Of a stretch of 64,000 bases of DNA, positions 1 through 64,000 are shown one piece after another. The stretch spans positions 432,151-496,150 of the forward strand of contig OY762251.1 of NCBI GenBank assembly GCA_963665395.2, in the 5' to 3' direction. Every line of letters begins with the position of its first letter. Positions within the stretch are counted from its first letter, which is position 1. Below the pieces are notes generated by a model. That model searched no databases and was not told the origin of the DNA. It saw nothing but the letters and a program-made list of their open reading frames with translations. The stretch comes from Dehalococcoidia bacterium. Lineage in GTDB: Bacteria > Chloroflexota > Dehalococcoidia > Lucifugimonadales > UBA3495. The position numbers were made by a program, and so were the translations under genes.

Positions 1-558
1 CGTGTCGGCGTAGCGGGCATCTCCAGTCCGCATCTCCAAACCGGGACAACGGGCGGCCACGGGCTCCAGCCACGCCGGCGCGGCCCGGGGCTCTTCCCGG
101 TGAGCGCCAATAACCACCTGATCCAGCGCCGCCAACCCCTCCCGACTGAACACGCATCGCGCTTTCAACGGTTCCCCTGCTTCCCCAACCCCCCGCCGGG
201 TCTTCCCATCCAGCGCGGCGGTGGCAATGCCATCGCCACGCTGCGCCTGTAGCGCTATTACAAACTCCAGCAGCGCCGGGCGCACTTCCCCTGCTGACAC
301 CATCCCCAGCAGCCGGGACAAGGTCGGCGCTGACGGGCTGCGCCGCAATCCCAGCCGGGTCAACAACGGTGGGCGCCTATCGCCAAAGCGATAGATGGCG
401 CTCAGCGACGGGCAATCGCGCCTCAGACCCAGCGCCGTCAAACTCAATACGCCCTCCAACGGGTGCGCCAATCCCCGACGCAACCGATGATCACTCAGCC
501 GGCCCAGATGCTCCCGCAACAACCCAAACTCTTCGCTCAATGCGCTGCCGCTTTCCAT
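1..558 (-). CDS. ISAs1-family (H-repeat / DDE_Tnp_1-associated) transposase, N-terminal 186 codons; the ORF runs off the window edge
   Basis: Own minus-strand translation from ATG 558..556, with GGAGG 7 nt upstream: MESGSALSEEFGLLREHLGRLSDHRLRRGLAHPLEGVLSLTALGL...SAIYRFG...PSAPTLSRLL...DGKTRRG. This fits the ISAs1 N-terminal pattern. It is absent from the ORF track because no stop lies in the window. Confidence 0.7.
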   Translation of the reverse strand, partial: MESGSALSEEFGLLREHLGRLSDHRLRRGLAHPLEGVLSLTALGLRRDCPSLSAIYRFGDRRPPLLTRLGLRRSPSAPTLSRLLGMVSAGEVRPALLEFVIALQAQRGDGIATAALDGKTRRGVGEAGEPLKARCVFSREGLAALDQVVIGAHREEPRAAPAWLEPVAARCPGLEMRTGDARYADT

Positions 559-608
559 CGCCGTACCTCCCCACCCTATTCTCATGCCTCTCTACGACTT
601 TAGAAAGG
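1..608 (-). mobile_element. Terminal part of an ISAs1-like insertion sequence; the inner end is estimated at about 600-608
   Basis: The transposase start is at 558. Homology of the flanking surface-protein gene begins abruptly at nt 609, in the middle of a repeat. The exact IS terminus was not determined. Confidence 0.5.
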
Positions 609-3600
609 CCCTGGCCCAGCGCCGGTACTTGCTCCGCCGCGCTAACCGGCGCGACCCACAGCCTCTCCAACCTCGCCGCGGGGACGGGGTACGTCTATCG
701 GGCGTACTCCGACTCCACCTGCTCGACCGAGGTCGCCAGCGAGGCGTTCAGCGCCTCCGTCACGGTGGGGAACCTGAACGAGGGGTTGTCAGGATCGCGT
801 GACGTGGGCAACTGGCAGCCTCATGGCACCGGCCGGCGGGATTGGGCCAACGGCTTCACCACCGGCCCGCACCCCACCGGCTACACGTTGTCGAGCGTGA
901 CCGCCAAGTTCGGCAATGCCAGCGGTTCGCCCGGCGACTTGGCGGTGGCGATCTACACGGACAGCAGCGGCGCGCCGGGCACGTCGGCGACGACGCTGAG
1001 CGGGGACAGCGCTCCAACCACGGCGGGCGATTACGCCTACGCCTGCTCGACCGGCTGCGACTTGTCGAAGGGAACGGCGTACCACCTGGCGTTGTCGGTG
1101 GACTTCACCCAGAAAGCCTATTACACCTGGCGTCGAACCACCGCCAACCGGGAGACGAACACGCCGAGCAACGCCGGTTGGAGCATCGCCAACACCAGCC
1201 ATCGCAAAGCCGGCTCCTGGACTACCTTCCAGGCCGGCGGAGTCAGTGTGTTCGAGGTGATGGCGACGCCGAAGCCGGCGCTGTTGGCCGGCAGCGTTAC
1301 CGACACCACGGCGGCGCTGACGCTCACCGGCCGTACCGACGGCTGGTGGCTGAAGCAGACGTCGCCGGCGACGGGAACCTGCACGGCGGGCGAGTCCGAC
1401 TACTCCCACGCCCTGAGCACCCTGACCGGCGGCACTGCCTACACTTACAAGGCGTACAGCGACAGCGCCTGCACGACCGAACTGTTCAGCGCGACGTTCA
1501 CCACCTTCGTCTCGTCGCTGATCGCCGGCAGCGTCACCGGCACGACGGCGACGCTGACCATCGGCAACCACACCGGCAACTGGCACCTCAAGCAGACCGC
1601 GCCCTCGGTCGGCAGTTGCTCCGCCGCCATCACCGGCACGACGCACGATTTGAGCACCCTCACGGCGAACACGACCTACACCTACCAGGCGTACCGCGAC
1701 AGCGGCTGCGCGACTGAGATCGCCAGCGCGACGTTCACCACCCTGGTCTCGTCGCTGGCTGCCAGCAGCGTCACCGACACCACGGCGACGCTGACCATCG
1801 GCAATCACACCGGCAACTGGTACGTCAAGCAGACCGCGCCCTCGGTCGGCAGTTGCTCCTCCGCCATCACCGGCACGACCCACGATTTGAGCACCCTGAC
1901 CGGCGGCACGACCTACACCTACCAGGCGTACCGCGACAGCGGCTGCGCGACTGAGATCGCCATCGCGACATTCACCACCCTGGTCTCGGTCAGCAGCCTG
2001 GGCAACAGTCGGATTGACGCTAGGTTAGTCGGCTACCTAGTCGGCGTTCACCAGAAAGCCGCCGCCCAGTTCACCACCGGCGGCTACTCCAACGGCTACG
2101 CTCTGTCCTCCGTCACCATCAAGATTGACGATTACTTCCACAGCTTCGGCACGCCCGGGGACCTGACCGTGGCCATCTACTCCAATGGCTCCGACGGCAA
2201 GCCGAATACCCTGGTGACGACGCTGACCGGGAGCAACCCCACCGGCGCGGGCCAATTCACCTACCGCTGCACATCGAGCTGCTCCCTGTCGGCCGGCACC
2301 AGTTACCACGTGCTGCTGGAGACGCCCAACGCCAGTGGACCCAACTCCTACTACGGATGGGAATCCTCAAATTCGAGCGCCGAGGTCCAGCAGCCGTTGG
2401 GCAACGGCTGGTCCATCGGGAAATCGTTCGAATACGACCCCAACGTGTGGTCGGATCTGACCCATTACCTCAAGTTCCAGGTAACGGCGACGCCGAACCC
2501 CAGCCTCGAACCGTCCAGCATCACCAGCACGACGGCGACGCTTACCCTGGCCAACCACACCGGCAACTGGTACGTCAAGCAGACCGCGCCCTCGTCCGGC
2601 AGTTGCTCCTCCGTCATCACCGGCACGACCCACGATTTGAGCGCCCTGACCGCCGGCGCGTGGTACACCTACCGGGCCTACGGCGCCAGCGGCTGCGCCG
2701 ACGCCGACGAGCTGGCCGCCGCGGTCTTCTCCGCCGCCGTCGCCGTCAGCAGCCTCAGCGAGGGGAATGCGCATACCAATTCCATCGGCTACGCGTCCGG
2801 TGGTCAACAAACGAGGTCGCAAGCCTTCACCACCGGCTCGAACCCCGGCGGCTACACGCTGTCCAGCGTCTCCGTCATGTCCATGGCGAAGCGAGGGAAC
2901 CCGGCCAGCTTCGTGGTGAAGCTGCACGCGGCGTCCGGGAACCACCCGGGCACGGAGTTGGCCACCCTCAGCGGGGACGACCCGGACACGGCCGGAACGC
3001 ACGCCTACACCTGCTCCGGCGCCGGGTGCGCCCTGGCGGCGAACACCACCTACCACGTCGCGATGAGCGCGCCCAACAGTCCCACCGGCACCAACGCCTA
3101 CGAAATCAGGATGACGCATTCGGACAATGAGACGAATACGCCGTCCTCCGGCGACTGGTCTATTGCAAACGGCGGCCGGGTGCTCAATTACACCAGCCAG
3201 TTTGCGTATAAGATCCAGGTGGCTGCGCTGCCCAGGCCGTCGCTGATCGCCGGCGGCGTCACCGACACGACGGCGACGCTGACGCTGACGGGCCACCTCG
3301 GCGACTGGTGGCTGAAGGAGACGTCGCCGGCGACGGGAACCTGCACGGCGGGGGAGGCGGACTACTCCCACGCCTTGAGCTCTCTTACCGCCGGCGCTGC
3401 CTACACCTACAAGGCCTACCGCGCCAGCGGCTGCGCCAGCGCGGACGAGATTACCGGCGCGACGTTCACCACCCCGGTAACGGTCAGCAGCCTGGGCAAC
3501 GCTCGGAATGGCCATGTCATCGTCGGCAAGTCATTCGGCAATCAACAGAAAACCGCGGCCCGGTTCACCGCCGGCAGCAACTCCGGCGGCTACAATCTGT

Positions 3601-3986
3601 CCTCCGTCACCATCGAGTTTGACACTAAATACGGCACGACCGGAGACCTGACCGTGGCCATCTACTCCAACCACAACAGCGGCAAGCCCGATACCCTGGC
3701 GACGACGCTGACCGGGAGCAACCCCACCGGCGCGGGCCAATTCACCTACCGCTGCGCCGCCAGCTGCTCCCTGACGGCCGATACCAGTTACCACGTGGTG
3801 CTGGAAGCGCCCGACGCCGTCGGCGCCAACGACGGCTACTCATGGGAAACTTCGAGTGCGAACACCCAGGTCAAGCAGCCGTTGGGCAACGGCTGGTCCA
3901 TCGGGAAATCGTACAAGCACACCCACACCTCATGGAGTGAAGAGAGCTCGTTCTTCAAGTTCCAGGTGACGGCGACGCCGAAGTAA
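369..3986 (+). CDS. Repeat surface protein, 5'-truncated by the ISAs1 insertion and probably a pseudogene; Cys-containing FN3-like repeats alternate with four copies of an unassigned module of about 170 aa
   Basis: ORF track, 1205 aa. Real homology starts at codon 81 (nt 609) with half an FN3-like repeat (PSAGTCSAALTGATHSLSNLAAGTGYVYRAYSDSTCSTE). The FN3-like consensus is TATLTLxNHTGxW(W/Y)xKQT..C..T.YTY.AY.DS.C. The module consensus is FTTG....GY.LSSVT ... DL.VAIYS ... NGWSI ... KFQVTATP. The nominal GTG at 369 lies inside the IS, and there is no signal peptide. Confidence 0.6.
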   Translation: MGAYRQSDRWRSATGNRASDPAPSNSIRPPTGAPIPDATDDHSAGPDAPATTQTLRSMRCRFPSPYLPTLFSCLSTTLERPWPSAGTCSAALTGATHSLSNLAAGTGYVYRAYSDSTCSTEVASEAFSASVTVGNLNEGLSGSRDVGNWQPHGTGRRDWANGFTTGPHPTGYTLSSVTAKFGNASGSPGDLAVAIYTDSSGAPGTSATTLSGDSAPTTAGDYAYACSTGCDLSKGTAYHLALSVDFTQKAYYTWRRTTANRETNTPSNAGWSIANTSHRKAGSWTTFQAGGVSVFEVMATPKPALLAGSVTDTTAALTLTGRTDGWWLKQTSPATGTCTAGESDYSHALSTLTGGTAYTYKAYSDSACTTELFSATFTTFVSSLIAGSVTGTTATLTIGNHTGNWHLKQTAPSVGSCSAAITGTTHDLSTLTANTTYTYQAYRDSGCATEIASATFTTLVSSLAASSVTDTTATLTIGNHTGNWYVKQTAPSVGSCSSAITGTTHDLSTLTGGTTYTYQAYRDSGCATEIAIATFTTLVSVSSLGNSRIDARLVGYLVGVHQKAAAQFTTGGYSNGYALSSVTIKIDDYFHSFGTPGDLTVAIYSNGSDGKPNTLVTTLTGSNPTGAGQFTYRCTSSCSLSAGTSYHVLLETPNASGPNSYYGWESSNSSAEVQQPLGNGWSIGKSFEYDPNVWSDLTHYLKFQVTATPNPSLEPSSITSTTATLTLANHTGNWYVKQTAPSSGSCSSVITGTTHDLSALTAGAWYTYRAYGASGCADADELAAAVFSAAVAVSSLSEGNAHTNSIGYASGGQQTRSQAFTTGSNPGGYTLSSVSVMSMAKRGNPASFVVKLHAASGNHPGTELATLSGDDPDTAGTHAYTCSGAGCALAANTTYHVAMSAPNSPTGTNAYEIRMTHSDNETNTPSSGDWSIANGGRVLNYTSQFAYKIQVAALPRPSLIAGGVTDTTATLTLTGHLGDWWLKETSPATGTCTAGEADYSHALSSLTAGAAYTYKAYRASGCASADEITGATFTTPVTVSSLGNARNGHVIVGKSFGNQQKTAARFTAGSNSGGYNLSSVTIEFDTKYGTTGDLTVAIYSNHNSGKPDTLATTLTGSNPTGAGQFTYRCAASCSLTADTSYHVVLEAPDAVGANDGYSWETSSANTQVKQPLGNGWSIGKSYKHTHTSWSEESSFFKFQVTATPK

Positions 3987-4039
3987 GGAGCAAGGCCGGC
4001 GCAAAAGGGGGGCCGGGGGCGGTTGCGAGGGTAGTTGCC

Positions 4040-6541
4040 CTACTCCGGCCCTGCGGGCGCCTCGTTGCCCGCCATGCGGTAGCCGACGCGGCGTTCGGCG
4101 ATGATGTACTTGGGGTTGCCGGCGTCGTCGTCGAGCTTGAGGCGCAACCGCCGCACGTGGGTGCGCAGGGCCGCCACGTTGCCGGACTTCCCGCCGCCCC
4201 AGACCCGACGCAGCAACTGGTCGTAGGTCAGCGTCCGGCCTCCACTGAGCGACAGCGCGCGCAGCAGGTCGTACTCCTTGGCGGTGACCGGCGCCGGACG
4301 GCCGGCAACGGAAACCAGCCTTATGGCGTAGTCGATGGTCAGGTCGCCCAAGACGTAGGGTTCCGGCGTCTCGAACGGGAAAGGCCCTCCCCGACGGCGC
4401 AGCGCCGCCCGCACCCGGGCCACCAGCTCCGCGGGGGCAAAAGGCTTGACGATGTAGTCGGAGGCTCCCATATCGAAGGCCCTGGCGATTATCTCCTCCT
4501 GGCCGTAGGCGGAGAGGAAGACCACCGGCACGTCGGCGACGGCGAATATATCCTGCATCAGCTCGATGCCGTCAGAGCCGGGCAGCATCATGTCCAACAG
4601 CGCCAGGACGGGCCGATTTTCCCCAATCAGGCGGAGGGCCTCTTCCGGGTCGGCGGCGACAATGGGGTCGTAGCCGGCGCCGGAAAGGGCTTGCCTGACG
4701 TACCGCAGCGTCTGCGGGTCGTCGTCAACCACCAGGATGGGGTCGCCGCCGCTAGCTCTCTCTGCCATTTCCTGCCGCCCGCTCGCGGCGAACGCGCGGG
4801 CCGCCAGCGTCGCCTCTTCCACCGCGGGCAGGGTGAAGCTGAACCGCGCGCCGAGGCTGGGCCCCTCGCTCTCGGCCCAGATGCGTCCCCCGTGGGCCGC
4901 CACAATGCCCCGGCTGATAGCCAGGCCCAGGCCGGTGTCGCCGGCTTGCTCCCTGGCCCCGGTCTCCGAGAACTTACGGAACAGGCGGGGCAGTTGCTCC
5001 GAAGGTATCCCCCGGCCTTCGTCAGCGACGAACATGACGACGTGGCCGCCCTCCCGAAACGCGCCCAGCTTGATTGTGGTTGCGGCGGGGGAGTGCCGGG
5101 CGGCGTTGGACAGCAGGTTGCCGATGACCTGGACGATGCGCCGGCGGTCCGCCATCACCGCGGGCAGGCGGGGCGCCAGGTCGATGTCGAGACTGCTCCG
5201 GCCGCCGCCGCTCAGGAAGATGTTCCGCGCCCGGTCCACCAGCAGGGCCACCTCGGTCGGTTCCGGGCTTACCGGCAGCGCGCCCGTCTCAATCCGCGCC
5301 ACGTCCAGCAGGTCGTCGATCAGTTCCCTCATGTTGTCGGACTGGTCCACGATGATGCGCTGGAACTGGCGCAACTCGGCCGGGGCCAGGTCCGACGCGG
5401 CGTCCAGCACGGCCGTGGCCGAGCCCCGGATGGACATCAGCGGGGAACGCAGTTCGTGGCTGACCATGCCCAGAAATTCGGCCCGCAGCCGCGCCGGCTC
5501 TTCCAGCGGCGTCAGGTCCTGGAGCGTGATGACGAAGGACTCGACGCCGCCGTCTGGCGACCGGATGGGCGTGGCGTTGAGCAGGACGGCCACGCTCCGC
5601 CCGTCGGGAACGCTGAGGACGATCTCCTCGGCTCGCACCGTTTCGCCGGCGCTCAGGGCCTCGGCGAAGGGCCATTCCCGCAGGGAGACCGCCCGCCCGT
5701 CGGCGCGGCGGACGGTCATGACGTCCAGCAACTCTTCGGGCCGCTGCGTCGGTTCCCGCAGGTCGTCCACGATCCGCGAGGCTTCCCGGTTGAACGACAG
5801 GGGCGCGCCGGTCAGGCCGTCGAAGACGACCACCCCCACGGGCGAGGTCTCCACCAGGGTCTCCAGGGCCGACCTGGCCTGACGTTCGTCCCGGTATTGC
5901 CGGGCGTTGGCAATGACCAGGGCGGCCTGAGAAGCGAACATCACCAGCGTCTCCTCGTCTTCACGGCTGAACATCTGGCCGGGCTCTCCGTTGCCCATGT
6001 GAATGTTGCCCACCCGGACGCCCCGGTGCCGGATGGGAACCGCCAGGAAGGAGCTCATCGGCACCGGCGGCCGGAACTCGGGCAGCCCCATGGCCCGGGC
6101 GTGGCTGGGAAAGTCGGACAGGCGCAGCGGTTCCGGGAACGAGTTGATGTAGTCAAACACCTCCCGGCCGCCCGGCATCGCCCAAAGTCGCTGCGCTTCC
6201 TCGGGCGTGAACCCGGAGGCCAGGAAGTCGTCAATCCGCCCCGCTGCGTCCAAAGTAGTCATCACGCCGTAGCGGGCGCCGGTCAAGGACCGGGCGCTGT
6301 CCAGCGCCTTCTGCAACACCGCGTCCAGCTCCAGGCTGTCGTTGATGCTCAGGCTGGCCTCGCTCAGCCGGGTCAGGCGGTCTTCCAGGGCCGCGATCCG
6401 CCGGTCGCGGTCGTCGTTCCGGGTCACGGTCTCATCTCCCGCTAAATCCAGCTTCGAGTGTACACCATCGGCGGCGCGTGACGGGAATGCCTTTGCCGAA
6501 GTCATTATAACGTAATCAAAAATTGCGGGTAATGTTTTCAA
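4040..6541 (-). CDS. Hybrid sensor histidine kinase fused to a full OmpR-type response regulator (GAF-PAS-HisKA-HATPase_c-REC-winged helix)
   Basis: H-box SHELRSPL; ATPase motifs DEGRGI and GLGLAI; receiver ILVVDDDP...LLDMMLPG...KPF; C-terminal TAKEYDLL...RVGYRM winged helix. The start is uncertain: ATG 6541, ATG 6505 or GTG 6424. Confidence 0.85.
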   Translation of the reverse strand: MKTLPAIFDYVIMTSAKAFPSRAADGVHSKLDLAGDETVTRNDDRDRRIAALEDRLTRLSEASLSINDSLELDAVLQKALDSARSLTGARYGVMTTLDAAGRIDDFLASGFTPEEAQRLWAMPGGREVFDYINSFPEPLRLSDFPSHARAMGLPEFRPPVPMSSFLAVPIRHRGVRVGNIHMGNGEPGQMFSREDEETLVMFASQAALVIANARQYRDERQARSALETLVETSPVGVVVFDGLTGAPLSFNREASRIVDDLREPTQRPEELLDVMTVRRADGRAVSLREWPFAEALSAGETVRAEEIVLSVPDGRSVAVLLNATPIRSPDGGVESFVITLQDLTPLEEPARLRAEFLGMVSHELRSPLMSIRGSATAVLDAASDLAPAELRQFQRIIVDQSDNMRELIDDLLDVARIETGALPVSPEPTEVALLVDRARNIFLSGGGRSSLDIDLAPRLPAVMADRRRIVQVIGNLLSNAARHSPAATTIKLGAFREGGHVVMFVADEGRGIPSEQLPRLFRKFSETGAREQAGDTGLGLAISRGIVAAHGGRIWAESEGPSLGARFSFTLPAVEEATLAARAFAASGRQEMAERASGGDPILVVDDDPQTLRYVRQALSGAGYDPIVAADPEEALRLIGENRPVLALLDMMLPGSDGIELMQDIFAVADVPVVFLSAYGQEEIIARAFDMGASDYIVKPFAPAELVARVRAALRRRGGPFPFETPEPYVLGDLTIDYAIRLVSVAGRPAPVTAKEYDLLRALSLSGGRTLTYDQLLRRVWGGGKSGNVAALRTHVRRLRLKLDDDAGNPKYIIAERRVGYRMAGNEAPAGPE
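6504..6532 (-). promoter_or_regulatory. Candidate sigma70-like promoter for the kinase gene (TTACCC, 17 nt, TATAAT on the minus strand)
   Basis: Plus-strand gggtaa at 6527..6532 and attata at 6504..6509, with a 17-nt spacer. This is only meaningful if the kinase starts at GTG 6424 (GGAG 8 nt upstream). Confidence 0.25.
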
Positions 6542-6585
6542 AACATCATCGTAATATCTGATACCATACGGTTCGCTGAATCTCC

Positions 6586-9500
6586 ATGAAGTTCAGCCAA
6601 TCGGATAACAACCGAGGTACATTGATGTTCGGATCGCTAACGCAGAGCAAGCTGGCCGCCGGGTTTGGGGCCTTCCTCACCCGCCCCCGCGCGTTCCTCG
6701 CCCTGGCCGCCGTCGCCGTCCTAGTCGCTGCCGGGCTGATTGCCGCGTCGCTGCTGTCCGGCCCGGCCGGCGTCGCCTCGGCGCAGACGTCGCCGCCCAC
6801 CGGATGCGTGACGGGCGGCCCCGTAAAGGCCATCGCAACCGGCGGGGGCGACTTGACCCAGTTCGACATCGACGAAGGCCAGACCCTTTACTACGAACTC
6901 CAACTCCGCAATAACCCCAACGGCTCGGTAATGGTCGCTTCAGGCTTGCTGGAGCCGGATAACCCCAACGCGGACGAGCGGAACAAGCTGGACAACGCTG
7001 ACGTCACCGTCTCACCGAGCGTGCTGTTCTTCAACAGTTCCAACTGGAACCAGAGCCAATGGGTCGCGGTAAGCGCCCGCGAAGACGACGGCGCCGTTGA
7101 CGGCAAGGCCATCGTCGGCCACGAGGCCGTCGGCTCGCCCAACGACGTTACCTGCGTCGTCGTCAACGAAAAGGACAACGACACGCCCGCCGATCCAACC
7201 CCGACTCCTACCCCCACCCCCACGCCGACCCCCGAGCCCGCGAGCGTCGGCTTCGTGATTGCCAAGCCCGACGGAAGCCCGCTCACCATTAAAGACATTA
7301 ATGACAAGGACTTCCTCGGACTGTACGTCGCCAACAGCGGGTCGGCATCCTTCGTCGTCAGCCTGGCCACCCAGCCGGCCTCCGACGTGCCGGTCAACGT
7401 CACCAAGCACTATGACCGCTTCGGCACCGTCAACTTTAGTCCGGCGCGGCTGGACTTCACCACCAGCAACTGGAGTACGCCGCAGACGATAACCGTCTCC
7501 TCCACCGGCCCCGTTCCGGGCCGCAATGGCAGCGCCGTCCTGCGCCTGCGCGCCGACCGCGACACCGAGGACGAAGCCTACCGCCAACTGGTCTGGGCCG
7601 ACGTCCGCGTCCGCGAGTTTGACCCGCCGGCCCTCCTGCTGAGCGCCAACCCCCTGACCGTCAACGAAGGCTCCTCCGCAAGCTACGGCGTCCGCCTGCA
7701 CACCAAGCCCACGGCCAACGTGACCGTGACGCTGACCGAAGGCACGGGCAGCAGCGACGACACCGACGTTACCGTTGCCTCGTCCAAGACGCTGACCTTC
7801 ACCTCGGCCAACTATAAATCCGCTCAGGCGGTCACCGTGGCCGCCGCCCACGACGACGACCTGGTGAGCGGCTTCCGCGTCATCACCCACACCGCCGCCA
7901 GTACCGACGCCAAGTACGACGGCCTCACGGTGCAGCTTACCGCCAACGAAAACGAGAGCGACACCGCCGCCATCGTGGTGTCCACCAATGCCGTAACCGT
8001 TCCCGAAGGCGGCTCCGCAACCTACACCGTCAAACTCAGCAACCAGCCCTCGGGCGACGTGAACGTCAGCATAAACCCCAGCTCTACCAGCGGAGGCGGC
8101 GATGACGACATCAACGTCGCGCCCCGCTCGCTCGCCTTCACCAAGATTAACTGGCACACGGCGCAGACCGTAACCCTGTCCGCCGCCCCGGACGGCGACG
8201 ACCTGAACGGAACCAATACCATCACCCACACCGCCGCCGGCGCCAACTTCGACGCCGCGCGGCAGGTCTTCGTCACCGCCACCGAGGGCGACGACGACCA
8301 ACGCGGCTTCGTGGTGAACCCCGTCCCGGGCCCGGTCACCATCGCCGAGGGCGGATCGTTCTCATACACCATCAAACTGGGCACCCAGCCCACCGCCGAC
8401 GTGACCGTGGACTTCACGGTATATGACCCCAAGGACATTAGCTTCGAGCCGGTGAACCCCCCACCCACTTTTACCGCCAACAACTGGAGCACGGAGCAGA
8501 CGGTCACCTTCCGCGCCGATGAGGATAACAACGACTATGTGGACGACAGGGTGACCATTCACCACACCGTCACCACCACCGACGCCATCTACACCGAGCA
8601 GACGATCGGCGACATCGCCGTAACCGTTACGGACAACGACGCCGCCATCGTCCTGTCCGCCAACGCGGTGACCGTCCCCGAAAACAGCAGCGCAACCTAC
8701 ACCGTCAAGCTCAGCCACGCGCCCACGGCCGACGTGACCGTCACCATTGCCGAAGGCACGGGCAACGACGACGACACCAGCCTACGGGTCACCGGCCCGT
8801 CGTCAAAGCGGCTGACCTTCACCACGGCCAACTGGAATACCGCCCAGACGGTCCGAATCTACGCCGCCGGCGACTCCGACGCCGTGAACGGAACCCGCGC
8901 CATCAATCACACCGCCGCCGGCGGCGGCTTCGACAGCGCGCCCACCTTCTCCGTCACCGCCATTGAGCACGACTCCCGCGCCGCCATTATCCTCAGAAAC
9001 GCCGCCGATACCGGCAACGTCAGCAGCATCAACAACGTGCCGGAAAACGGCAGCGGCGTTGACTACAAAGTGAAACTGGCCGCCCAGCCCGCCGGCGACG
9101 TCACCGTTGCGCTCTCCGTAACCGGCGACGGCGACGTGAGCGTCCAGCCGGCTTCCCTTACCTTTACCGCCGGCAACTACGCGACGTTGCAGACCGTAAC
9201 CGTGAGCGCGGCAACCGACGCCGACCTGCTCAACGGAACCGCCACCATCGCCCACACGGCCACCGGCGGCGGCTACGACGGCCTGGCCGCCAAGAACCTG
9301 TCCGCCACCGAGACGGACACCACCGGCCAGATTAAGGTCAAGGACGCCAACGATAACGCGGACATCACCGGCATCAGCGTGCCGGAAGGCGGCAGCGCCG
9401 ACTACAAAGTGCAGCTCAGCCACTTGCCCACCGGCAACGTAACCGTCCGGCTGGCCCTGCAATCCACGTCCGACGACGGCGACGGCGACATCACTGCCAA

Positions 9501-12500
9501 CAAGACGGTCCTCTACTTCAACACAGGCAACTGGGACACCGCGCAAGAGGTCAGGCTCAGCGCCCGCGAGGACAACGACTCGCTGCGCGGCAGCCGCATC
9601 ATCACCCACACCGCCACGGGCGGCGGCTACAACAGCCCCACCAAGGCCCTTACCGCTACCGAGCTGGATAACGAGATCGGCCTGACCTTCACCGACACCA
9701 ACGGGAATGAAATCAGCGCGCTGGCCGTTCCCGAGAACGGCTCCAAGGATTACCAGGTCAGCCTGAAAGCCACGCCAACGCAGCCGGTCGTGGTGAACCT
9801 GGTGGTATCCGGCGACCTTGATATAACCGCCAGTTCAAGCAACCTGTCATGGACGGTTGCCCAGGCCGGCGAGTCCAGAACTGTCACCGTGAGCGCCCCC
9901 GACGACACTGACTTCGTCCGCGGCTCCGCAACCATCACCCACCAGGCCAGCGGCGGCAACTACGCCGGCCTCAACGTTGACCTCCCCGTCACCGAAGTCG
10001 AAAACGACGTCGGCATCGCCATCACCCCCGACGCTTTGACCGTCCCCGAAGGCGGCAGCGCCACCTACACCGTGGGGCTGGGCGCCGGGCCCGAGTATGG
10101 CAAAGACGTCGTCGTTGCGTTGACCGGCTCGGGCGATGACAACATCACTTTCAGCCCGGCGTCGCTTACCTTCACCGCCGGCGCCAACGGCAACTGGCCG
10201 ACCGCCCAAACGGTCACCGTCCGCGCCGCCGCCGACAACGACGCCCTCAACGGAACCAAGACCATCACGCATACCGCGGTCACCACCGACACCCACTACA
10301 ACGGCGTCACCGCCACGCTGGTCGTCACCGAGCGGGAACCCGTCATCACCCTCACCCCGTCAACCAGCCTGAGCGTTGCCGAGGGCGGCAGTGAGACCTA
10401 CACCGTGGCCATCAACAACCGGCCCTCCGGAACCGTCACGGTCGCCATTGGCTACCAGTCCGGCGGCGACGACGACATTACCGTCAACAAGACCAACCTG
10501 TACTTCTACAACAACAGCAGCTGGAGCCAGCCGCAGACGGTCACCGTCGCCGCCCGCGAGGACAACGACAGCCTCGCCGGAACCAGGACCATCACCCACA
10601 CCGCCAGCGGCGGCGGCTACAACAGCGTAACCGCCAGTATCCTCGCTAACGAAGTCGATAACGACGCGGCCATCATCGTCACGCCCCGCACGGGCACGGA
10701 GTTCACGGTCACCGAAGAACTCACCGAAACCTACACCGTGAAGCTGGCAACCCAGCCGTCCGCGGACGTCACCGTGACCATCGCGGAAGCCACTGCCGGC
10801 GACAACACCGACGCCAGCATCACGGTTACGTCCAGCAAATCGCTGACGTTCACCGCAAGCGACTGGTTCACCGCCCAGACCGTCACGCTGAGCGCCGCCG
10901 ACGATACCGACTTCGCCCACGGCAAGCGGGACATCGCGCACACCGCCAGCGGCGGCGGCTACGGCAACGTGACCAGGACCATCACCGTCCGCGAAATCGA
11001 AAACGACAAGGGCATCCACGTCGAACCCGCCACGCTGACCGTCCGGGAAACCGGCAGCGCCACCTACGAGGTGAACCTGGGCAGCTACTTCCTGACCGGC
11101 AATCAAGTCACCGTTACGCTGACCGCCACCGGCGACGGCGACGTCACCTTCGACACCGACCCGGACACAGCCGGCAATCAGAACCGCTTGACCTTCACCA
11201 ACAATAACCTCCACGTACCGCAGACCGTCACCGTGTCCGCCGCCAGCGACAATGACGCCAGTAACGGAACGGCGACCATCACGCACACCGCCAACAGCGT
11301 CTATAACAACGTGACCGCCACGTTGACGGTCACCGAGGGCGAGCCGCCGCTCCTGGTCCGGAACGCCGGCGACACTGCCGACATCACCGCGCTAACCGTG
11401 AACGAGGGCAGCAGCTCCGGCTCGGGCTTCGCGTCCTACAAGGTCAAGCTCAGCTCCCAGCCGTCCAGCAGCGTAACCGTCCATCTGGACCTGCAATCCA
11501 CGTCCGGCAACAACCCCGGCGACTCCAACATCAGTGTCTCGCCGCGCTCGCTGACGTTCACCACGCAGAACTGGAACCTCCCCCAGAACGTCAAGGTGTG
11601 GGCCACCGATGACGACGACCAGATTAACGGCTCGCGCGCCATCACCCACCGCGTCAACGGCGGCGGGTACACCAACGCCGGCTCCGTAGTCCTCACCGCC
11701 ACCGAAGTGGACGACGACGTGCCGACCCTCACCACCGACAGCGTGACCGCCACCGGCGTCACGCTCACCATCGCCAACCACACCGCTGCCTGGTGGTACA
11801 AGTCGGACACCGCCGGCGCGACGACCTGCACGTCCGTGGCCCAAAACACCAACACGGTAACCGTGACCGGCCTGACCCCCGCCACTTCGTACACCTACAC
11901 GGCGTACAGCGGCAACGCCTGCTCGACGTCGCTTGCGGTGGCCACGGCGGCGGCATTCACCACCAACGGCTTTTCCGTCAGCAACCTCGGCGAGACGGAC
12001 CATACGGAAAAATGTGGGATGAATGGCGGCCTAAAATGCGCCGTCCGCTTCGACACCGGCCCCGCCACCAATGGCTATACCCTGCACTCCATCACCGCCA
12101 AACTGGAAAAAACGGGAACGCCCAGCGGCTTCACTGTGTCTCTCCACTCGAACAATAACGGAAACCCGACCGACAATGCCCTGGCTACCCTGAGCGGCAG
12201 CGAGCCGACCACCACCGGCGAATACACCTATACCTGCGCCGGCAGCGGGTGCGCCCTCTCCGAGGACACCACCTACTTCGTGCAATTTGGACAGACTTCC
12301 ACTGGCGGCCTTATCAACGGGTTCATTTTGATCGCCACTGCATCAGACAACGAAACCAAGATTCCTTCCGGCAACGGCTGGACCTTGGCGAACCAGATAA
12401 AAAGGGCGAGTGGCAACTCTTGGGATGCTCTCGACTATGCGGGGAAAGTCAAGATAGTCGCCACGGCCGGGAGCGGCGGCAACCCGAATCAGCAGCAGCC

Positions 12501-13377
12501 GGCGCAGGAGCCGGAACCGCAGCCGCCGGCGCAGTTCACGCCGACCCTCACGGCCGGCGACGGCAAGTTGACGGCGAGCTGGACTCCCCCGGCCGACAAC
12601 GGCGACGCCATCACGGGCTACCGGGTGCAGTACCGCCAACACCCCGGTGGCGCCTGGGCCGTGTCCGGCGGCGTCCTGAACGCGGACGCGCGCCGCCTGG
12701 AGATTGCCGGCCTGGAGAACGGAGCGACCTACCGGGTGCGGGCGCAGGCGCAGAACGGCGCCGGCTGGGGGCAGTACTCCTGGCCTCTGGCCGAAATCAC
12801 CCTGCCCGCGCCCCAGCCGCCGGCCAGCGTGGGCAGCGTGAGCGCCAGCCGCAGCAACGGCAACATCGCCGTCAGCTGGAACGCCGCCGACGGAGCCACC
12901 AAGTACCACGTCACCTACACCGACAACGGCGGCCAGAGCTGGTCGCTGGCCGCCCTGGAGCACAATACCAACAGCATCACCATCAGCGGCGCCGACGATG
13001 ACAAGGTGTACATTGTGGGCGTGCGGGCCGGCAACGCCGCCGGCTGGAGCGGCTGGGTCAACTCCAACACCGTGCCGGCGGCGCAAACGCCGCCGGGCAG
13101 CGTGGGCAGCGTAACCGCCACCCACAACGGCGACACGGTTACGGCCAGCTGGAACGCCGCCAGCGGAGCCACCAAGTACCACGTAACCTACACCGGCGAC
13201 GGCGGCGCAAGCTGGTCGCTGGCCGCCCTGGAGCATTCCGCCACCAGCATCACCATCGGCGGCGCCGACTCCGGCAAGTCCTACATTGTAGGCGTCCGGG
13301 CCGGCAACGACGCCGGCTGGAGCGGCTGGGTCAACTCCCCACCGGCCAAATACGACGCCGGGGCATCAACACAGTAG
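6586..13377 (+). CDS. Giant secreted or anchored surface protein: signal/TM segment, PT linker, about 14 tandem Calx-beta/cadherin-like beta-sandwich repeats, one Cys-FN3-like domain, one copy of the unassigned 170-aa module, three canonical FN3 domains
   Basis: N-terminal hydrophobic AFLALAAVAVLVAAGLIAASLL..ASAQ. Repeats of about 100 aa (VTVPEGGSATYTVKL..QP..DVTV......DDDI.V...LTFT..NW.TAQTVT.SAA.D.D..NG...ITHTA.GGGY) span roughly nt 6868-11730. The 170-aa module is at about 11965-12469. The FN3 domains are at about 12540-13350 (TASWTPP..NG..ITGYRVQYR; YHVTYT..GG.SW). Confidence 0.9.
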   Translation: MKFSQSDNNRGTLMFGSLTQSKLAAGFGAFLTRPRAFLALAAVAVLVAAGLIAASLLSGPAGVASAQTSPPTGCVTGGPVKAIATGGGDLTQFDIDEGQTLYYELQLRNNPNGSVMVASGLLEPDNPNADERNKLDNADVTVSPSVLFFNSSNWNQSQWVAVSAREDDGAVDGKAIVGHEAVGSPNDVTCVVVNEKDNDTPADPTPTPTPTPTPTPEPASVGFVIAKPDGSPLTIKDINDKDFLGLYVANSGSASFVVSLATQPASDVPVNVTKHYDRFGTVNFSPARLDFTTSNWSTPQTITVSSTGPVPGRNGSAVLRLRADRDTEDEAYRQLVWADVRVREFDPPALLLSANPLTVNEGSSASYGVRLHTKPTANVTVTLTEGTGSSDDTDVTVASSKTLTFTSANYKSAQAVTVAAAHDDDLVSGFRVITHTAASTDAKYDGLTVQLTANENESDTAAIVVSTNAVTVPEGGSATYTVKLSNQPSGDVNVSINPSSTSGGGDDDINVAPRSLAFTKINWHTAQTVTLSAAPDGDDLNGTNTITHTAAGANFDAARQVFVTATEGDDDQRGFVVNPVPGPVTIAEGGSFSYTIKLGTQPTADVTVDFTVYDPKDISFEPVNPPPTFTANNWSTEQTVTFRADEDNNDYVDDRVTIHHTVTTTDAIYTEQTIGDIAVTVTDNDAAIVLSANAVTVPENSSATYTVKLSHAPTADVTVTIAEGTGNDDDTSLRVTGPSSKRLTFTTANWNTAQTVRIYAAGDSDAVNGTRAINHTAAGGGFDSAPTFSVTAIEHDSRAAIILRNAADTGNVSSINNVPENGSGVDYKVKLAAQPAGDVTVALSVTGDGDVSVQPASLTFTAGNYATLQTVTVSAATDADLLNGTATIAHTATGGGYDGLAAKNLSATETDTTGQIKVKDANDNADITGISVPEGGSADYKVQLSHLPTGNVTVRLALQSTSDDGDGDITANKTVLYFNTGNWDTAQEVRLSAREDNDSLRGSRIITHTATGGGYNSPTKALTATELDNEIGLTFTDTNGNEISALAVPENGSKDYQVSLKATPTQPVVVNLVVSGDLDITASSSNLSWTVAQAGESRTVTVSAPDDTDFVRGSATITHQASGGNYAGLNVDLPVTEVENDVGIAITPDALTVPEGGSATYTVGLGAGPEYGKDVVVALTGSGDDNITFSPASLTFTAGANGNWPTAQTVTVRAAADNDALNGTKTITHTAVTTDTHYNGVTATLVVTEREPVITLTPSTSLSVAEGGSETYTVAINNRPSGTVTVAIGYQSGGDDDITVNKTNLYFYNNSSWSQPQTVTVAAREDNDSLAGTRTITHTASGGGYNSVTASILANEVDNDAAIIVTPRTGTEFTVTEELTETYTVKLATQPSADVTVTIAEATAGDNTDASITVTSSKSLTFTASDWFTAQTVTLSAADDTDFAHGKRDIAHTASGGGYGNVTRTITVREIENDKGIHVEPATLTVRETGSATYEVNLGSYFLTGNQVTVTLTATGDGDVTFDTDPDTAGNQNRLTFTNNNLHVPQTVTVSAASDNDASNGTATITHTANSVYNNVTATLTVTEGEPPLLVRNAGDTADITALTVNEGSSSGSGFASYKVKLSSQPSSSVTVHLDLQSTSGNNPGDSNISVSPRSLTFTTQNWNLPQNVKVWATDDDDQINGSRAITHRVNGGGYTNAGSVVLTATEVDDDVPTLTTDSVTATGVTLTIANHTAAWWYKSDTAGATTCTSVAQNTNTVTVTGLTPATSYTYTAYSGNACSTSLAVATAAAFTTNGFSVSNLGETDHTEKCGMNGGLKCAVRFDTGPATNGYTLHSITAKLEKTGTPSGFTVSLHSNNNGNPTDNALATLSGSEPTTTGEYTYTCAGSGCALSEDTTYFVQFGQTSTGGLINGFILIATASDNETKIPSGNGWTLANQIKRASGNSWDALDYAGKVKIVATAGSGGNPNQQQPAQEPEPQPPAQFTPTLTAGDGKLTASWTPPADNGDAITGYRVQYRQHPGGAWAVSGGVLNADARRLEIAGLENGATYRVRAQAQNGAGWGQYSWPLAEITLPAPQPPASVGSVSASRSNGNIAVSWNAADGATKYHVTYTDNGGQSWSLAALEHNTNSITISGADDDKVYIVGVRAGNAAGWSGWVNSNTVPAAQTPPGSVGSVTATHNGDTVTASWNAASGATKYHVTYTGDGGASWSLAALEHSATSITIGGADSGKSYIVGVRAGNDAGWSGWVNSPPAKYDAGASTQ

Positions 13378-13394
13378 CCCCCAGGTTCCACACC

Positions 13395-13436
13395 GCAACG
13401 CCGTCGCCGCCAACGACGGCGTTGCCGCTTATTAAC
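13395..13436 (+). terminator. Candidate intrinsic terminator after the giant gene
   Basis: 12-bp perfect stem gcaacgccgtcg / cgacggcgttgc (13395..13406 and 13414..13425), a 7-nt loop, then cgcttatt. The U-tract is weak. Confidence 0.4.
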
Positions 13437-13764
13437 CGTCAGCTATGGAGACAACAATTGTCGGAATCAGGTAGGAGTTGCATCGTCATCCAACGGCCGC
13501 ATAGTTGGTCACAAAGCCTCCTGGATTCCGGCTTTCGCCGGAATGGCGGGTATGGCGCGATTGCCCCGCTTCAGACGCTCCTCCGTTGGCGGATTTATCC
13601 GCAATCAATCAACAGGTTGTCACCGTTATTCCCAGGCGCAGCCAAGCCGTCTGTTTGGGAGTAACGTGAAAGCGCCGCCACGAGGACGCTACCACAATCG
13701 CCCCGCCGGTTTGCCCGGCGCGGTCAACCGGGAAAGCATCAACGAGGAAACCGGCGGCGGTGGA

Positions 13765-14199
13765 TTACGTCGGCGCTCCGAAGACCCGGTAGTGGCAATC
13801 CGGGCACAGCGCGCCGGCCTGGTTGACCCGCGCTCGGCAGTCCAGGCCGGCGCAGACGGGGAGGGAGTAGCATTGCGCACAGAAGGGATGTCCCGGCGAC
13901 GCGGGACGTTGGCGACAATGGATGCAGTGGGCGGCGACGGCGGCGCCTTTCCGCCGCTTGCCGCCCTTGCGCCGCGACTTCCGCGCCTGATGGCGGTCAA
14001 TTTTCTGAGCGCGCTTCGCCATGGTCTGCTGTCCCTCCTTCGTAGCGAGGCAACTGCCGGAATCCCCGGGCGCCGCGGCGGCGACACTGCATACAGTCCA
14101 CTGGCGCCAGTCGGTGGAAACGGCGAATTTCCGGCCCGCCGTTTCCCGGCCGCACGCGGCGGCGCCGGCCCGCGGCTGGGCGATTTTGTGAGACCTCAT
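13765..14199 (-). CDS. Small basic Cys-rich (double zinc-ribbon-like) protein; an alternative start at 14022 gives 85 aa
   Basis: The C-terminal part carries four Cys pairs (HCIHC, FCAQC, VCAGLDC, LCPDC) after a K/R-rich stretch. AAGGAGG lies 8 nt before ATG 14022, and GAAGGAGG lies 4 nt before ATG 14199. Confidence 0.4.
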   Translation of the reverse strand: MRSHKIAQPRAGAAACGRETAGRKFAVSTDWRQWTVCSVAAAAPGDSGSCLATKEGQQTMAKRAQKIDRHQARKSRRKGGKRRKGAAVAAHCIHCRQRPASPGHPFCAQCYSLPVCAGLDCRARVNQAGALCPDCHYRVFGAPT

Positions 14200-14272
14200 A
14201 AATCCTCCTTCAATATAAGGGTTTTCGGCCCTACGCGATGCGCCTTCTTGCCAGGGAAACGCCGACCGTTGA

Positions 14273-14791
14273 CTACGGACTTTCCTCCTCGGAACCGGGC
14301 TTCTGAGCGCGGTAGGCGATGATCAGGGAGTGGAGTGGCTGGCCCCGCTGGAACTCCCGCGTCCGGCGCAGCCACTCCCGCCATTCGGGATCTCTGTCCC
14401 GCAGGGCCTCCGAGTCAGCGTAATAGCAGTCAGGCGGCGCGCCCGGCATCGCCGCGCTGGCCAGCCAGCCGTCGGGCGTCCAGACGTACAGCCATTCGGG
14501 GCCGGGACTCCAGTAGTTGGCGAAGAACCGGTCGGTTCCGCCGCGGAACGCATAGGGGCGACAACTCTCCCAGGGTTGGTTGTAGTGCCGGAAGTAGGTG
14601 ATCGAATTTTCCGGCGTGGGCGCCAGCCGCGTTATGGCTCCTGAGCCGATGAGCCGGTCAATGGGTTCCTCGTCGGAGTAGTGTTGCAGCAGCATCTCGC
14701 CCGCGTCGTCGGGGTAGCAGCCGTGTCCCAGAAAGATGGCCTGGCCATTTCCTTGACGGTCAACTTTGCCGATGATGGCTCGTGAAGCCAC
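14273..14791 (-). CDS. Hypothetical protein (172 aa)
   Basis: The start was moved to GTG 14791 because AGGAGG lies 6 nt upstream. The composition looks protein-like (W/Y/F-rich: FFANYWSPGPEWLYVWTPDGW). I recognise no family. Confidence 0.45.
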   Translation of the reverse strand: MASRAIIGKVDRQGNGQAIFLGHGCYPDDAGEMLLQHYSDEEPIDRLIGSGAITRLAPTPENSITYFRHYNQPWESCRPYAFRGGTDRFFANYWSPGPEWLYVWTPDGWLASAAMPGAPPDCYYADSEALRDRDPEWREWLRRTREFQRGQPLHSLIIAYRAQKPGSEEESP

Positions 14792-14894
14792 TGGCAACCT
14801 CCTGAAAATGGTGAAACTCGTGGTGAGAGATTGGGTCACCGCGCCGGTTGATGCTGGTGCCCGCCCGCCCCTGATGAGCGCAGCCGGCGGAAGG

Positions 14895-15191
14895 CTAACC
14901 GCGCCCCTGCTTCAGGTCGGGACGCGGATGGGTGGCGCAATACTCCGTGTAGGTAGCCCGGTCCATCAGCAGGACGGTCTGGGGTTGTACCTCGGCGGCG
15001 CGGCCGGCGTCACACAATGCCATCAGCGTGATGCCGTCGTCGCACCAGTAGTAGACCAGTTCCTGGCCGTCCTCCAGCACAATGATGGTACTGGATAAGC
15101 CGGCGTGCACCGCCCTGACGGGTTCGCCCAGAGCGCGGGGGGCGTCCAGGGCGGCTTTGGCAACTATGCGCTCGTCTTGAAGGATAAGCAC
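14895..15191 (-). CDS. Hypothetical protein (98 aa)
   Basis: ORF track only, same strand as its neighbours. No motif recognised. Confidence 0.3.
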   Translation of the reverse strand: MLILQDERIVAKAALDAPRALGEPVRAVHAGLSSTIIVLEDGQELVYYWCDDGITLMALCDAGRAAEVQPQTVLLMDRATYTEYCATHPRPDLKQGRG

Positions 15192-16326
15192 AGTGCCGCC
15201 GGCGGGGTCAGTCAGAGCCGCCGCTTTGACTGGCGTCCGGATGAGCCTGGGTAACGGGGATGTGGTAAAGGTTTCGCATTCGGTTCGCTCCTTTCACTCT
15301 TTGTGGTCAAGGCCAGATTTTGATCAGGCCGTTCCAGTGGACCGTTGGCAATCGCCAACGCGTACCGAGACTCCCCCTTGCGCCGATTCAACAACGGCAT
15401 CGGGCGCTGCCATGGGTTGGCGCGCAGGACCGGCTTGCTCATCCCAGGAAAAGCGCGTGTCACCATGAGCGTGGGGATGTTGCGGAAAGCAATCGGTGAC
15501 GGCAGGGCGTAGCCAACCTCAGGACTGCGGCGGTAGCATGGAATCACAACCTGGCGCGGCGCGCGTCTCAACACCGCCGCGCAGCCCGAGTCCTCAGAGG
15601 AGTGCCTGAAATGACCGCCTAACTGCCGCCTAACCAAATGGTCTGCGTCCCCTGCCATCGGTACGGACGCGACGAGTTCATCATTACCGACGCCGCCGGC
15701 TGGCCGGCTGCCTACGACGGCTACGGGATGTCAGCCTCCGGCTTGAGCCTGGAGGAAGGCATCCACCGCGCTCCGCAGCGACGGCGCAGGCCCAGCGACA
15801 CGCGCCAGCGACCGGGACATCGTAGCAATGCTGGGAAGCGCCGCCGACGCCTGGGAAATGGCCCTGCACCGTATGGCGGGCGACGCAGCAGCCCGCGCCC
15901 TACCCAGGGACGCCGCAACCGGGGAGGCCCGGACCATCACGGCGTTCCTGGTGGCAAAGCCGGCGTTCCCCAAGACGGAAGTCCTGGAAATACGGCGTGG
16001 CGCGAACTCCGACGGCGGACCCGGCAAACTGCTGCGCTGGTCGACGCCGTGATGGCCGGCCCGCTGGCGGATGCCCAGGATATGGCCGTAGCCGTCCTCC
16101 GAGCTCTGGAGAAGTTGAAAGCCAACTGAACGACGGGGCTGTAGGAAATCGCAAACCGGGAGTGAACAAACGCCGGCCCACAGTCGCGCTTGCCACCGGG
16201 CGCGCGGAGGAGCGGGCCAACCGCAACGCAGGCGAACAGGCCCGGGGTGGCGAGCGTCGTAAGCGACGGTCCCCAAAGGCTGGTACCATGGTAACGAGTT
16301 TCACACTCCATTCGAGGAACCCAGGT

Positions 16327-16623
16327 ATGGAAGTCAGCAACACTCCCACGGCCACAGCGCCCATCATTCACGCTGACGCCAGTGACACGGACCCCGTTAA
16401 CCAGGCCATCGCGGGCATGATGCTGGCCCTGCAAGCAGGACGCGAATTGAGGACGAACGGCGGCGTCATTGAGTGGCTCGGAGCAGACGGCCAGCCCCAG
16501 CGCTTCACGGCGGACGAGGCCTACTGGGATGCCGGAGGCGCGATACCTACGTCGGGAACGCACCCGACGCTGGCCGAGAATGACGATACGCTGACCATCC
16601 AAAACTGGATCGATCACTGCTGA
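16327..16623 (+). CDS. Hypothetical protein (98 aa)
   Basis: This is the inner ATG of ORF 15997..16623, with GAGGAA 7 nt upstream. The upstream part of the ORF is R/G-rich junk. No family recognised. Confidence 0.35.
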   Translation: MEVSNTPTATAPIIHADASDTDPVNQAIAGMMLALQAGRELRTNGGVIEWLGADGQPQRFTADEAYWDAGGAIPTSGTHPTLAENDDTLTIQNWIDHC

Positions 16624-16842
16624 CCGCCTCGGTAAGGGGTTGGGCCATTAGAGGCGGACGCCGGCCGGACTCGGAAGGAAACGGGGCCATCGGCTTCATC
16701 ACCTGGAACCGGGTCAATCATGGTAACGTGCCCCGGCTGGAGATCGATCCCAGCGGGACCATCACGCTGTGGTACCACTGGCCGGAAGCGGACCTGACGG
16801 GAGACGACTGATCGGCGACGTGAAACGCCTCGCTCTGAACTG

Positions 16843-17520
16843 TCACAGCAGTCGCGGCATAGCCCTCGTCAGCGGCGCGACCAATCCTGCCCCATCGTTG
16901 CCGGCCCGGTTCACCCCGTTGGAGACTGGCCGTGTCGTCATTCCCGGCCACTCCCTGGGTTGCAGCAGATCGTGGAGGGTCGCGGCGTCGGTACACGGGT
17001 CCAGCCAGGCGTCATGGTCTCCGGCGTCCAGAACCACCGGCATCCGGTGGTGGATGGACGCCATCAACGAGTTGGGCGCGCTGGTGACAATCGACGCGGT
17101 TGCGTCTGGATGGAGGTTGTAGATACCGGCCAGCGCGAAGGGCCGCTCGTCCGTCCGGTGTATCCACATGGGGGTCTTTCCGCCGCCCCCGGTCTGCCAT
17201 TCGTAGAACCCGTTGACGGGTATCAGGCAACGTCTCTGGGCGTAGGCGGCACGAAAAGCCGGCCGCTCCGCCACCGTTTCGGCGCGGGCGTTGAACAGCG
17301 GCCGCGCTGACGAACCGCCGCGAGCCTGGCCGCCGAAGGTGAAACCCCAGCGCATCAAGCCGGCCGCGCGTTCCCCGGCATCGGCGGTCACGACCAGAAT
17401 CCGGGCCGTGGGCGCGATGTTCCACGACGGCTGATAGCCGTCAACGGCGGGATTCAACACGAATCCGAATTGCGACGCCAGGTCGCCCAGCTCGGCGAAC
17501 AGGCTGATTCGGCCGCACAT
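16843..17520 (-). CDS. SOS-response-associated peptidase (SRAP / YedK-like abasic-site processing protein)
   Basis: An internal start gives the hallmark N-terminus MCGR (catalytic Cys2), with GGAG 8 nt upstream. Also SWNIAPT, LMRWGF, FNARAET and PVNGFYEW motifs. Length 225 aa, typical for the family. Confidence 0.85.
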   Translation of the reverse strand: MCGRISLFAELGDLASQFGFVLNPAVDGYQPSWNIAPTARILVVTADAGERAAGLMRWGFTFGGQARGGSSARPLFNARAETVAERPAFRAAYAQRRCLIPVNGFYEWQTGGGGKTPMWIHRTDERPFALAGIYNLHPDATASIVTSAPNSLMASIHHRMPVVLDAGDHDAWLDPCTDAATLHDLLQPREWPGMTTRPVSNGVNRAGNDGAGLVAPLTRAMPRLL

Positions 17521-17641
17521 GGCGACGGCTCCGGGTTCAAGGCGGGATTGGCGAGTTGCGATCATGGTAGCACAGGCGGATGTTGAACTGATGACAGCGG
17601 CCCGTTGCGCGTTGAACAAACGCTTGGCTACCATCATCGCC

Positions 17642-19030
17642 ATGCTGAAGTTGAAAGATCCCACGTCAACGGGCTGCCTGCTGGTCACCCACCTGCCGGT
17701 GAAGGCCGAGCTGCTGCGCCGGCTGGAACTTGCCGGCCAGCCGCTGATAATCACCGACAGGACACCGGGGCGCCAGACCGTCCTGGACGCTTCCGTAGAG
17801 GCGGTGGGAGTCCGGGCAGGACAGACGGTTGCGGAAGCGTTGTCCCGACGCTCCGACGCCGTTACCTTGCCGGCCGATTCCATCTACCTGTCCGAGGTCA
17901 ACGACAGGCTGCTGGTCGCCCTGTGCGAAGTGGTTCCCAACGTCGAGCCGGCCGGCCCTGGCGCGTTCTACCTTGACCTCGCCGGCATGGCCGGGATGTA
18001 CGGCGGCGTTGACGGACTGGCCGCCAACACCCTGTCCGCCGGCGACGAGCGGTTGTCCCCGCGGTTGGGCATCGGCGGTGGCAAGTTCCCGGCCCACTGC
18101 GCCGCGGCGCGGGCCGACGCCGGCGGCTGGCTGCGGGTTCCCGACGACGCAGCCGCCTGGCTGGCTACCCTGCCGGTGTCGTGGCTGCCCCTGGAACGGG
18201 ACGACGCGGCCCGGCTGGCCGGCTTCGGCATCGCCACCCTGGGCGACGTGGCGGCGCTGCCCCCCACATCCCTGACGGATTTCCTGGGGCCGGTCGGATT
18301 GCGAGCCTGGAACCTGGCCAACGGGATCGACCCGACTCCGGTCATCCCGACTATCCTGCCGGAAACGCTGTCCGAGCGTCTGGAGTTCCCCTTCCCGGTG
18401 GACACCGCCGCCGGCGTGGAGGCCGGACTGCGCGCCCTGTCCGAACGCCTCTGGCGCTCCGCGTTGCGCGCCCGTCGGGTCGGTCACGTCACTATTGAGG
18501 GCAGCCTGCTGGCCGGAGGCGCGTGGCGGTTTGACCGGGAACTGCGCCAGCCGGCGGCGTCCGCCGACACGCTGGTCAGGTCCTTGCTGGCCGGGCTGGG
18601 CGCGCAAGACGCGCTGAGCGCCGGACGCTGGCCTGAGGGGCCGCTGCTGGACCTGACCCTGACCGCCTCCGACCTGTCCCCCGAAAGCGGCCGCCAGTCC
18701 GCGCTGTGGACGCAGCCGCCGCGCCGGACGATGCCCGCCGTTGCGATTGCCGGCGTTGACCGCCTGGCGCGGATGGTCCCCAACTCGGCCCTGCCCGAAC
18801 GCCGCTGGGCTTTCGCCTCCACGCTGGCGCCTCTGGCGACGCCGGCGCCGGTGTGGGTGAGTTGCCACGGCGATACGCTGCAGCGTGTCGGCGGCGACCA
18901 AGCCGGCGGGAAAACCGTCGCTAGGGTGGTTGACCTGTGGGAGGTGGACACCGAGTGGTGGACAGCGGCGCCGGTGCGCCGGTGCGCCGGCGCTACTGGC
19001 GGCTGGCATTGGCCGGCGGCGGCCTGCTGA
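17642..19030 (+). CDS. imuB: ImuB-like Y-family DNA polymerase homologue (non-catalytic) of the imuB-dnaE2 mutagenesis cassette
   Basis: UmuC/DinB-like fold motifs (YLDLAGM.., GIGGGKF.A..AA, LPVSWLP, L...GI.TLGDVAALP) are present. CLLVTHLP replaces the catalytic D.D segment. The gene sits directly upstream of dnaE2. The start is uncertain (17519, 17564 or 17642). Confidence 0.75.
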   Translation: MLKLKDPTSTGCLLVTHLPVKAELLRRLELAGQPLIITDRTPGRQTVLDASVEAVGVRAGQTVAEALSRRSDAVTLPADSIYLSEVNDRLLVALCEVVPNVEPAGPGAFYLDLAGMAGMYGGVDGLAANTLSAGDERLSPRLGIGGGKFPAHCAAARADAGGWLRVPDDAAAWLATLPVSWLPLERDDAARLAGFGIATLGDVAALPPTSLTDFLGPVGLRAWNLANGIDPTPVIPTILPETLSERLEFPFPVDTAAGVEAGLRALSERLWRSALRARRVGHVTIEGSLLAGGAWRFDRELRQPAASADTLVRSLLAGLGAQDALSAGRWPEGPLLDLTLTASDLSPESGRQSALWTQPPRRTMPAVAIAGVDRLARMVPNSALPERRWAFASTLAPLATPAPVWVSCHGDTLQRVGGDQAGGKTVARVVDLWEVDTEWWTAAPVRRCAGATGGWHWPAAAC

Positions 19031-19081
19031 CGGTGTACCGCGACCTGGACACCGGAGACTGGTTCCGGCAAGGCTACTGAC

Positions 19082-21910
19082 GTGTCCGCCAACGCCGACT
19101 ACGTGGAACTGCGCGCCCATTCCTGGTACTCCTTCGGCGCGGGGGCGTCCGCCACCGCCGAACTGGTGGAGCGGGCCGCCGGTCTGGACTGCCCGGCCCT
19201 GGGCCTGACCGACACATCTAATCTGTGCGGGGCGCTGGAGTTCAGCCAGCATTGCCTCGCCGCCGGACTGCATCCCATCCTCGGCGCGGACCTCATGGTG
19301 CGGGAGCCAGTTTGACTTGTTCACCAAAGCCACACTCAGGGATTACCGCGCCTTGCCATCATTTCGTCCCAACTCAGGGGTCGAATCTTGACATCGGGAA
19401 ACTCGTCCTCGACTTCCTTTATGAGAGCAGGGTTTTCGTCCGGCGAATAGAAGAACACATACCGGCGTTGAAAACGCGCCTTGCTCACCTTTTCGGCGTC
19501 TTTACGGAGCTTGTCATTGAACTTGAGATCTACTGTCGAGAACGCCTCCGCTGCCACCAGACCGCCCTGCTCACTTTCGATGTCATTTCCATCTCCTGTT
19601 ACTGGGGACAGGATAAGCGGACCGCAATCCTGCAACTTATCGAAAATGAAATCTGCCGCAGCAAACACCGCGAGAGCGTGGAAACTCTGGTTCATCTGCT
19701 CGGCAATAGTCAGTGAACCGTCTCGAAGCGGCCTATAACCGATACGCCGGTACCTCAAGTCGAACAGTGCTTTCATTCCTTCCTTCTCGGGATCGGTCAG
19801 TTTTTTGTAGGCGCGGTTGGCCTTCTTGATGACCTCGTCCCGGTACTCCTGTACATCCTTCCAGTCGCGGGCGGTCAATTTGTTCTTGTTATTCTTCCCT
19901 TTGTCCATATAATCATCACCTCGCGCAGAAATCATCCCGGAACTCCATCAACCCCTGCCCCTGCTTAGTCCGAATCCACCGAAGAGTTGAGGGTAACGGC
20001 GGGTTGAGCGGGTAAGAAACGGCTCCTCCGCTTCTGGGATAATGGTTTCTGAAACGGGAAATCGGCCCGAAACCAAGGGCACCCAATAGACACTACCACA
20101 CAACCAACTCCGCCGCATCCGAACCTCCTTCGGCAACCATCGTTTGGTCAACTATGATGGACTGATTCTTGCGGCCACCCTGGCCCGGCGCCTGGATCTG
20201 GCGTGTGCCGACCGCCCCGGCTGGCGGGATTTGCTGTCTCTGTCGGAGCAACTGGCCGGCTTTCCCAAGGGGCTGGCGCAGCACCCCGGCGGAATGCTGG
20301 TGTCCTCAACTCCCCTCACCGACCTGGCGCCGGTGCAGCCCTCGGCCATCGCCGGCCGCTACGTCGCTCATTGGGACAAGGACAGCGTGGACGACGCCGG
20401 CGTGCTGAAAATCGACCTGCTGGCCTTGGGCGCGCTGTCCCAGATGCAGCAGGCGGTAAGGCTGGTCAGGGACCGCACCGGCAAGGAACCCGACCTCAGT
20501 CGCATTGATTACCGCGATCCTGGCGTCTTTGACGACCTGGGCCGGGGCGACACCGTGGGCGTGTTCCAGGTGGAGTCCGCCGCCCAGATGCAAACCATCG
20601 TGCGGAGGCGGCCCCGGAACATCTACGACCTGGCATTGGAAGTGGCGGCCGTCCGGCCCGGCGTGGGCGCCAACGACGGCGTGGCCGAGTTCCTGCGCCG
20701 CCGGGAGGGGATGCCCTGGAACTACGATCATCCCCTGGAGCAGCCCGCATTGGAGCGCTCCCTGGGGGTAATCATGTTTCAGGATCAGGTGGTGCAGTTG
20801 GGCATGGACGTGGGCGGCTTCACCGCCGCCGAGGCCGACCGGATGCGCCGCACCTTCGGTCGCCGCAATGGGACGGCTATGGTGGCATCCTACCGCCGTA
20901 AGTCTCTGGCCGGCGCCGGAGAGCGCGGCGTTCCCGAACCCGTCGCCGAGACCGTCTTCGGCAAGTTCAATCCCCACTATATGTTTCCCGAAGGCCACGC
21001 CCTGGCCTTCGCCTTCACCGCCTACCAGATGGCCTGGCTGCGCCGGTATCACCCGCTGGAGTTCTTCGTCGCCCTGTTCAACGAGCAACCCATGGGGTTC
21101 TGGGACCTGGACACCCTCAAGCAGGACGCCCGCCGGCTGGGGCTGCGCGTCGCTCACCCCGACGTGAACCTGTCCGAACTGCTCTGCGCCGCCGAGGGTG
21201 AGGGAACCCTGCGCCTGGGGCTGACCTTCGTGAAAGGCGTGAACGCCCGGTTGGGCGAGACGCTGCTGCGAGCACGGGAGGCCGGACCGTTCCCCGATTT
21301 GGCGGATCTCCTGGCTCGCTCCGGTCTGCCCCGGGAGGTGCTGGAGAACCTGGTTCGGGCCGGAGCTGTGGACGGGTTGGGCGACTGTACCGCCCGCCGC
21401 GCCGCTTTGTGGCAGGTGGGCGATGGTTACATGTCCGGCGCGGGTCGGGGACAGTTGGCGCTGCCCGTGGCGGTGTCCGATGCGCCGGCGGGTTTGCGCG
21501 AGGCAGACCGGGCGGAGCGGATGCTGGACGAGTACGCCGTGCTGGGTCTGTGTCCCGACGGCCACGTGATGGAACTGGCGCGCCCGTCATTGGATCAAGA
21601 CGTGCTGACCAGCGATGGCTTGCTTGGCTCTGCCGACGGCGACACCGTGCGTGTTGCCGGCCGCGTGGTCAGGCGGCAACGACCGCTGGCCGCCGCGGTG
21701 TTCCTGACCCTGGAGGACGAATTCGGCCTGATACCCCTGGCGGTGTGGCCCGCTCAATGGGAGCGGCTCAAAGGCGCGCTGCGTCGCTCCTTGGTAGTGG
21801 TGGAAGGCACCGTCTCCCGCCGGGATGCCACGCTGAACGTCGCGGTGCGGCAGGCTTGGCCGCTGGCGGTGGACTTGGACGACCAGCGTGGCCGGCAGGA
21901 TTGGCGGTAG
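19082..21910 (+). pseudogene. dnaE2: Error-prone DNA polymerase III alpha (DnaE2) disrupted: PHP N-terminus (19082..19315) and C-terminal 588 codons (20144..21910) separated by foreign DNA; about 350-400 codons are missing
   Basis: N-terminal piece: YVELRAHSWYSFGAGASATAELVERAA..ALGLTDTSNLCGALEF. C-terminal piece: HPGGMLVSS.PL, VLKIDLLALGALS, VFQVESAAQM, MFQDQV. The combined length is about 660 aa against an expected 1050 or more. Confidence 0.8.
19336..19908 (-). CDS. Orphan protein (190 aa) on a lower-GC insert inside dnaE2
   Basis: ATG 19908 has GAGGTG 8 nt upstream. The N-terminus is K/E-rich (MDKGKNNKNKLTARDWKDVQEY). The segment is visibly AT-richer than its flanks. I recognise no family. 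Confidence 0.55.
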   Translation of the reverse strand: MDKGKNNKNKLTARDWKDVQEYRDEVIKKANRAYKKLTDPEKEGMKALFDLRYRRIGYRPLRDGSLTIAEQMNQSFHALAVFAAADFIFDKLQDCGPLILSPVTGDGNDIESEQGGLVAAEAFSTVDLKFNDKLRKDAEKVSKARFQRRYVFFYSPDENPALIKEVEDEFPDVKIRPLSWDEMMARRGNP

Positions 21911-21935
21911 TAGGTTCGCCATCCCACTTTCTCTT

Positions 21936-23396
21936 AGCTGGACTTTGTACGTTCAAGCGGCGTAGGCGAGGGAATCGATAAGCCGAGCGTACAATTCGGG
22001 AACGGGTTTTCCCCGGTCACAGTCGGATAACGACATTGAAAAACTGTCCGAAGCCAGCCACAGGTGGCGTCGCACCAGGGCGATGGCATCCACGAAAGTG
22101 GGGGCGGGTTTGGCGTACCAGGCCGCCGTGCGCTGGGTGATGGGGCTCTCTTGTTGCAGCGAGTGTGCCGCCAGGGCGATCCAGGAAAACAGACCCATCA
22201 GGACGGGCGTGGTGCGGGCAATGGCGCGATCCGACCATTGGCGCTGAGTTTCCACGCCCAAGTGAGCCCGTACTTCCTGGTAAGTGACCTCCAGCTGCCA
22301 ACGCAGCACAAACCACTCCAGGATCTGGACTGGGGCGACCGACTCATCAGTGCAGAGCAGGGCCTGAGTGTCCAGTTCACCTTTGGGGTCTCGGACCAGC
22401 GCCCAGCGGATGGGTACGGGCGGTTTGCCGGGGTGGTACCAGAGGGCGGTCTGCGAAGCCAGTTCCAGCGTGCGCATGGTGCCGTCGTACCAGGACACCG
22501 ACGCGGTGTCCCAGAGCAGCTCGGGATCGTCAAGGCGTTGCTTGAGGGTGGGTTGACGTGCCCCCTTGACCCGAGGGCGACCGGTTTGGCCCGGTTGACG
22601 GGGTGGCGCGGGATCGTAGAGACCGGCATCCAGGCGCAGCCTGGTGATGAGGGTTACGGGTTCATGGAGGGACTGGCAGAAGTAGAGCAAGTCCAGGACG
22701 GCATAGCCATTGTCGCCCACCACCACCAGGGGGCGATGGGGCAGCCAGCGGCGCAGCAGCAGGATCATCTGGCGAGCCCAGTCGGTGAGTTTCTTGTGCC
22801 GGCGTCCCTGCCTTTGGTGATAGCGTTCCGATGGCGCCAGCGCGGTGAGCAAGGGCAGGGCCCAGAACCGTCCCGCCCAGGGGATGCGTCCCAGCCACAT
22901 CAAACTGATCCAGCGCAACCCGCTGGCCTTGACCGTATAGCTGCGGCTGGAACGCACGGCGTCTCGGTAGACACCCAGAGCGTTGATCTTTGGACCCTGC
23001 CGACGCTCCAGGGTTTCGTCGATACCGAACACCAGCGGACCGTCGCCGTGGTCGAGATGTTGAAGCAGCAACCTGAGCAAGACCTGGGACGCCCCAAGGG
23101 GCGACCACGCCGCCCGGTTCAGCACGTGATGGTAGCGGGCATAGTTGCGGTCGCCGCTGAGGCCCATGACCCGCAACGCCGCGGCCACTGTGCGCTGGCC
23201 CGGCGTCAGGATCGCGCCGACCAATAGGACCTGAGCCTTTTGCCAGGTTCGGTTTTGGAACAGCATGGCGAAGGGAAAGAGAACAGTTACAATGGCATCG
23301 GGCAGGGTGAGCACGAATTGACCTACGGTGAGTTGTGGGGTCAAACCAGCTTACCCTGCCGCTTTCATTTTTCTAGTTTTTGTACAAAGTCCAGCT
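21936..23396 (-). mobile_element. IS4/IS701-superfamily insertion sequence (about 1461 bp) with 15-bp perfect terminal inverted repeats
   Basis: agctggactttgtac at 21936..21950 and its reverse complement gtacaaagtccagct at 23382..23396 bracket the transposase ORF. I could not identify a target-site duplication. Confidence 0.75.
21953..23344 (-). CDS. DDE transposase (IS701/IS4-like)
   Basis: 463 aa. VFGIDETL, VVVGDNGYA and a C-terminal WQLEVTYQEVRAHLG block are typical of this transposase class. Confidence 0.75.
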   Translation of the reverse strand: MTPQLTVGQFVLTLPDAIVTVLFPFAMLFQNRTWQKAQVLLVGAILTPGQRTVAAALRVMGLSGDRNYARYHHVLNRAAWSPLGASQVLLRLLLQHLDHGDGPLVFGIDETLERRQGPKINALGVYRDAVRSSRSYTVKASGLRWISLMWLGRIPWAGRFWALPLLTALAPSERYHQRQGRRHKKLTDWARQMILLLRRWLPHRPLVVVGDNGYAVLDLLYFCQSLHEPVTLITRLRLDAGLYDPAPPRQPGQTGRPRVKGARQPTLKQRLDDPELLWDTASVSWYDGTMRTLELASQTALWYHPGKPPVPIRWALVRDPKGELDTQALLCTDESVAPVQILEWFVLRWQLEVTYQEVRAHLGVETQRQWSDRAIARTTPVLMGLFSWIALAAHSLQQESPITQRTAAWYAKPAPTFVDAIALVRRHLWLASDSFSMSLSDCDRGKPVPELYARLIDSLAYAA

Positions 23397-23414
23397 CAGA
23401 CAAATGACGGGATT

Positions 23415-23564
23415 ATGACCAATCACAAACTTTCCCAAGACGCTCAAACTTACCTCGCCGAACTCCTTCAGGTCCGCGCCTCCGGCGGCGCAACCGGCGA
23501 GCATCCCAGCTATGGGCCGTTACTGACAGAGTTACCGTCAGGTTCCGGTCAACAACACCCCTGA
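23415..23564 (+). pseudogene. Possible N-terminal remnant (49 codons) of a restriction/modification-type methyltransferase
   Basis: MTNHKLSQDAQTYLAELLQVRASGGATGEHPSYGPLL resembles the N-terminus Y(L/I)..L..I...G.A.E.SYY..L..LL seen in some N6-methylase fusion enzymes. This is from memory only. The frame ends after 49 codons. Confidence 0.25.
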
Positions 23565-23672
23565 TTCGTCCTACTCGGGCAGGACGCCAGTGGGCCGTTG
23601 GTCCTGCTTGAGCAGGGGTTCACCAGCGAAATGGTCAACAAACAGCGGTCAATGCCAGAAAGCAAGGATTTT

Positions 23673-24062
23673 ATGCAGAACCAATCTCATGCAAGGCGAT
23701 TCTGGGGGAAGGCGGATCGCCAGGATCCGTACCGCGTCCACCTGCTGGAGCACCATCTGGCGGACGTGGGCGCGTGCTTCGAGGCGCTGTTGCGGCAGCC
23801 CACTATCCGGCGGCGGCTGGCGCGTACTGCCGGCCTGGATGAAATCGACGACGTAACGGCGGCGCGGCTGTGCGTGTTCGCCGCGCTGCACGACATCGGC
23901 AAGGCGAGCGTTGGGTTCCAGACTCGAATCTGGCGGCGAGAAGACATACCGGGCGGCCGGGTTCCGCCGGCTTTCCACGGTGTTGGGCACGTGCGGGATT
24001 TAGCACCAGTTCTAGACTGGCAACAGGATTGGGAGACGTCAGGATGGTTTTTGCCTAATTTA
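23673..24062 (+). pseudogene. cas3: cas3 5' remnant (HD-nuclease domain, type I-E-like), truncated by the next IS
   Basis: MQNQSHARRFWGKADRQDPYRVHLLEHHLADVGACFEALL ... FAALHDIGKASVGFQ, compared with E. coli Cas3 HYWGKS...LLIYHCLDVAAV and the HDxGK/FQ motif. AAGGA lies upstream of ATG 23673. The frame runs into the IS inverted repeat at 24063. Confidence 0.7.
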
Positions 24063-24065
24063 GGA

Positions 24066-25181
24066 TAGGACTTACGCAGTTGGGTTCAGCGAGTAGAGCG
24101 GTTGAGCGAGATACTGCTGGATAGCGTAGCGGACAATGTTCGTCACGGCCTCGTACCAACTGACGCCGGATTGCAGGCGGTGAACTTCCAGGCGCACGAA
24201 GGCGCGTATCGCCATCCCGATATGCCCCCGCTGGGCTTCCGCTTTCCGCGCCTGGCACCGCTCTACGCCGCAGCACTGCTTCAGTCCCCGGTGGTATTGT
24301 TCGATACCCCAGGCCTGGCCTTTCAGCGCTTCCTGCCGCTCCGGCGTCAGGTCCAAATCGTTGCTGGCCCAATGCTCCACGTCCCTGTTTGGTGAGACTG
24401 TCCGCAACACTTTGACCCAGCCGTAGCCCCGTCCGCCGGAGGCGGACACCGTCCGTCCCTCCGGCCCGATTTCCACCATGTCCACCCGCACGTTACCCGC
24501 CCCGTCCGGGTTCACCAGCCGATTACAGCGGAATTGGGTCAGCCACACCCAGCCGCATTCCCGCACCTTTTTCAGGTTCTCCAGGCTGCTGTACCAACTG
24601 TCGAAGAGGACGTAGCCGGGCTGAAAGCCTCTACTCTGGGCCGCATCCACCATCTCCCGGAAATAATCGTTCTTGTTCTTTCCGCTCCAGGGCTTGTCAT
24701 AGATGCGGAAATCGCAAGGTATCAAGGCTGAGCCGTCAGTCCACAACAACGTCAGCAGGTTGATGCCCTGGACCACCCGGCGGTGTTTGCCGCTCCAATG
24801 CCGGGTTACCAGTTCCATCTTCCGCGCGTAAGGCTTGTCCAAAGTGGTGTCGTCCAGCGCCAGCGCTCCCCCGTCCGGTTGCGCCAGCCTTCGGGTCTCC
24901 TGCCACAGCGCCTCCGTATCGGGAGGCTGTCTCCGCAGCAGGCGGGTAAAGGCGTCATGGGCCGGCCCGTCCGACGCCTCCGGCTGGCAACGGGCCGCTT
25001 CGGAGCAAGTAAAACTCCGCTGGGCCGCCACCAGAAAGTCAATGTAGTCTGACGACTCCCGCTTGGCTGGGTTCATTCCCCTTCACCCTCCCCTTGAGAC
25101 TTCGTCCCTCGGCAATCTTACCGGTATCATAGAATAGACAAGAGGATTTGCACCTTTCAACGCCCAACTGCGTAAGTCCTA
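24066..25181 (-). mobile_element. Second IS4/IS701-superfamily insertion sequence (about 1.1 kb) with 19-bp perfect terminal inverted repeats
   Basis: taggacttacgcagttggg at 24066..24084 and its reverse complement cccaactgcgtaagtccta at 25163..25181. The flanks are different gene remnants (cas3 on one side, a recombinase on the other). Confidence 0.75.
24072..25076 (-). CDS. DDE transposase (IS701/IS4-like)
   Basis: 334 aa. LALDDTTLDKPYA, VLFDSWYSS and IEQYHRGLKQ blocks supply the D, D and E-region signatures. Confidence 0.7.
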   Translation of the reverse strand: MNPAKRESSDYIDFLVAAQRSFTCSEAARCQPEASDGPAHDAFTRLLRRQPPDTEALWQETRRLAQPDGGALALDDTTLDKPYARKMELVTRHWSGKHRRVVQGINLLTLLWTDGSALIPCDFRIYDKPWSGKNKNDYFREMVDAAQSRGFQPGYVLFDSWYSSLENLKKVRECGWVWLTQFRCNRLVNPDGAGNVRVDMVEIGPEGRTVSASGGRGYGWVKVLRTVSPNRDVEHWASNDLDLTPERQEALKGQAWGIEQYHRGLKQCCGVERCQARKAEAQRGHIGMAIRAFVRLEVHRLQSGVSWYEAVTNIVRYAIQQYLAQPLYSLNPTA

Positions 25182-25184
25182 CCC

Positions 25185-25685
25185 ATAAATGAAAACAGCG
25201 CTCAACTGGTTGACGAAGAACGGAAGCGGCAGGCCGCCATCACCAAGCGCATCGCGGAAGTGAATCGGGAGAAAACCAACCTGAAGCAACGAATTCGCGA
25301 ATACGAGGTGTCTCACCCGAAAGCTGTCCGCGACCTGATGGATGACCTGGAAACGGTCATTGAAGAGGAAGACAAGCTGAAATCTCAAAGGAGCCACTTG
25401 GACGACGAAGTGGCCGAAACCGTCGCCTTCGCCACGGATCCCGAAGCCATCATCGAAGCCGCAATGGACATGAAGACCTACCTGGAAGCCGATGACCGGT
25501 CCGTCGCCAGGGATTTCTTGCGAGGATTCATCGAGCGCGTGGACGTAGCGCACGGGCTCGCCACCGTCCACTTGCGTTTCCCCTTGCCGAACAATGAAGG
25601 AACAGACTCTGATTCCACCATCACGGTGCCCCTACAGGACAGCGGGATTCTTTTGGAGAAACGTAGCCCCGCACCCCCGGGATAG
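25185..25685 (+). pseudogene. C-terminal remnant of a large serine recombinase (coiled-coil and C-terminal region only)
   Basis: The open frame starts at the IS boundary: INENSAQLVDEERKRQAAITKRIAEVNREKTNLKQRI...ARDFLRGFIERVDVAHGLATVHLRFPLP. There is no catalytic N-terminal domain and no start context. Confidence 0.5.
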
Positions 25686-25799
25686 ACCCTCCACCACCGG
25701 CTGTGAAACGTCGCGGACATCGAGCCGGTGATCGCCAAGGACTATGTCTCACCCTGGGCGCGTGGCGATTTTGACTTCTATCAGGTTGAGTTAGGTCGG

Positions 25800-27024
25800 T
25801 CAATCACCTCCTCTGCCCAGCAGGGCGCAGTGTGGCGACAGCCTTTCCCGGTAGCTGGTGTCTTCGATGACGATCTGGTAACTGGCGTTGGCCAGACGGT
25901 CGAGAGCGCTGTTGCCGAGGATGGGGTCGTCGAAGAGGCTGAGCCACTCGTCCACGGCCCGGTTGCTGGTAATGACGCAACTGGATGCCCGATGGCGGTT
26001 GATGATGAGCTCGTAGAGGGCCGCCGACTGCTGTGGCGTGAGCCGATGCACACCGAGGTCATCGAGGATAAGCAGGTCGGGCGTCACGAATAGCACGTGC
26101 TCGTGCTTGTCGAGAAACTCCAGGGAGCAGACGGCGTACAGCAACCGACGATCCAGGGTAATTGACGCCGACCAGTCGAAGTCCTCCAGCCGACAGGTCT
26201 CCTCGAAGCCGGCGCCATTGAGTTGGAGGGCGACGCGCTCGGGCGGCGTGGCCGCCATGGATCCCAATTGCAGACGCTTGAGCAGGGGCGTGAGTTCGGT
26301 GATGGGGTCATGATCGATCTCCAGCGGCAAGGCGAAGACGGAAGACGGGCCGGGCGAAGCGACCGGCAGGTATGGGTAGTGGCAATTGAGGCATGGCCTC
26401 CTGTTCCAGGGCCTGCACCAGGATGCGCTCCAGCTTGCTGTCCAGTTTGACCTCCACCCTCTGTCCCGGCGGGCAGGACGATGACGGCACCGAGTAGAGG
26501 GCGTGCAGGCCAAGTGATGGTCGGGATGGACCCCGGCGGTACGCCGAATGGGGTGATCTCGTAGGGCGCCTCCCCGTCCCAGGGCAGCAGGGCATGGCGC
26601 TCTTCATCCTGGAAGACCACCAGGGGCTGCCGGCGCGTGGCGCCTTGCAGAGTCGCTCCTGGACGTAGGACACGCTGCGTTCCACCTTGGGCTTATCTTT
26701 GGGATGACGCACTCGGGCCGGGTCGGTGACAAAACCGCGGTGCTGGGAGTATTCCTGAAATCCCCGGGTCCGGCGATGATCAGCGCCCAGACCACCTTGC
26801 GCTTGCCCGTGGCTGGATCGGTGATCATCTCCAACCGGCCGAAGTCCGCCTCCGCCGCCTCGCCGGGCTCGGTATCGGCCATCCGAACCGTGCGGACGCC
26901 ACGCCGTCTCCTCCGCTATCTGCCGTTGGCTGCCTCCCGCCTGCCAGCGGCGGATCACTTCCTGTATTTCCACAAAGGTCCGGTAATTGGCGTTCCTGGT
27001 TTTTCGGGAATCTCCATTGACCAT
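25800..27024 (-). pseudogene. Decayed IS21-family element: istB with the Walker A-to-B segment deleted, and fragmented, frameshifted istA
   Basis: IstB-like FLDKHEHVLFV|TPDLLILDDLG...VITSNRAVDEWLSLFDDPILGNSALDRL lacks GPPGxGKT. IstA pieces are the N-terminal HTH (MVNGDSRKTRNANYRTFVEIQEVIRRWQAGGSQRQIAEE), HPKDKPKVERSVSYVQERL and GQRVEVKLDSKLERI, in shifted frames. Confidence 0.65.
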
Positions 27025-27081
27025 ATTGGGTTAGAATAAGGCGAGTTAACCTTAAGACAGCCATAGCCGGGAGGTGATGCA

Positions 27082-29757
27082 ATGGTGCAGGGCGGAGCGG
27101 AAACGCCAACTACACCGGGCGCTTTGTCAGGAATCCGAGTGTTGGACTTCACCTGGGTCCGGGCGGGTCCCTGGTGCACCCGATGGCTGGGGGCGCTGGG
27201 AGCCGAGGTAATCAAGGTTGAATGGCCCCAGAGACCCAACACCCGGGGCGACAACATTGTCACGGGAGCGGGCACCCCCGAGGGCTTCCCCGCCAATCTC
27301 AACACCAACGGCCATTTCAGCGACACCAACGCCAACAAGCTGAGCGTCACCCTGAACACTCGTACCGCCCGGGGCATTGACCTTACCCGGCGCCTGGTGG
27401 CCATGTCCGACATCGTCATCGAAAACTTCGCCTACGGCGTATTGGAGCGGTGGGGCCTGGGCTACGAGGAGATGAAGCAGCTCCGGCCCGACATCATTTA
27501 CCTTTCCATGTCCGGCTTCGGCCACACGGGTCGGGACCGAGACTATCAAACCATGGGAGCCATTGCTCAGGCACTGTCCGGTTTGACCTACACGTCGGGC
27601 CTGCCGGACCAGCCACCCGCCGGTTGGGGCTGGTCCTACCTGGACGACACCGGCGGCTTATACGGGGCCATGTATGCTCTGAGCGCGATTTACCATCGCA
27701 ACCTGACCGGCCAGGGACAGCATATCGACAGTTCCCAGTGGATCCTCGGCGTCCCCCTCAATGGTTCCGCTTTTCTGGACATCCAGGCCAACGGTCGTTC
27801 CACCATGCGAGAGGGTTACCCGCCGGGCAACCGCGCTCACTGGCCCGGCGCGCCCCTGGTTAACAACTACCGGGGGCGCACCGGGGCGCCGCACAACGCT
27901 TACCGGACCAGTCCGGCCGAGCACAACGACTGGTGCGCCATCGCCTGCTTCTCCGACGCTGAGTGGCGGAAATTGGTGGAGGTAATGGGCTCTCCCGGTT
28001 GGGCCGCCGGCGAGCAGTTTGCCACCCTTGACGGTCGCCTGGCGCATCAGGAAGAGCTGGATCAGGGAATAGAGGCGTGGACCAGGACGCTGGGCAAGTA
28101 CGAAATCATGGAGCGGTGCCAGGCGGCCGGAGTGCCCGCCATGCCCGTCCAAAGCAGCCAGGACCGGGTGGACAACGATCCCCAGCTCCGGCACCGAGAG
28201 CTGTACCGGGACGTGGAGCATCCCGCGCTGGGAACCTGGCCCCTTCAAAACGCTCCCTTCAAGATGTCGGAGACGCCGGCGACCAACAGCCGGTCAGGTC
28301 CCCTGATCGGCGGGCACAACAAAGAGGTGTTTCAGGGGTTGTTGGGCATCAGCCACGAGGAGCTGGTGAGCGGCTTTGCCGAAGGCGTCTTCTGGCCCAA
28401 AGACCTCAGCATGGAAGATTATCCCTACTTCAAGGAGATGATCGAGGACGCCTCGCCCGTACAGTGGTGCGGGAACGCGCCGATAGCGAATCCCGCGCCG
28501 GCGCCAGCGCGGACGCCGGACTCGAACTCTGCGGGGGCCTTTGCGAGGCTGCGGGTACTGGAGCTCGCCGATGAGATGGGGCAGTGGTGCGGCAAGCAGA
28601 TGGCCGACATGGGAGCCGACGTCATCAAGATAGAGCCGCCCGGCGGCGCGGCCGCCCGAACCGTGGGCCCCTTCTACCAGGACGTGCCGGATCGGGAGCG
28701 GAGCCTTTACTTCTGGCATTACAACACCTCCAAGCGGGGGATTACCTTGAACCTGGAGACGGAGGACGGGCGCCGGCTGTTCCGGCAAATGGCGGAGCAA
28801 TCGGACGTGATACTGGAGACCTGCCGGCCCGGTTATCTGGCCTCCCTGGGGCTCGGGTACGAAGACCTGGCAACCCGCAACCCTGGACTGATTATGTGCT
28901 CGCTGACCCCCTTCGGGCAGAACGGGCCGTGGCGCGACTTCCAGGCCGGCGACCTGCTGCATCTGGCAGCAGGCGGGCAGATGGCCCGGTGTGGCTATGA
29001 CGACGAAGTAGTCCCCGGCGCGCCCCCCATCGCTCCCGGAGGCGGGCAGGCCTGGCACATCGGAAGCCACTACGCCTACATCGCCATCGCCGCGGCGCTG
29101 GTCAGCCGGTCGGTGACGGCCCGGGGGCAGTACATAGACGCCTCGGTGCATGATGCCTGCGCGCTCACCACCGAGGGCCACGTGAACCAGTACATTTACA
29201 AAGGAAGCGTGGTTCCTCGCCGAACCGGAGGCGGCAACACCAACCTTGGGCCCAACGCCCAGGTCATCTGCAAGGATGGAAAATACGTGAATGTCGGCCA
29301 GGTTACCCCGGAGCGGATCCTGACGCTGGCGCCGTGGCTGGATGAGCGCGGCCTGGCGGGCGACCTGCTGGACGAAAAGTACCAGGATCCAACGGTCATC
29401 GCCGAGAGCCAGTCGCATATTCGCGCAATTTTCGAAAACTTCCTCGCCAACATCCCGCGAGACGAGGCCTACCACGGCTTGCAGCAGCGTAGCTCCAACA
29501 CGGGGGCGATCCGCTCTCCGGACGAGGTCATGCAGGACCCGCACCTGGAGGATCGAGGATTCTGGACGGATGTAGAATACCCGGAACTTGGCAAGACATA
29601 TCGACACCCCGGCCCCGGGGCCATCTTCAACGGCTCACCCTGGCGGATCTCTCGGCGCGCGCCTCTCCTCGGGGAGCACAACGAAGAGGTCCTGTGCGGG
29701 GAGTTGGGACTGTCCCAGGCGGAGTTGGCCGCCCTGGCTGAGGGAGGAGCGGTGTAA
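27082..29757 (+). CDS. Tandem fusion of two family-III CoA-transferase (CaiB/BaiF-type) domains in one 891-aa polypeptide
   Basis: There are two N-terminal signatures: LSGIRVLDFTWVRAGPWCTRWLGALGAEVIKVEWP and FARLRVLELADEMGQWCGKQMADMGADVIKIEPPGG. Each is followed by a full-length domain of about 400 aa. Confidence 0.85.
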   Translation: MVQGGAETPTTPGALSGIRVLDFTWVRAGPWCTRWLGALGAEVIKVEWPQRPNTRGDNIVTGAGTPEGFPANLNTNGHFSDTNANKLSVTLNTRTARGIDLTRRLVAMSDIVIENFAYGVLERWGLGYEEMKQLRPDIIYLSMSGFGHTGRDRDYQTMGAIAQALSGLTYTSGLPDQPPAGWGWSYLDDTGGLYGAMYALSAIYHRNLTGQGQHIDSSQWILGVPLNGSAFLDIQANGRSTMREGYPPGNRAHWPGAPLVNNYRGRTGAPHNAYRTSPAEHNDWCAIACFSDAEWRKLVEVMGSPGWAAGEQFATLDGRLAHQEELDQGIEAWTRTLGKYEIMERCQAAGVPAMPVQSSQDRVDNDPQLRHRELYRDVEHPALGTWPLQNAPFKMSETPATNSRSGPLIGGHNKEVFQGLLGISHEELVSGFAEGVFWPKDLSMEDYPYFKEMIEDASPVQWCGNAPIANPAPAPARTPDSNSAGAFARLRVLELADEMGQWCGKQMADMGADVIKIEPPGGAAARTVGPFYQDVPDRERSLYFWHYNTSKRGITLNLETEDGRRLFRQMAEQSDVILETCRPGYLASLGLGYEDLATRNPGLIMCSLTPFGQNGPWRDFQAGDLLHLAAGGQMARCGYDDEVVPGAPPIAPGGGQAWHIGSHYAYIAIAAALVSRSVTARGQYIDASVHDACALTTEGHVNQYIYKGSVVPRRTGGGNTNLGPNAQVICKDGKYVNVGQVTPERILTLAPWLDERGLAGDLLDEKYQDPTVIAESQSHIRAIFENFLANIPRDEAYHGLQQRSSNTGAIRSPDEVMQDPHLEDRGFWTDVEYPELGKTYRHPGPGAIFNGSPWRISRRAPLLGEHNEEVLCGELGLSQAELAALAEGGAV

Positions 29758-29815
29758 CCCCGGTTTTCCTGCCGCAGCTGGAACCCGGTTCTGTGACCGG
29801 CCTGCCGGGTGTCCC

Positions 29816-30628
29816 TCACAAACACCGCTCCGCCTCGGACCGGATATAGTCGCGGAACTCCTGGGGCAACCCGGCGGCATCGGCGGCCTGGGCGTTCTCC
29901 CGGATGCGCTCCGGGCGGGAGGTGGTGGGTATGGCGGAACTAACGCGACGGTCAGAAATGACCCAGGCCAACAGGGCCTGGGCCCAGGTGTTGATGCCGT
30001 AGTCCCGCAGCGGAGTGAGGTCCGGCTGCTGCTTCAGGTCCAGGACGTAGCGGCCTTTCTGCAACGGCTCCATCACCAGGATGCCGGCGCCCAGTTCCTC
30101 GGCCAGGGGCAGCAGCTCGTCCTCGACACTCCGGTTCAGCACGTTGTAAGGGATCTGGACGGTGTCCACTCGACCCTGGCGCATCAGGTCCATGATGGTG
30201 GGGTAGGCATCAGGCACCATGGCGGACACGCCCAGCATGCCAATCTTGCCTTCGCCCTTGAGTCGCTCCAGGGTGGGGAGGTGGGTCTGCCAGTCGATCA
30301 TGTTATGGACCTGGAAGAGGTCGATGTAGTCAGTTTGCAGCAGTTCGAAGGAACGGGCAATCTGGGCTTCGCCAGCCTCCTTCCCCTCAGTGCGCACCTT
30401 GGTGGCAATATAGAACCGATCTCGACGGTCCTCAGTGATCTCGCCCAGGACCTGCTCCGCCTGGCCGTACCAGGCGGCGGTGTCGATCAGGTTGACGTCG
30501 CTGTCCAGGCAGTTGTCCACGATTTGTCTTCGGACGGCGATCTCAGCGTGGTCGGTAACATCGAAAGTTCGTAAGGTTCCCAAGCCAATGACTGAAACGT
30601 CCAGGTTGCCAAGTTTGCGGTATTCCAT
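29816..30628 (-). CDS. Aldo/keto reductase
   Basis: MEYRKLGNLDVSVIGLGT..., IDTAAWYG, HNMIDW. Length is typical at 270 aa. Confidence 0.75.
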   Translation of the reverse strand: MEYRKLGNLDVSVIGLGTLRTFDVTDHAEIAVRRQIVDNCLDSDVNLIDTAAWYGQAEQVLGEITEDRRDRFYIATKVRTEGKEAGEAQIARSFELLQTDYIDLFQVHNMIDWQTHLPTLERLKGEGKIGMLGVSAMVPDAYPTIMDLMRQGRVDTVQIPYNVLNRSVEDELLPLAEELGAGILVMEPLQKGRYVLDLKQQPDLTPLRDYGINTWAQALLAWVISDRRVSSAIPTTSRPERIRENAQAADAAGLPQEFRDYIRSEAERCL

Positions 30629-30831
30629 CTTTTATTGACCTCGCCCGAGTGTCTAATGCAAACATGTACATGGGGGATGCGCGGGATTTGTCCTCGTCGG
30701 TTGTACCACTTACCATGCTAGTCCGGCCAGTCCCAAACAAGTCTCAGAGCGCGGCACAGCTCGTTGTTCCCGCTCCTACCGGATTCCAAGACAGGTTTGT
30801 CAGCGCGAAACGAACCGAAGGTGCATGAACC

Positions 30832-31668
30832 ATGGCCCAAACGACCACGCTGGATGAATTGATCGGCAAGTTCGAGGTGCTCCTGTTCGATTCCGACGGT
30901 GTCCTGGCTCGGTGGCCGGGCGTGGTTCCGGGTGCTCCGGAAGCCATCGACCGACTCAATTCGCTGAACAAGCCCTATGTCGTCCTGACCAACGATGCCT
31001 CCGCGCTTCCTGAGACCCGCGCTGTACGGTACCGTGAGCTGGGGTTGGACATAGCTGCTGATCAAATCATAACCGCAGGGTCCCTGCTAACTGCCCACTT
31101 CTCAGAACTTGGCATCACCGGTTCGAGATGCGTGGTGTTGGGAACGGAAGACAGCGCCGACTACGTGCGAGCAGCTGGCGGAGAGGTGGTTTCGTTTGAG
31201 GACGATTTCGATGTGCTGGTGATCGGCGACCAATTGGGCTTTCCGTTTCTGGAGGCTACCGGGAAGGTTTTGACGAGCTTGTTCCGGAAATTAGACCGGG
31301 GCGAAACGCCCCACCTCGTGCTGCCGAACCCAGACGTGATATATCCGGAAGGTGACGGCTACGGCTTCGCCAGCGGCGCGGTGGCGTTGATGTTTGAGTC
31401 CGCCATGGCGCTCCGGTATCCCGCCCGGAACGACCTTGCGTTCCGTCGGTTGGGCAAGCCTCATCCCGCCATGTTCGAAGAGGCGTTCCGCCGCACTGGG
31501 ACCCGAGATGCGGTGATGATCGGAGATACGCCGGGCGCCGACATCAGAGGAGCCAACCAAGTGGGGATAGCGTCGGCGCTGATGGGAACCGGGGTCGCGA
31601 TTGCCGATCCGTCCCAGCTCCCGGAGACGGACAGACCCACATATCTAATGACATCCCTTATACCTTGA
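30832..31668 (+). CDS. HAD-superfamily hydrolase, subfamily IIA-like
   Basis: LLFDSDGVL (DxDG), VVLTNDAS, GKPHP and IGDTPGADIRGA motifs. Confidence 0.75.
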   Translation: MAQTTTLDELIGKFEVLLFDSDGVLARWPGVVPGAPEAIDRLNSLNKPYVVLTNDASALPETRAVRYRELGLDIAADQIITAGSLLTAHFSELGITGSRCVVLGTEDSADYVRAAGGEVVSFEDDFDVLVIGDQLGFPFLEATGKVLTSLFRKLDRGETPHLVLPNPDVIYPEGDGYGFASGAVALMFESAMALRYPARNDLAFRRLGKPHPAMFEEAFRRTGTRDAVMIGDTPGADIRGANQVGIASALMGTGVAIADPSQLPETDRPTYLMTSLIP

Positions 31669-31825
31669 CCGGGCGGCCCGGCAAAAGCGTCGATTGACGG
31701 AAAGCGAGTACGTGCGAGACGTAACCGGCTCTGGACGGCCACGCGCCGGCGGAGTATCTTGCGGCTTGGCGCCCCCGTGCTGAGGTTTCAGCAACATGAC
31801 CTAAGAGCAACGACGAGGTTGAATC

Positions 31826-33181
31826 ATGCCTGAACTCCACGAGCTTTCGGTGGCAGAAGCCGCCGCGCAGATTCGCGAAGGAACCCTGTCGCCGGTGGCG
31901 CTGGCGGAGTCGCTGCTGGCGCGCATCGACGCGCTGGACGGCGACCTGAAGGCGTGGGTAACCATCGACCGGGACGCGGCGCTGTCGGCGGCGCAGCAAC
32001 GGGAAGCGGAAGTCCAACGGGGCAGCCAACTCGGTCCGATCCACGGCGTACCCGTGGGCCTGAAGGACATTTTTTACACTCAAGGCATGCTCACCGCTTG
32101 CGGCTCGAAGGTGTACGCCGACTTCGTGCCGGAATACGACGCGACATCGGTTGCCAAAATCAAAGCGGCCGGCGGGATCATCCTGGGCAAGGCGGTCACC
32201 ACCGAGTTCGCCTCGGGCGACCCCTCGCCGACGCGGAACCCGTGGCACCTGGAGCACACCCCCGGCGGCTCCAGCAGCGGGTCGTCTGCGGCGGTGGCGG
32301 CGCGGATGGTTCCGGCCGCTCTCGGTTCGCAGACCGGCGGGTCCACCTGCCGGCCGGCGGCCTACAACGGCATTGTCGGTGTGAAGGCCACCTACGGGCG
32401 GATCTCCCGGTACGGCGTGGCCCCGTTGAGCTGGTCGCTGGACCACGTGGGCATCCTGACCCGAACGGTGGCCGATGGCGCGCTGCTGCTGACCGTGCTG
32501 AGCGGCGCGGACGACAATGACCCCGGCAGCCTGCGCGAACCCGTGTCCGACTTCAGCGCGCAGATGGCGGAGCACGACCGGCCCCCGCGCATCGGGCTGG
32601 TGCGGCAGTATTACCAGGACTATGCCACGCCGGAGATCTGGGCGCACACCGAGGCCGTGGCCAATCAACTGGCGGAAGCCGGGGCTGAAGTCGAGGAAAT
32701 ACCGTTGCCCGACAGCTTCGCCGTGGTGCACAGCTTCCAGCGCATCGTGTCGAACGTCGAGTGCGCGGGAGTCCACCAGGTCAATCACCGCGTTCGCGCC
32801 GCCGACTACGGCCCGCGCATCCGCGCCGGCATGGAAATGGGCATGATCATGCCCACGTCGGCGTACCTGAAAGCCCAGCGGCTGCGACGACAATTCCGCG
32901 CCGACTTCAGCGAGATGGTCGCCAAGGTAGATGTCGTGATGACGCCGGCGATACCGGCCCCGGCTCCCCGGGATCTGAACACCACCGGCGATGCGGCGTT
33001 CCAGGTGCCGTGGACGGCCGCCGGGTTGCCCACGGTGGTGGTCTCGACGGGCCTGAGCGAAGGGGGGATGCCCATGGCGGTGCAATTCGGCGGGCCGTGG
33101 GCCCAGGAGGGTAGAGTCCTGGGCGCGGCGCAGTGGTGCGAGCGGATTGCCGGGTTGAACCAGGCGCCGCCCATCGGTTGA
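31826..33181 (+). CDS. Amidase-signature enzyme (GatA-like amidase)
   Basis: GVPVGLKD, GGSSSGSSAAVAA, and length 451 aa. Confidence 0.85.
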   Translation: MPELHELSVAEAAAQIREGTLSPVALAESLLARIDALDGDLKAWVTIDRDAALSAAQQREAEVQRGSQLGPIHGVPVGLKDIFYTQGMLTACGSKVYADFVPEYDATSVAKIKAAGGIILGKAVTTEFASGDPSPTRNPWHLEHTPGGSSSGSSAAVAARMVPAALGSQTGGSTCRPAAYNGIVGVKATYGRISRYGVAPLSWSLDHVGILTRTVADGALLLTVLSGADDNDPGSLREPVSDFSAQMAEHDRPPRIGLVRQYYQDYATPEIWAHTEAVANQLAEAGAEVEEIPLPDSFAVVHSFQRIVSNVECAGVHQVNHRVRAADYGPRIRAGMEMGMIMPTSAYLKAQRLRRQFRADFSEMVAKVDVVMTPAIPAPAPRDLNTTGDAAFQVPWTAAGLPTVVVSTGLSEGGMPMAVQFGGPWAQEGRVLGAAQWCERIAGLNQAPPIG

Positions 33182-33237
33182 CATCCTCATCTTGATGAAC
33201 GGCATCGCGGGCCCAAGAGGATACAGGAGGAAATACC

Positions 33238-33663
33238 ATGGGAACACTGAACGCAGCAGAGGTGGATGAATTTCTGTCCCAGCCCCGGACGGCGCAGTTG
33301 GTCACCATGTATGCCTCCGGAACTCCCCACGTGGCGCCGGTTTGGTTCCTTTGGGATAACGGTCAGGCTTTGGTGATGGCAGACAGAGGGGCGGTGAAGG
33401 TGCGCAACATTCGCCGCAATCCCGCCGTGTCCCTGTGCGTCTGCACCCCGGATCACCCCTATTCTTTTGTGACCATCGAGGGCACGGCCAGCATCACCGA
33501 CCGCGGGCTGGACGACATGGTGCGCCGAACCTGCGTCCTCTACGAAGCAGAGGAGCGCGGCGCCGAGTTCGCCGCGGAACTTCTGGCCGACCAACGGTTG
33601 ACCCTGATCGTCATTTCCCCCGGTCGTTTCATCTCCTGGAAAGAGGACGACGAAGTTGATTAG
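33238..33663 (+). CDS. Pyridoxamine 5'-phosphate oxidase-family (PPOX / F420- or FMN-binding split-barrel) protein
   Basis: FLSQPRTAQLVTMYASGTPHVAPVWFLWD...VKVRNIRRNPAVSL pattern; 141 aa. Confidence 0.65.
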   Translation: MGTLNAAEVDEFLSQPRTAQLVTMYASGTPHVAPVWFLWDNGQALVMADRGAVKVRNIRRNPAVSLCVCTPDHPYSFVTIEGTASITDRGLDDMVRRTCVLYEAEERGAEFAAELLADQRLTLIVISPGRFISWKEDDEVD

Positions 33664-34868
33664 ATAACCCTGGCCGCCCGCAGCAGTCCCAGGTCCCGGA
33701 CTGTAAGTCCTAGCTCGCCACACAGAATTTCGACGTTGTGCTCGCCCAGCCGGGGCGCCGGTCGGGCCGCTGCCATGGCGTTTTCTCCGTCGATAAAGAA
33801 TCCCGAACCCGGGTATTGCAACGGGCCAGCCTCGGCATGGTCCAGCTCGACGAAGAACCCGCGCTCTTCCAGGTGCGGCGATTCCACCACCTGCTGCGGC
33901 GTCTGCACCAGCCCTACGACCAGGCCCCGGGCCATGGTCTCCCGCATCAAGTCCAGGTTGTTCCACTGGGCCAGCTTGGGGGCCACCAGTCCATGCAGCT
34001 CCTCCCAATGTTCCATCCGGCCGGCGCGGGAGGCGAACTTGGAATCCAGCAAGCCCGGTTCCTCCAGGAACTCCGCCCACACCTCCATGGGACGTCCGCC
34101 GGTGCCCGCCGTGGTGAGCGTTACTTCCCCGTCCCGGGTGGGCAGGTGCATCCCGTCCATTACGTTGCCGTCGCTGCCGCCCCGGTGGGGATTGCGTCCG
34201 GTGTAGGTGTAGGGGTGAATCAGCCCGGAGGGGGTACTGACGGCGGCCTCCATGGTCGAGACGTCGATGTGGGCGCCTTTTCCGGACTGCTCCCGGCGCA
34301 ACAGCGCGGCCATTGCCGCCACCGCGCCGTTGCGGGCGGCGGTAATCTCCATTTGCTGCAAGGCCGTGCCCATGGGCGGTTGGCTGGCCGAGCCGGTTAC
34401 CGCGTAAAGGTAGCCCCCCATGGCCTGCGCTACCAGGTCATCGCCCTGGTAGCCGGCGTATGGCCCGTCCTGGCCGAAATAGGTGATGGAAACCAGGATC
34501 AAGCCGGGGTTGGATTGGGACAGCCCTTCATAGCCCAATCCCAGTTCCGCCAGCCGCCCCGGTGGGTAGCTCTCAACGACAATATCCGCAGTGGCGGCCA
34601 ATCGCTCGAAAAGCTCCCGGCCTGCCGCCTGCTCCACGTCCAGCGTGATGCCCCGCTTGTTGGTATTGAAGGCAAGGAAGGCGGTGCCCCGGTCGGGATG
34701 GGGAACCTCGTCAATAAAGGGCGGTTCGTGGCGGGCTTGGTCGCCCCAGCCCGGCGGCTCAACCTTGATGGCGTCCGCGCCCTGGTCGGCCAGCAGCTTG
34801 GCGCAATAGGCGCCCGAGGGCCGGTGGGTCAGTTCCAGTACGCGCAATTCGGCAAGTATTCCGGGCAT
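33660..34868 (-). CDS. Family-III CoA-transferase (CaiB/BaiF-type)
   Basis: LAELRVLELTHRPSGAYCAKLLADQGADAIKVEPPGWGD; 402 aa. Confidence 0.85.
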   Translation of the reverse strand: MPGILAELRVLELTHRPSGAYCAKLLADQGADAIKVEPPGWGDQARHEPPFIDEVPHPDRGTAFLAFNTNKRGITLDVEQAAGRELFERLAATADIVVESYPPGRLAELGLGYEGLSQSNPGLILVSITYFGQDGPYAGYQGDDLVAQAMGGYLYAVTGSASQPPMGTALQQMEITAARNGAVAAMAALLRREQSGKGAHIDVSTMEAAVSTPSGLIHPYTYTGRNPHRGGSDGNVMDGMHLPTRDGEVTLTTAGTGGRPMEVWAEFLEEPGLLDSKFASRAGRMEHWEELHGLVAPKLAQWNNLDLMRETMARGLVVGLVQTPQQVVESPHLEERGFFVELDHAEAGPLQYPGSGFFIDGENAMAAARPAPRLGEHNVEILCGELGLTVRDLGLLRAARVI

Positions 34869-34912
34869 GGTCGCTCCAACAATTGCTTATCCATGAATGC
34901 TAGGCCCTCATC

Positions 34913-35043
34913 GTACCCACTTTCCGCAAACTGTCATTGCGAGCGCAGCGTGGCAATCTCGTCGGGGTAACGGGCGTCGCTGCGGCAACGAGATTGCCAC
35001 GTCGCTACGCTCCTCGCAATGACAGGCTGGGGAAAGTGGGTAC
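34913..35043. repeat. MITE-like palindromic element (family D) between two CoA-transferase genes
   Basis: Long imperfect inverted repeat gtacccactttcc....ctgtcattgcgagcgcagcgtggcaatctcgt / acgagattgccacgtcgctacgctcctcgcaatgacag....ggaaagtgggtac. Confidence 0.7.
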
Positions 35044-35088
35044 GCATGAGCTGCTCTTCGCGATTGTTAGTCCGCCCTGGCGCGTGAA

Positions 35089-36348
35089 TTACGGCCTGGG
35101 TTCGTCGGGCCGGGGCGCGCCGAAAATCACGCCTTCGGATTCCAGTTCCCCGATTTCGGCCGGCGACAACCCGGCCAGCTCGGCCAATATGGCCGCGTTG
35201 TCCTGCCCCAATTGCGCAACCTTCGCAATTGACATGGGATTGCCGGGATCTCGGAAGGGGCGTCCGGCGAAAACACGGGATCCAACGGCGGGGGCCTGCG
35301 AGTTGGCGAACTCCCACAGATAGCCCCGTTCCCGCAGATGAGAGTCGTTCACCAGGTCCTGGGCGGTCATCGCCGAGCCGGCGGCGATGCCCACGCCTTG
35401 CAACTTCCGCGCCAATTCCAGGTCGTCGCGCTGGGAGGTCCAGTCGCCGATTAGCTCGTCCAGTTCATGGCGGTGGCGCCAGCGGGCTAAAGCCGTGCCG
35501 AATTTGGCATCCTCGGCCCACCGGGGCCGGCCCATTGCTCCCTTCAGCGCTTCCCATTCCGCGTCGGACGACACGACAATAACTATCCAACGGTCGTCGC
35601 CCCGGGCCGGATACACGTTGTGCGGCGCCTTCCACCAGTGGGCGCAGCCCAAGCGGTCGCGGGTTATGCCCCGCTGCGCCTCCAGGATGGCCGGCCCTAC
35701 CGCCGAAACCCCGGTTTCCAGCATGGTAAGGTCAACCCGCATACCCTGGCCCGTCTTGTTGCGCCGGTACAGGGCCAGCAGCAGAGCGTAGGCCACGTTG
35801 TTGCCCACGGAATGATCCATGTAGTTGGGGCTGGCCCGCTGGGAAGGGCCGCCCTCGTAGCCGGTCAGGTAGGACAAACCACAGGCGGCGTCAACGGTGC
35901 GGGCCCGGGAGCCGGCCCGCCGCCAGGGTCCGGTGTACCCGTAAGCGGTGCTGCTGAGGGTAATGATGCGGGGGTTGATTGCGGAGAGGCTGTCATGGTC
36001 GAACCCGAACCGCTGCATGGTGCCGGGACGGAAGTTGTCGGTCACGATGTCGGCCTGCTCCACCAGCTTGAGAAAGACTTCCTTGCCCCGGGGGTGGGTC
36101 ACGACCATGCACAGGCTGCGCTTGTTGCGGGCGCCGTAATAGACCATGTTGCCGGCTTCGTTCCACCACTCTTCACCCGGAGTTCCTTCGGGAAAGGGGC
36201 CGGCTTTGCGATCCTGCAGGTGGTCCGGGCTTTCGACGCGGATGACGTCGGCGCCCAAATCCGCAAGGAATCCCGTCCCCCACGGCAGCGCGTGCACCTG
36301 CTCCAGGCTAAGGACTCTAACCCCGTCGAGAATTCCCGGCTCCGCCAT
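35089..36348 (-). CDS. Family-III CoA-transferase (CaiB/BaiF-type)
   Basis: LDGVRVLSLEQVHALPWGTGFLADLGADVIRVESP; 419 aa. Confidence 0.85.
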   Translation of the reverse strand: MAEPGILDGVRVLSLEQVHALPWGTGFLADLGADVIRVESPDHLQDRKAGPFPEGTPGEEWWNEAGNMVYYGARNKRSLCMVVTHPRGKEVFLKLVEQADIVTDNFRPGTMQRFGFDHDSLSAINPRIITLSSTAYGYTGPWRRAGSRARTVDAACGLSYLTGYEGGPSQRASPNYMDHSVGNNVAYALLLALYRRNKTGQGMRVDLTMLETGVSAVGPAILEAQRGITRDRLGCAHWWKAPHNVYPARGDDRWIVIVVSSDAEWEALKGAMGRPRWAEDAKFGTALARWRHRHELDELIGDWTSQRDDLELARKLQGVGIAAGSAMTAQDLVNDSHLRERGYLWEFANSQAPAVGSRVFAGRPFRDPGNPMSIAKVAQLGQDNAAILAELAGLSPAEIGELESEGVIFGAPRPDEPRP

Positions 36349-36460
36349 TGCGCCTAGACCTCCATTTGCCGCTGCTGCCCCGAAGCGTTTGACCGGCCCA
36401 ATAATAGTCCAGGCCGGGGAGCAAGTCCACTTGGCCCGTCACCCCGTACCAATCCCGTCA

Positions 36461-36479
36461 CCCCGTACTTGATACGGGG
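36461..36479. repeat. 19-nt palindromic REP-like hairpin (family C), ccccgta-N5-tacgggg
   Basis: ccccgtacttgatacgggg. The same hairpin occurs at 37674..37692 and 47625..47643, with loops cttga, tcaag and catga. Confidence 0.7.
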
Positions 36480-36518
36480 CCCAAAAACCCTGATTCTGAC
36501 GCGGCGATGCCGCCGACG

Positions 36519-37290
36519 CTACTTCGACACCGCCGTCACCTTGAACTTGAAGGACTCTGCGGGACTGACGGCATTCCATGAAACCGTATTGATGGTGTTA
36601 CCAGACCCACGTTTCGCTGCGTCGCCGATGCTCCATCCCCCACTGCCGGTCTGGCCGTTCGAGGCAGTCCAGGTCAGGTTGTAGAGGTCGGTGTTGTGGC
36701 TGCCGCTGGCCGAGTGCATCACCAGCCAGTAGGTAGTGTTCCGCCAGGTCGCACGTATCCGAGCAGGTGAACTCGTAATCGCCCGCAGTAGTCGGGTTGC
36801 TTCCGTTCAGAGTCGCGACCGGGGTGTTGCCATCGGGACGATTGCTGGAGTGGTTGGAGTGGATTGCCACGGTGAGCGCGCCGGGCGAGCCGGTGTGGCG
36901 GCGAACTTGACGGTTGCACTGTGCAGGGTGTAGCCACCGCTATTGGAACCCGTGGCAAAGGAGTTCGCCACGTTCCTCCGCGACGTCCCGCCGCCGGCCC
37001 AGTAGATTTCCTGCGGATTGTTGCTGGCGGTCTCGTTGAGGTTGCTCACCGACTCCGACGTGGTGAAAGTTACCGTGGCGATTTCGTCCGCGCTGTTGCA
37101 GCCGTCCTTGGAGTACGCCTTGTAGGTGTAGGTCGTGTCGGCAGTCAGGGCGCTCAGGCTCTCGGTCGCCGTCGTTCCCTTGGACTTGCAGGCCTGGTTG
37201 GCGATGTCGGTGCGTTTCAGCCACCACTCCCCCGAGTAGTGCGACAGCGTGAGCGTCGCCGATGTCGTCGTGACGCTCGACGGTGCAAGC
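36519..37290 (-). pseudogene. C-terminal remnant of a third surface-protein gene (one Cys-FN3-like repeat plus one 170-aa module); cut by IS630 and carrying two frameshifts
   Basis: Own translation from the IS630 border: LAPSSVTTTSATLTLSHYSGEWWLKRTDIANQACKSKG..TTYTYKAYSKDGCNSADEIATVTFTT..FATGSNSGGYTLHSATVKF. A frame shift near 36890 leads to GSPGALTVAIHSN..YEFTCSDTCDLAE. A second shift near 36748 leads to NTTYWLVMHSAS..GGWSIGD..FKFKVTAVSK*. TAG lies in frame immediately upstream of the junction. Confidence 0.75.
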
Positions 37291-37386
37291 TAGTACTTGG
37301 TCAACGTTGTATCGTCAGATAAAGGATAAAATGGGCCACAGTCGCTACTCTGACGGTCAAGCAGTGGTACGGGAGGTGCAGCAGCC

Positions 37387-38564
37387 ATGGCTCAAGAGAA
37401 ATTTGCGGTACGGTTGTCAGCGGAAGATCGCAGCCAACTGGAGGGATTGATCCGTCGCGGCCAGCATTCCGCTCGGATCATCAATCGGGCGCGCATTCTG
37501 CTCAAGACCGACGCGGGCTGGAGCGCTTCCCAGGTGGCGGCGGCGCTGGACACGTCGGAGCGCACGGTGTTTCGCACCAAGCGGCGGTACGCCGAGGAGG
37601 GGTTGGACGGCGTACTGCATGACCACCCCCAGGCCAACCGGTATCGCAAGCTGGATGACCGTGGTGAAGCCCACCCCGTATCAAGTACGGGGCAGGTTCT
37701 GATCGCCCTGGCGTGCAGCGACGCTCCCGAAGGACATGACCACTGGACCCTGTCCGCCACAGGCGGACTGGCCAACCAGGTAGTGGAGTTGGGCGTGGTG
37801 GAGAGCCTGTCGTATGAGACGGTGCGGCTCCGGCTCAAAAAAACACCCTCAAGCCTTGGCAAAAGCGTCAGTGGCGCCTGGCCCAGATGAACGGGGAGTT
37901 TGTAGCGGCGATGGAGGACGTGCTGGACCGGTATGCCGAACCCTACGACCCCGACCGGCCGGTGGTGTGCTTTGACGAGACCTCCACCTCCGCCGCAGGC
38001 GGACTGGCCGAAGTGCGAGAACCGCTGCCCGCTCAACCGGGACGCCCCCGACGCCAGGACTACGAGTACCGCCGCGGTGGGACGCGCAACCTCTTCCTGT
38101 TTTGTGAGCCACTGGCGGGCTGGCGCGTGCGTCCCTTGACCAATCAGGCCGTCACCCAGCGGCGCGCCATGGTGGACTTCGCCCACCAGATGCGGTGGCT
38201 GGTGGACACCGCCTATCCCCACGCTCCGGTGGTCCGCGTGGTCCTGGACAATCTCAACACCCACCGCCTGGCGTCCCGGTACGAGACCTTCCCGCCGGCC
38301 GAGGCCCGCCGCATCGCCAAACGCCTGGAGTTTCACCACACCCCCAAACACGCCAGTTGGCTGAATATGGCGGAGATTGAATTCAGCGCCTTGAGCCGGG
38401 CCTGCCTCAAGGGGCGAAACCCCGACGCCGATGCCCTGCAACGCGCCATCACAGCCTACGAAACCCAGCGCAACGCCGCGCGCGTTCCTATAAATTGGCG
38501 CTTCAGCGCCGACGACGCCAGAACCAAACTCCATCGCTTCTACCCCCTGCCTTTCCAGCTTTGA
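37387..38564 (+). CDS. IS630-family transposase made from two frames by a -1 frameshift (ORFs 37387..37890 and 37887..38564)
   Basis: N-terminal HTH region. After slippage the junction reads LKKNTLKPWQKRQW, the family consensus. The DDE part carries VVCFDETS, VLDNLNTH and HHTPKHASWLNMAEIEF. Confidence 0.8.
37837..37843 (+). other. A7 slippery run (A_AAA_AAA) for -1 frameshift or transcriptional slippage in the IS630 transposase
   Basis: ctcAAAAAAAcaccctcaagccttgg. Frame 0 gives LKKTPSS... and stops at 37888..37890. The -1 frame gives LKKNTLKPWQ. Confidence 0.7.
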
Positions 38565-38649
38565 CTGAGCACTAGCGCCGGCCTGTTGATAATCGCCGAT
38601 TCGGTCTGCCTATAGACGGATACCAAGGTCCGGGAACAAGGGTGGTACA

Positions 38650-39081
38650 ATGCGAGACAATGAAGTCATACGCCCAACGTGGCGATTTTTCGACGGGGCC
38701 GTGTCAATCAGCGTCAGTATGCTGCTTGCGGTACTGATCACCGAGTGCCGGGCGTGCGACAGGGCGCCGTTGCTGGGCTATCTGAAAATGCTTACGGAAC
38801 GGGACGATGGGACCATCATAGTAGCGACGCTGCTCCTGTTCCCCACGTCGATTGCGTTATACGGAGGAATGGCTATGTTTTTCGCCGCGAGAGAGACCGT
38901 AAAAGCGTGGGCTGAAAAAAGAGACATGAAACGCCGCGAGGAAGGCCACCGGGAAGGCCGCCGGGAAGGCCGCCGGGAGGAACGCGAGCGCATCCGCCGG
39001 GAAATGGCTAAACTCGGCGCGCCGCTCACGCCGGAACAGGCGGAAATTCTGGCCGCTGAGGCTGAAGACGAACCCGAATAG
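38650..39081 (+). CDS. Small membrane protein with a charged REGRREGRREE C-terminal tail (hypothetical)
   Basis: Two hydrophobic segments (VSISVSMLLAVLI and IIVATLLLFPTSIALYGGMAMFFAA). No family recognised. Confidence 0.5.
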   Translation: MRDNEVIRPTWRFFDGAVSISVSMLLAVLITECRACDRAPLLGYLKMLTERDDGTIIVATLLLFPTSIALYGGMAMFFAARETVKAWAEKRDMKRREEGHREGRREGRREERERIRREMAKLGAPLTPEQAEILAAEAEDEPE

Positions 39082-39128
39082 GCTAGCTCCCTTTTTGCGT
39101 CCGACCCACGCCATCACAGGAGCGCATC

Positions 39129-40550
39129 ATGGATTCTGAACTCGCTTTCACCCCGGCTACCGACATCCGGCGCATGATTGCCGATGGCGAAATCTCCGCG
39201 GTGGAACTCACGGAGTTTTTCTACCAGCGGATCGAAGAACTGAACCCTCAACTCAATGCCTACCTCACCCTCTGCCCGGATCAAGCTCTGGCAGATGCCA
39301 TGGCTGCCGACGCGGCCGTCCAACGTGGGGACGACCTCGGCCCGCTTCACGGTATCCCCATCTCCGTCAAGGACCTTGAGTTGACCAGAGGCGTCAGGAC
39401 CACCATGGGCTCGGCCATCTTCCGAGATCGTGTGCCTGATATGGATTCGATCGTGGTGGAGCGGGTCAAGGCCGCCGGCGGCGTGATTATCGGCAAGACC
39501 AACACGCCGGAGTTCGGGCAGTCAGGCACTACGGAAAACCTGGTCAGCGAGCCGTGCCGCAACCCGTGGAACACGGACTACACGCCGGGCGGCAGCAGCG
39601 GCGGCGCGGCGGCGGCGTTGGCCGCCGGCCTCTGCACCCTGGCCACGGGCAGCGACGGGGGCGGCAGCATCCGCATTCCCTCCAGCTTCAGCGGCGTCAC
39701 CGGCATCAAGCCTTCCCAGGGTCGGGTGCCGCGTTACGGCGGCTACGGCGGGCCGGCGGTGAACCACTTCTCCCAGAGCGGTCCGATGAGCCGCACGGTT
39801 CGGGACACCGCCATGCTGTTGCAGGTATTGGCCGGCCCCGACTCCCGAGATCCCAACACGATGACCGACGCCCCGCCCGACTACATGGCCGCGTTAGAGG
39901 GCGGCGTCGCCGGCTGGCGCATCGCGTGGAGCGACGATCTGGGTTACGCCGCCGTGGACCCGGAGGTGGTGCAGATCACTCGCGCCGCCGCCCAGATCTT
40001 CCAGGAGATGGGAGCGGTGGTCGAAGAGGCGGCGCCGGAGATTGAGGGCGGCGACCCGTTCCCCGCTTTTTCCACCGTGTTCGGCACGGCCTCCTACACG
40101 TCCTACGCCGACCTCTACCCGGAGCGGCGCGACGAATTAACCCACTATGTCCAGAACACCTTCGATGCGGCGTCAAAGCACACCGCCGCCGACCTGTCCC
40201 GGGCGCTGGCCTACGTTGACCGCCTCAAGCGGCGGTTCGCCGATTTCTTCAGCGCCTACGATCTGCTGCTGACGCCGGCCATGGCGGTGACGGCCTTCCC
40301 CATCGGCCAGCATCCCACCAGCATTGCCGGACGCTCGGTGGAACCCTGGTGGGGCTATCTGCCCTTCACTTTCCCCATCAACATGAGCGGCCAGACGGCG
40401 TCCAGCGTGCCGTGCGGTTTCTCCGCCGCCGGACTGCCGGTGGGCCTGCACATCGTAGGGCCGGCCGGCGCGGAGGGACGGGTCCTGCGGGCCATGGCGG
40501 CCTTTGAGGACGCCCAACCCTGGGCGCAGCGCCGGCCGCCGGTTTCATAG
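39129..40550 (+). CDS. Amidase-signature enzyme
   Basis: GIPISVKD, GGSSGGAAAALAAG; 473 aa. Confidence 0.85.
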   Translation: MDSELAFTPATDIRRMIADGEISAVELTEFFYQRIEELNPQLNAYLTLCPDQALADAMAADAAVQRGDDLGPLHGIPISVKDLELTRGVRTTMGSAIFRDRVPDMDSIVVERVKAAGGVIIGKTNTPEFGQSGTTENLVSEPCRNPWNTDYTPGGSSGGAAAALAAGLCTLATGSDGGGSIRIPSSFSGVTGIKPSQGRVPRYGGYGGPAVNHFSQSGPMSRTVRDTAMLLQVLAGPDSRDPNTMTDAPPDYMAALEGGVAGWRIAWSDDLGYAAVDPEVVQITRAAAQIFQEMGAVVEEAAPEIEGGDPFPAFSTVFGTASYTSYADLYPERRDELTHYVQNTFDAASKHTAADLSRALAYVDRLKRRFADFFSAYDLLLTPAMAVTAFPIGQHPTSIAGRSVEPWWGYLPFTFPINMSGQTASSVPCGFSAAGLPVGLHIVGPAGAEGRVLRAMAAFEDAQPWAQRRPPVS

Positions 40551-40560
40551 CCGAAGAGTC

Positions 40561-40670
40561 GTCAGAAGCAGGATTGACCGGATTTGAAGGATTATCAGGA
40601 TTATAGCCGTCGCTGGATGAAGTGCCCCAATCCTGTACATCCTATAAATCCCGAAAATCCTGCTTCTGAC
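40561..40670. repeat. MITE family A copy (110 bp), terminal inverted repeats gtcagaagcaggatt / aatcctgcttctgac
   Basis: Lies between the convergent amidase and SDR genes. Related copies are at 52284..52395, at 57281..57392, and the split copy at 41526..41536 plus 42698..42788. Confidence 0.8.
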
Positions 40671-40672
40671 AA

Positions 40673-41503
40673 TTAATCCTCATCGCGGATGCGGGAATAC
40701 ATCGCCAGCGGCGTGGCGGCCAGCAGGCCGGCATCTACGGGCAGCACCACTCCGGACACCCAGCGGGCCTCGTCGCTGGCCAGGAACAGGGCGGCGTAGG
40801 CAATGTCCCAGGCGTTGCCCTCGACGCCCAGCGGCCCGGCCTTGCGCCGGTTCTGCCGGGTTTCTTCAGCCATTGCGCCGGCCACCATCGGCGTGTAGAT
40901 GTGGCCCGGCGCAATCACGTTGACCCGGATATTGTCGCGGCCCAGATGCACCGCCATCGTCTCGGACATCCCGATCACTCCGGACTTGGAAGCCGAATAC
41001 GGAATGCTGGCCAGTCCGCTGCCGGCCCTCACGCCGGCAATGGACGACATATTGATGATGCTGCCGCCGCCGGCGTCAATCATCCTGGGCGCAGCGTACT
41101 TGGTGGTCAGCATCATGCTCTTCAGGTTCACGTCCAGCACGTTGTCCCACACGCTTTCCTCCACGTCAGTAGGTGTGCCCGGCCCGGTGATGCCGACGTT
41201 GTTGAACAGGATGTGCAGCCCGCCGTAGCGGGCCACGGCGGCGTCAACGATGGCTTCGCAATCGGCGGCCGACGTCACGTCGGCCGCCATAACGGAACCC
41301 TCGCCGCCTTCTTCGTGAATGACGGCCAGGGTTTCCTCAGCGGCGGCGGGATTTCGGTCCACCAATAGCACCTTGGCCCCTTCCCGCGCGAACAGGATGG
41401 ACGCGGCCTTGCCCGTTCCCATGCCCGGCCCGCTGGAGCCGGCGCCGGTGACGATGGCGACCTTGTCTTGCAGGCGAGGGCGGCCAGAGGGGAGTAGTGT
41501 CAT
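40673..41503 (-). CDS. SDR-family oxidoreductase
   Basis: The start was moved to ATG 41503 (GGAGG 6 nt upstream). TGAGSSGPGMG, NNVG and YSASK motifs. Confidence 0.85.
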   Translation of the reverse strand: MTLLPSGRPRLQDKVAIVTGAGSSGPGMGTGKAASILFAREGAKVLLVDRNPAAAEETLAVIHEEGGEGSVMAADVTSAADCEAIVDAAVARYGGLHILFNNVGITGPGTPTDVEESVWDNVLDVNLKSMMLTTKYAAPRMIDAGGGSIINMSSIAGVRAGSGLASIPYSASKSGVIGMSETMAVHLGRDNIRVNVIAPGHIYTPMVAGAMAEETRQNRRKAGPLGVEGNAWDIAYAALFLASDEARWVSGVVLPVDAGLLAATPLAMYSRIRDED

Positions 41504-41559
41504 GTTCGACCTCCGAGAAACTGATGTCAGAAGCAGCAACTGTCTTGCTGGTCAAGTGG

Positions 41560-42697
<1,138 letters not shown>

Positions 42698-42788
42698 GAT
42701 TTACCGGATTAATAGGATACCCAGGATTGGACGGATTCCGATGCCGAACAACGCCAATCTTGAAAATCCTTCAAATCCTGCTTCTGAC
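42698..42788. repeat. Right part of the family-A MITE split by the IS110 (the left 11 nt are at 41526..41536)
   Basis: gatttaccggattaatagg...aatccttcaaatcctgcttctgac aligns with copy 52284..52395. Confidence 0.75.
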
Positions 42789-42791
42789 GAT

Positions 42792-43358
42792 TTACGGAAC
42801 TGCCACCGGCTCCGGCATCAACAACCAATCCTGGGCTTGCTTGGCGGCGTCGGAAAGCCACCCGCTCATAATGGCCTCCCTGCCTTCCGGTATCTCCACG
42901 CCGAGGCCATCGGCCAGCCGATTCATAAAATTGAACACGCAGGTAATGGCGACGGTGGACAACACCTGCTCGTCGGTAAGTCCCACGGAGCGCAGATGCT
43001 CAACGTCCGATTCAGCCATCGCCGCCGGCGTCAGGGTCAGCTTGACGGCGTAGTCCAGGATGGCTCGCGTCTGCGGGTCCAGGTCGGCTTGTTTGTAGTC
43101 ATGGATGATGTGGCTGGCGTACTCGGGGTCGCCGGAATGTTGACGGAGGAACCCTCCGTGGGCGACGGCTCAATACCGGCAGCGGTTCACCAGCGACACC
43201 ACCGTGGCAATCGCCTCTTCCTGCGTCCGGGTCAGCGCCGACGAGCCGAAAGTGGCGTTGGCGTTCAGATTCTGCACCGCCGCCATCAACTCCGGGTTGA
43301 TGGACATACACTTGATGACCGCCGGCACGGCGGCGTCGGTTTCGAGTATCCACGACAT
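42792..43358 (-). CDS. AhpD/carboxymuconolactone-decarboxylase-like (peroxidase-related) selenoprotein, CxxU redox motif; in-frame UGA at 43170..43172
   Basis: ORFs 43170..43358 and 42792..43019 share a frame. I translated the 150 nt between them and found no other stop. The motif is ..VSLVNRCRY-U-AVAHGG.., where the family has CxxC. AAGGAG lies before ATG 43358. Total 188 aa. Confidence 0.75.
43143..43159 (-). other. SECIS-like hairpin for the AhpD-like gene
   Basis: RNA: UGA-GCCGUCGCCC-ACGGAGG-GUU-CCUCCGU. A 7-bp stem with a G/U triloop, starting 11 nt after the UGA. Confidence 0.55.
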
Positions 43359-43368
43359 AGGGACGCTC

Positions 43369-43396
43369 CTTGAATATGGTAGGGGCGAATGGTTAT
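43369..43396. repeat. Perfect 12-bp-stem hairpin between the two selenoprotein genes (REP-like or intercistronic stabiliser/attenuator)
   Basis: gtaggggcgaat-ggtt-attcgcccctac, immediately upstream (minus sense) of the AhpD-like RBS. Confidence 0.6.
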
Positions 43397-43448
43397 TCGC
43401 CCCTACGCGGTTGGTGGCGCTGTCGCGGGCGATGGCCCGTGTCCCTGC

Positions 43449-44009
43449 TTACGATGCGACAACCGGCTGCCCGGTCAGGATGGACTCAACCTCATCGGCC
43501 AACTCGGCGGCCCGCTGCTTCACCTCGTCGTCGGTGAGGCTGGACAGGGGATGCTGGGCGACGATGTAGCGGTAGTCGGGCACGCCCATCATGCGGGTCA
43601 TGGCCTGGGCTGTGTTGAGGAACACGTGGGTGATGATGGCTGCGGTGGGAACGCCGCGCTTTTCCATGTCGATTCCGTCGTGCACACTGCACGAGCTGCA
43701 GCTCCCTCAATCCCCAACCCCGGTGATGAGATAGTCAACCTCGCCCAGGATGGAGTCAATTACGTCCTGCTTGGCGGGCAGGCTGGCATGGTGCTTGCTG
43801 AAGTACTTGACTTCGGAGAAGCCGTGTCGCTCGTTGAGGATGTTTCCCAGCTCATGGAGCAGCTTGTCCGCGTTGGCCTTGGAGTTCTCCATAAGGCCCA
43901 GGCGCTTGCCGGCCAGCCCGGCGGAGCGGTCGTTCATGCGGAACGGGGTTTGAGGCAGCTCGGTGCCCTTGGGGTTCACGAGCCTTAGGCTCGATTCGGC
44001 GGTCGTCAT
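43449..44009 (-). CDS. UGSC-motif selenoprotein (UGSC family, function unknown); in-frame UGA at 43707..43709
   Basis: ORFs 43707..44069 and 43449..43685 are in frame. Read-through gives ..DYLITGVGD-U-GSCSSCSVHDGIDMEKRGVP... The start was moved to ATG 44009 (GGAGG 6 nt upstream). Total 186 aa. Confidence 0.75.
43678..43694 (-). other. SECIS-like hairpin for the UGSC gene
   Basis: RNA: UGA-GGGAGCUGCAGC-UCGUGCA-GUG-UGCACGA. A 7-bp stem with a G/U triloop, starting 13 nt after the UGA. Confidence 0.5.
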
Positions 44010-44065
44010 ATCTAACCTCCGTTGGCGTTTCGGTGGGAACTCTACCAGATAGCGTGATTGTACCG

Positions 44066-44881
44066 TCAAACGGCGGTGTCGCGTAACCCCTTTTCGCGGA
44101 GCAGTTGGTCCAGCCAGGCGCGGTCGTGGTCGGACAAGGGTGGCTCCGGGTCGGTTTGGTAGTCTATATCCAGGTCAAATCCGCCATCGGCATAGACGAT
44201 GTTGACGACCTCGTTCAGGTTGACGGCAATGCCTTCGTCGCCTTTAGCCAGCGGCATTATGAAGTTGGGTATGGATTGGCGTATGCCGAAGGGGTATAAG
44301 TTGGCAACGCGCTCGGTCCGTTGGGCATCGGCAACCAGTATCCGGTAGTGGCTGGGCGGCATTGGAGTAAGCACAGGCATCGGCTGACCAGCGCGCAAGA
44401 GGTCGATTTCGACCAGATGGGTCATGCTGTACAGTACCTGGGCGCGTTTGGCCTGATAAACGCGCCGGCCGGAACCGGACTTGTTGGTCGGCGACAGCAT
44501 TTCTATGGCGGTTATGACCTCACGATTGCTCACACGAACTATTTCCAGATAGATCTGCTTTTCCAGTTCCACTTCCGGCAGTTGAACGACTACCGGGTCG
44601 GCGAGGGCCAGCCCTTCGGCCGTCCTCTCCCGTCTTGGCGTCGCGGCGGTGGACAGAACCGCAACATCAGGCATCCGAAGGTCGCTGCTGTCCCTGGAGT
44701 TGGGATCGGAGATAACGTACACACGCTCCTGTATCGTGACCCTGTAATCGGGCCTCAAGCGCGGGGAAAGATAGCTGCGCAACCCGACCATAACGCTGTG
44801 ATGGACGTCGGGCCACAAGCCGGGGTCTTCCAGGTACGGGTTCATCCCCGGAAAGGGGTTTTGCGGCAACGGTGTCGTCAT
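44066..44881 (-). CDS. DUF4058-family protein (Uma2-like PD-(D/E)XK fold), paralogue 1
   Basis: MTTPLPQNPFPGMNPYLE..WPDVHH..; PDVAV ... EMLSPTNK ... EIDLLR. Its ATG overlaps the stop of paralogue 2 (ATGA at 44878..44881). Confidence 0.75.
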   Translation of the reverse strand: MTTPLPQNPFPGMNPYLEDPGLWPDVHHSVMVGLRSYLSPRLRPDYRVTIQERVYVISDPNSRDSSDLRMPDVAVLSTAATPRRERTAEGLALADPVVVQLPEVELEKQIYLEIVRVSNREVITAIEMLSPTNKSGSGRRVYQAKRAQVLYSMTHLVEIDLLRAGQPMPVLTPMPPSHYRILVADAQRTERVANLYPFGIRQSIPNFIMPLAKGDEGIAVNLNEVVNIVYADGGFDLDIDYQTDPEPPLSDHDRAWLDQLLREKGLRDTAV

Positions 44882-45726
44882 CCCGCACCTCCATCGTTGC
44901 GTAGCCCCTTTTCGCGCAGCAGTTGGTCCAGCCAAACGCGGTCGGCGTCGGACAGAGGCGGCTTCGGGTCTTGCCGGTAGTCAACGAGCAGATTGTAGTA
45001 CCGGGCAGAATAAACGCTGTCAATAATTACGCCGACGTTAACGGCTATGCTTTCCGTCCCTTTGGCCAGGGGCATCACGAAATCGGGTATGGGCTGGCGT
45101 AGGTTGAAGGGATACAAATCGGCGACGGGTTCGGTGCGTCGGGCGTTTGCGACCAGGATACGGTAGTGGCTGGCCGGCGCGTTGCCGGCGAGAGGCATGG
45201 GACGCCCGGCGCGCAAGAGGTCAATCTCCACCAGGTGGGTTGAGCTGTATAGCGTTTCCGCGCGCTTGGACAGATATTCCTTGCGGCCATCGCCCGATTT
45301 ATTGGAAGGCGACAGCACTTCAATTATGGCGACGACCTGCTGCCGGCCATCAACCCGACGCACTTCCAAATAGCGCTCTCTTACTAACTCAGTAGCCGGC
45401 AACTGTACGGCAACTGCGGCGGAACTACGCTCTGGATATGGGTCAATGTTCTCCGCGCCTGACGTTGCCTCGCCGGCTACCACCGCAACATCCGGGATGC
45501 GAGTTTGCTCACTGCCGGCGCCGTTGCCGCGGTCGTTCCGGCCCGGTTCCGCAACCACGTAAATCCGTTCCCCAACGGTCACCACGTAGTCGGGTTGCAG
45601 GCGTGGGGCCAGAAAACCCTGCAACTCCGCGATGACGAGCAGATGAACACCCGGCCAGACGCTGCCACGTTCCAGGTACGGATTCATCCCCGGAAAAGGG
45701 TTTTGCGGCAGCGCGGCGGTCATCAT
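44878..45726 (-). CDS. DUF4058-family protein, paralogue 2
   Basis: MMTAALPQNPFPGMNPYLE; PDVAV ... EVLSPSNK ... EIDLLR. The ATGA overlap with the stop of paralogue 3 is at 45723..45726. Confidence 0.75.
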   Translation of the reverse strand: MMTAALPQNPFPGMNPYLERGSVWPGVHLLVIAELQGFLAPRLQPDYVVTVGERIYVVAEPGRNDRGNGAGSEQTRIPDVAVVAGEATSGAENIDPYPERSSAAVAVQLPATELVRERYLEVRRVDGRQQVVAIIEVLSPSNKSGDGRKEYLSKRAETLYSSTHLVEIDLLRAGRPMPLAGNAPASHYRILVANARRTEPVADLYPFNLRQPIPDFVMPLAKGTESIAVNVGVIIDSVYSARYYNLLVDYRQDPKPPLSDADRVWLDQLLREKGLRNDGGAG

Positions 45727-46544
45727 GCGCCCCCGCCGTCGCGCAGGCCCTGTTGACGCAGCAGTTGGTCAAGCCAGACGCGGTCGTCGTCGGAAAGTGG
45801 CGGTTCGGGGTCCTGCCTGTAGTCAATGTCCCGGTCATAGGAGCCGAGGATGTACACCTCATCGATGATCGGTTTCAGGTCTATGGCGATACCCCCGGAG
45901 CCTTGAGCCAACGGCATTACGAAGTTGGGTATCGGTTGGCGTATGCTGAAGATGTACAGAGACGCATTCGGCGCCAGCCGCGCGTTACTGACCAGAATCC
46001 GATAGTCACCACCGGGCACGTCCCCGACGACCGGCATCGGCGGGCCAGACCGCAGCAGATCAATTTCCACCAAATGGGCGAGGCTGTACTGCACTTCGGC
46101 GCGTTTGGACAGATATTCCTGTCGCCCCTTGTTGGATTTATTGGCAGGCGACAACAGTTCAAGTACCGCCACTACCTCGCGGTTGCTGACCCTGATAATT
46201 TCCAGGTAACTCTCTCTTTCTAACTCCAGCGCCGGCAGTTCCACCGTAATCGCATCCTCGGTTTGGCGGGGTTCCGTTTCCAACGCGACAACTCGCTCGG
46301 CGGCCCAGCCGGGATCCAAAACCGTGATGTCCGGTATGCGGGAAGGACGTTGACCGCTTGTATCCGGCTCCTCAGATACAGACACCCGTTGTTCGATACG
46401 CACCAAGTAGTCAGGCCGTAGTTGCGAACCCAAAGTACGGGCTAACTCGGCAATCACCCATTGATGTATGCCGTGCCAAAGCTCGGCGCGTTCCAGGTAC
46501 GGGTTCATCCCCGGAAACGGGTTTTCCGGCAGTCGCGTCGTCAT
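45723..46544 (-). CDS. DUF4058-family protein, paralogue 3
   Basis: The start was moved to ATG 46544 (MTTRLPENPFPGMNPYLE). PDITV ... ELLSPANK ... EIDLLR. It lies 5 nt after the stop of the upstream gene. Confidence 0.75.
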   Translation of the reverse strand: MTTRLPENPFPGMNPYLERAELWHGIHQWVIAELARTLGSQLRPDYLVRIEQRVSVSEEPDTSGQRPSRIPDITVLDPGWAAERVVALETEPRQTEDAITVELPALELERESYLEIIRVSNREVVAVLELLSPANKSNKGRQEYLSKRAEVQYSLAHLVEIDLLRSGPPMPVVGDVPGGDYRILVSNARLAPNASLYIFSIRQPIPNFVMPLAQGSGGIAIDLKPIIDEVYILGSYDRDIDYRQDPEPPLSDDDRVWLDQLLRQQGLRDGGGA

Positions 46545-46549
46545 GCTGA

Positions 46550-47578
46550 TCACTCGCCGCCGATTTTGCGGGTGCGGATGCGGTAGCCGGTGGTGTCGAT
46601 GATGGCGCTGTAGCGTCCTCCGGTGCCGCCGCCGTGCATGATGAGGATGTCGTCGGGGTCGTTGGCGCAGCGCATGATGAGCTCCTCGTCGCCGGGCCGC
46701 TCCGGGCCCTGCTTGGAGCCCAGCCGCACCAGCTCGGCGCGGGAGCGTCCGCTGTTTTCAATCAGGAACTCCTGGATGTCCCGCCGGCTCCAGCCGTCGC
46801 CTTGCAGCGTGAGGGCGTGTTCGGGACCGATGACGATGACCCACTGGGCCGGATAGCGGTGGGCCAGGGCCGTCGAACGCAGCGCGTCGCAGATGGAGTA
46901 CAGGATCTGACGACCCGTGTGGCCGTAGCTATTGGGCACGCTGACCGGGTTGTAGGCCACGGCCACGGTGACCACGCTGTCGGAGGCGTCGAAGCCCCGG
47001 CTCACGTGCAGCGGCTCCCAGGGTGAGGTTTCCTCGTTCTCCGCGACGCAGAAGGTGTACTTGGCCGGCGTGCCCAGGGTGCCCCGGTCCAGCTGCCCGG
47101 GCCAGGCGTCAAAGCCGTTCATAAAGCAGAGGCGCACGGCCCGCCCGATGCTGGCGTTGGCGCGAAAGCCGGGGCCGAACAGCCCGTCCCGGCTGTTGAT
47201 GCCCAAAGCCTCCCGGATGGGGCCGTTGAGCACCATCAGGATGCTGGGCGAACTGGTGGACGAGGCCGCCATGTTGACGAAGTTGCGCTCTTCTTCCAGC
47301 GTCCGCAGGGCGGTTACCAGCACGGGGAAGTATTCCGCCTGACAGCCGGCCATCACGGCGTTGGCGGCAGCGTTCTCCGACGTGATAACCCGGCTGCGCA
47401 TATCCAGGTTGAGCAGCTCCTCCTCGCCGGTAAGGCCGGCGAAGGACAGCATCTCACGGACTTTGTAATCAGCCGGCGGCACCACCGGCAGGCCGTCGGT
47501 CCAGCCGAGGCGGAAACATTCCTCAATGGCCTCAATGGTGTCGGCGGTTTCAACATGGCGTTCGGCGCTGGTGGTCAT
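46550..47578 (-). CDS. Conserved hypothetical protein (342 aa) with a GWTDGLPVVPP motif
   Basis: The start was moved to ATG 47578 (AAGGAG 6 nt upstream). The nominal ATG 47608 lies inside a REP element. The composition looks like a soluble enzyme. I cannot name the family. Confidence 0.6.
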   Translation of the reverse strand: MTTSAERHVETADTIEAIEECFRLGWTDGLPVVPPADYKVREMLSFAGLTGEEELLNLDMRSRVITSENAAANAVMAGCQAEYFPVLVTALRTLEEERNFVNMAASSTSSPSILMVLNGPIREALGINSRDGLFGPGFRANASIGRAVRLCFMNGFDAWPGQLDRGTLGTPAKYTFCVAENEETSPWEPLHVSRGFDASDSVVTVAVAYNPVSVPNSYGHTGRQILYSICDALRSTALAHRYPAQWVIVIGPEHALTLQGDGWSRRDIQEFLIENSGRSRAELVRLGSKQGPERPGDEELIMRCANDPDDILIMHGGGTGGRYSAIIDTTGYRIRTRKIGGE

Positions 47579-47603
47579 CGTAAGCTCCTTGTCTGCATCT
47601 AAT

Positions 47604-47658
47604 GTCATTCCCGCGAAAGAACGTCACCCCGTACATGATACGGGGCGGGAATCCAGAG
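47604..47658. repeat. Nested REP hairpins: a family-C palindrome inserted in the loop of a gtcattcccgc....gcgggaatccagag hairpin
   Basis: gtcattcccgcgaaagaacgtca[ccccgtacatgatacgggg]cgggaatccagag. The simple form of the outer hairpin is at 52436..52464, and a relative is at 13521..13547. Confidence 0.7.
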
Positions 47659-47659
47659 T

Positions 47660-48058
47660 TCATGCGGTTTCGGTGAGAGGTTCCAGTATGTCGAGGAGGG
47701 TTGCCATACGCTCCAACCCACGGCTGATAACGTCAGCGCGGAGGAACACCTTGCGGGTATAAAAATACCCGTGCAGTTCGTTGGCATTGCCCCTCAAATC
47801 GTCCAGCCTGGCGTCGCCGCATAAGTCCTGCGCCTGGTACATAACGGTGTTAAACTGGGCGTGTCTTTTATATTCCCAGCCCTGAGCGTCGGCGACGGCC
47901 TTGGCCATCCAAGCCGCCGCGCCCCAGCCCTTTTCGGACGCCTGATGCAGGTCGTCATCGGCGAGGTATTGCCGGCTTTTAACCAGAAACACGCGGGCCT
48001 GCTGGCGATAGTCGGCAATAGGATCGTCAAAAGGTTCCATGGGGGATGTTTGGGTCAT
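47660..48058 (-). CDS. PaREP1-like (HEPN-superfamily-like helical) protein
   Basis: ARVFLVKSRQYLADDDLHQASEKGWGAAAWMAKAVA...KRHAQF....ANELHGYFY matches the PaREP1 pattern (asEK.w.Aa...vKA.a....H......a..LH..fY), from memory. Its ATG overlaps the upstream stop (ATGA at 48055..48058). Confidence 0.55.
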   Translation of the reverse strand: MTQTSPMEPFDDPIADYRQQARVFLVKSRQYLADDDLHQASEKGWGAAAWMAKAVADAQGWEYKRHAQFNTVMYQAQDLCGDARLDDLRGNANELHGYFYTRKVFLRADVISRGLERMATLLDILEPLTETA

Positions 48059-48462
48059 GATTGCTCCAATTGCTTTTTCAACCGTCCGGTAACCAGCAGG
48101 CCGTCGGTTACGCTGTAACCATGGCCGGGGTAGTCCCGTGCGCTGTTGGTATCCATGTAAGCGGTTCGCCCGCTGACGATTGGCGCGATGGATATGACCT
48201 CGTATCCGGCGGCGTCCAGGTCGTTGCAGCAGCGTTCCAGAAAGTCGGCCATCTGCTGCAACCGGGTCCGTTCCTCGCCGGTGATGCGCACGTCGCCGGC
48301 GCTGCCGCCGTGGGTGGACAGCGTGGTGTCGGCGTACACGTAGCGGGTAGTGTACGTGGGCTTGCCCCCGGTAGGATACGCCGAGCGGAACAATTCGATT
48401 ACCTCATCGTGCCGGCTTGCGTCGGGCGATTTGGCCGACGGGCTACCCCCCCATCCCCTCAA
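48055..48462 (-). CDS. Small hypothetical protein, translationally coupled partner of the PaREP1-like gene
   Basis: ORF track, 135 aa from TTG 48462, overlapping the upstream gene by 20 nt. A shorter TTG start with GAGG 8 nt upstream is possible. No family recognised. Confidence 0.45.
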   Translation of the reverse strand: MRGWGGSPSAKSPDASRHDEVIELFRSAYPTGGKPTYTTRYVYADTTLSTHGGSAGDVRITGEERTRLQQMADFLERCCNDLDAAGYEVISIAPIVSGRTAYMDTNSARDYPGHGYSVTDGLLVTGRLKKQLEQS

Positions 48463-49345
48463 ACCGCAGCTGCACTCCTGACTTCTCTTCCTGCAACTTC
48501 GCCACGGCGTCGGAGTCCTCCGGCCCCCAGCCGCGGAGCAGGGCCTCCACGTGGCGCTGGTCCACCAGGTTGGACAGTTCCATGGGGATGCCGTACTCCC
48601 GTCCCAAATCCGTGGCCAGGCGCACGTCCTTGGCCGCCAGGGCGGTGGCGAACCCCGGCTCGAAGTTGTTGGCGAACAGGTAGCGGGGGAACTTCTCGAC
48701 GAGCCGGCGGTTGCCGCCGCTGCTGTTGGCGATGACGTCGGCCAGCGTCTCCAGCGATACGCCGGCCTTGACGCCCAGGGTCAGCGATTCGGCCATCAGC
48801 ACGCCGATGCCCATGGACAGCAGGTTGTTGCAGATCTTGGTCACCATGCCGTTGCCGATTTCGCCGCAATAGACCACGTGGGCGCCGATGGCGTCCAGCA
48901 TGGGCTTGACCGTATCGTAGGTGTCGCGGTCGCCGCCCACCATGACGGCCAGGGTGCCGGCCGCCGCGCCATATACTCCGCCGCTCACCGGAGCGTCCAG
49001 CACGGTCACGCCCCGGGCGGCGCATTCGTCGTGGATGCGCCGGATCACCGTGGGCGAGTTGGTGGACAGGTCAACGTACACGTCTCCCGAACCGGCGGCG
49101 GACATGATCCCGTTCTCGCCCATCACCACCGCCTCCACGTCCCGGGGCACGGGCAGGGAGGTAAAAATCGCGTCCTTGCCGGCCACGCACCCGGCCGGCG
49201 TGTCGGCCCACTCCGCGCCCATCTCCAGCAGGTTGGTGGCCGACTCCCGGCGCAGGTCATGCACCGTGAGTTGGTGCCCCGCTTTAATCATATTGGCGGC
49301 CATGGGGTTGCCCATATTGCCCACGCCAATAAACCCAGCTTTCAT
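48443..49345 (-). CDS. NAD(P)-dependent 3-hydroxyisobutyrate / 6-phosphogluconate dehydrogenase-family oxidoreductase
   Basis: MKAGFIGVGNMGNPMAANM, LDAPVSGG, GNGMVTKICNN. The start was moved to ATG 49345 (AGGAG upstream). Confidence 0.85.
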   Translation of the reverse strand: MKAGFIGVGNMGNPMAANMIKAGHQLTVHDLRRESATNLLEMGAEWADTPAGCVAGKDAIFTSLPVPRDVEAVVMGENGIMSAAGSGDVYVDLSTNSPTVIRRIHDECAARGVTVLDAPVSGGVYGAAAGTLAVMVGGDRDTYDTVKPMLDAIGAHVVYCGEIGNGMVTKICNNLLSMGIGVLMAESLTLGVKAGVSLETLADVIANSSGGNRRLVEKFPRYLFANNFEPGFATALAAKDVRLATDLGREYGIPMELSNLVDQRHVEALLRGWGPEDSDAVAKLQEEKSGVQLRFEGMGG

Positions 49346-49473
49346 AATCAATCGCTCCTGAAACGCCCCCGATGCCAGCGGCCGGCGGCAGGTGGGCGCA
49401 TTATAGCACCGGGCCGGCGACGGGGTTGGCTGAAGCCAAAAGGGGTAGCGTTCCGTTTCAGGTGGTTTGGTTA

Positions 49474-49606
49474 CAGGGCTTGTGCAAAGTCACCACGTAA
49501 CCCTTTCCCGCTCATCCTGAGCTTGTCGAAGGATGCTCATTGCAATCGACAAATGGTTCGATAGGCTCACCATGAGCGTATGACAAGGGACTTTGCACAA
49601 GCCCTG
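49474..49606. repeat. MITE family B copy 1 (133 bp), TIR cagggcttgtgcaaagtc
   Basis: Nearly identical to 57115..57247. Flanked by gtttggtt(a/g) on both sides. Confidence 0.8.
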
Positions 49607-49615
49607 GTTTGGTTG

Positions 49616-49749
49616 CAGGACGATTGCAAAGTCCTTGTACCTCCGCTCATGGTGAGCCTGTCGAACCACGCGCTACTCTGGTCAAGCCATCCTTCGACAA
49701 GCTCAGGATGAGCGGATCAGGAGGTTCCGCCGACTTTGCAATCGTCCTG
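49616..49749. repeat. MITE family B-related copy 2 (134 bp), TIR caggacgattgcaaagtc
   Basis: Same architecture and internal motifs (ctcatggtgagcctgtcgaac, cttcgacaagctcaggatgagcgg). Flanked again by g(g)tttggtt. Confidence 0.75.
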
Positions 49750-49767
49750 GGTTTGGTTGTTGAACCC

Positions 49768-49796
49768 TTGACATGATGATAATACCGTGCTAGTTT
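49768..49796 (+). promoter_or_regulatory. Candidate sigma70-like promoter (TTGACA, 17 nt, TAGTTT) upstream of the 50056 gene
   Basis: ttgaca at 49768..49773 and tagttt at 49791..49796. This would give a leader of about 250 nt. Confidence 0.3.
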
Positions 49797-49902
49797 CCTT
49801 GCCGTTGCGCTACGCCTTAACATTGATACAATATCTCAATGGGCTTTGCGGTTGGCGCGTTGCGCCGCCGGCGCTTGGCGCCGGTTGACCGCGTATCGTT
49901 CA

Positions 49903-49975
49903 GGCTATGGAGGGACGGCCTGGGACGAGGCCCGCGCCGTATTCGTCACGGGCTATGGAGGGACGGCCTGGGACG
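49903..49975 (+). repeat. Two perfect 25-bp direct repeats, 48 bp apart, in the leader of the 50056 gene
   Basis: ggctatggagggacggcctgggacg at 49903..49927 and at 49951..49975. Confidence 0.8.
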
Positions 49976-50055
49976 GCTTCGGTTTTTTACCAATGTTCGC
50001 CGGCCGGGATTTCACCAAAATTCCAACCTGCCCGGCGGCGACAAGGAGCATATCC

Positions 50056-52251
50056 ATGGCAATGTCCCTCCGCGCGAACCCACCGTTGCGGCGCGCCCTG
50101 GCCCTCGGCCTGGGAACGCTCGCCGTCGCTTTGGTCATCGGCCTGCTGTTCTACGCCGGCAGCAGCCCCGGCCCCGCCACCGCCAGCAACGCCCCGCCCC
50201 CCGACGGCGTTACCGCCGCGCCCGAACCGGCCAGCGTCAGCGCCCAGGCTACAGCGACCCCAACACCAACGCCTACTCCCACGCCAACCCCCACGCCCCA
50301 TCCGACGCCGGAAGGCTGCCCCACCGCGGCCAACACCGCCAGCGTCGTCTCCGCCGGCGAGTACGGCATCTTCGACGTCTATTGGAGCACCGCCGAGGAA
50401 AACCTCGCCACCAACCCCTGCCCGCCCGCCGTGGAACACCATGTGACGGAAGAGACGGTACCGGGCGGACGTGGCCAGCCTGATACTACCAAGAAGGTAG
50501 TGACCGGCAACACCCGCACCGCTTCCAACATCAACCTGGACACCACCATCATCCACGTGCTGGAAGGGAACAAGCAGACGCGGCCCTCCGACGACACAAC
50601 GTGGAAGGCGAAGTACCCCTTCCTGTACGTCGATACCGACAACGATGAGACTCCGGACACGGCCATTCCGGGCACCGACAACTTCTGGGTGCTGCCCTAC
50701 TGCGACCCCACCTGGTCCGGACATACGGAGGACGACACCAACCTGTGTATCGGCTTCTCAGCCGGCCTGCTCCACCAGGACCACTGGCTGCTGCAACCCG
50801 GCAGTACGACCAAGGGCCCGATTCAGTACGAGTTCGAGTCCATCCGGGAGCCGGGCATTGCCGTGGGCGACCGGGGCCTGGCCTTCGCCTTCTATCCCCA
50901 CGACGACCTGGACAGCGACGACGACGGCACAAATGACCGGAAGCAGGTCACCTGGAGCACCCTGGACGCCAACGAAAGTGCGTTGCAGATTACGCCCGGA
51001 ACCTACGAGCACCGGCACTGGGGCTTCACCAGGCCCGGCACCTACGTGTTCCAGGTTCACGCCAAGGGCCACCCCGAGGGCGCCCTGTACCCCGGCTCCA
51101 CCCTTCCCGACACGGTCAGCAGCGTGGTGCGTTCCTACACCTTCCACGTGGGGCTGATGGCCGACCTGTCGGTGACCGCCACCGTGGACGACAGCGCGCC
51201 GGCCCCGGGCGACACGGTGACCTACACCATCACCGCCACCAACCAGGGGCCGGACGCGGCCACCGCCACCAAGGTGGACGTCACCCTGCCCACCGGCCTC
51301 ACCTACGTGTCGGCCACCCCCGGCGCCAACTCCGGGACCTACGACAGCGCCGCCGGCGTCTGGACCGTCGGCAACATGGCTGCGCCCACCACCACCGGCA
51401 CGGGCGAAAACCAGACCACCACCTACGCCACCGCTTCCCTGGTGGTCAAGGCCACCGTGGACGCCGGCACCCGGGGCCAGGCCCTGGAGACGGAGGCGGA
51501 AATCTACGCCACCGAGACCATCGGCTCGTCCACGGTCCGGGAGCTGGACCCCCGAACGGCGGACAACAAGGCCACGGCGACGGTGACGCCGGCGGTTGAG
51601 GCGAACAAGCCCCCGGCCTTCTACGTGGCCCGCTCCATTGCCGAGAACTCAGCCGGCGGAACCAACCTGGGCCCGGTCATCACCGCCGGCGACCCCAACT
51701 CCGGCGACACGCTGAAGTACACCATCACCGGAACCGGCGCCAACCTGTTCGACGCGGACACCGTCGCCGGCGGCGCCCAGGTCAAGGTGGCGACCGGCGC
51801 CCACGTCAACTACGAAGACGCCGCATCCTACGACCTGACCCTCAACGTCAGCGACGGCAAGGACGCCAGCGGCAACACGGACACCGCCGTTGACGCCAGC
51901 CTCCCGCTGCGTATCAGCGTCACCGACGTGGCTGCGGAAACCCTGTCGGTTCACCTGGCCGCCGTCCCCGACGATCCGACGACGGGCAGCCAGATATTGC
52001 TGAACGCGACGTTGGGAACCCCGCCGGTGGCAGTAAAGAACATTACGGCGTACTCCCTGGAGACGTGCGATGGCGATGGCCAAAACTGTACCACCAGCTA
52101 CGCCGCCGACGACATCAACGTCGGACTCCCCTTGTCGTACGCGACGGAAACGTCCGCCGGGGAGAAGATGTACCAGTTGACGGTGCAGTACGGAAATTCG
52201 GTGCAAGTCAGGTCCAACTGGGTGAACGTCACCTGGACGACGCCGCAGTAG
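50056..52251 (+). CDS. Secreted or anchored protein: signal-anchor, PT linker, N-terminal domain with an HRHWGFTRPGTYVFQVHA motif (anchor-associated-domain-like), DUF11 repeat domain, cadherin-like domain
   Basis: The start was moved to ATG 50056 (AAGGAG 7 nt upstream; MAMSLRANPPLRRALALGLGTLAVALVIGLL). DUF11-like DLSVTATVDDSAPAPGDTVTYTITATNQGPDAATATKVDVTLPTGLTYVS. Cadherin-like ..YVARSIAENS..GDTLKYTITG....YDLTLNVSDG. Confidence 0.8.
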   Translation: MAMSLRANPPLRRALALGLGTLAVALVIGLLFYAGSSPGPATASNAPPPDGVTAAPEPASVSAQATATPTPTPTPTPTPTPHPTPEGCPTAANTASVVSAGEYGIFDVYWSTAEENLATNPCPPAVEHHVTEETVPGGRGQPDTTKKVVTGNTRTASNINLDTTIIHVLEGNKQTRPSDDTTWKAKYPFLYVDTDNDETPDTAIPGTDNFWVLPYCDPTWSGHTEDDTNLCIGFSAGLLHQDHWLLQPGSTTKGPIQYEFESIREPGIAVGDRGLAFAFYPHDDLDSDDDGTNDRKQVTWSTLDANESALQITPGTYEHRHWGFTRPGTYVFQVHAKGHPEGALYPGSTLPDTVSSVVRSYTFHVGLMADLSVTATVDDSAPAPGDTVTYTITATNQGPDAATATKVDVTLPTGLTYVSATPGANSGTYDSAAGVWTVGNMAAPTTTGTGENQTTTYATASLVVKATVDAGTRGQALETEAEIYATETIGSSTVRELDPRTADNKATATVTPAVEANKPPAFYVARSIAENSAGGTNLGPVITAGDPNSGDTLKYTITGTGANLFDADTVAGGAQVKVATGAHVNYEDAASYDLTLNVSDGKDASGNTDTAVDASLPLRISVTDVAAETLSVHLAAVPDDPTTGSQILLNATLGTPPVAVKNITAYSLETCDGDGQNCTTSYAADDINVGLPLSYATETSAGEKMYQLTVQYGNSVQVRSNWVNVTWTTPQ

Positions 52252-52283
52252 CGCCGGCGGCTCCAAGCCAACCGCAATCCAAT

Positions 52284-52395
52284 GTCAGAAGCAGGATTTA
52301 CCGGATTGATGGGATGGTCAAGATTGGAATGGTAGCCGTCACTGAACAGCTCCAATCCTGATAATCCTTCAAATCCTGAAAATCCTGCTTCTGAC
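52284..52395. repeat. MITE family A copy (112 bp)
   Basis: gtcagaagcaggatttaccggatt ... aatcctgaaaatcctgcttctgac. Confidence 0.8.
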
Positions 52396-52435
52396 GCTTC
52401 GCCCCCACCTGCGCCGTCATTCCCCCACCCACCCC

Positions 52436-52464
52436 GTCATTCCCGCGAAAGCGGGAATCCAGAG
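52436..52464. repeat. REP hairpin gtcattcccgcgaaagcgggaatccagag
   Basis: 8-bp stem attcccgc/gcgggaat with a gaaa loop, 15 nt upstream of the 52479 start. Confidence 0.7.
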
Positions 52465-52478
52465 AGGTTCCAACAACC

Positions 52479-55400
52479 ATGCCTGCCCGCCGCCGCGTCA
52501 CGTCCCGCCGTCCCCTTGTCTTCGTCGTCCTCCTGGCCTTGGCCGCCCTGGGCGCGGCGGCCGCCTTGGCCCTTTTACCCGCCGCCGGCCAAACCGCCTC
52601 CGCTCAAGGTTCCGCCTCCCTGGAAGAATGTCACAACTTGTATCTGGATATGTATGTAGATAACAACGATATGCATTTCACAGTAGCCAATCGCAACGAC
52701 GAAGAAACCATTGCCAACGTGATGGTTAAATTCAAGAGAGATGCTGCAGCTGACGACGACCAGACTTCCCAGTGGACACGCGCTGCTGCTACTCAATTCA
52801 TTGCCGGTTATGGTACTGCATGGGTTAGCGACGCTCCCGACTACATAGTCCACTGGCTGCTGCCCGCCGTGCCGCCGGGCACGTCGTATCGAGCCCGCAT
52901 CGGGCCCGGCAGCTCTCTCGCCCCAGTACGTCAGAGTATTTCGAGGAACACTGTCACCATGGAGCAGCGCGTTCCCGGCGCTGACACCGCGCTCTGTAGA
53001 ACTACGCGAGAGTTCTGGTCTCGCAAGGGTGGCACTTATGTAAGAGCGTTTGCTGGTGTCTATAAAATTGGCGAATTGTCCGTAGATAACCGATACCCGG
53101 CGCCGGGCGGCAACGTGAACTTCAAGGTGGTGGGGGATAGCCAGGATAGCGTCTCTGCATCCGTGAAAGTACAGCACACGTCGGGGCTGGAGTTCCAAAC
53201 CGAAGGAACACCACCGAGCAATAAGGCGCCCGTCATCAAGCCGACCCCGCAATCCCCGCGCACTTTACCGCTGGCGGTGTGGCAACACTACAACGCGACG
53301 ACGGGCGTTGGCGAATTCTACATCGGCAACGAAGGCGTAACGTCAATTGCAGCGAGGCCTGAAATCAGCCTCACGCTGCCGCTGAAGTTGAAGTCGGGGG
53401 TATCGGCGGACGGGCAGTGCCTGACGGCGACGATAACGGCCACGCCCAAGTACGCCAACCCCAACACTCCCGGTGAGAACTACGACGACCCGGCGGACAA
53501 CACCAAGACGGTGTGCCTGGGCAAGCCGCCAACGGATGAGTTGCCGGTTTTGCTCACCGACGGGCCGGCCGACCTGCTCAATCTAGTAGGTTGCGCCAGC
53601 AGGACCGACTATCCCTGCGAGGCTACTGACCCAGCTACCCCCAATCGAGTGGAGCTGGTGGTTGCGGGCAACGACGCAGCCGTCAACGCGGGGATGCCTT
53701 ACCAGTATTTCCAACCCGAAGACGTGGTGGTGCAGATCCCTGACCCGGCCGGCCGGAACACGGTCACCGGCGAGAGCGGCATATTCTGGTGGAGCGGCAG
53801 CGATCAGGCATCTACCGGCGCAAACCACCCCGGCATCGAACCCGGCGTGGCCGGCTATAATACTTCTGAATGTCTCGCGGATAAGGACCCCAACAATTCG
53901 CCCGATGACGACCCTGAATACAAGGGATGGAAACTTGCCATCGCTAACATAACCGACGGCCAGGGCAATACCATCGACCATACTCCGGGGTCGATGACAC
54001 TCTGGGATATATCCTCCGTCGAAAACCATAGCTTCGGTTACGTGGACGTGGACGGCGGCAATAATCTCGGAAGAGAGTTGGAATATCCAGATGACAAATT
54101 GTGTGGAACATCATTTCTATACACGTATGAGTTCGGCAAGTTAGGGACCTATAAAGTGGATTTTACGAACGAGACCAAATACCAGGACGCCAATGCAACC
54201 GCGTACAGCGACACAGCCCGCTACACCTTCCACGTCGGCCCGGCGGCGGAGCTGTCGGTGGCGGACGGCGACGACGTCCCGGCCCTGGCGTCGGGCCAAA
54301 CCGCCTACACGCTGGACTTGTCCAACCACGGCCCCGACCCGTCAGTGGCGGCCAAAGTGGCGGTGCAGCTGCCGGCCGACGCCACCGGCGTCGCCACCGT
54401 GCCCGCCAACCTGGGAACCTTTCACGCCGCCGGAACCACCGCCGGCGTGGCCCACGGCCCTTACTGGATTTGGGACGCCGGCGAGTTGCTCCAGTCCGAC
54501 TTTTCACGGGTGGCGGGCCGGCCCCAGGGCGGGGTAGTGTCCCTCATCGTCACCGGCGTGTCGTCCGGCGCCACCGCCACGGCCACCGTCAGCAACGGCA
54601 ACGGCTCTTGCAGCGTGTCCTCCACCACCTTGACCCACGTCATCCGGGAAGCGGACTGCAAGGCGGTCACCGGCGCCACGTGGACGGCGGCCAATCCCTA
54701 CACGGTCTGCATCGACACCGACCACCTTCGCCTCCTTGACGTAACCCCCAAGCCGGCCAATCAAACGGCCTGCGAAGCCACCACCGGCAACAAGTGGTAC
54801 GCCGGCACGGTGCTGGACCACCGGCCGGGCAACAACACGGCCACGCTGACGGCGCGGGGCGGCGGGGCCGGCCTGTCCGGGTGGTCGGCCGCCCCGGGCG
54901 TCGGCCGTCCCACCGTGATGCTGAACTGGCCGGCGGCAACCGCCGCGGTGGAGTACCGCATCTTCCGCTCCGCCGACGGCAAATTGGGCAGCTACCGGCA
55001 GATCAAGCGGGTTGACCAAGACACCCTCACCTACACCGACGCCGCCGACGTTCTGAAGGAGAACGAAACCTACTACTACCAGGTGGAGGCGCTGTACCCC
55101 AACAAGCGGCTGGCCGACATCTACGCCACCTCCATAACGGCGACGCTGAAGGCCCGGTCGCCCCACGCGCCCTACTCGGTGAGCGGCCTGAAGGCGGCCC
55201 GCACTGCCGACAACGAAAACATCATCGCCGTCACCTGGACGGCGCCGAGCAACGCCACCGCCGCCACCCGCTACGACGTACAGTATCAGACCCGCCTCGG
55301 CAACACCGGCAACTACGGCGACTGGACCGCCGCGGCCACCAAGCAGGCGGGGTTGGCCTACACCATCACCGGGGCCGGCGGCGGCACCAGCTACCGCATC

Positions 55401-57110
55401 CAGGTGCGCGCCGTCAACGTGGTGGGCGACGACAGCTACGAAAGCGGCTGGAGCACCGCCACCGTAGGCACGGTAGCCGCCCCCGACCAGGTGGGCAACC
55501 TACAGGCCCGCCGCACCCCCAACAACCTGACCAACATCATCGTCAGCTGGGATGCCCCCAGCGTCGGCGCCACGCCCGACGGCTACGACGTGCAGTACCG
55601 GGAAAACAACGGCGACTGGCAAACCGCGGCAACCAAGCAGGCCGGACTGACGTACACGCATGGCAACGCCAAAGGCGCCAGCAGCTACCAGTTCCGCGTG
55701 CGCACGGTCATTGAATCCGGCAGCGACGACGTACCCGGCAGCTGGCGCACCACCGGCACGGTGTCGAAGGTTCCGAATCCCGGCGCAGTGTCCGGCCTGA
55801 CCGCGGCCCGCACCGCCACCGACGAAACCAAGATCGACGTCACCTGGACGGCGCCCAGCGGAGGCACCACTCCCTCCGGCTACGATGTGGCGTACCGGGT
55901 CAACGGTAGCGGCGACTGGCAGACCACCGACTTGACGGTCACCGGAACCACTGCCGAGTTGACCGGCGCATCCGGCAACAGCACTTACCAGTTCCGTGTC
56001 CGCGGGGTCAAGACGCTCACCCACACCAACAACACGGTCGAAAATCTCGCGGGCAGTTGGAGAACGTCCAGCACGGTGCCGAAGGTGTCCGCGCCCAACC
56101 GGGTCACCGGCCTGACGGCGACGCGCAGCGACACCGACGAAACCAAGATTACCGTCACCTGGACGGCGCCCAGCAGCGGCGACACGCCTACCGGGTACGA
56201 CGTGGAGTACAAGCAGGACGGCGGCAACACCTGGAATACCGGGACGACCGTGACCCATCCGACCGTGACGCACACGTTCACCGTGGCCGGCGGCAGCAGC
56301 TACCAGTACCGGGTGCGGGCGTTCCGGACACTCACCAGCACCAACGAAAAGCTGGAGGGCAGCTGGACGACCTCCGGCACGGTGCGCGGCCTGCCGGCCG
56401 GCCCGGTAACCAACCTCACGGCGACGCGCAACACGGCGGACAAAACCACCATCGACGTGAGTTGGTCGGCGTCGAACCGGGCCACCGGGTACGACGTGCA
56501 GTACCGCAAGAACAGCGGCAGTTGGAGCACGGGGGCGAGCAAGCAGACCGGGCTGACGTACACGCAGACCGACGCCGGCGGGGTGGAGACTTACCAGTTC
56601 CGCGTGCGCGGCGTGTCCGGCGCCGGCAACGGCGACTGGACGGAATCGGCCCAGGTGGGGCCGCCGCCGCTGGAGTGGCAGGGCTACGAAGTCGGGCCGA
56701 CGGTGGCCGACGGCAAGATGGCGTGGATCACGCTGAAGATGGCCAGCGGCCCCTGGTGGTACGAGTACCGCAACCACGTGGGCGACTGGTCCAGCTGCAA
56801 GCGGGTGGCCGCCGGCAGCCACACCATCACCAACCTGCGCGCGCCGATTACGTATATCGTCGAGATCTTCGACGCTGCCGGCTGCGACAACGGCGACCGC
56901 ATCCGGCGGGAAAACATCACCACCGTGGACGTGCAAGACACGATCCTGGACGGCAAGGACCCCAACAACCACACCCACAAGCGGCAGTATCCGCGCCTGG
57001 GCGTCCTGGGCGAAGGAGATTGCGCGTCCGACCGGATGTGGCACAGCCACGGCTGGCCCAATAGCGGCAACTGGTACGGCCAGCACTGGCACTGCCAGAT
57101 TTACCAATAG
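52479..57110 (+). CDS. Large secreted protein (1543 aa): signal peptide, lower-GC N-terminal region, DUF11-like domain, six FN3 domains, C-terminal Cys-FN3-like domain and a His/Trp/Cys-rich tail
   Basis: Signal LVFVVLLALAALGAAAALALLPAAGQTASAQ. YTFHVGPAAELSVADG...LDLSNHGPDPSVAAKVAVQLP. FN3 repeats (V(T/S)WTAPS...GYDV.Y....G.W......YQFRVR) at about 54880-56680. MAWITLKMASGPWWYEYRNHVGDWSSCKRV..ITYIVEIFDAAGC. Confidence 0.85.
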   Translation: MPARRRVTSRRPLVFVVLLALAALGAAAALALLPAAGQTASAQGSASLEECHNLYLDMYVDNNDMHFTVANRNDEETIANVMVKFKRDAAADDDQTSQWTRAAATQFIAGYGTAWVSDAPDYIVHWLLPAVPPGTSYRARIGPGSSLAPVRQSISRNTVTMEQRVPGADTALCRTTREFWSRKGGTYVRAFAGVYKIGELSVDNRYPAPGGNVNFKVVGDSQDSVSASVKVQHTSGLEFQTEGTPPSNKAPVIKPTPQSPRTLPLAVWQHYNATTGVGEFYIGNEGVTSIAARPEISLTLPLKLKSGVSADGQCLTATITATPKYANPNTPGENYDDPADNTKTVCLGKPPTDELPVLLTDGPADLLNLVGCASRTDYPCEATDPATPNRVELVVAGNDAAVNAGMPYQYFQPEDVVVQIPDPAGRNTVTGESGIFWWSGSDQASTGANHPGIEPGVAGYNTSECLADKDPNNSPDDDPEYKGWKLAIANITDGQGNTIDHTPGSMTLWDISSVENHSFGYVDVDGGNNLGRELEYPDDKLCGTSFLYTYEFGKLGTYKVDFTNETKYQDANATAYSDTARYTFHVGPAAELSVADGDDVPALASGQTAYTLDLSNHGPDPSVAAKVAVQLPADATGVATVPANLGTFHAAGTTAGVAHGPYWIWDAGELLQSDFSRVAGRPQGGVVSLIVTGVSSGATATATVSNGNGSCSVSSTTLTHVIREADCKAVTGATWTAANPYTVCIDTDHLRLLDVTPKPANQTACEATTGNKWYAGTVLDHRPGNNTATLTARGGGAGLSGWSAAPGVGRPTVMLNWPAATAAVEYRIFRSADGKLGSYRQIKRVDQDTLTYTDAADVLKENETYYYQVEALYPNKRLADIYATSITATLKARSPHAPYSVSGLKAARTADNENIIAVTWTAPSNATAATRYDVQYQTRLGNTGNYGDWTAAATKQAGLAYTITGAGGGTSYRIQVRAVNVVGDDSYESGWSTATVGTVAAPDQVGNLQARRTPNNLTNIIVSWDAPSVGATPDGYDVQYRENNGDWQTAATKQAGLTYTHGNAKGASSYQFRVRTVIESGSDDVPGSWRTTGTVSKVPNPGAVSGLTAARTATDETKIDVTWTAPSGGTTPSGYDVAYRVNGSGDWQTTDLTVTGTTAELTGASGNSTYQFRVRGVKTLTHTNNTVENLAGSWRTSSTVPKVSAPNRVTGLTATRSDTDETKITVTWTAPSSGDTPTGYDVEYKQDGGNTWNTGTTVTHPTVTHTFTVAGGSSYQYRVRAFRTLTSTNEKLEGSWTTSGTVRGLPAGPVTNLTATRNTADKTTIDVSWSASNRATGYDVQYRKNSGSWSTGASKQTGLTYTQTDAGGVETYQFRVRGVSGAGNGDWTESAQVGPPPLEWQGYEVGPTVADGKMAWITLKMASGPWWYEYRNHVGDWSSCKRVAAGSHTITNLRAPITYIVEIFDAAGCDNGDRIRRENITTVDVQDTILDGKDPNNHTHKRQYPRLGVLGEGDCASDRMWHSHGWPNSGNWYGQHWHCQIYQ

Positions 57111-57114
57111 ACGG

Positions 57115-57247
57115 CAGGGCTTGTGCAAAGTCACCACGTAACCCTTTCCCGCTCATCCTGAGCTTGTCGAAGGATGCTCATTGCAATCGACAAATGGTTC
57201 GACAGGCTCACCATGAGCGTATGACAAGGGACTTTGCACAAGCCCTG
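57115..57247. repeat. MITE family B copy 3 (133 bp) with a perfect 9-bp target-site duplication
   Basis: aatagacgg at 57106..57114 and at 57248..57256. The first copy contains the TAG stop of the 1543-aa gene. Confidence 0.85.
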
Positions 57248-57280
57248 AATAGACGGCGGGCGGCCCCGCTTTCGTAAATC

Positions 57281-57392
57281 GTCAGAAGCAGGATTCGCCG
57301 GATTTGACGGATTACCAGGATTGAGCTCGTCCGACGGCAGCGTCGCGCCCAATCCGGTACATCCTATAAATCCGGTAAATCCTGCTTCTGAC
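57281..57392. repeat. MITE family A copy (112 bp)
   Basis: gtcagaagcaggattcgccggatt ... aatccggtaaatcctgcttctgac. Confidence 0.8.
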
Positions 57393-57477
57393 CATCCCAC
57401 TTGAGCGGCCCAAACCGTGATTCCCGGAAAACATACCGGGTATAATGGCGGCGCCGATCCACCACAGGAGCCGCCCC

Positions 57478-58407
57478 ATGGCAACCCAATCCGACCTGCT
57501 GTCCTTCGTTACCCAAGTCACCCGCCCCGACGACTTCGATGCGTTCTGGGACGGCGCGCTCGCCGACCTGGCCGCAATCCCGCTGGATGCCACCGCCACC
57601 GCCGACCCGCTGCGCAGTACCGGCGCCGTGCAGGTGTATCAAGCCGGCTACCGCAGCCTGGACGAGCTGGAAATCTTCGCGTGGTACAGCGTGCCGGCCG
57701 GCGGCGACGGCCCCTTTCCGGCCATCCTGCACCTGCCCGGCTACAAGTCGGAGCCGGCCTTGCGCCGCGATTGGGGCGGCAAGGGTGTGGCCGTCCTGTC
57801 GGTGGCCGTGCGCGGCAAGCTGCCCAGCAGCGCCGGGTTCAACCCCGGCTATCCCGGCCTGCTTACCTACGGGGTAGAGCATCGGGATACCTACAGTTAC
57901 AAAGGCGTTATCTCCGATTGCGTGCGCGGCGTGGACTTCCTGCTGTCCCGCCCTGAAATTGACCCGGAGCGGATTTACTGCTGCGGCAGCAGCCAGGGCG
58001 GCGGCCTTACCCTGATAACAACGGGCTTGCGCTCCGAGATCAAGGCCGGCGTTTCCGGCTACCCCTTCCTGTGCTGCTATCCCGAATCCATGCGGATGCT
58101 CCGCAGCTACCCCTACGACGAACTCTCCTGCTACGCTCGCGCCTATCCCGACCGGGTTGACCGGATGCTGGATACCCTGCGCTACTTCGACGCCGTGAAC
58201 TTCGCGCCGCGCATCAAGTGTCCCATGGCGGTGGGCATCGCTATGGAAGACGAGGTTTGCCCGCCGGAAACCGGCTACGCCGCCTACCGGCTGCTGGGCG
58301 GTGAGAAGGAACTGCGCCTGTTCCCGGAATCCGGCCACGGCAACGCCCACGAGTATCCCGCCTGGGAAGCGGCCTGGCTGCAACAGCGCATCAGCGTCGC
58401 CGCATAA
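57478..58407 (+). CDS. Acetyl-xylan esterase / cephalosporin-C deacetylase family (CE7, AXE1) alpha/beta hydrolase
   Basis: The start was moved to ATG 57478 (AGGAG 7 nt upstream). DFDAFW, nucleophile elbow CCGSSQGGGL, and C-terminal D...GHG. Confidence 0.8.
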   Translation: MATQSDLLSFVTQVTRPDDFDAFWDGALADLAAIPLDATATADPLRSTGAVQVYQAGYRSLDELEIFAWYSVPAGGDGPFPAILHLPGYKSEPALRRDWGGKGVAVLSVAVRGKLPSSAGFNPGYPGLLTYGVEHRDTYSYKGVISDCVRGVDFLLSRPEIDPERIYCCGSSQGGGLTLITTGLRSEIKAGVSGYPFLCCYPESMRMLRSYPYDELSCYARAYPDRVDRMLDTLRYFDAVNFAPRIKCPMAVGIAMEDEVCPPETGYAAYRLLGGEKELRLFPESGHGNAHEYPAWEAAWLQQRISVAA

Positions 58408-58419
58408 AGGTAATATCTG

Positions 58420-59313
58420 ATGGTCAGCCCATCGACGCACAACACCGCTTTTTGGGAACGGATTGAGGCCGGCCTGGCCGAAACCGCCCCCAACGTCGCG
58501 TTGGAACGCGACTCGTTCTACTCCCAGCCGGAGTGGGACGTGTACCGGATGCGCTACGACACCACCGGCGGCCACCGGCTGTTCGCCTGGCTCTCCGTTC
58601 CCCACGGCGACGGCCCCTTTCCCGCCCTGGTGCGGATGCCCGACTACGCCAGCGTCCACGACATCATCTACACGCCATTGCGCCACCGGGCCATCGTGAT
58701 GAACGCCACTCACCGGGGCCAGCGCAACAGCGACGGCCTGGCGCGGGCCAGCTATCCCGGCCTGCTTACGGACGGTATCGAAAGCGCCGATTCTTACCTG
58801 CTGCTGGACGCATACGCCGACGCCCTGCGGGCCTTGGATGCTTTGGCCGCGCAGGATGCGGCGGAAATCGGCCCATTGGCCTTGACCGGCGCGGGTCTGG
58901 GCGCCAGCCTGGCCCTGTCGGTGGCGGCGCGCCGTGCCGGCGTATCCGCCGTTGCCGCGGACACGCCGTTGGCCCTGGGCCATCCGGCGGCCCTGGAACC
59001 CGGCCTGGGCTACCCGCTGGCCGAGTTGGGCGACTACCTCCGAATGCGCCCGGAACGCCGGGATGCGGTGGCGGAACTGCTGTCGGTGATCAACCCGCTG
59101 CACAGCGCGCCGGCCGTGTCCGCTCCGGTGCTGATGAGCGTGGGCCGGTTCGACCGGAGCCTTTGCCCGCTGGCCTTTGGCGAAGAACTGGCCGCCGCAT
59201 TGCCCAACTGCGACCTGCGAGTGTACGACGGCGCCGCGGAGGGCGGCGGACACGTTCATGCCCAGGCGCGCGGGGCCTGGTTGGCGGAACGGTTGGGCGT
59301 GTCGGTTTCTTGA
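58420..59313 (+). CDS. CE7/AXE1-like paralogue lacking the nucleophile serine (GAGLGA instead of GxSQGG)
   Basis: Same fold landmarks (HRGQ, FDRSLCP, GGGHVH), but LTGAGLGASLAL aligns to CCGSSQGGGLTL of the neighbour. Confidence 0.7.
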   Translation: MVSPSTHNTAFWERIEAGLAETAPNVALERDSFYSQPEWDVYRMRYDTTGGHRLFAWLSVPHGDGPFPALVRMPDYASVHDIIYTPLRHRAIVMNATHRGQRNSDGLARASYPGLLTDGIESADSYLLLDAYADALRALDALAAQDAAEIGPLALTGAGLGASLALSVAARRAGVSAVAADTPLALGHPAALEPGLGYPLAELGDYLRMRPERRDAVAELLSVINPLHSAPAVSAPVLMSVGRFDRSLCPLAFGEELAAALPNCDLRVYDGAAEGGGHVHAQARGAWLAERLGVSVS

Positions 59314-59339
59314 CCCTCCGATTCACCGCCGCCTATAAT
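59310..59339 (+). promoter_or_regulatory. Candidate sigma70-like promoter for pheS (TTGACC, 18 nt, TATAAT)
   Basis: ttgacc at 59310..59315 and tataat at 59334..59339, 43 nt upstream of the pheS ATG. Confidence 0.45.
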
Positions 59340-59381
59340 TTTCTGTCTCTAATATTCCCAACCCTTTTGGTGTCCTGACTC

Positions 59382-60431
59382 ATGCCGCAAATCCCATCGG
59401 TAGAATCGATTGACGCGCTCACCGGCAACGCGCTGAGCGAGCTTGAGGCCATTGCCAACGCCGAAAATGTGGAGCAATGGCGTGTCGCCTATCTGGGCCG
59501 GCGCGGAGAGCTAACTACGCTGCTCCGTTCAATCTCCACGCTAGAACCTGATGAGCGCCGGGCCGTCGGCTCGCGGGCCAACCAGGCCAAGAACACGCTG
59601 GAGGAAGCCCTGGCCCGCAGGACGCGAGAAATCGCCCAGGCGGTTTTGGCCTCCCGCGACGCCCTGGACGTCACCTTGCCGGGTCGCCCGGTGGTCACCG
59701 GAAGGCTTCACCCAACTACTCAGATTGTGCGGGAGATTTGCAGCGCGTTCATCGCCATGGGTTTCAGCGTGGTCGAAGGCCCGGAGGTGGAGCTGGACCA
59801 CTACAACTTTGAGATGCTGAACATCCCCGCCGGTCATCCGGCGCGGGATATGTGGAACTCTCTGTGGGTGGACTACGTCAACGAGGCAGGCCAACAGCCC
59901 ATGCTGCTGCGAACCCACACCTCGCCCATGCAGGCGCGAGTGATGGAAGCCCAGGACCCGCCGGTGCGTGTAGTCGTCCCCGGCAAGTGCTACCGCTACG
60001 AGGCCACCGACGCCACCCACGAGTGGCACTTCTACCAGATTGAGGGCTTGGCCGTGGCCGAGGGCATCACCTTCGCCGACCTGAAAGGCACCCTGTACGA
60101 ATTCGCCCGTCGCGTCTTCGGCGAAGACCGCCAGATCCGCTTTCGCTGCGACTACTTCCCCTTCGTCGAGCCGGGCGTGGATATGTCTATCTCCAACTTC
60201 GTTGATCCGGAAACTGGCCGCCGCCCCATCAACCGCGATGAAGACTGGATCGAGATCATGGGCGCCGGCATGGTCCACCCCCGCGTGCTGGAAGGCGTGG
60301 GCTACGACCCGCAACGCTACACCGGCTTCGCCTTCGGCATGGGCCCGGAACGCATCGGAATGCTCAAGTACGGCATCGACGACATCCGCCACTTCTACCG
60401 CAACGACGTGAGGTTTCTGCGGCAGTTCTAA
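59382..60431 (+). CDS. pheS: Phenylalanine--tRNA ligase alpha subunit
   Basis: 349 aa. HP...V..EI...F..MGF, GHPARDMWNS, LLRTHTSPMQ, FRCDYFPFVEPG, GMGPERI. Confidence 0.95.
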   Translation: MPQIPSVESIDALTGNALSELEAIANAENVEQWRVAYLGRRGELTTLLRSISTLEPDERRAVGSRANQAKNTLEEALARRTREIAQAVLASRDALDVTLPGRPVVTGRLHPTTQIVREICSAFIAMGFSVVEGPEVELDHYNFEMLNIPAGHPARDMWNSLWVDYVNEAGQQPMLLRTHTSPMQARVMEAQDPPVRVVVPGKCYRYEATDATHEWHFYQIEGLAVAEGITFADLKGTLYEFARRVFGEDRQIRFRCDYFPFVEPGVDMSISNFVDPETGRRPINRDEDWIEIMGAGMVHPRVLEGVGYDPQRYTGFAFGMGPERIGMLKYGIDDIRHFYRNDVRFLRQF

Positions 60432-60446
60432 CGCGCGGACGGTGGT

Positions 60447-60689
60447 ATGATTGAGTACAGTTCGCATGCGCGGGAGCGAATGGCGGAGCGCGAAGTTACG
60501 GAAAACCAGATCGAGCTGTGTCTAGCCGACCCTGACAGGATTGAAGCGGACGATTTGCCTGACCGCATTCGTTATTTGCGGTGTGTGCCAGGCCACAGCG
60601 TGGCGCTCAGAGTGGTGGTACGCATTGTGCAGCGCAACTTCGTCATCACCGTAACTCCCGATAAAAGATTCAGGTGTCCACCGACATGA
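60447..60689 (+). CDS. DUF4258-family protein (putative toxin of a DUF4258/DUF2283 pair)
   Basis: MIEYSSHARERMAEREVTENQIELCL....LRVVV...FVITV pattern; 80 aa. The segment has lower GC than pheS and pheT. Confidence 0.65.
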   Translation: MIEYSSHARERMAEREVTENQIELCLADPDRIEADDLPDRIRYLRCVPGHSVALRVVVRIVQRNFVITVTPDKRFRCPPT

Positions 60690-61405
60690 AAAGCACACCA
60701 AGAGTGCGATGGGATGATGAGGGCGCTTGGATCAAACTGGCGGACCTCCCATATGAAGCCAGCGAAGAGATCGCTGATGGCTTTATAGTTGATGCTAGTC
60801 CTGACCATCGGGTCATTGGATTGGAAATCCTCTGGTCTGAATCTCAACGCGCTGGCTATCCAGAGGAGCCGGTGTTGGCATTCGGTCTTTTCTGTGCTGC
60901 GCTAGCCGGTTTGAGTTGGCAGTATAATGATTACCTGCGCAACTCGGCAAGGCATCCCGAAGTTGGTATGTATCGCCGCTTGAAGTGGATGATTGATGCA
61001 ACCAACCTCGACTTGCGGGTATCGCAGGAAACACCGGCCGGCGCCGATGATGGAGCGTCCTTGTTGGACTTGGCGATACTCGATAAATCTGACCGACCCC
61101 TAATCTGCGCAGAAATTAAACGGGGGAAGTTTCAGAGGGACATCGTGCATGACTACACCGCGTTGTTGAGCAGAACCACGCTGCCGTCCTATCCGGAAGC
61201 CATTGGTATTGGTGTGTTCATCGACGAAACCGGGCAAGGTTACCGCAACAGGCCGGTCGAACCCGGCGTGTGGACGGATTGGCACAACACGGATGTCCAA
61301 GGCAGTAAGGTTTGGGCGCACAACACGATACTGCCGCCATTGGGATCCAATTATCCATGGCTTCCCAAAGAACTCAGAGACCCCATGTTCAAGGCTCAGA
61401 TCTGA
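60686..61405 (+). CDS. DUF2283-like N-terminal domain fused to a C-terminal PD-(D/E)XK-nuclease-like domain
   Basis: The ATG overlaps the DUF4258 stop (ATGA at 60686..60689). N-terminus VRWDDEGAWIKL...EEIADGFIVDASPDHRVIGLEIL. C-terminus LLDLAILDKSDRPLICAEIKRG (D...ExK). Confidence 0.6.
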   Translation: MKSTPRVRWDDEGAWIKLADLPYEASEEIADGFIVDASPDHRVIGLEILWSESQRAGYPEEPVLAFGLFCAALAGLSWQYNDYLRNSARHPEVGMYRRLKWMIDATNLDLRVSQETPAGADDGASLLDLAILDKSDRPLICAEIKRGKFQRDIVHDYTALLSRTTLPSYPEAIGIGVFIDETGQGYRNRPVEPGVWTDWHNTDVQGSKVWAHNTILPPLGSNYPWLPKELRDPMFKAQI

Positions 61406-61406
61406 A

Positions 61407-63845
61407 ATGCTAATCCCCTTCTCCTGGCTCTCCCAGTACGTTGACATCACCCTGCCCCCTGACGAGCTGGCCCACCGCCTCACCATGGGCGGCGTCGAGG
61501 TTGGCGACGTAATCACCCGCGGCGGTTGGGACGGCTGCGTCGTCGGCTACGTCCGCGCCACTCGCTCCCACCCCAACGCGGACACCCTGACGCTGTGCGA
61601 AGTGGACCCTGGCGACGGGCCACCGATAGAAGTGGTCTGCGGCGCGCCCAACGTGGCCGCCGGCCAGAAGATCTGTTTCGCCCGCCCCGGCGTTACCCTG
61701 CTGAATATGCACACCGGCCGCCGTGAGGAACTCAAACCGGCTCGCATTCGGGGCGTGGTGTCCGAGGGCATGATCTGCTCCGAGGCCGAGCTGGAAATCA
61801 GCGACGAGCACGAGGGTATCATAGTGCTTCCCGACGACGCGGTGGTCGGCGCGCCGCTGGATGAGGTGCTGGGCGACACCTTCCTGGAACTGGAGCTCAC
61901 GCCCAACCGGGGCGACTGCCAGTCCATTCTCGGCGTGGCCCGGGAAATCGGCGCCCTCACCGGCCAGTCCGTGCGCGTGCCCGACGTGTCTTATGCTGAA
62001 GCCGGTCCGCCCGTGGCCACGCTGGCACGGGTCACCATTGCCGACCCGGACCTGTGCCACCGCTACACCGCCTCGGTGATCACCGGCATCACCATCGGCC
62101 CGTCACCCCAATGGATGCAGGACCGCCTCATTCGCGCCGGCCTGCGTCCCATCAACAACGTGGTGGACGTCACCAACTACGTGATGCTGGAGTTCAACCA
62201 GCCGCTCCACGCCTTCGATCTGGATACCGTCACCGACCGCCACGTAATCGTCCGCCGCGCCGCCGACGGGGAGAAGTTCACCACCCTGGACGGCTTGGAG
62301 CGCACGCTGACCGGCGACAATCTGCTCATCGCCGACCCGGCCCAGGCCATCGGCATCGGCGGCGTCATGGGCGGCGCCAACAGCGAGATAACGCCGGCCA
62401 CCACCAATATGCTCCTGGAATCCGCCACCTTCCATCCGCTGAACAACCGCCGTACCTCCACCGACTTGAACCTGCGCACCGAGGCCAGCCTGCGCTTCGA
62501 GAAGGGCTTGCGCCCCGAACTCGCCCCCATCGCCTTGCGACGTGCCACCCGGCTCATCCTCGAAACCGCCGGCGGTGCGGCTGCCGCCGGCATCATCGAC
62601 GTATTCCCCGAAGGCGACGCGCCGGTTGCGCCGGTGCCGCTGACCGTGGGACGCTTGCGCCAGCTGCTGGGGATGGACCTCGACATCGTCCGCGCCGAGA
62701 CGGTGCTGGGCAGTCTGGGCATCGTCACCCGCCGCGCCGGGCCGGATCGCCTGGAAGCTGACCCGCCCTACTGGCGCAGCGACATCGCCATCGAAGAGGA
62801 CCTCATCGAAGAAGTGGTCCGCATCATCGGTTACGACGAAGTGCCTACCACCATGCTGTCCTCGGCCATCCCTTACCATCAGCCCAACCCCATGACTACC
62901 CTGAAGGACGCCCTGCGCGACGCCCTGGCCTCCGCCGGGATGCAGGAAACCATCAGCTACCCGTTGGTCAGCCCGGACGATTTGGCCCGCCTGGGCCCGG
63001 GGCCGGATGGCGCTGACGAGAACGGTGGGGCCCTGCTCCGCGTCGCCAACCCCATGTCCACCGAGCAGGACGTGTTGCGTCCCACCCTGGCCGCCAGTGT
63101 ATTGAGCACATTGGCCTACAACCGGGGGCACAATGACGGTGGTTTCCGCCTGTTCGAGCTGGGACGGGCCTTCATTCCCCAGAGCGCCGGCCTGCCCCAG
63201 GAAGTTGAACTCGCCGCCGGCGTGATGTCAGGGCCGCGCTACGACGCCAACTGGCTGAACGCCTCCGAGCCGCTAGACTTTTACGACCTGTCTGGAACAT
63301 TGGCCGCGGCTCTGGGCCGCATGGGCGTCACCGTCGCCTTTGAGGCGGACGACCGGCCCTTGTTTCATCCCGGGCGATGCGCCCGCGTTGCCATTGGCTC
63401 CGGTAGTGGCGCCGGCATCGGCGTGGTGGGCGAGCTCCATCCCGGCGTTTGCGAAGCTTTTGACCTGGCCGGCGACCCGGTGATCTATTTTGAACTGCGC
63501 CTGGCCGATATGCTGGCCGCCGTCTCCGGCGACTCCGCGTCCGAAAACCGTTTCCAGTCCCTTTCCCGGTTCCCGGCCGCCAACCGCGATCTGGCCCTGG
63601 TGACGCCGGCGGATGTGCCGTCGGCCCAGGTGCAGCGACTTATCGAGCGGGTGCGCCTGGTGGAACGCGCCGAGCTGTTCGATGTGTATGTGGGAGAGAA
63701 CGTGCCGGAGGGAACCCGCTCACTGGCCTTCCGCATCCACTTCCGGGCCGCCGACCGCACGCTGACCGCCGAGGACGTGAACCGGGCGGTCAACGGCCTG
63801 ACCCGCGCGTTGGAACGGGAAGTCGGCGCAACGGTGCGCGCATGA
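61407..63845 (+). CDS. pheT: Phenylalanine--tRNA ligase beta subunit
   Basis: The start was moved to ATG 61407 (MLIPFSWLSQYVD, the canonical PheT N-terminus), 1 nt after the upstream stop. tRNA-binding, B3/4, B5 and FDX-ACB regions are recognisable. 812 aa. Confidence 0.93.
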   Translation: MLIPFSWLSQYVDITLPPDELAHRLTMGGVEVGDVITRGGWDGCVVGYVRATRSHPNADTLTLCEVDPGDGPPIEVVCGAPNVAAGQKICFARPGVTLLNMHTGRREELKPARIRGVVSEGMICSEAELEISDEHEGIIVLPDDAVVGAPLDEVLGDTFLELELTPNRGDCQSILGVAREIGALTGQSVRVPDVSYAEAGPPVATLARVTIADPDLCHRYTASVITGITIGPSPQWMQDRLIRAGLRPINNVVDVTNYVMLEFNQPLHAFDLDTVTDRHVIVRRAADGEKFTTLDGLERTLTGDNLLIADPAQAIGIGGVMGGANSEITPATTNMLLESATFHPLNNRRTSTDLNLRTEASLRFEKGLRPELAPIALRRATRLILETAGGAAAAGIIDVFPEGDAPVAPVPLTVGRLRQLLGMDLDIVRAETVLGSLGIVTRRAGPDRLEADPPYWRSDIAIEEDLIEEVVRIIGYDEVPTTMLSSAIPYHQPNPMTTLKDALRDALASAGMQETISYPLVSPDDLARLGPGPDGADENGGALLRVANPMSTEQDVLRPTLAASVLSTLAYNRGHNDGGFRLFELGRAFIPQSAGLPQEVELAAGVMSGPRYDANWLNASEPLDFYDLSGTLAAALGRMGVTVAFEADDRPLFHPGRCARVAIGSGSGAGIGVVGELHPGVCEAFDLAGDPVIYFELRLADMLAAVSGDSASENRFQSLSRFPAANRDLALVTPADVPSAQVQRLIERVRLVERAELFDVYVGENVPEGTRSLAFRIHFRAADRTLTAEDVNRAVNGLTRALEREVGATVRA

Positions 63846-63861
63846 GCAAGGAGCATCCGAC

Positions 63862-64000
63862 ATGGAAACGGAAAACCAATTTGAACTCCGCAAGGACAAG
63901 CTGATTGAGGCCGTAATCTACTTGAGCGAACGCTCCGCCGATGACCCCAACTTTGGTGTCATCAAGCTGGTCCACCTGCTCTACTACGCCGACTGTGCCG
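63862..64000 (+). CDS. Panacea (DUF4065, SocA-like antitoxin) domain protein, N-terminal part; runs off the window
   Basis: AAGGAG 8 nt upstream of ATG 63862. METENQFELRKDKLIEAVIYLSERSADDPNFGVIKLVHLLYYADCA shows the K(L)..LLYYAD hallmark. It is not in the ORF track because there is no stop. Confidence 0.55.
   Translation, partial: METENQFELRKDKLIEAVIYLSERSADDPNFGVIKLVHLLYYADCA

Follow-up and report, generated by a model that had tools for sequence, protein, structure and literature searches.

A stretch of 64,000 nucleotides from a Dehalococcoidia bacterium (hereafter the window) carries six copies of a module of 165–175 residues, for which an earlier note had proposed a lectin- or adhesin-like role. 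The locus raises the question of what this module is, how it is tied to the fibronectin type III (FN3)-like unit found ahead of it, and what it may do on the proteins that bear it. The first part can be answered directly. The module is the choice-of-anchor R domain (hereafter R) of NCBIfam, NF041539, a domain model of 155 positions with a curated cut-off of 30 bits, and all six copies in the window match it well over that cut-off. The 1205-aa open reading frame (ORF) scores 244 bits (E 4.7e-73) in four stretches, and the 2263-aa protein 72 bits (residues 1799-1959, E 5.1e-20). The copies on the plus strand reach 77-83 bits and span the model from positions 1-17 to 152-155. Genome-wide, 27 matches were found, nearly end to end and at 44-90 bits. 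The model and the alignment boundaries agree on the six copies where they had been placed before, and the view that the module could not be assigned to a named family has to be given up. The features concerned are as follows (all coordinates are window positions).

1–613, minus strand: end of an ISAs1-type insertion sequence (PF13808 DDE_Tnp_1_assoc match on 1-585, minus strand)
614–758, plus strand: C-terminal half of a two-Cys FN3-like unit, left over before R1 (unit profile, ORF residues 156-206, E 4e-14)
759–1283, plus strand: R1, choice-of-anchor R (NF041539 at 834-1268, 80 bits; alignment)
1284–1991, plus strand: three tandem two-Cys FN3-like units, F1 1284-1517, F2 1521-1754 and F3 1758-1991 (unit profile E 9e-36 to 9e-39; alignment)
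1983–2504, plus strand: R2, choice-of-anchor R (NF041539 at 2049-2492, 77.4 bits)
2508–2753, plus strand: F4, two-Cys FN3-like unit (unit profile and alignment)
2748–3248, plus strand: R3, choice-of-anchor R (NF041539 at 2778-3221, 77 bits)
3246–3488, plus strand: F5, two-Cys FN3-like unit (AlphaFold2 jointly with R4, window:3237-3983; FN3 scaffolds at probability 1.0)
3483–3986, plus strand: R4, choice-of-anchor R, the final domain, with the stop codon at 3984-3986 (NF041539 at 3528-3977, 82.8 bits)
11728–11973, plus strand: F6, two-Cys FN3-like unit of the 2263-aa protein (unit profile E 3e-27; weak Pfam Pur_ac_phosph_N, residues 1717-1780)
11968–12471, plus strand: R5, choice-of-anchor R of the 2263-aa protein (NF041539 at 11980-12462)
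36519–37289, minus strand: pseudogene remnant with one complete two-Cys FN3-like unit and one R (NF041539 at 36531-36998, 44 bits, one in-frame TGA)
56700–56930, plus strand: stretch close to the C-terminus of the 1543-aa protein, distantly related to the two-Cys FN3-like unit (unit profile, residues 1416-1471, 8.7 bits)

Only the gene for the 2263-aa protein is intact among the three R-bearing genes of the window. A 1203-bp insertion sequence (IS; C1:431561-432763, transposase on the minus strand) has cut the 5' part off the first ORF, with the junction at nt 613/614 and the nominal GTG start inside the element. Because the IS ends at nt 613, only the C-terminal half of the unit before R1 is left, reading ...PSAGTCSAALTG...YVYRAYSDSTC.... 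A second copy of the same element lies elsewhere in the genome (98.3% identity). Another, different IS sits directly upstream of the 1203-bp element. The remnant on the minus strand is split over three frames (stop-to-stop 36807-37289, 36598-36939 and 36519-36806), and profile matches were obtained on all three. The IS in the first gene and the frameshifts in the remnant leave two of the three R-bearing genes dead; what had been described as three surface-protein genes is a single intact gene accompanied by two broken ones.

The window modules are ordinary members of a family that already has a name and is without an assigned function. NF041539 comprises about 7,200 clusters at 50% identity, its members are, like the window proteins, large secreted repeat proteins, and no membership feature differs. 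In Pfam, R matched no family when whole proteins and 18 separate R domains were searched. In addition, PDB sequences searched with an R profile gave zero matches, even at E 10, and no family was matched in a search of PHROGs. The earlier note had looked to a characterised family of known function as the finding that would overturn it; a match to a named family was indeed obtained, while a literature search for 'choice-of-anchor R' found no paper and no functional study, the other 'choice-of-anchor' papers treating families under other letters, such as A and I.

The unit that precedes R has, as modelled, the FN3 fold. AlphaFold2 prediction of an FN3-R pair (window:3237-3983; pLDDT 95.5, pTM 0.89) gives it seven strands (2-6, 13-18, 25-30, 37-38, 44-47, 55-61 and 71-78), the last of which is predicted to continue directly into the first strand of R. 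Foldseek returned probability 1.0 to 5j7k_G (TMt 0.67), 5l2h_D (TMt 0.61) and many FN3 tandems, and the unit, a seven-strand sandwich as in fibronectin type III, superposes on engineered FN3 scaffolds. It nevertheless stays under every gathering score of the Pfam FN3 families: PF00041 gave E 0.001 in one of eight units (threshold 25 bits), PF16656 reached E 2.8e-5 in two units, below its cut-off, and all sub-threshold matches were FN3- or Ig-like. What sets the unit apart from FN3 domains is its invariant Cys pair and W-[WYH] motif, which to our knowledge are not general features of such domains.

Every R copy in the window has such a unit ahead of it, as judged by the unit profile and the alignment. 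The ratio of unit to R is not strictly 1:1, since R2 is preceded by three tandem units, and the two-Cys unit was also found alone, for example as ten consecutive copies in one protein. The fixed pairing that had been read as a functional cassette holds only in part. In its favour is the high confidence that AlphaFold2 gives to the FN3-R model as a whole. The pairing applies to 19 of the 27 R domains of this genome and to related Dehalococcoidia MAGs, which show the same interleaving of FN3 unit and R, but not to the family as such, where R occurs without the unit in 61 of the 149 top members. Among the loci fetched from MAGs titled outside Dehalococcoidia/Tepidiformaceae, none contained the unit. 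Compared with NF041539 at large, this regular fusion behind the two-Cys FN3 unit is one of the features special to the genome. The unit proposed to end the 1543-aa protein retains the invariant Trp and both Cys in the alignment (17% identity), but by its score it can be counted as a distant relative only.

For the function of R, our favoured reading is that of a jelly-roll borne on an FN3-type stalk, most likely the ligand-binding head of secreted adhesin-like proteins, to which we give a probability of roughly 0.5. R would be a putative head that probably binds a glycan or another surface polymer. The FN3/Ig-type stalks would hold it clear of the cell, with several R per protein, and weak binding at single sites, summed over many R, could then result in adhesion or agglutination.

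The predicted fold is consistent with such a head. When R is modelled alone with AlphaFold2 (pLDDT 95.5, pTM 0.91, all beta), the prediction is a compact sandwich made up of about 13 beta strands, a jelly-roll or lectin-like type of fold. Its PDB neighbours are moderately similar (TM about 0.6, E 1e-4 to 1e-3), the nearest being the phi812 baseplate (9euj_G, TMq 0.58) and the PBCV-1 capsid (8h2i_bG, TMq 0.59), along with the lectin-like domain of Cwp84 (4d59/4ci7, TMq 0.60-0.66) and tail-tip proteins of the mycobacteriophages Bxb1 and Douge. Similarity to CBM35/CBM6 is weaker (TMq 0.31-0.37). In BFVD, the best match is a viral protein (TMq 0.80, rmsd 2.6 Å, 21% identity), followed by a large number of minor tail proteins and of tail proteins with collagen repeats. 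The jelly-rolls of phage tails, baseplates and minor tails (9euj_G, Bxb1 9d93_Pa, Douge gp20, BFVD A0A510E7Y7) share the fold class of R, and jelly-rolls of this type sit at fibre tips and touch cell surfaces. However, these counterparts are parts of fibres or baseplates rather than FN3-rich bacterial surface proteins, and the top BFVD matches are nameless. Some PDB neighbours of R are capsid or baseplate proteins whose role is purely architectural.

The Cwp84 domain, from Clostridioides difficile, is likewise a beta-sandwich, close to R in size, and belongs to a protein that is secreted and surface-associated (Foldseek probability 1.0), but it has only 15-16% identity to R at an rmsd of about 7 Å and no relation at the sequence level. 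Cwp84, unlike the R proteins, joins the domain to a cysteine protease; it also carries cell-wall-binding repeats. We know of no ligand for its lectin-like domain. Weak fold matches to this protease entry and to carbohydrate esterase/CBM entries could suggest that R is itself an enzyme domain (glycosidase, esterase or peptidase), and its frequent C-terminal place, which is also that of the variable regions of retroelement targets, that it is the target of a diversity-generating retroelement with a hypermutated C-terminal loop. Both ideas are very improbable. No catalytic set of acidic, His, Ser or Cys residues is conserved in R, with E131 present in only 74%, and the Cwp84 match lies, according to the entry title, on the lectin-like domain and not on the protease. 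A motif pattern search of the genome's six-frame ORFs found no reverse transcriptase motif of the retroelement type, which speaks against R as a retroelement variable protein.

Conservation within the family bears on the same question. The landmarks listed in the earlier note were borne out across 657 domains, in which F30, T32, G33, L99, Y105 and W140 are 95-100% conserved; these near-invariant F, T, G, L, Y and W positions form no catalytic signature. In the predicted strand order, conserved residues fall at loops 32-38, 65-72, 100-103 and 127-131 (F-T-T-G, G-Y, P71, T103/T104 and T126-x-S-x-x-E). Together with the G-W-x-I motif just ahead of strand 141-149, these loops would make up a conserved site in the model, with variable loops elsewhere. 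The cysteines follow a clear parity: 282 of the 657 R domains have none, 282 have two and 84 have four, with odd numbers in eight and six cysteines in one, and 548 of 549 FN3 units have exactly two. This parity points to domains that are probably stapled by disulfides and act outside the cell. The paired cysteines of R are separated by 2 to 8 residues, and according to DSSP of the R model both lie within one continuous strand (87-99), where a bond is impossible unless the strand is kinked.

The architecture of the proteins provides further evidence. Intact paralogues start, as judged by eye, with a signal peptide-like stretch and ordinary FN3 or Calx-like repeats, and then alternate FN3 unit and R, often terminating precisely at the end of R; in the 2263-aa protein, R5 is followed by canonical FN3 domains (four fn3 stretches in Pfam). 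Elsewhere, R is accompanied by cadherin, FN3, Calx-beta and He_PIG domains, or occurs in tandem arrays made of R alone, with as many as 17 copies. In one homologue (L024), from a MAG titled Paracoccaceae, R comes straight after the signal peptide, and behind it lie repeats of the He_PIG and SWM types and an autotransporter beta-domain recognised by Pfam, PF03797. This arrangement resembles Type Va autotransporter adhesins, with R as the N-terminal head on a passenger of Ig-like repeats ahead of the beta-barrel. The window proteins differ from that system in being without a beta-barrel. Two more homologues (L023 and L031) have tails that look barrel-like by eye, for which Pfam called no autotransporter; other C-termini consist of cadherin, FN3, Calx or LRR tails, or of R itself.

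The tandem arrays would fit a reading in which R is purely architectural, that is, a rigid spacer or a lattice or matrix unit of an S-layer-like or biofilm-matrix protein, whose conserved loops serve packing and meet no specific external ligand. Among the nearest folds, several belong to capsid, cement and baseplate proteins, which act by packing; the FN3-R arrangement predicted by AlphaFold2 is fixed, and most conserved residues are hydrophobic or form turns. We nevertheless regard this explanation as possible but on the whole unlikely, as the far N-terminal spot of R in the Pfam-confirmed autotransporter suits a binding head and not a spacer, a stalk is already supplied by the plain FN3, Ig and cadherin domains of the same proteins, and ligand sites typically have residues such as the conserved polar T31/T32, T126, S128 and E131 and the two Trp of R. 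The lectin- or adhesin-like role suggested earlier is plausible and agrees with the fold, the position in the autotransporter and the partner domains.

The manner in which these proteins are held at the cell is a separate issue. Chloroflexota are not known to have a classical outer membrane, and the logic of export and anchoring must differ from that of autotransporters. An LPXTG pattern search gave no match in this genome, and no recognisable cell anchor was identified by it in the R proteins of the window and the genome. Relative to the family, R is frequently the last domain in this genome and shows, in this LPXTG search, no recognisable C-terminal sorting signal. This opens the way to a reading in which R is itself the anchor of the Dehalococcoidia proteins, binding the cell's own envelope polymer through a C-terminal copy while the rest projects outward. 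Of the C-terminally complete R domains, 12 of 28 in the genome and 49 of 519 among the top family members close their protein as its very last domain, and the cleavable-looking signal peptides (by eye) would otherwise free the protein. Such a role appears improbable, given that one paralogue (C1:174574-176418) has R directly behind the signal peptide and that the autotransporter homologue places R farthest from its membrane anchor. The family name counts against it as well: 'choice-of-anchor', which we take to denote in NCBIfam naming surface proteins with differing anchoring or sorting devices, presumably implies that R is cargo on varied anchors rather than the anchor.

RpoB places the genome in Dehalococcoidia, with 79% to a named Dehalococcoidia MAG and 74% to a sponge SAR202 bin, about a same-order distance. 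An actinobacterial origin was considered and dropped, as neither a WhiB-like protein nor LPXTG turned up. The occurrence of R is patchy, with 15 of 121 sampled genomes of the class having it. Genomes of the genus carry anything from 0 to 46 copies, and the R repertoire therefore turns over quickly. By record titles and one biased peptide pattern, the family is seen in sponge-derived bins (PMC5649159; PMC12859430). R was found in MAGs titled as Dehalococcoidia/SAR202, Acidimicrobiia, Alpha- and Gammaproteobacteria, Binatia, Holophagales, Gemmatimonadetes, Spirochaetia and Thermodesulfobacteriota, several of these many phyla being documented sponge symbionts. Proteins with FN3, cadherin and Calx-beta domains are enriched in sponge symbionts (PMC8163846; PMC11706023). 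Between loci from differently titled MAGs, one of them 'Acidimicrobiales', nucleotide identity is 89-96% across as much as 10.7 kb, and the flanks seem to align too, because the aligned lengths equal whole loci. Recent transfer across phyla was considered for these loci, which are more simply explained by related species whose titles were loosely assigned or mis-binned. It can be suggested, as a tentative and rather doubtful extension, that R serves marine sponge symbionts as an adhesion head, shared laterally and so far overlooked. Its ligand would be a glycan of the sponge matrix or cell surface, and R would be borne together with FN3, cadherin and Calx-beta 'eukaryote-like' domains across phyla, with the rigid cassette of two-Cys FN3 unit and R as a display specific to Dehalococcoidia.

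Altogether, the gain is one of annotation: a module that is an orphan in Pfam terms belongs to a large named family, function unassigned. To the family name, the present analysis adds a confidently predicted fold (a jelly-roll with viral tail proteins as neighbours), the parity of the cysteines as an argument for disulfides, two main architectures, with FN3 units interleaved or with R in pure tandem, and a position at the tip of an autotransporter. As the 170-residue R models well, it lends itself readily to expression, glycan arrays and crystallography. Should the link to sponges be true, R would be a concrete candidate for host attachment, which is now loosely credited to the FN3- and cadherin-rich proteins of sponge microbiomes.

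All six copies of the 165-175-aa module R, each with a two-Cys FN3-like unit in front, were recovered in the window, at the positions and with the landmarks listed in the earlier note, by motif location, alignment and frame analysis of the minus strand. The features are as follows.

1-585, minus strand: N-terminus of an ISAs1-type transposase
369-3986: first surface-protein ORF, 1205 aa; R modules (R1-R4) at residues 131-305, 539-712, 794-960 and 1039-1205 (motif location and alignment)
4040-6541, minus strand: one ORF, arranged divergently to the giant surface-protein gene, that joins GAF, PAS, HisKA, HATPase, receiver and OmpR-type DNA-binding domains
6586-13377: second surface-protein ORF, 2263 aa; R module (R5) at residues 1795-1962 (motif location and alignment)
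36519-37289, minus strand: sixth R copy and its FN3-like unit, split over three reading frames
52479-57110: further relevant ORF, 1543 aa
56931-57110: His/Trp/Cys-rich C-terminal tail of the 1543-aa protein, following a distant FN3-like unit (...HTHKRQYPRLGVLGEGDCASDRMWHSHGWPNSGNWYGQHWHCQIYQ); no match in a family search

The modules of the 1205-aa ORF and the 2263-aa protein measure 167-175 aa. The preceding unit spans about 80 aa and carries W-[WYH] and two Cys; upstream of R2, three such units stand in tandem.

A Pfam search found no family for R. The NCBIfam model NF041539, 'choice-of-anchor R domain' (cut-off 30 bits), matched four stretches of the 1205-aa ORF (E 4.7e-73, 244 bits) and residues 1799-1959 of the 2263-aa protein (E 5.1e-20), and searching the complete genome (4.64 Mb, 6 contigs; the window is C1:432151-496150) in all six frames gave 27 matches, including all six window copies. 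The module can therefore be assigned to a named family, contrary to the earlier note. The domain was absent from all 14 well-known control genomes. Since an NCBIfam name exists and a literature search for 'choice-of-anchor R' found no paper, the family is catalogued yet functionally blank.

Two of the three R-bearing genes in the window are dead. Comparing the region with the genome by BLAST revealed two different IS elements next to each other, upstream of the truncated first gene: the nearer (1203 bp, ending at window nt 613) has one more genome copy at 98.3% identity, and the farther (1335 bp, C1:430217-431551) has two more at 99.4-99.5%. Because the nearer element ends at nt 613, the first surface-protein gene starts partway through an FN3-like unit; it is without a signal peptide, its nominal GTG start lies inside the IS, and the DNA upstream of both elements codes for unrelated transporter genes. 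The third gene, on the minus strand, is a frameshifted remnant. About nine more R-bearing loci elsewhere in the genome are fragments, part of which could be long-read assembly errors. On a small contig, C6:11213-14128 is a near-identical copy of the R-bearing gene C1:1246128-1249262 on the main contig, their R domains differing at few residues; given 9.8% estimated contamination, it may stem from a second strain or be a duplicate that the assembly left unresolved.

The pairing of R with the FN3-like unit is not fixed, contrary to the earlier proposal, and holds in part. In this genome, R directly follows such a unit in 19 of 27 N-terminally complete domains, is followed by one in 13, and ends the protein in 12; some units stand without any R. 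When 1.84 billion representatives were searched with a profile, 7,188 proteins were retrieved at E ≤ 1e-3 (3,954 at E ≤ 1e-10). The best 150 of the 7,188 included 88 interleaved proteins and 61 that are arrays of R only, with as many as 17 copies, the latter at odds with a fixed cassette. Among named genomes, the interleaved form was found only in MAGs titled Dehalococcoidia or Tepidiformaceae. Several family members also contain a roughly 45-aa repeat, which separates the FN3/R cassettes or follows them. Its motif is G(I/L)WS(D/N)G.T(M/L)WV..........(L/V)YAY, and it looks like beta-propeller blades; it is present at C1:4245508-4248105, outside the window, and in the C-terminal tails of the homologues P0016, P0067, P0114 and P0131.

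AlphaFold2 models of R4 with its preceding unit F5 (alignment of 21 cassettes from this genome; pLDDT 95.5, pTM 0.89) and of R4 only (18 sequences; pLDDT 95.5, pTM 0.91) were all beta. Residues 1-80 of the former show the FN3 strand order and match FN3 scaffolds, and R forms about 13 strands. The two-domain pTM and the strand-to-strand junction suggest that FN3-R may behave as a rigid unit. Foldseek found no close solved relative of R in the PDB, returning moderate neighbours (TMq 0.53-0.66, E 7e-5 to 6e-2): phage phi812 baseplate protein, PBCV-1 capsid protein, the lectin-like domain of Cwp84, cyanophage A4 capsid protein and the Bxb1 and Douge tail-tip proteins, with CBM35 and CBM6 below them. 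Among predicted viral structures, the best match reached TMq 0.80 (rmsd 2.6 Å, 21% identity), followed by many 'minor tail protein' and collagen-repeat tail proteins. These neighbours place R among the jelly-roll sandwiches that phage tail and baseplate proteins carry.

Cysteines and conservation were assessed in 657 non-identical R domains and 549 FN3-like units, aligned to profiles and drawn from this genome, 150 family representatives and 87 loci. R domains contained no Cys in 282 cases, two in 282, four in 84, six in one and an odd number in eight. Spacing within the main pair is 2-8 residues, usually 3-4, and DSSP of the model places both cysteines within one strand. An optional second pair, bracketing the first hairpin, was found in 84 of 613 domains (e.g., R5, window 12010-12040, ...KCGMNGGLKCAVRF...), with 0 or 2 Cys at these positions in 612 of 613. 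Exactly two Cys occur in 548 of 549 FN3-like units. This parity agrees with putative disulfides in both domains. The most conserved R positions are F30 (100%), G33 and Y105 (99%), T32 and L99 (98%), W140 (95%), Y39 and L41 (92%), L78 (91%), G139 (90%) and W153 (88%), with T126, S128 and E131 at 71-81%; no catalytic-type residue set appears among the conserved positions of the 657 domains. By strand order, the loops holding the conserved polar positions are 32-38, 65-72, 100-103 and 127-131, and the most variable loops are 53-58 and 111-119; if the strands run simply up and down, the conserved loops would lie at one end of the sandwich and the variable ones at the other.

In other lineages, R directly follows the signal peptide, as a single copy before a long tail, in loci from MAGs titled Paracoccaceae, Ca. 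Poriferihabitaceae, Thermodesulfobacteriota, Gammaproteobacteria and Aldehydirespiratoraceae. The tails carry SWM repeats, He_PIG, cadherin, FN3 and Calx-beta domains (Pfam), and the Paracoccaceae protein also has an autotransporter beta-domain (Pfam, E 2.4e-12). In this protein R is the domain most distant from the membrane anchor, where adhesin heads usually sit, a position that speaks against the main rivals, an architectural or a self-anchoring module. An adhesin- or lectin-head role is the best supported mechanism, at a probability of about one half. Elsewhere, loci L037-L066 of other genomes and two genomes of this genus (G005, G010) hold giant genes that each encode five tandem R domains and exist as several near-identical copies in a genome. 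Between MAGs with different titles, one of them Acidimicrobiales, the nucleotide identity of these genes is 88-96% along as much as 10.7 kb; as the aligned lengths equal whole loci, the flanks probably align too, which suggests related species or mis-binning as the simpler reading.

One conserved RpoB segment of this genome showed 96% identity to a same-genus genome, 72% and 79% to two same-order genomes, 79% to a MAG titled Dehalococcoidia, 74% to SAR202 bin90, 61-69% to other Chloroflexota, 66% to an actinobacterial MAG (Aldehydirespiratoraceae), about 63% to a Holophagales MAG and about 55% to an Arenicellales MAG. The genome is accordingly a Dehalococcoidia MAG, and its distance to the Dehalococcoidia-titled MAG and to bin90 is roughly that between members of one order. 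R copies range from 0 to 46 per genome within the genus, and in a sample of the class R occurs in 15 of 121 genomes and 10 of 95 genera. All 18 genomes reached via named loci, whose titles span many phyla, carry 1-25 copies. Several R-carrying MAGs are sponge-derived: bins 22, 65, 90 and 125 bear the accession and bin labels of an Aplysina aerophoba study that names bin90 and bin125 (PMC5649159), and the MAGs of Ca. Poriferihabitaceae originate from a sponge metagenome (PMC12859430). The Aldehydirespiratoraceae include sponge symbionts in which cadherin, FN3 and Calx-beta domains are enriched (PMC11706023), and enrichment of FN3-containing genes has been reported in sponge MAGs, above all Chloroflexota (PMC8163846). 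The survey of named loci, comprising the best 80 matches to one peptide pattern, suggests a link between the R family and sponges.

Altogether, the window proteins are members of a named, uncharacterised surface-domain family, a real finding of an ordinary kind, and their architecture is a lineage-specific coupling of R to FN3.

Follow-up and report, generated by a model that had tools for sequence, protein, structure and literature searches.

The stretch of DNA analysed here (the window, 64,000 nucleotides) probably derives from a sponge-associated, SAR202-related Dehalococcoidia bacterium. Its minus strand carries two adjacent genes, here called gene A and gene B, each of which is divided by a single in-frame UGA codon (Table 1). 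The original prediction had assembled these two genes from four split open reading frames, and all of the coordinates that it gave hold. Conceptual translation of gene A gives 100 amino acids (MTTAES...LITGVGD), the TGA codon, a further 85 amino acids (GSCSSCSVHDG...VVAS) and a TAA stop. The resulting 186-residue product contains the predicted LITGVGD-U-GSCSSC motif, and the peptide across U is ITGVGD-U-GSCSSCSVHDGIDMEK. A Shine-Dalgarno-like GGAGG (44020..44016) lies 6 nt ahead of the ATG. Translation of gene B gives 62 amino acids (MSWILE...VNRCRY), the TGA codon, 125 amino acids (AVAHGGFLRQ...VAVP) and a TAA stop, with the peptide CRY-U-AVAHGGFLR across U. The frame contains no other stop, in agreement with the earlier translation of the segment between its two fragments, and its start is preceded by a Shine-Dalgarno-like AGGAG (43370..43366). 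Three tandem DUF4058 genes and a gene encoding a protein with the motif GWTDGLPVVPP lie upstream of gene A, while the conserved block is bounded downstream of gene B by an IS110-family transposase gene.

Table 1. Features of the two UGA-containing genes and their neighbourhood (positions are those of the window).
Feature	Position	Strand	Details
UGSC partner gene, ~346-aa GWTDGLPVVPP protein	46550..47608	minus	conserved neighbourhood, fusions
Three tandem DUF4058 genes between partner gene and UGSC gene	44066..46553	minus	PF13267 for first copy
Gene A, UGSC-family selenoprotein gene (predicted)	43449..44009	minus	186 aa including Sec at residue 101; translation and profile scores
Gene A in-frame UGA (putative Sec codon)	43707..43709	minus	motif GVGD-U-GSC
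Gene A SECIS-like hairpin	43678..43694	minus	UCGUGCA-GUG-UGCACGA, starts 12 nt past UGA
Gene B, AhpD-like (TIGR01926, COG2128-type) selenoprotein gene (predicted)	42792..43358	minus	188 aa including Sec at residue 63
Gene B in-frame UGA (putative Sec codon)	43170..43172	minus	motif C-R-Y-U-A-V-A-H
Gene B SECIS-like hairpin	43143..43159	minus	ACGGAGG-GUU-CCUCCGU, starts 10 nt past UGA
IS110-family transposase gene, next to gene B on its downstream side	41560..42507	minus	PF01548 and PF02371

On sequence grounds, gene A encodes a UGSC-family protein with a predicted U-G-S-C (UxxC) redox motif. With U written as C for profile scoring (as was also done for gene B), the product scores 156.7 bits against NCBIfam NF041046 ("UGSC family (seleno)protein", curated cut-off 125) and 193.7 bits against Pfam PF24696 (cut-off 25, profile positions 2-171 of 172), which bears out the family assignment made in the original prediction. 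In an alignment with 36 Cys-form UGSC proteins, U occupies the column of the invariant Cys in GVGD-C-GSC. Gene A thus matches the family over its full length, with U-G-S-C at the family's conserved position, and shares with it the stem-loop after the UGA and the large excess of Sec forms over Cys forms; there is no essential difference between the two. In a search of 5.8 billion proteins, full-length Cys-form relatives of gene A are found only at 36-47% identity.

The fold of the gene A product was taken from the AlphaFold model of a Cys-form relative (P0019, pLDDT 91.5), which predicts a three-layer alpha/beta/alpha, flavodoxin/Rossmann-like domain built on a parallel beta-sheet, with the C/U-G-S-C motif at the N-terminus of the helix that follows strand 3. 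Foldseek searches with this model return only generic matches of the flavodoxin-like, G-domain and lumazine-synthase-like types (TM ~0.5), with no thioredoxins among them, and searching PDB sequences with UGSC gives no real match. The thioredoxin-like fold that was guessed for the family in 2008 (PMC2398784) is therefore not supported by the model and the structural matches.

Gene B scores 138.8 bits against TIGR01926 ("peroxidase-related enzyme", curated cut-off 81.8), 36.8 bits against TIGR00778 (AhpD core domain, cut-off 27.8) and 43.3 bits against PF02627 (CMD, cut-off 23), and phmmer matches it to the solved AhpD-like structures 6k40, 2oyo and 2pfx with E-values of ~1e-27 to 1e-28. In the segment C60-R-Y-U63-A-V-A-H67, U63 coincides with the second Cys of the NRCxYCAVxHG motif of these three structures, the position that had been proposed from comparison with AhpD/CMD-like proteins. 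With a score above the family cut-off, the C-x-x-U-x-x-x-H arrangement and U at the second Cys, gene B resembles the AhpD-like 1/TIGR01926 family. It would thus have Sec in place of the second, reactive Cys of CxxCxxxH, giving CxxU. By analogy with its homologues, the product is most likely a hydroperoxide or disulfide reductase, in which the selenol would stand in for the reactive second Cys. The subfamily nearest to gene B differs from TIGR01926 at large in that its non-Sec members carry Gly, Trp, Arg, Leu or Glu instead of Cys. None of the nearest full-length relatives has Cys at the U position, which is occupied by Cys only in more distant members of the family. Three non-Sec relatives for which the DNA was read have GGA, TGG and CGA at this position, each one base away from TGA.

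The conservation of the two UGA codons was examined in related loci. For gene A these comprise 88 UGSC loci (7 metagenome loci, 80 loci from the species-level genome collection and the window), where the 80 genome-collection loci all belong to Dehalococcoidia, SAR202 or Chloroflexota MAGs, some of them named as sponge-derived. TGA occupies the U codon in all 88, followed by 84-92 open codons. The gene B codon is TGA in all 42 loci where the gene adjoins UGSC (40 genome loci, the metagenome locus L004 and the window) and in all 75 additional marine metagenome copies of the AhpD-like gene (55-89% identity), a total of 117 out of 117. Downstream of both UGAs the frame is always open, and the amino acids are conserved while synonymous sites vary freely.

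These data bear on the reading in which the in-frame stops mark two ordinary Cys-containing genes that have decayed into pseudogenes or were misread during sequencing or assembly. A change from TGC or TGT to TGA requires only one base, and insertion sequences are abundant in the window, where further truncated genes also occur. Nevertheless, the same TGA recurs in 88/88 and 117/117 independent assemblies, including long-read chromosomes, and both the purifying selection downstream and the conserved RNA hairpin described below are at odds with such damage. Taken together, the conservation of TGA at all related loci, the downstream selection and the hairpin exclude errors and pseudogenes; this reading is effectively refuted and is retained at a very low probability. 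The argument of the original prediction, that two such recodings side by side are unlikely to be errors, is thereby strengthened.

The split form in which these genes appear in public databases was likewise foreseen, since gene callers were expected to break both of them into fragments. Public gene calls divide gene A into pieces of 102 and 72-85 amino acids, and gene B into pieces of 62 and 92-124 amino acids. The closest relatives of gene A in the protein search are dozens of 102-residue proteins, all ending in ...ITGVGD, and close relatives of gene B appear as C-terminal pieces of 119-124 residues. For annotation, genes A and B are therefore a clean example of gene callers splitting selenoprotein genes, and dozens of fragments of precisely this pair, 102 aa or 119-124 aa long, are present in public collections.

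Each UGA is followed by a small stem-loop. Both hairpins consist of a 7-bp stem capped by a triloop, and the apical loop starts 19 nt past the UGA in gene A (GUG) and 17 nt past it in gene B (GUU). The stems and triloops proposed in the original prediction are found as described and gain comparative support, but the spacing between UGA and stem is 10-12 nt rather than the 11-13 nt given there. In the consensus used by bSECISearch for bacterial SECIS elements, the apical loop lies ~16-37 nt from the UGA and contains a G. The loops of genes A and B, with a G-U start at 19 and 17 nt, fit this consensus. Like bacterial SECIS elements of the E. coli fdhF type, the hairpins are part of the coding sequence and follow closely on the UGA; they differ in being very small (7 bp and a triloop), in having no obvious bulged U and in lacking an Rfam model. 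A scan of the whole window with Rfam at gathering thresholds gives no match, and a permissive scan of positions 42600-44200 gives no SECIS match.

The folding energy of 60-nt segments containing the hairpins is no better than chance when compared with shuffled sequences (z-scores of +0.25 and -0.81, at 64% G+C), and synonymous-site conservation was therefore used to evaluate them. In gene A, codons +5 to +10 relative to the UGA (TCG TGC AGT GTG CAC GAC) are essentially invariant among 79 distinct sequences, including a six-fold degenerate Ser codon. For comparison, all six Ser codons occur at +2, and the Gly and Val codons nearby show free variation. Codons +4 to +9 of gene B (CAC GGA GGG TTC CTC CGT) are likewise near-invariant among 42 sequences. 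The summed synonymous entropy of the hairpin window is 0.09 bits in gene A (median 5.53 over 117 six-codon windows) and 0.60 bits in gene B (median 6.17 over 121 six-codon windows), in each case the minimum of the gene.

Pairing is conserved along with the codons. All seven pairs of the gene A stem are kept in 75/75 distinct sequences, with one change from G-C to G-U. The inner six pairs of the gene B stem are kept in 100/100 distinct sequences with seven wobble-preserving changes, and the basal A-U pair is missing in 12 of the 100. The same 100 also include one compensatory double change from G-C to A-U (L122), which recurs in L010; in both of these loci Gly is replaced by Glu, and a synonymous change from TTC to TTT restores the pair. 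True covariation is limited to these one or two events, as both stems are almost invariant. Among the controls, three Cys-form UGSC genes are without the hairpin, and a Gly-form AhpD-like homologue (L008) has lost it. The decisive evidence on the hairpins is thus comparative: the synonymous-site conservation shows constraint at the RNA level, as judged from the aligned coding sequences.

Another reading of the in-frame UGAs is that the codon has a sense meaning (Trp or Gly) throughout the organism, as it does in some uncultured bacteria. Within the window, 10 of the 25 genes supported by Pfam matches end with TGA as a normal stop, which argues against any reassignment of the genetic code. When the window was scanned for further in-frame TGAs in a coding-like context, genes A and B were the only genes recovered, and the remaining frames did not look like coding sequence; a candidate at 18486 was rejected, as it lies in an antisense frame rich in Arg, Ala, Ser and Pro. 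Reassignment is refuted by this stop usage and can be given almost no weight.

Our preferred explanation is that genes A and B are two intact, adjacent selenoprotein genes, in each of which one UGA is decoded as Sec, and we regard this as highly probable. The stem-loop downstream of each specific UGA would act as a bacterial SECIS element in the mRNA. As the ribosome reaches the UGA, SelB together with GTP and Sec-tRNA(Sec) would bind the hairpin, and the codon would then be read as selenocysteine instead of a stop.

Pfam annotation of about 40 open reading frames detects no selA, selB or selD in the 64-kb window, and ARAGORN finds no tRNA-Sec either in the window, which holds no tRNA at all, or across related loci totalling 859 kb. 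Support from the machinery comes entirely from published data on related genomes. One of the related loci that carry both UGA genes (L053, contig MPNC01000001) belongs to the SAR202 bin87 from the sponge Aplysina aerophoba, for which Table S4 of the original study lists, by column count, three matches to COG1921 (SelA) and one to COG3276 (SelB); SelA and SelB are also reported to be enriched in sponge symbionts (PMC5649159). Another (L067), which carries the UGSC gene with its UGA, comes from isolate 10f4566d, and this isolate has 46 selenoprotein genes in BSepDB, among the highest counts in bacteria (PMC13326102).

The finding that Sec machinery is missing from the 64-kb window leaves some room for a reading in which the UGAs are real but are not decoded as Sec in this organism, and instead either give truncated N-terminal products after loss of the Sec trait or are read through with a standard amino acid (Cys or Trp). 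The TGG, CGA and GGA codons of close gene B relatives also indicate that this position can mutate away from Sec. Yet in the window the TGA, the frame beyond it and the hairpin are undamaged and identical to those of dozens of relatives, and related genomes have SelA and SelB along with large selenoproteomes. In addition, a single domain is predicted, with U in its middle, and truncated fragments would not be expected to fold. We consider non-Sec decoding unlikely. The remaining doubt about Sec decoding of genes A and B, small overall, concerns whether a working Sec machinery is still present in their genome.

The UGSC family is said to go back to the 2007 study of Olavius symbionts by Zhang and Gladyshev. 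In the 2008 GOS study by the same authors, 255 Sec and 21 Cys sequences were assigned to the UGSC-containing family (UxxC), and 299 Sec and 902 Cys sequences to AhpD-like 1 (COG2128, CxxU), so that both rank with the most abundant selenoprotein families of the sea (PMC2398784). A 2026 review includes the two families as NF041046 and TIGR01926, with their functions uncharacterised (PMC13188914), and a 2022 review likewise lists both as functionally uncharacterised. The lineage that carries genes A and B is itself listed among the most selenoprotein-rich bacteria (PMC13326102). Both families have thus been catalogued as selenoproteins since 2005-2008, and the reading of genes A and B given here is correct but ordinary. 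Since the families and the presence of the trait in the lineage are already published, the novelty of the finding is low. Little biological insight is gained from genes A and B themselves, and the value of follow-up lies in the partner protein encoded upstream.

The pairing of the two genes is itself of limited distribution. In the Dehalococcoidia clade, 40 of the 80 genome loci have an AhpD-like gene as the immediate downstream neighbour of UGSC, an arrangement shared by the metagenome locus L004 and the window. Among 80 more distantly related marine metagenome loci with 1.5 kb of flanking sequence, it was seen only once. The adjacency is therefore a feature of one clade and not of its more distant marine relatives. 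This pairing was not found in the selenoprotein literature examined. As in a known adjacent pair of redox selenoproteins, the two genes lie on one strand and would both encode redox selenoproteins.

The association of UGSC with the GWTDGLPVVPP protein, a co-occurrence raised in the original prediction, extends across phyla. The partner gene lies upstream of UGSC in 76 of the 88 loci, separated from it in the window by the DUF4058 genes, which vary in copy number from 0 to 6 across related loci and are not part of the redox module. Homologues of the partner (34-40% identity, E ~1e-65) also adjoin Cys-form UGSC genes in other lineages. In the actinobacterium Thermocatellispora (L092) and in L094, the partner homologue immediately follows and overlaps the Cys-form UGSC gene, and in L093 it lies upstream of UGSC. 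The protein has no Pfam or NCBIfam match, and an exhaustive search places its family at 4375 clusters at 50% identity. A marginal match to HisF (E 0.004) in PDB-sequence profiles was distrusted and set aside, and the AlphaFold model of the partner (pLDDT 56) is too poor for use.

Fusions give a second line of evidence. Among twelve longer members of the GWTDGLPVVPP family that were examined, six carry an N-terminal UGSC domain, in which the motif is CGSC, CGNC or degenerate, and three have an N-terminal AhpC/TSA redoxin domain in place of UGSC. The fusions and the neighbourhood pattern together argue that UGSC is a redox partner of the GWTDGLPVVPP enzyme. We tentatively suggest, with slightly less than even confidence, that UGSC may be a dedicated selenol/thiol redox subunit of this widespread enzyme, to which one clade has added an adjacent AhpD-like selenoprotein, giving a two-selenoprotein redox system. 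The partner link offers a concrete handle on the function of UGSC, an abundant marine selenoprotein family. The GWTDGLPVVPP protein itself has a conserved Cys, located in the motif NAVMAGC.

Across phyla, UGSC genes have as a conserved neighbour the gene for a GWTDGLPVVPP protein, a family of 4375 clusters at 50% identity that is matched by no Pfam or NCBIfam model and carries a conserved Cys within a NAVMAGC motif. Members of this family and fusions noted among the homologous proteins are P0397, P0404, P0415, P0421, P0427 and P0468, the fusions being either with a UGSC domain or with an AhpC/TSA redoxin domain. The interval between the partner gene and the UGSC gene is occupied by DUF4058 paralogues, of which related genomes hold 2-6 copies, the number differing even between closely related genomes; in the related locus L001, no DUF4058 gene was called in this interval.

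For the UGSC family, the AlphaFold model of the Cys-form relative P0019 (m109de09425c3, pLDDT 91.5) gives a high-confidence prediction of a flavodoxin/Rossmann-like α/β/α domain. This differs from the thioredoxin-like fold proposed in 2008 (PMC2398784). Nothing in the PDB resembles the model closely, the best match having a TM of about 0.5.

The full-length homologues closest to the AhpD-like gene carry Gly, Trp, Arg, Leu or Glu, rather than Cys, at the Sec position (P0118, P0124 and P0131-P0149). For three of these variants the codon was read from DNA (GGA, TGG and CGA), and each lies one base from TGA. The hairpin is retained in the Trp and Arg variants; it is lost in the Gly-form proteins (CRYGA[LM]THGG, 187 aa), which form a large and diverse clade.

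The codon directly 5' of the UGA is GAT in 79/79 UGSC sequences and TAT in 42/42 AhpD-like sequences of the close clade, in contrast to the preference for C-ending codons elsewhere. Of 75 more distantly related AhpD-like genes, 67 have TAT or TTT here and 8 have TAC. This preference for T may stem from an influence of sequence context on UGA recoding. In the window, the spacer between the selenoprotein genes contains a perfect inverted repeat of 12 bp, GTAGGGGCGAAT-4 nt-ATTCGCCCCTAC, with no T-run after it; in three related genomes, it is placed downstream of the AhpD-like gene.

Coordinates of features in the window and in related loci (L-numbers)
Feature	Location	Position	Strand
GWTDGLPVVPP partner gene, ~346 aa, uncharacterised	window	46550-47608	-
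GWTDGLPVVPP homologue genes	L092; L094; L093	5537-6616; 5555-6673; 1304-2359	
DUF4058 paralogues, 3 in tandem	window	44066-46553	-
DUF4058 tandem arrays	L004-L007	about 4955-9900	
Codon before UGA, UGSC gene (T-ending)	window	43710-43712	-
Codon before UGA, AhpD-like gene (T-ending)	window	43173-43175	-
Codon at AhpD-like Sec position	L008/L009 (GGA); L010 (TGG); L011 (CGA)	6196; 767; 359	
Inverted repeat	window	43379-43406	
Inverted repeat	L012; L019; L061; L096	5609-5634; 5612-5637; 5616-5641; 757-782	
CoA-transferase family III genes	window	27082-29757, 33660-34868, 35089-36348	
Insertion sequences, truncated-looking genes and fibronectin-III giants	window	20144-25076, 41560-42507, 6586-13377, 52479-57110	

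Elsewhere in the window, three CoA-transferase family III genes, one encoding an 891-aa double-domain protein, are accompanied by amidase, SDR and aldo-keto reductase genes. Insertion sequences are abundant (two DDE_5 transposases and one IS110), and some genes appear truncated (a 588-aa DnaE fragment and a 156-aa Cas3 HD fragment). Also encoded in the window are two giant proteins with fibronectin-III repeats, 2263 and 1543 aa long.

Follow-up and report, generated by a model that had tools for sequence, protein, structure and literature searches.

In the 64,000-nucleotide stretch of Dehalococcoidia DNA analysed here (the window), the genes for the two PheRS subunits, pheS and pheT, enclose two small genes, ORF1 and ORF2, that probably constitute a type II toxin–antitoxin-like cassette with a new antitoxin architecture, lodged in a pheS–pheT slot whose contents are exchanged by recombination. 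The cassette is not a fixed member of the pheST operon, and divergent alleles of it have been exchanged by homologous recombination. Nor is the pair a one-off insertion; it occupies the pheS–pheT junction throughout a Dehalococcoidia clade. Both ORFs are real genes under purifying selection (dN/dS 0.08–0.25). What a preliminary description of this DNA had observed was confirmed in every checkable detail.

Layout and expression of the locus

As that description had reported, pheS and pheT are parted by DNA of visibly lower GC content (Table 1). The gap is exactly 975 nt, its GC content is 0.544 (positions 60432–61406) as compared with 0.644 for the whole window, and equally low values are found in only 0.17% of 975-nt windows. 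GC3 is likewise lower in ORF1 (0.62) and ORF2 (0.59) than in pheS (0.81) and pheT (0.84). Both cassette genes are co-oriented with pheS and pheT, and the tight junctions noted earlier are all borne out by the ORF coordinates: the TAA stop codon of pheS is followed after 15 nt by the ATG of ORF1 at 60447, the TGA stop of ORF1 (60687–60689) shares an ATGA with the ATG start of ORF2 (60686–60688), and a single nucleotide separates the ORF2 TGA (61403–61405) from the pheT ATG at 61407. A mechanical ORF call had placed the ORF2 start at a GTG at 60674, which we reject as an artefact since both the homologues and the coupling geometry favour the ATG at 60686. The pheT product has the N-terminus MLIPFSWLSQYV and the complete set of PheT Pfam domains.

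Table 1. Features of the pheS–pheT locus, with positions in the window.
Feature	Position	Strand	Basis
Promoter-like site TTGACC-18-TATAAT upstream of pheS	59310..59339	+	11/12 consensus matches; consensus match only
pheS, PheRS alpha subunit; homology arm on the left side of the slot	59382..60431	+	tRNA-synt_2d 1.9e-95, Phe_tRNA-synt_N
ORF1, 80 aa, DUF4258 (BECR-fold) putative RNase toxin	60447..60689	+	PF14076, dN/dS
ORF2, 239 aa, modular putative antitoxin with DUF2283-like N-domain and predicted restriction-endonuclease-like C-domain	60686..61405	+	
DUF2283-like beta-rich N-domain, residues ~6–51, presumed toxin-binding module	60701..60838	+	Pfam 22.3 bits, hhalign
C-terminal PD-(D/E)XK-like domain (predicted), residues ~55–231	60848..61378	+	AF2, Foldseek, sub-threshold Pfam
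Hydrophobic helix, residues 60–78, PVLAFGLFCAALAGLSW	60863..60919	+	AF2, first core helix of C-domain
Motif LLD128LAILD133...CAE143IK145RG, predicted strands beta2 and beta3	61061..61126	+	34-sequence census
pheT, PheRS beta subunit; right flank and homology arm	61407..63845	+	five PheT Pfam domains

A consensus scan of positions 59000–64000, to be read with the reservation that the phylum's promoter types may differ, revealed only one promoter-like site on the + strand, the one upstream of pheS. Under the same reservation, the scan found no + strand promoter-like or terminator-like site between pheS and pheT. The promoter-like site precedes the pheS ATG by only some 40 nt, and we rejected a T-box or other leader linking the operon to Phe starvation on account of this short distance and of the lack of any Rfam match across the window. 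Type II toxin–antitoxin modules are recognised in part by an autoregulated promoter/operator of their own; the consensus scan showed none for the cassette, and its spacers measure only 15 nt and 1 nt. From this layout we infer that the cassette transcript would start at the pheS promoter, with co-transcription and translational coupling of the genes.

Domains of the two products

The identification of the first gene as DUF4258-type holds: ORF1 scores 40.2 bits against Pfam DUF4258 (PF14076; gathering cut-off 25) over profile positions 1–69 of 71, with an additional weak match to PBECR2 (Pfam), and PF14076 is present in all 70-odd ORF1 relatives. Residues M1-I-E-Y-S, H7, E10, R15, C25, R45-C46, VITV, D72, F75 and C77 are invariant across alleles, and dN/dS ranges from 0.10 to 0.25 with one exception of 0.32 (the toxins of loci L012 and L015). 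[quoted passage not shown] A recent classification assigns DUF4258 to this branch (bioRxiv 10.64898/2026.08.28.747851), and elsewhere its target is given as unknown, without experimental reference (PMC11980606). Judged by its family only, ORF1 is presumed to be a BECR-fold RNase toxin.

ORF2 (dN/dS 0.08–0.24) was earlier said to begin with a DUF2283-type domain, and this too is upheld. Its score against Pfam DUF2283, 22.3 bits, is just below the cut-off of 23, 16 of 21 members of the ORF2 family match DUF2283 at E ≤ 0.01, and hhalign aligned the N-domain, at E-values of 3e-6 and 4e-5, with DUF2283 proteins that stand alone next to DUF4258 genes in outgroups. The AF2 model shows five beta strands in this domain. 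In both of the outgroup cases examined (P0078 and P0094, a small sample) the DUF4258 gene is followed, in the same order, by a Pfam DUF2283 gene; the junction is a 4-nt overlap in one pair and an 8-nt gap in the other, and restriction genes lie beside one pair and a phage portal gene beside the other. A DUF4258 gene followed by a DUF2283 gene appears, in these two of two outgroups, to be a two-gene module that recurs elsewhere, and the pairing together with the domain fusion suggests that ORF2 is an antitoxin.

Such DUF4258–DUF2283 modules, whose DUF4258 part is counted among the RelE/ParE or colicin-like BECR toxins, are predicted to be type II toxin–antitoxin systems, neither family having been experimentally tested (PMC11980606), and the only substantive literature match for DUF2283 (PMC4755241), an ICE transcriptional activator family, has no bearing on antitoxin function. 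The cassette in the window resembles them in its toxin family, in the toxin-first order, in its overlapping or nearly overlapping genes and in the homologous N-domain of the partner. It differs in the length of that partner, which is 68–129 aa in the known modules but 239 aa here, where it includes a 185-aa, predicted restriction-endonuclease-like domain found nowhere else, and in lying inside an essential operon without a promoter-like site of its own.

This C-domain and its hydrophobic helix account for the long extension beyond the DUF2283 part to which the preliminary description had drawn attention. AF2 modelled ORF2 with a pLDDT of 83 and a pTM of 0.87 (0.83–0.87 over models), the C-domain reaching a pLDDT of 85, and the model contains an alpha-beta-beta-beta-alpha-beta core plus a beta-hairpin (H91-106, E111-113, E129-132, E138-147, H151-168, E173-180; pLDDT ~90). 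A Foldseek search with the C-domain model gave as best PDB match 3ijm, described as having a 'restriction endonuclease-like fold' (E 0.01, prob 0.99, TM 0.36–0.45), and the Foldseek lists consist mostly of PD-(D/E)XK nucleases, with no match at E ≤ 0.001 and with TM-scores of 0.36–0.47. Sub-threshold Pfam matches within the family point the same way: HSDR_N_2 in 6 of 24 members (best E 9e-4), YhcG_C (E 2.7e-3) and PDDEXK_3 (0.28). The ORF2 protein of the window itself matched none of the curated Pfam PD-(D/E)XK families, a PDB sequence profile search with ORF2 gave no significant match, and phmmer against the PDB found nothing for either protein. The C-domain is confidently predicted to adopt a divergent restriction-endonuclease-like (PD-(D/E)XK) fold that matches no curated family. 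We attribute the top match of the PDB profile search, of 'LDLAILD..PLICAEIKRGKF' to the IF3 N-domain (E 0.55; BLASTP against local IF3, E 21), to chance. In relatives, infC is found a few kb downstream.

With the PD-(D/E)XK superfamily (PDB 3IJM, the DrdV nuclease domain, Cas4, HSDR_N_2 and YhcG_C) the C-domain shares the predicted core with its mixed four-stranded sheet, a D at the start of beta2 and an ExK on beta3, 15 residues apart; it differs by additional elements at both ends (two helices N-terminally, a beta-hairpin C-terminally), by motifs of its own (FIDETG, WAHxxIIPP and YPWLP) and in that about a quarter of its members miss one triad residue. The nuclease-like D...ExK motif that had been quoted earlier (LLDLAILDKSDRPLICAEIKRG, ORF2 residues 126–147) stands insofar as D128, E143 and K145 are present in a predicted PD-(D/E)XK-like fold, but the triad is not universal in the family. 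In a census of 34 sequences, D128 is found in 31, D133 in 33, an acidic residue at position 143 in 30 and K145 in 29; the D128/E143/K145 triad is intact in 25 and has at least one lesion in nine (~26%), among them changes of E143 to A, K or V inside the close clade. The triad is kept in the most distant member, P0059, and across divergence down to ~32% identity. Outside the triad stretch D180, W199 and H212 are invariant (34/34). Because of the nine lesions catalysis cannot be the sole maintained function, and nuclease activity of the C-domain is therefore plausible, not obligatory.

The hydrophobic stretch, at residues ~62–78, has about 14–16 apolar residues, among them a LAFG(L/I)F that is conserved family-wide, and forms a helix with pLDDT above 90 in a globular AF2 model. 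As this helix is buried in the model and opens the C-domain core, a membrane helix at residues 60–78 is neither supported nor excluded.

The fusion of a DUF2283 part with a nuclease-like domain, which the preliminary description had not seen described, indeed proved to be unannotated and essentially unique: the C-domain family comprises nine real clusters among 1.84 billion representatives. Two further candidates, P0057 (2143 aa) and P0058 (1835 aa), consist of low-complexity repeats and owe their scores to the sum over 9–11 stretches, and we do not count them as relatives. Searches of NCBIfam, PADLOC (PADLOC-DB v2, no family at E ≤ 1) and PHROGs, as well as tblastn against plasmids, found nothing for either protein, and exact-sequence look-ups for P0001 and P0071 returned no record.

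Divergent cassettes are exchanged by homologous recombination

All chromosomal copies of the ORF2 family that could be placed lie between pheS and pheT in one Dehalococcoidia clade, and the order pheS–DUF4258–ORF2–pheT occurs on at least 17 distinct contigs. ORF2 alleles at this locus diverge down to 34–48% identity; pheS and pheT stay 83–93% identical. In every locus ORF2 and pheT either overlap or lie no more than 6 nt apart. In every relative the GC3 of the cassette (0.53–0.68) is about 0.2 lower than that of the flanks (0.79–0.84). Surveyed across relatives, the genes of the interval are not core operon members of uniform composition, in keeping with the preliminary description; they have neither host-like composition nor a history congruent with that of the flanks.

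Exchange is seen between two loci of the same species, L002 and L011, whose flanks have 99–100% nucleotide identity and whose cassettes have 66–81%. The corresponding dS values are 0.06–0.12 for the flanks and 1.0–1.2 for the cassette, 10–15 times higher. The breakpoints fall at the 3′ end of pheS, where identity follows a gradient across the last ~350 nt, and at the start of pheT, within ~50 nt of which identity is back at the flank level. Loci L008 and L004 show the same pattern of flank and cassette identity. We rejected diversifying selection as the source of cassette divergence because dS, and not just dN, is elevated; dN/dS, moreover, exceeds 0.25 in a single comparison only (0.32).

We surveyed what the slot holds in 80 metagenome pheT loci; one further locus, L015, was found separately through an ORF2 relative. 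In distant relatives the pheS–pheT gaps are from −1 to ~200 nt. Larger gaps hold HicB and HicA (L026 and L034), an Mrr_cat endonuclease (L028, a protein of which matched NA-iREase1, an inactive restriction-endonuclease domain in Pfam) or a decayed Gp49-like pair (L020), and L015 carries an extra PIN pair in the slot. All slot cassettes are co-oriented. In L103 and L104 two cassettes are separated by a duplicated 5′ fragment of pheT (the first 82 codons), and L105 has the same ORF2 allele as these without the second cassette. The DUF4258–ORF2 pair is absent or replaced in L020, L026, L028 and L034 and is absent from more distant relatives.

It had also been proposed that loss of a cassette placed in an essential operon is hard to select. 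This holds only partly: there is a nonsense codon in the toxin gene of L008, the toxin is replaced in L004, and the cassette has decayed in L020. In L004 the DUF4258 gene has given way to a Gp49-like toxin (Pfam, 24.8 bits) whose 68-aa partner is fused in frame onto the N-terminus of ORF2; the fused copy and the free-standing partner in L103 share 57% identity (E 9e-23). An intact ORF2 is kept with the truncated toxin of L008, with the replaced toxin of L004 and with no DUF4258 gene on the phage-like contig L016, where the toxin-less homologue, at 5001–5702, has a degenerate motif. Retention of ORF2 without its toxin is compatible with an orphan antitoxin or a decoy against toxins and equally with a protein that has a main job other than neutralisation.

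Candidate mechanism, rival readings and significance

If the toxin–antitoxin reading is right, as we think probable, a two-gene, toxin-first cassette inside the pheS–pheT operon would be transcribed from the pheS promoter, and translation would be coupled from pheS through ORF1 and ORF2 to pheT by way of the three tight junctions described above. ORF1, a presumed RNase if its family is a guide, would arrest translation, and ORF2 would neutralise it via the DUF2283-like N-domain. The C-domain may be a dimerising nucleic-acid-binding module and, in most alleles including that of the window, an Mg-dependent nuclease, which would give ORF2 a further, toxin-independent function; this could be to sense or attack invading DNA or to bind an operator. 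The cassette carries no mobility genes; it spreads and is replaced via homologous recombination through the highly conserved pheS and pheT ends. Recombination through these flanking essential genes explains why the ORF2 family is all but confined to pheS–pheT, why the composition of the cassette never ameliorates and why unrelated toxin–antitoxin and restriction cassettes occur at the same site. A bolder form of the same account, which we hold only tentatively, takes ORF2 as a bifunctional antitoxin–nuclease, its DUF2283 domain restraining a BECR RNase and its PD-(D/E)XK domain sensing or cutting invading nucleic acid, and the pheS–pheT junction as an exchange site for conflict cassettes at which the ends of essential genes are the sole 'attachment sites'. 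If true, the slot would be somewhat integron-like, and its cassettes would be mobile without a recombinase and hard to delete cleanly.

The retention of ORF2 after toxin loss would also suit an anti-phage abortive-infection system, in which the PD-(D/E)XK part of ORF2 is the primary effector or sensor and the DUF4258 RNase a second effector, freed when ORF2 is engaged or degraded. Such a system, which overlaps the toxin–antitoxin account and differs from it mainly in which protein does the work, would sit well with the upkeep and exchange of divergent alleles (a pattern that suits frequency-dependent selection in conflict systems), with the Mrr-like restriction endonuclease in the slot of L028, with Panacea-type modules just downstream of pheT and with the phage-like contig, whose ORF2 homologue looks as a phage decoy would. 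We nonetheless consider it unlikely, since no PADLOC model matched and ~26% of members carry triad lesions; the host lineage is also uncultured. Those same lesions, in 9 of 34 members and with E143 changed to A, K or V in a close clade, can be taken to mean that the C-domain is an inactivated endonuclease fold, only the dimerisation and DNA-binding half of a conventional antitoxin-repressor, with D...ExK as a relic. Type II antitoxins do as a rule combine a domain that neutralises the toxin with one that binds DNA, and Pfam knows inactive restriction-endonuclease domains in conflict systems, NA-iREase1 of the L028 protein being one. This also strikes us as improbable: 25 of 34 members keep the triad, down to ~32% identity and including the most distant one, and the consensus scan showed no promoter-like site of the cassette's own on which a repressor could act.

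The near-confinement of the ORF2 family to the pheS–pheT interval could instead indicate that the two genes encode lineage-specific accessory factors of PheRS or of tRNA-Phe metabolism (a tRNA-directed RNase and its regulator, for example) that are functionally tied to pheST. The coupling geometry to pheT, conserved everywhere as a spacer of ≤6 nt or an overlap, and the placing of DUF4258 in the colicin-like BECR branch (bioRxiv 10.64898/2026.08.28.747851) agree with this. We hold it to be very improbable given the foreign composition of the cassette, the decoupled histories of cassette and flanks, the HicA, Gp49-like and PIN toxins and the Mrr-like gene that share the slot, the lack or loss of the toxin in the close relatives L004, L008 and L020, and the adjacency of pheS and pheT in more distant relatives; mobility by flanking homology only is a simpler account of the fidelity to the locus.

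Panacea-domain antitoxins are an example of multidomain or promiscuous antitoxins. The ORF2 family resembles this class, and also fused toxin–antitoxin modules (Gerdes 2025, PMC11980606), in that a constant domain is combined with exchangeable parts matching the toxin, as in L004; the constant domain here is predicted to be nuclease-like, not HTH or Panacea, and the set of partners is small and confined to one clade. The slot in turn has likenesses to the defence hotspots of core genomes. In these hotspots, variable conflict-system cassettes lie between conserved core genes. Shared features are the fixed site, the conserved flanks, turnover by recombination and presence/absence polymorphism among close relatives; the pheS–pheT slot differs in its setting within an operon, where it parts the genes for both subunits of an essential enzyme, and its cassettes are co-oriented and close-packed and lack an integrase or repeat signature. 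A full-text literature search found no report of toxin–antitoxin cassettes between pheS and pheT.

Chromosomal toxin–antitoxin modules are abundant, and their persistence and spread without mobile elements are still debated. The pheST slot, with at least five cassette types, offers a testable model in which selfish or defence modules would spread by homology arms and be retained. It also adds an unannotated protein family that joins DUF2283 to a divergent, predicted restriction-endonuclease-like domain. This fusion may link toxin neutralisation to the sensing or cleavage of nucleic acids, and the natural series of toxin-null, toxin-swapped and phage-borne alleles would be useful for dissecting that link.

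Anatomy and domain content of the pheS–pheT insert

The preliminary description had reported an insert of lower GC content, tightly joined to pheS and pheT, and gene coordinates and base composition bear this out (see table). The 975-nt insert has a GC content of 0.544 against 0.644 for the window, matched or undercut by only 0.17% of equal-length windows, and GC3 is 0.59–0.62 in the two cassette genes versus 0.81–0.84 in the flanking genes; low cassette GC3 is a feature of every relative. Purifying selection acts on ORF1 and ORF2 alike (dN/dS 0.08–0.25), so the two are real genes. Only one further part of the window is equally GC-poor; it seems to interrupt a DnaE-like polymerase gene, whose N-terminal portion we take to resemble a PHP domain.

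Coordinates of features in the window and, where an L-number is given, in relatives' loci
Feature	Position	Strand	Remarks
pheS promoter-like site	59310-59339
pheS	59382-60431	+	complete Pfam domain set
ORF1	60447-60689	+	80 codons; starts 15 nt past pheS
ORF2	60686-61405	+	239 codons; ATG at 60686 within ATGA overlap with ORF1
pheT	ATG at 61407	+	one base after ORF2; complete Pfam domain set
Gene right after pheT	63862-64000	+	runs past window end; product starts METENQFELRKDKLIEAVIYLSERSADDPNFGVIKLVHLLYYADCA
DnaE-like region	19082-21910		pieces 19082-19315 (N-terminal) and 20144-21910
Low-GC insert	~19132-20345		GC 0.54
ORF in low-GC insert	19336-19935	-	199 aa
L008 DUF4258 gene	5762-6004
L015 ORF2 relative P0050	5001-5726
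L016 ORF2 homologue P0055	5001-5702
Post-pheT region, L004	9279-10134
Post-pheT region, L015	8972-10726
Post-pheT region, L103	8156-8722

ORF1 matches Pfam DUF4258 at 40.2 bits (curated cut-off 25), as had been proposed. DUF4258 is described as a BECR-fold toxin family of unknown target, without experimental work (PMC11980606), and has been assigned to a colicin-like branch overlapping Ntox49 (2026 preprint, bioRxiv 10.64898/2026.08.28.747851). At locus L008 the DUF4258 gene carries an in-frame TGA at the invariant Cys46 codon upstream of an intact ORF2; the allele is toxin-null unless this is a sequencing error.

The suggested DUF2283-type start of ORF2 also stands: its N-terminal ~50 residues score 22.3 bits, just below the cut-off of 23, 16 of the 21 family members match DUF2283 at E ≤ 0.01, and hhalign pairs the profile of the family with stand-alone DUF2283 proteins at E-values of 3e-6 and 4e-5. 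These proteins are the direct downstream partners of two unrelated DUF4258 genes, so DUF4258 followed by DUF2283 is a recurrent module (n = 2 outgroups examined).

Neither a Pfam search with the remaining ~185 residues of the window's ORF2 nor searches of ORF2 in NCBIfam, PADLOC, PHROGs and PDB sequences gave a match. AlphaFold2 models of the full-length protein (pLDDT 83, pTM 0.87) and of the C-domain alone (pLDDT 85, pTM 0.83) predict two or three N-terminal helices, an alpha-beta-beta-beta-alpha-beta core and a beta-hairpin. The hydrophobic helix and D...ExK motif noted earlier are both recovered, residues 60–78 being modelled as a buried core helix, with D128 at the start of beta2 and E143-x-K145 on beta3. 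The models speak neither for nor against a membrane role of the helix. Foldseek (PDB, BFVD) returned no match at E ≤ 0.001; PD-(D/E)XK nucleases dominate its lists, which include 3IJM ('restriction endonuclease-like fold'; E 0.01, prob 0.99), the DrdV nuclease domain, Cas4, ACE1, YaeQ, influenza PA endonuclease, DUF820, MGME1, MunI and phage nucleases of Cas4 or YqaJ type. Members scanned singly gave sub-threshold Pfam matches to HSDR_N_2 (six members, best E 9e-4), YhcG_C and PDDEXK_3. On these models and matches, assignment of the C-domain to the PD-(D/E)XK fold is sound at superfamily level, with no described family assigned.

Locus fidelity and recombinational exchange

Only 21 ORF2 relatives, each at least 60% identical, came out of a word-indexed search covering 5.8 billion proteins, and an exhaustive C-domain profile search of 1.84 billion cluster representatives gave 11 matches, two of them spurious (repeat proteins). 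Wherever context was recoverable (17 or more separate contigs, some of them complete long-read chromosomes from Dehalococcoidia MAGs), ORF2 lies between pheS and pheT, with one clear exception, the phage-like contig L016. A DUF4258 gene precedes it in all but L004, where it is replaced; the contig of L018 ends just upstream of ORF2. The putative antitoxin architecture, DUF2283 joined to a PD-(D/E)XK-like domain private to the family, is undescribed and essentially unique to this Dehalococcoidia clade, in line with the novelty first claimed for the fusion. On L016, a 31.5-kb metagenome contig from the same sample as L015, the homologue (33% identical, ExK degenerated to D-I-L) lacks a DUF4258 neighbour. 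Its phage-like surroundings encode a RusA-like resolvase, several DNA methyltransferases and two PAPS-reductase-like proteins, and it may be a decoy antitoxin carried by a phage.

Cassette and flank histories are decoupled. L012, L015 and L103 are 83–93% identical to the window in pheS/pheT and just 38–48% in ORF2, and L018 is 92% identical in pheT and 34% in ORF2. Between L002 and L011 the flanks share 99–100% nucleotide identity over kilobases on either side and the cassette 66–81%, with identity falling off gradually over the final ~350 nt of pheS and recovering abruptly no more than ~50 nt from the start of pheT. For this pair, dS is 1.0–1.2 in the cassette and 0.06–0.12 in the flanks. The window and L006 show the opposite pattern, flanks more diverged than cassette. 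Taken together, this is allelic replacement by homologous recombination; accelerated evolution of the cassette is rejected. Conserved core operon genes of uniform composition, which would have spoken against the preliminary description, were not found in relatives: the cassette is exchangeable and not a core member of the pheST operon. The ORF2 alleles P0050 and P0056 are almost identical over the N-terminal ~75 and C-terminal ~45 residues and very different centrally, triad included (ExK versus D-L-Q plus an insertion), which suggests breakpoints within ORF2 as well.

Reuse of the junction as a cassette slot

We surveyed pheS–pheT contents, as had been proposed, in 80 metagenome loci retrieved with the pheT N-terminus. 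In distant relatives the gap is −1 to about 200 nt, and larger gaps are confined to loci whose pheT shares 52% identity or more with that of the window. Besides DUF4258/ORF2, the occupants are a decayed Gp49-like toxin with a 77-aa partner (L020), HicB + HicA (L026; with a TENA-like gene in L034) and an Mrr_cat endonuclease that takes up the whole gap (L028). L015, located through P0050, carries DUF4258/ORF2 and then a further pair whose last gene is a PIN toxin. In L004 a Gp49-like toxin takes DUF4258's place, and its partner, 57% identical to the stand-alone version (E 9e-23), forms an in-frame fusion with ORF2. L103 and L104 read pheS-DUF4258-ORF2-[first 82 codons of pheT]-Gp49-like-partner-pheT, and L105 has the ORF2 allele of L103 without the second cassette; the duplicated pheT fragment is the direct footprint of a cassette arriving with a piece of flank. 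Every cassette points the same way as pheST and is tightly packed.

Cassette-free loci L021-L029 and L045 (pheT 57–65% identical to that of the window) still have spacers of 100–200 nt, compared with typically −1 to 30 nt in more distant bacteria; these may be lost-cassette remnants or a regulatory element. Positional counterparts of the gene after pheT carry Pfam SocA_Panacea, an antitoxin domain, followed in L004 and L015 by a ~100-aa gene. L015 has two such pairs with 47 aa of duplicated pheT 3' end between them, so this flank looks like a second cassette-accretion site.

Proposed mechanism and alternatives

No plus-strand promoter- or terminator-like site was found within pheS–pheT by sequence scan; transcription would run from the pheS promoter-like site through the cassette, with translation coupled along it into pheT. 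ORF1 would act as an RNase toxin neutralised by the DUF2283 domain of ORF2, a role best supported internally by L004, where a second antitoxin-like module was grafted onto ORF2 upon toxin swap. Transfer would occur solely by recombination through the conserved essential flanks and, if so, this would explain the locus fidelity of ORF2, flank recombination being its only route.

Among 34 family sequences, D128 is conserved in 31, D133 in 33, an acidic residue at 143 in 30 and K145 in 29; D180, W199 and H212, outside the classical motif, are invariant. Judged by these motifs, most alleles probably keep the putative catalysis, and nine members have a triad lesion, so catalysis is evidently dispensable. 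We favour a dimerising, nucleic-acid-binding C-domain, a nuclease in most alleles, which would give ORF2 a toxin-independent role. That it is instead an inactive nuclease that binds DNA sits with the lesioned members and less well with the retained motifs, and we think it unlikely. We are similarly doubtful that the pair serves defence first. A PheRS-linked function, suggested by position and set against the exchangeability of the cassette, seems very improbable.

The module would work like a toxin-first type II toxin-antitoxin pair and contains a bona fide DUF4258 member; it differs from such pairs in its putative antitoxin, which joins DUF2283 to a PD-(D/E)XK-like domain of its own. Hotspots that collect cassettes between core genes are known. 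Our literature search found no report of such a slot within the operon of an essential two-subunit synthetase, where cassettes are translationally packed between the subunit genes and exchanged through them.
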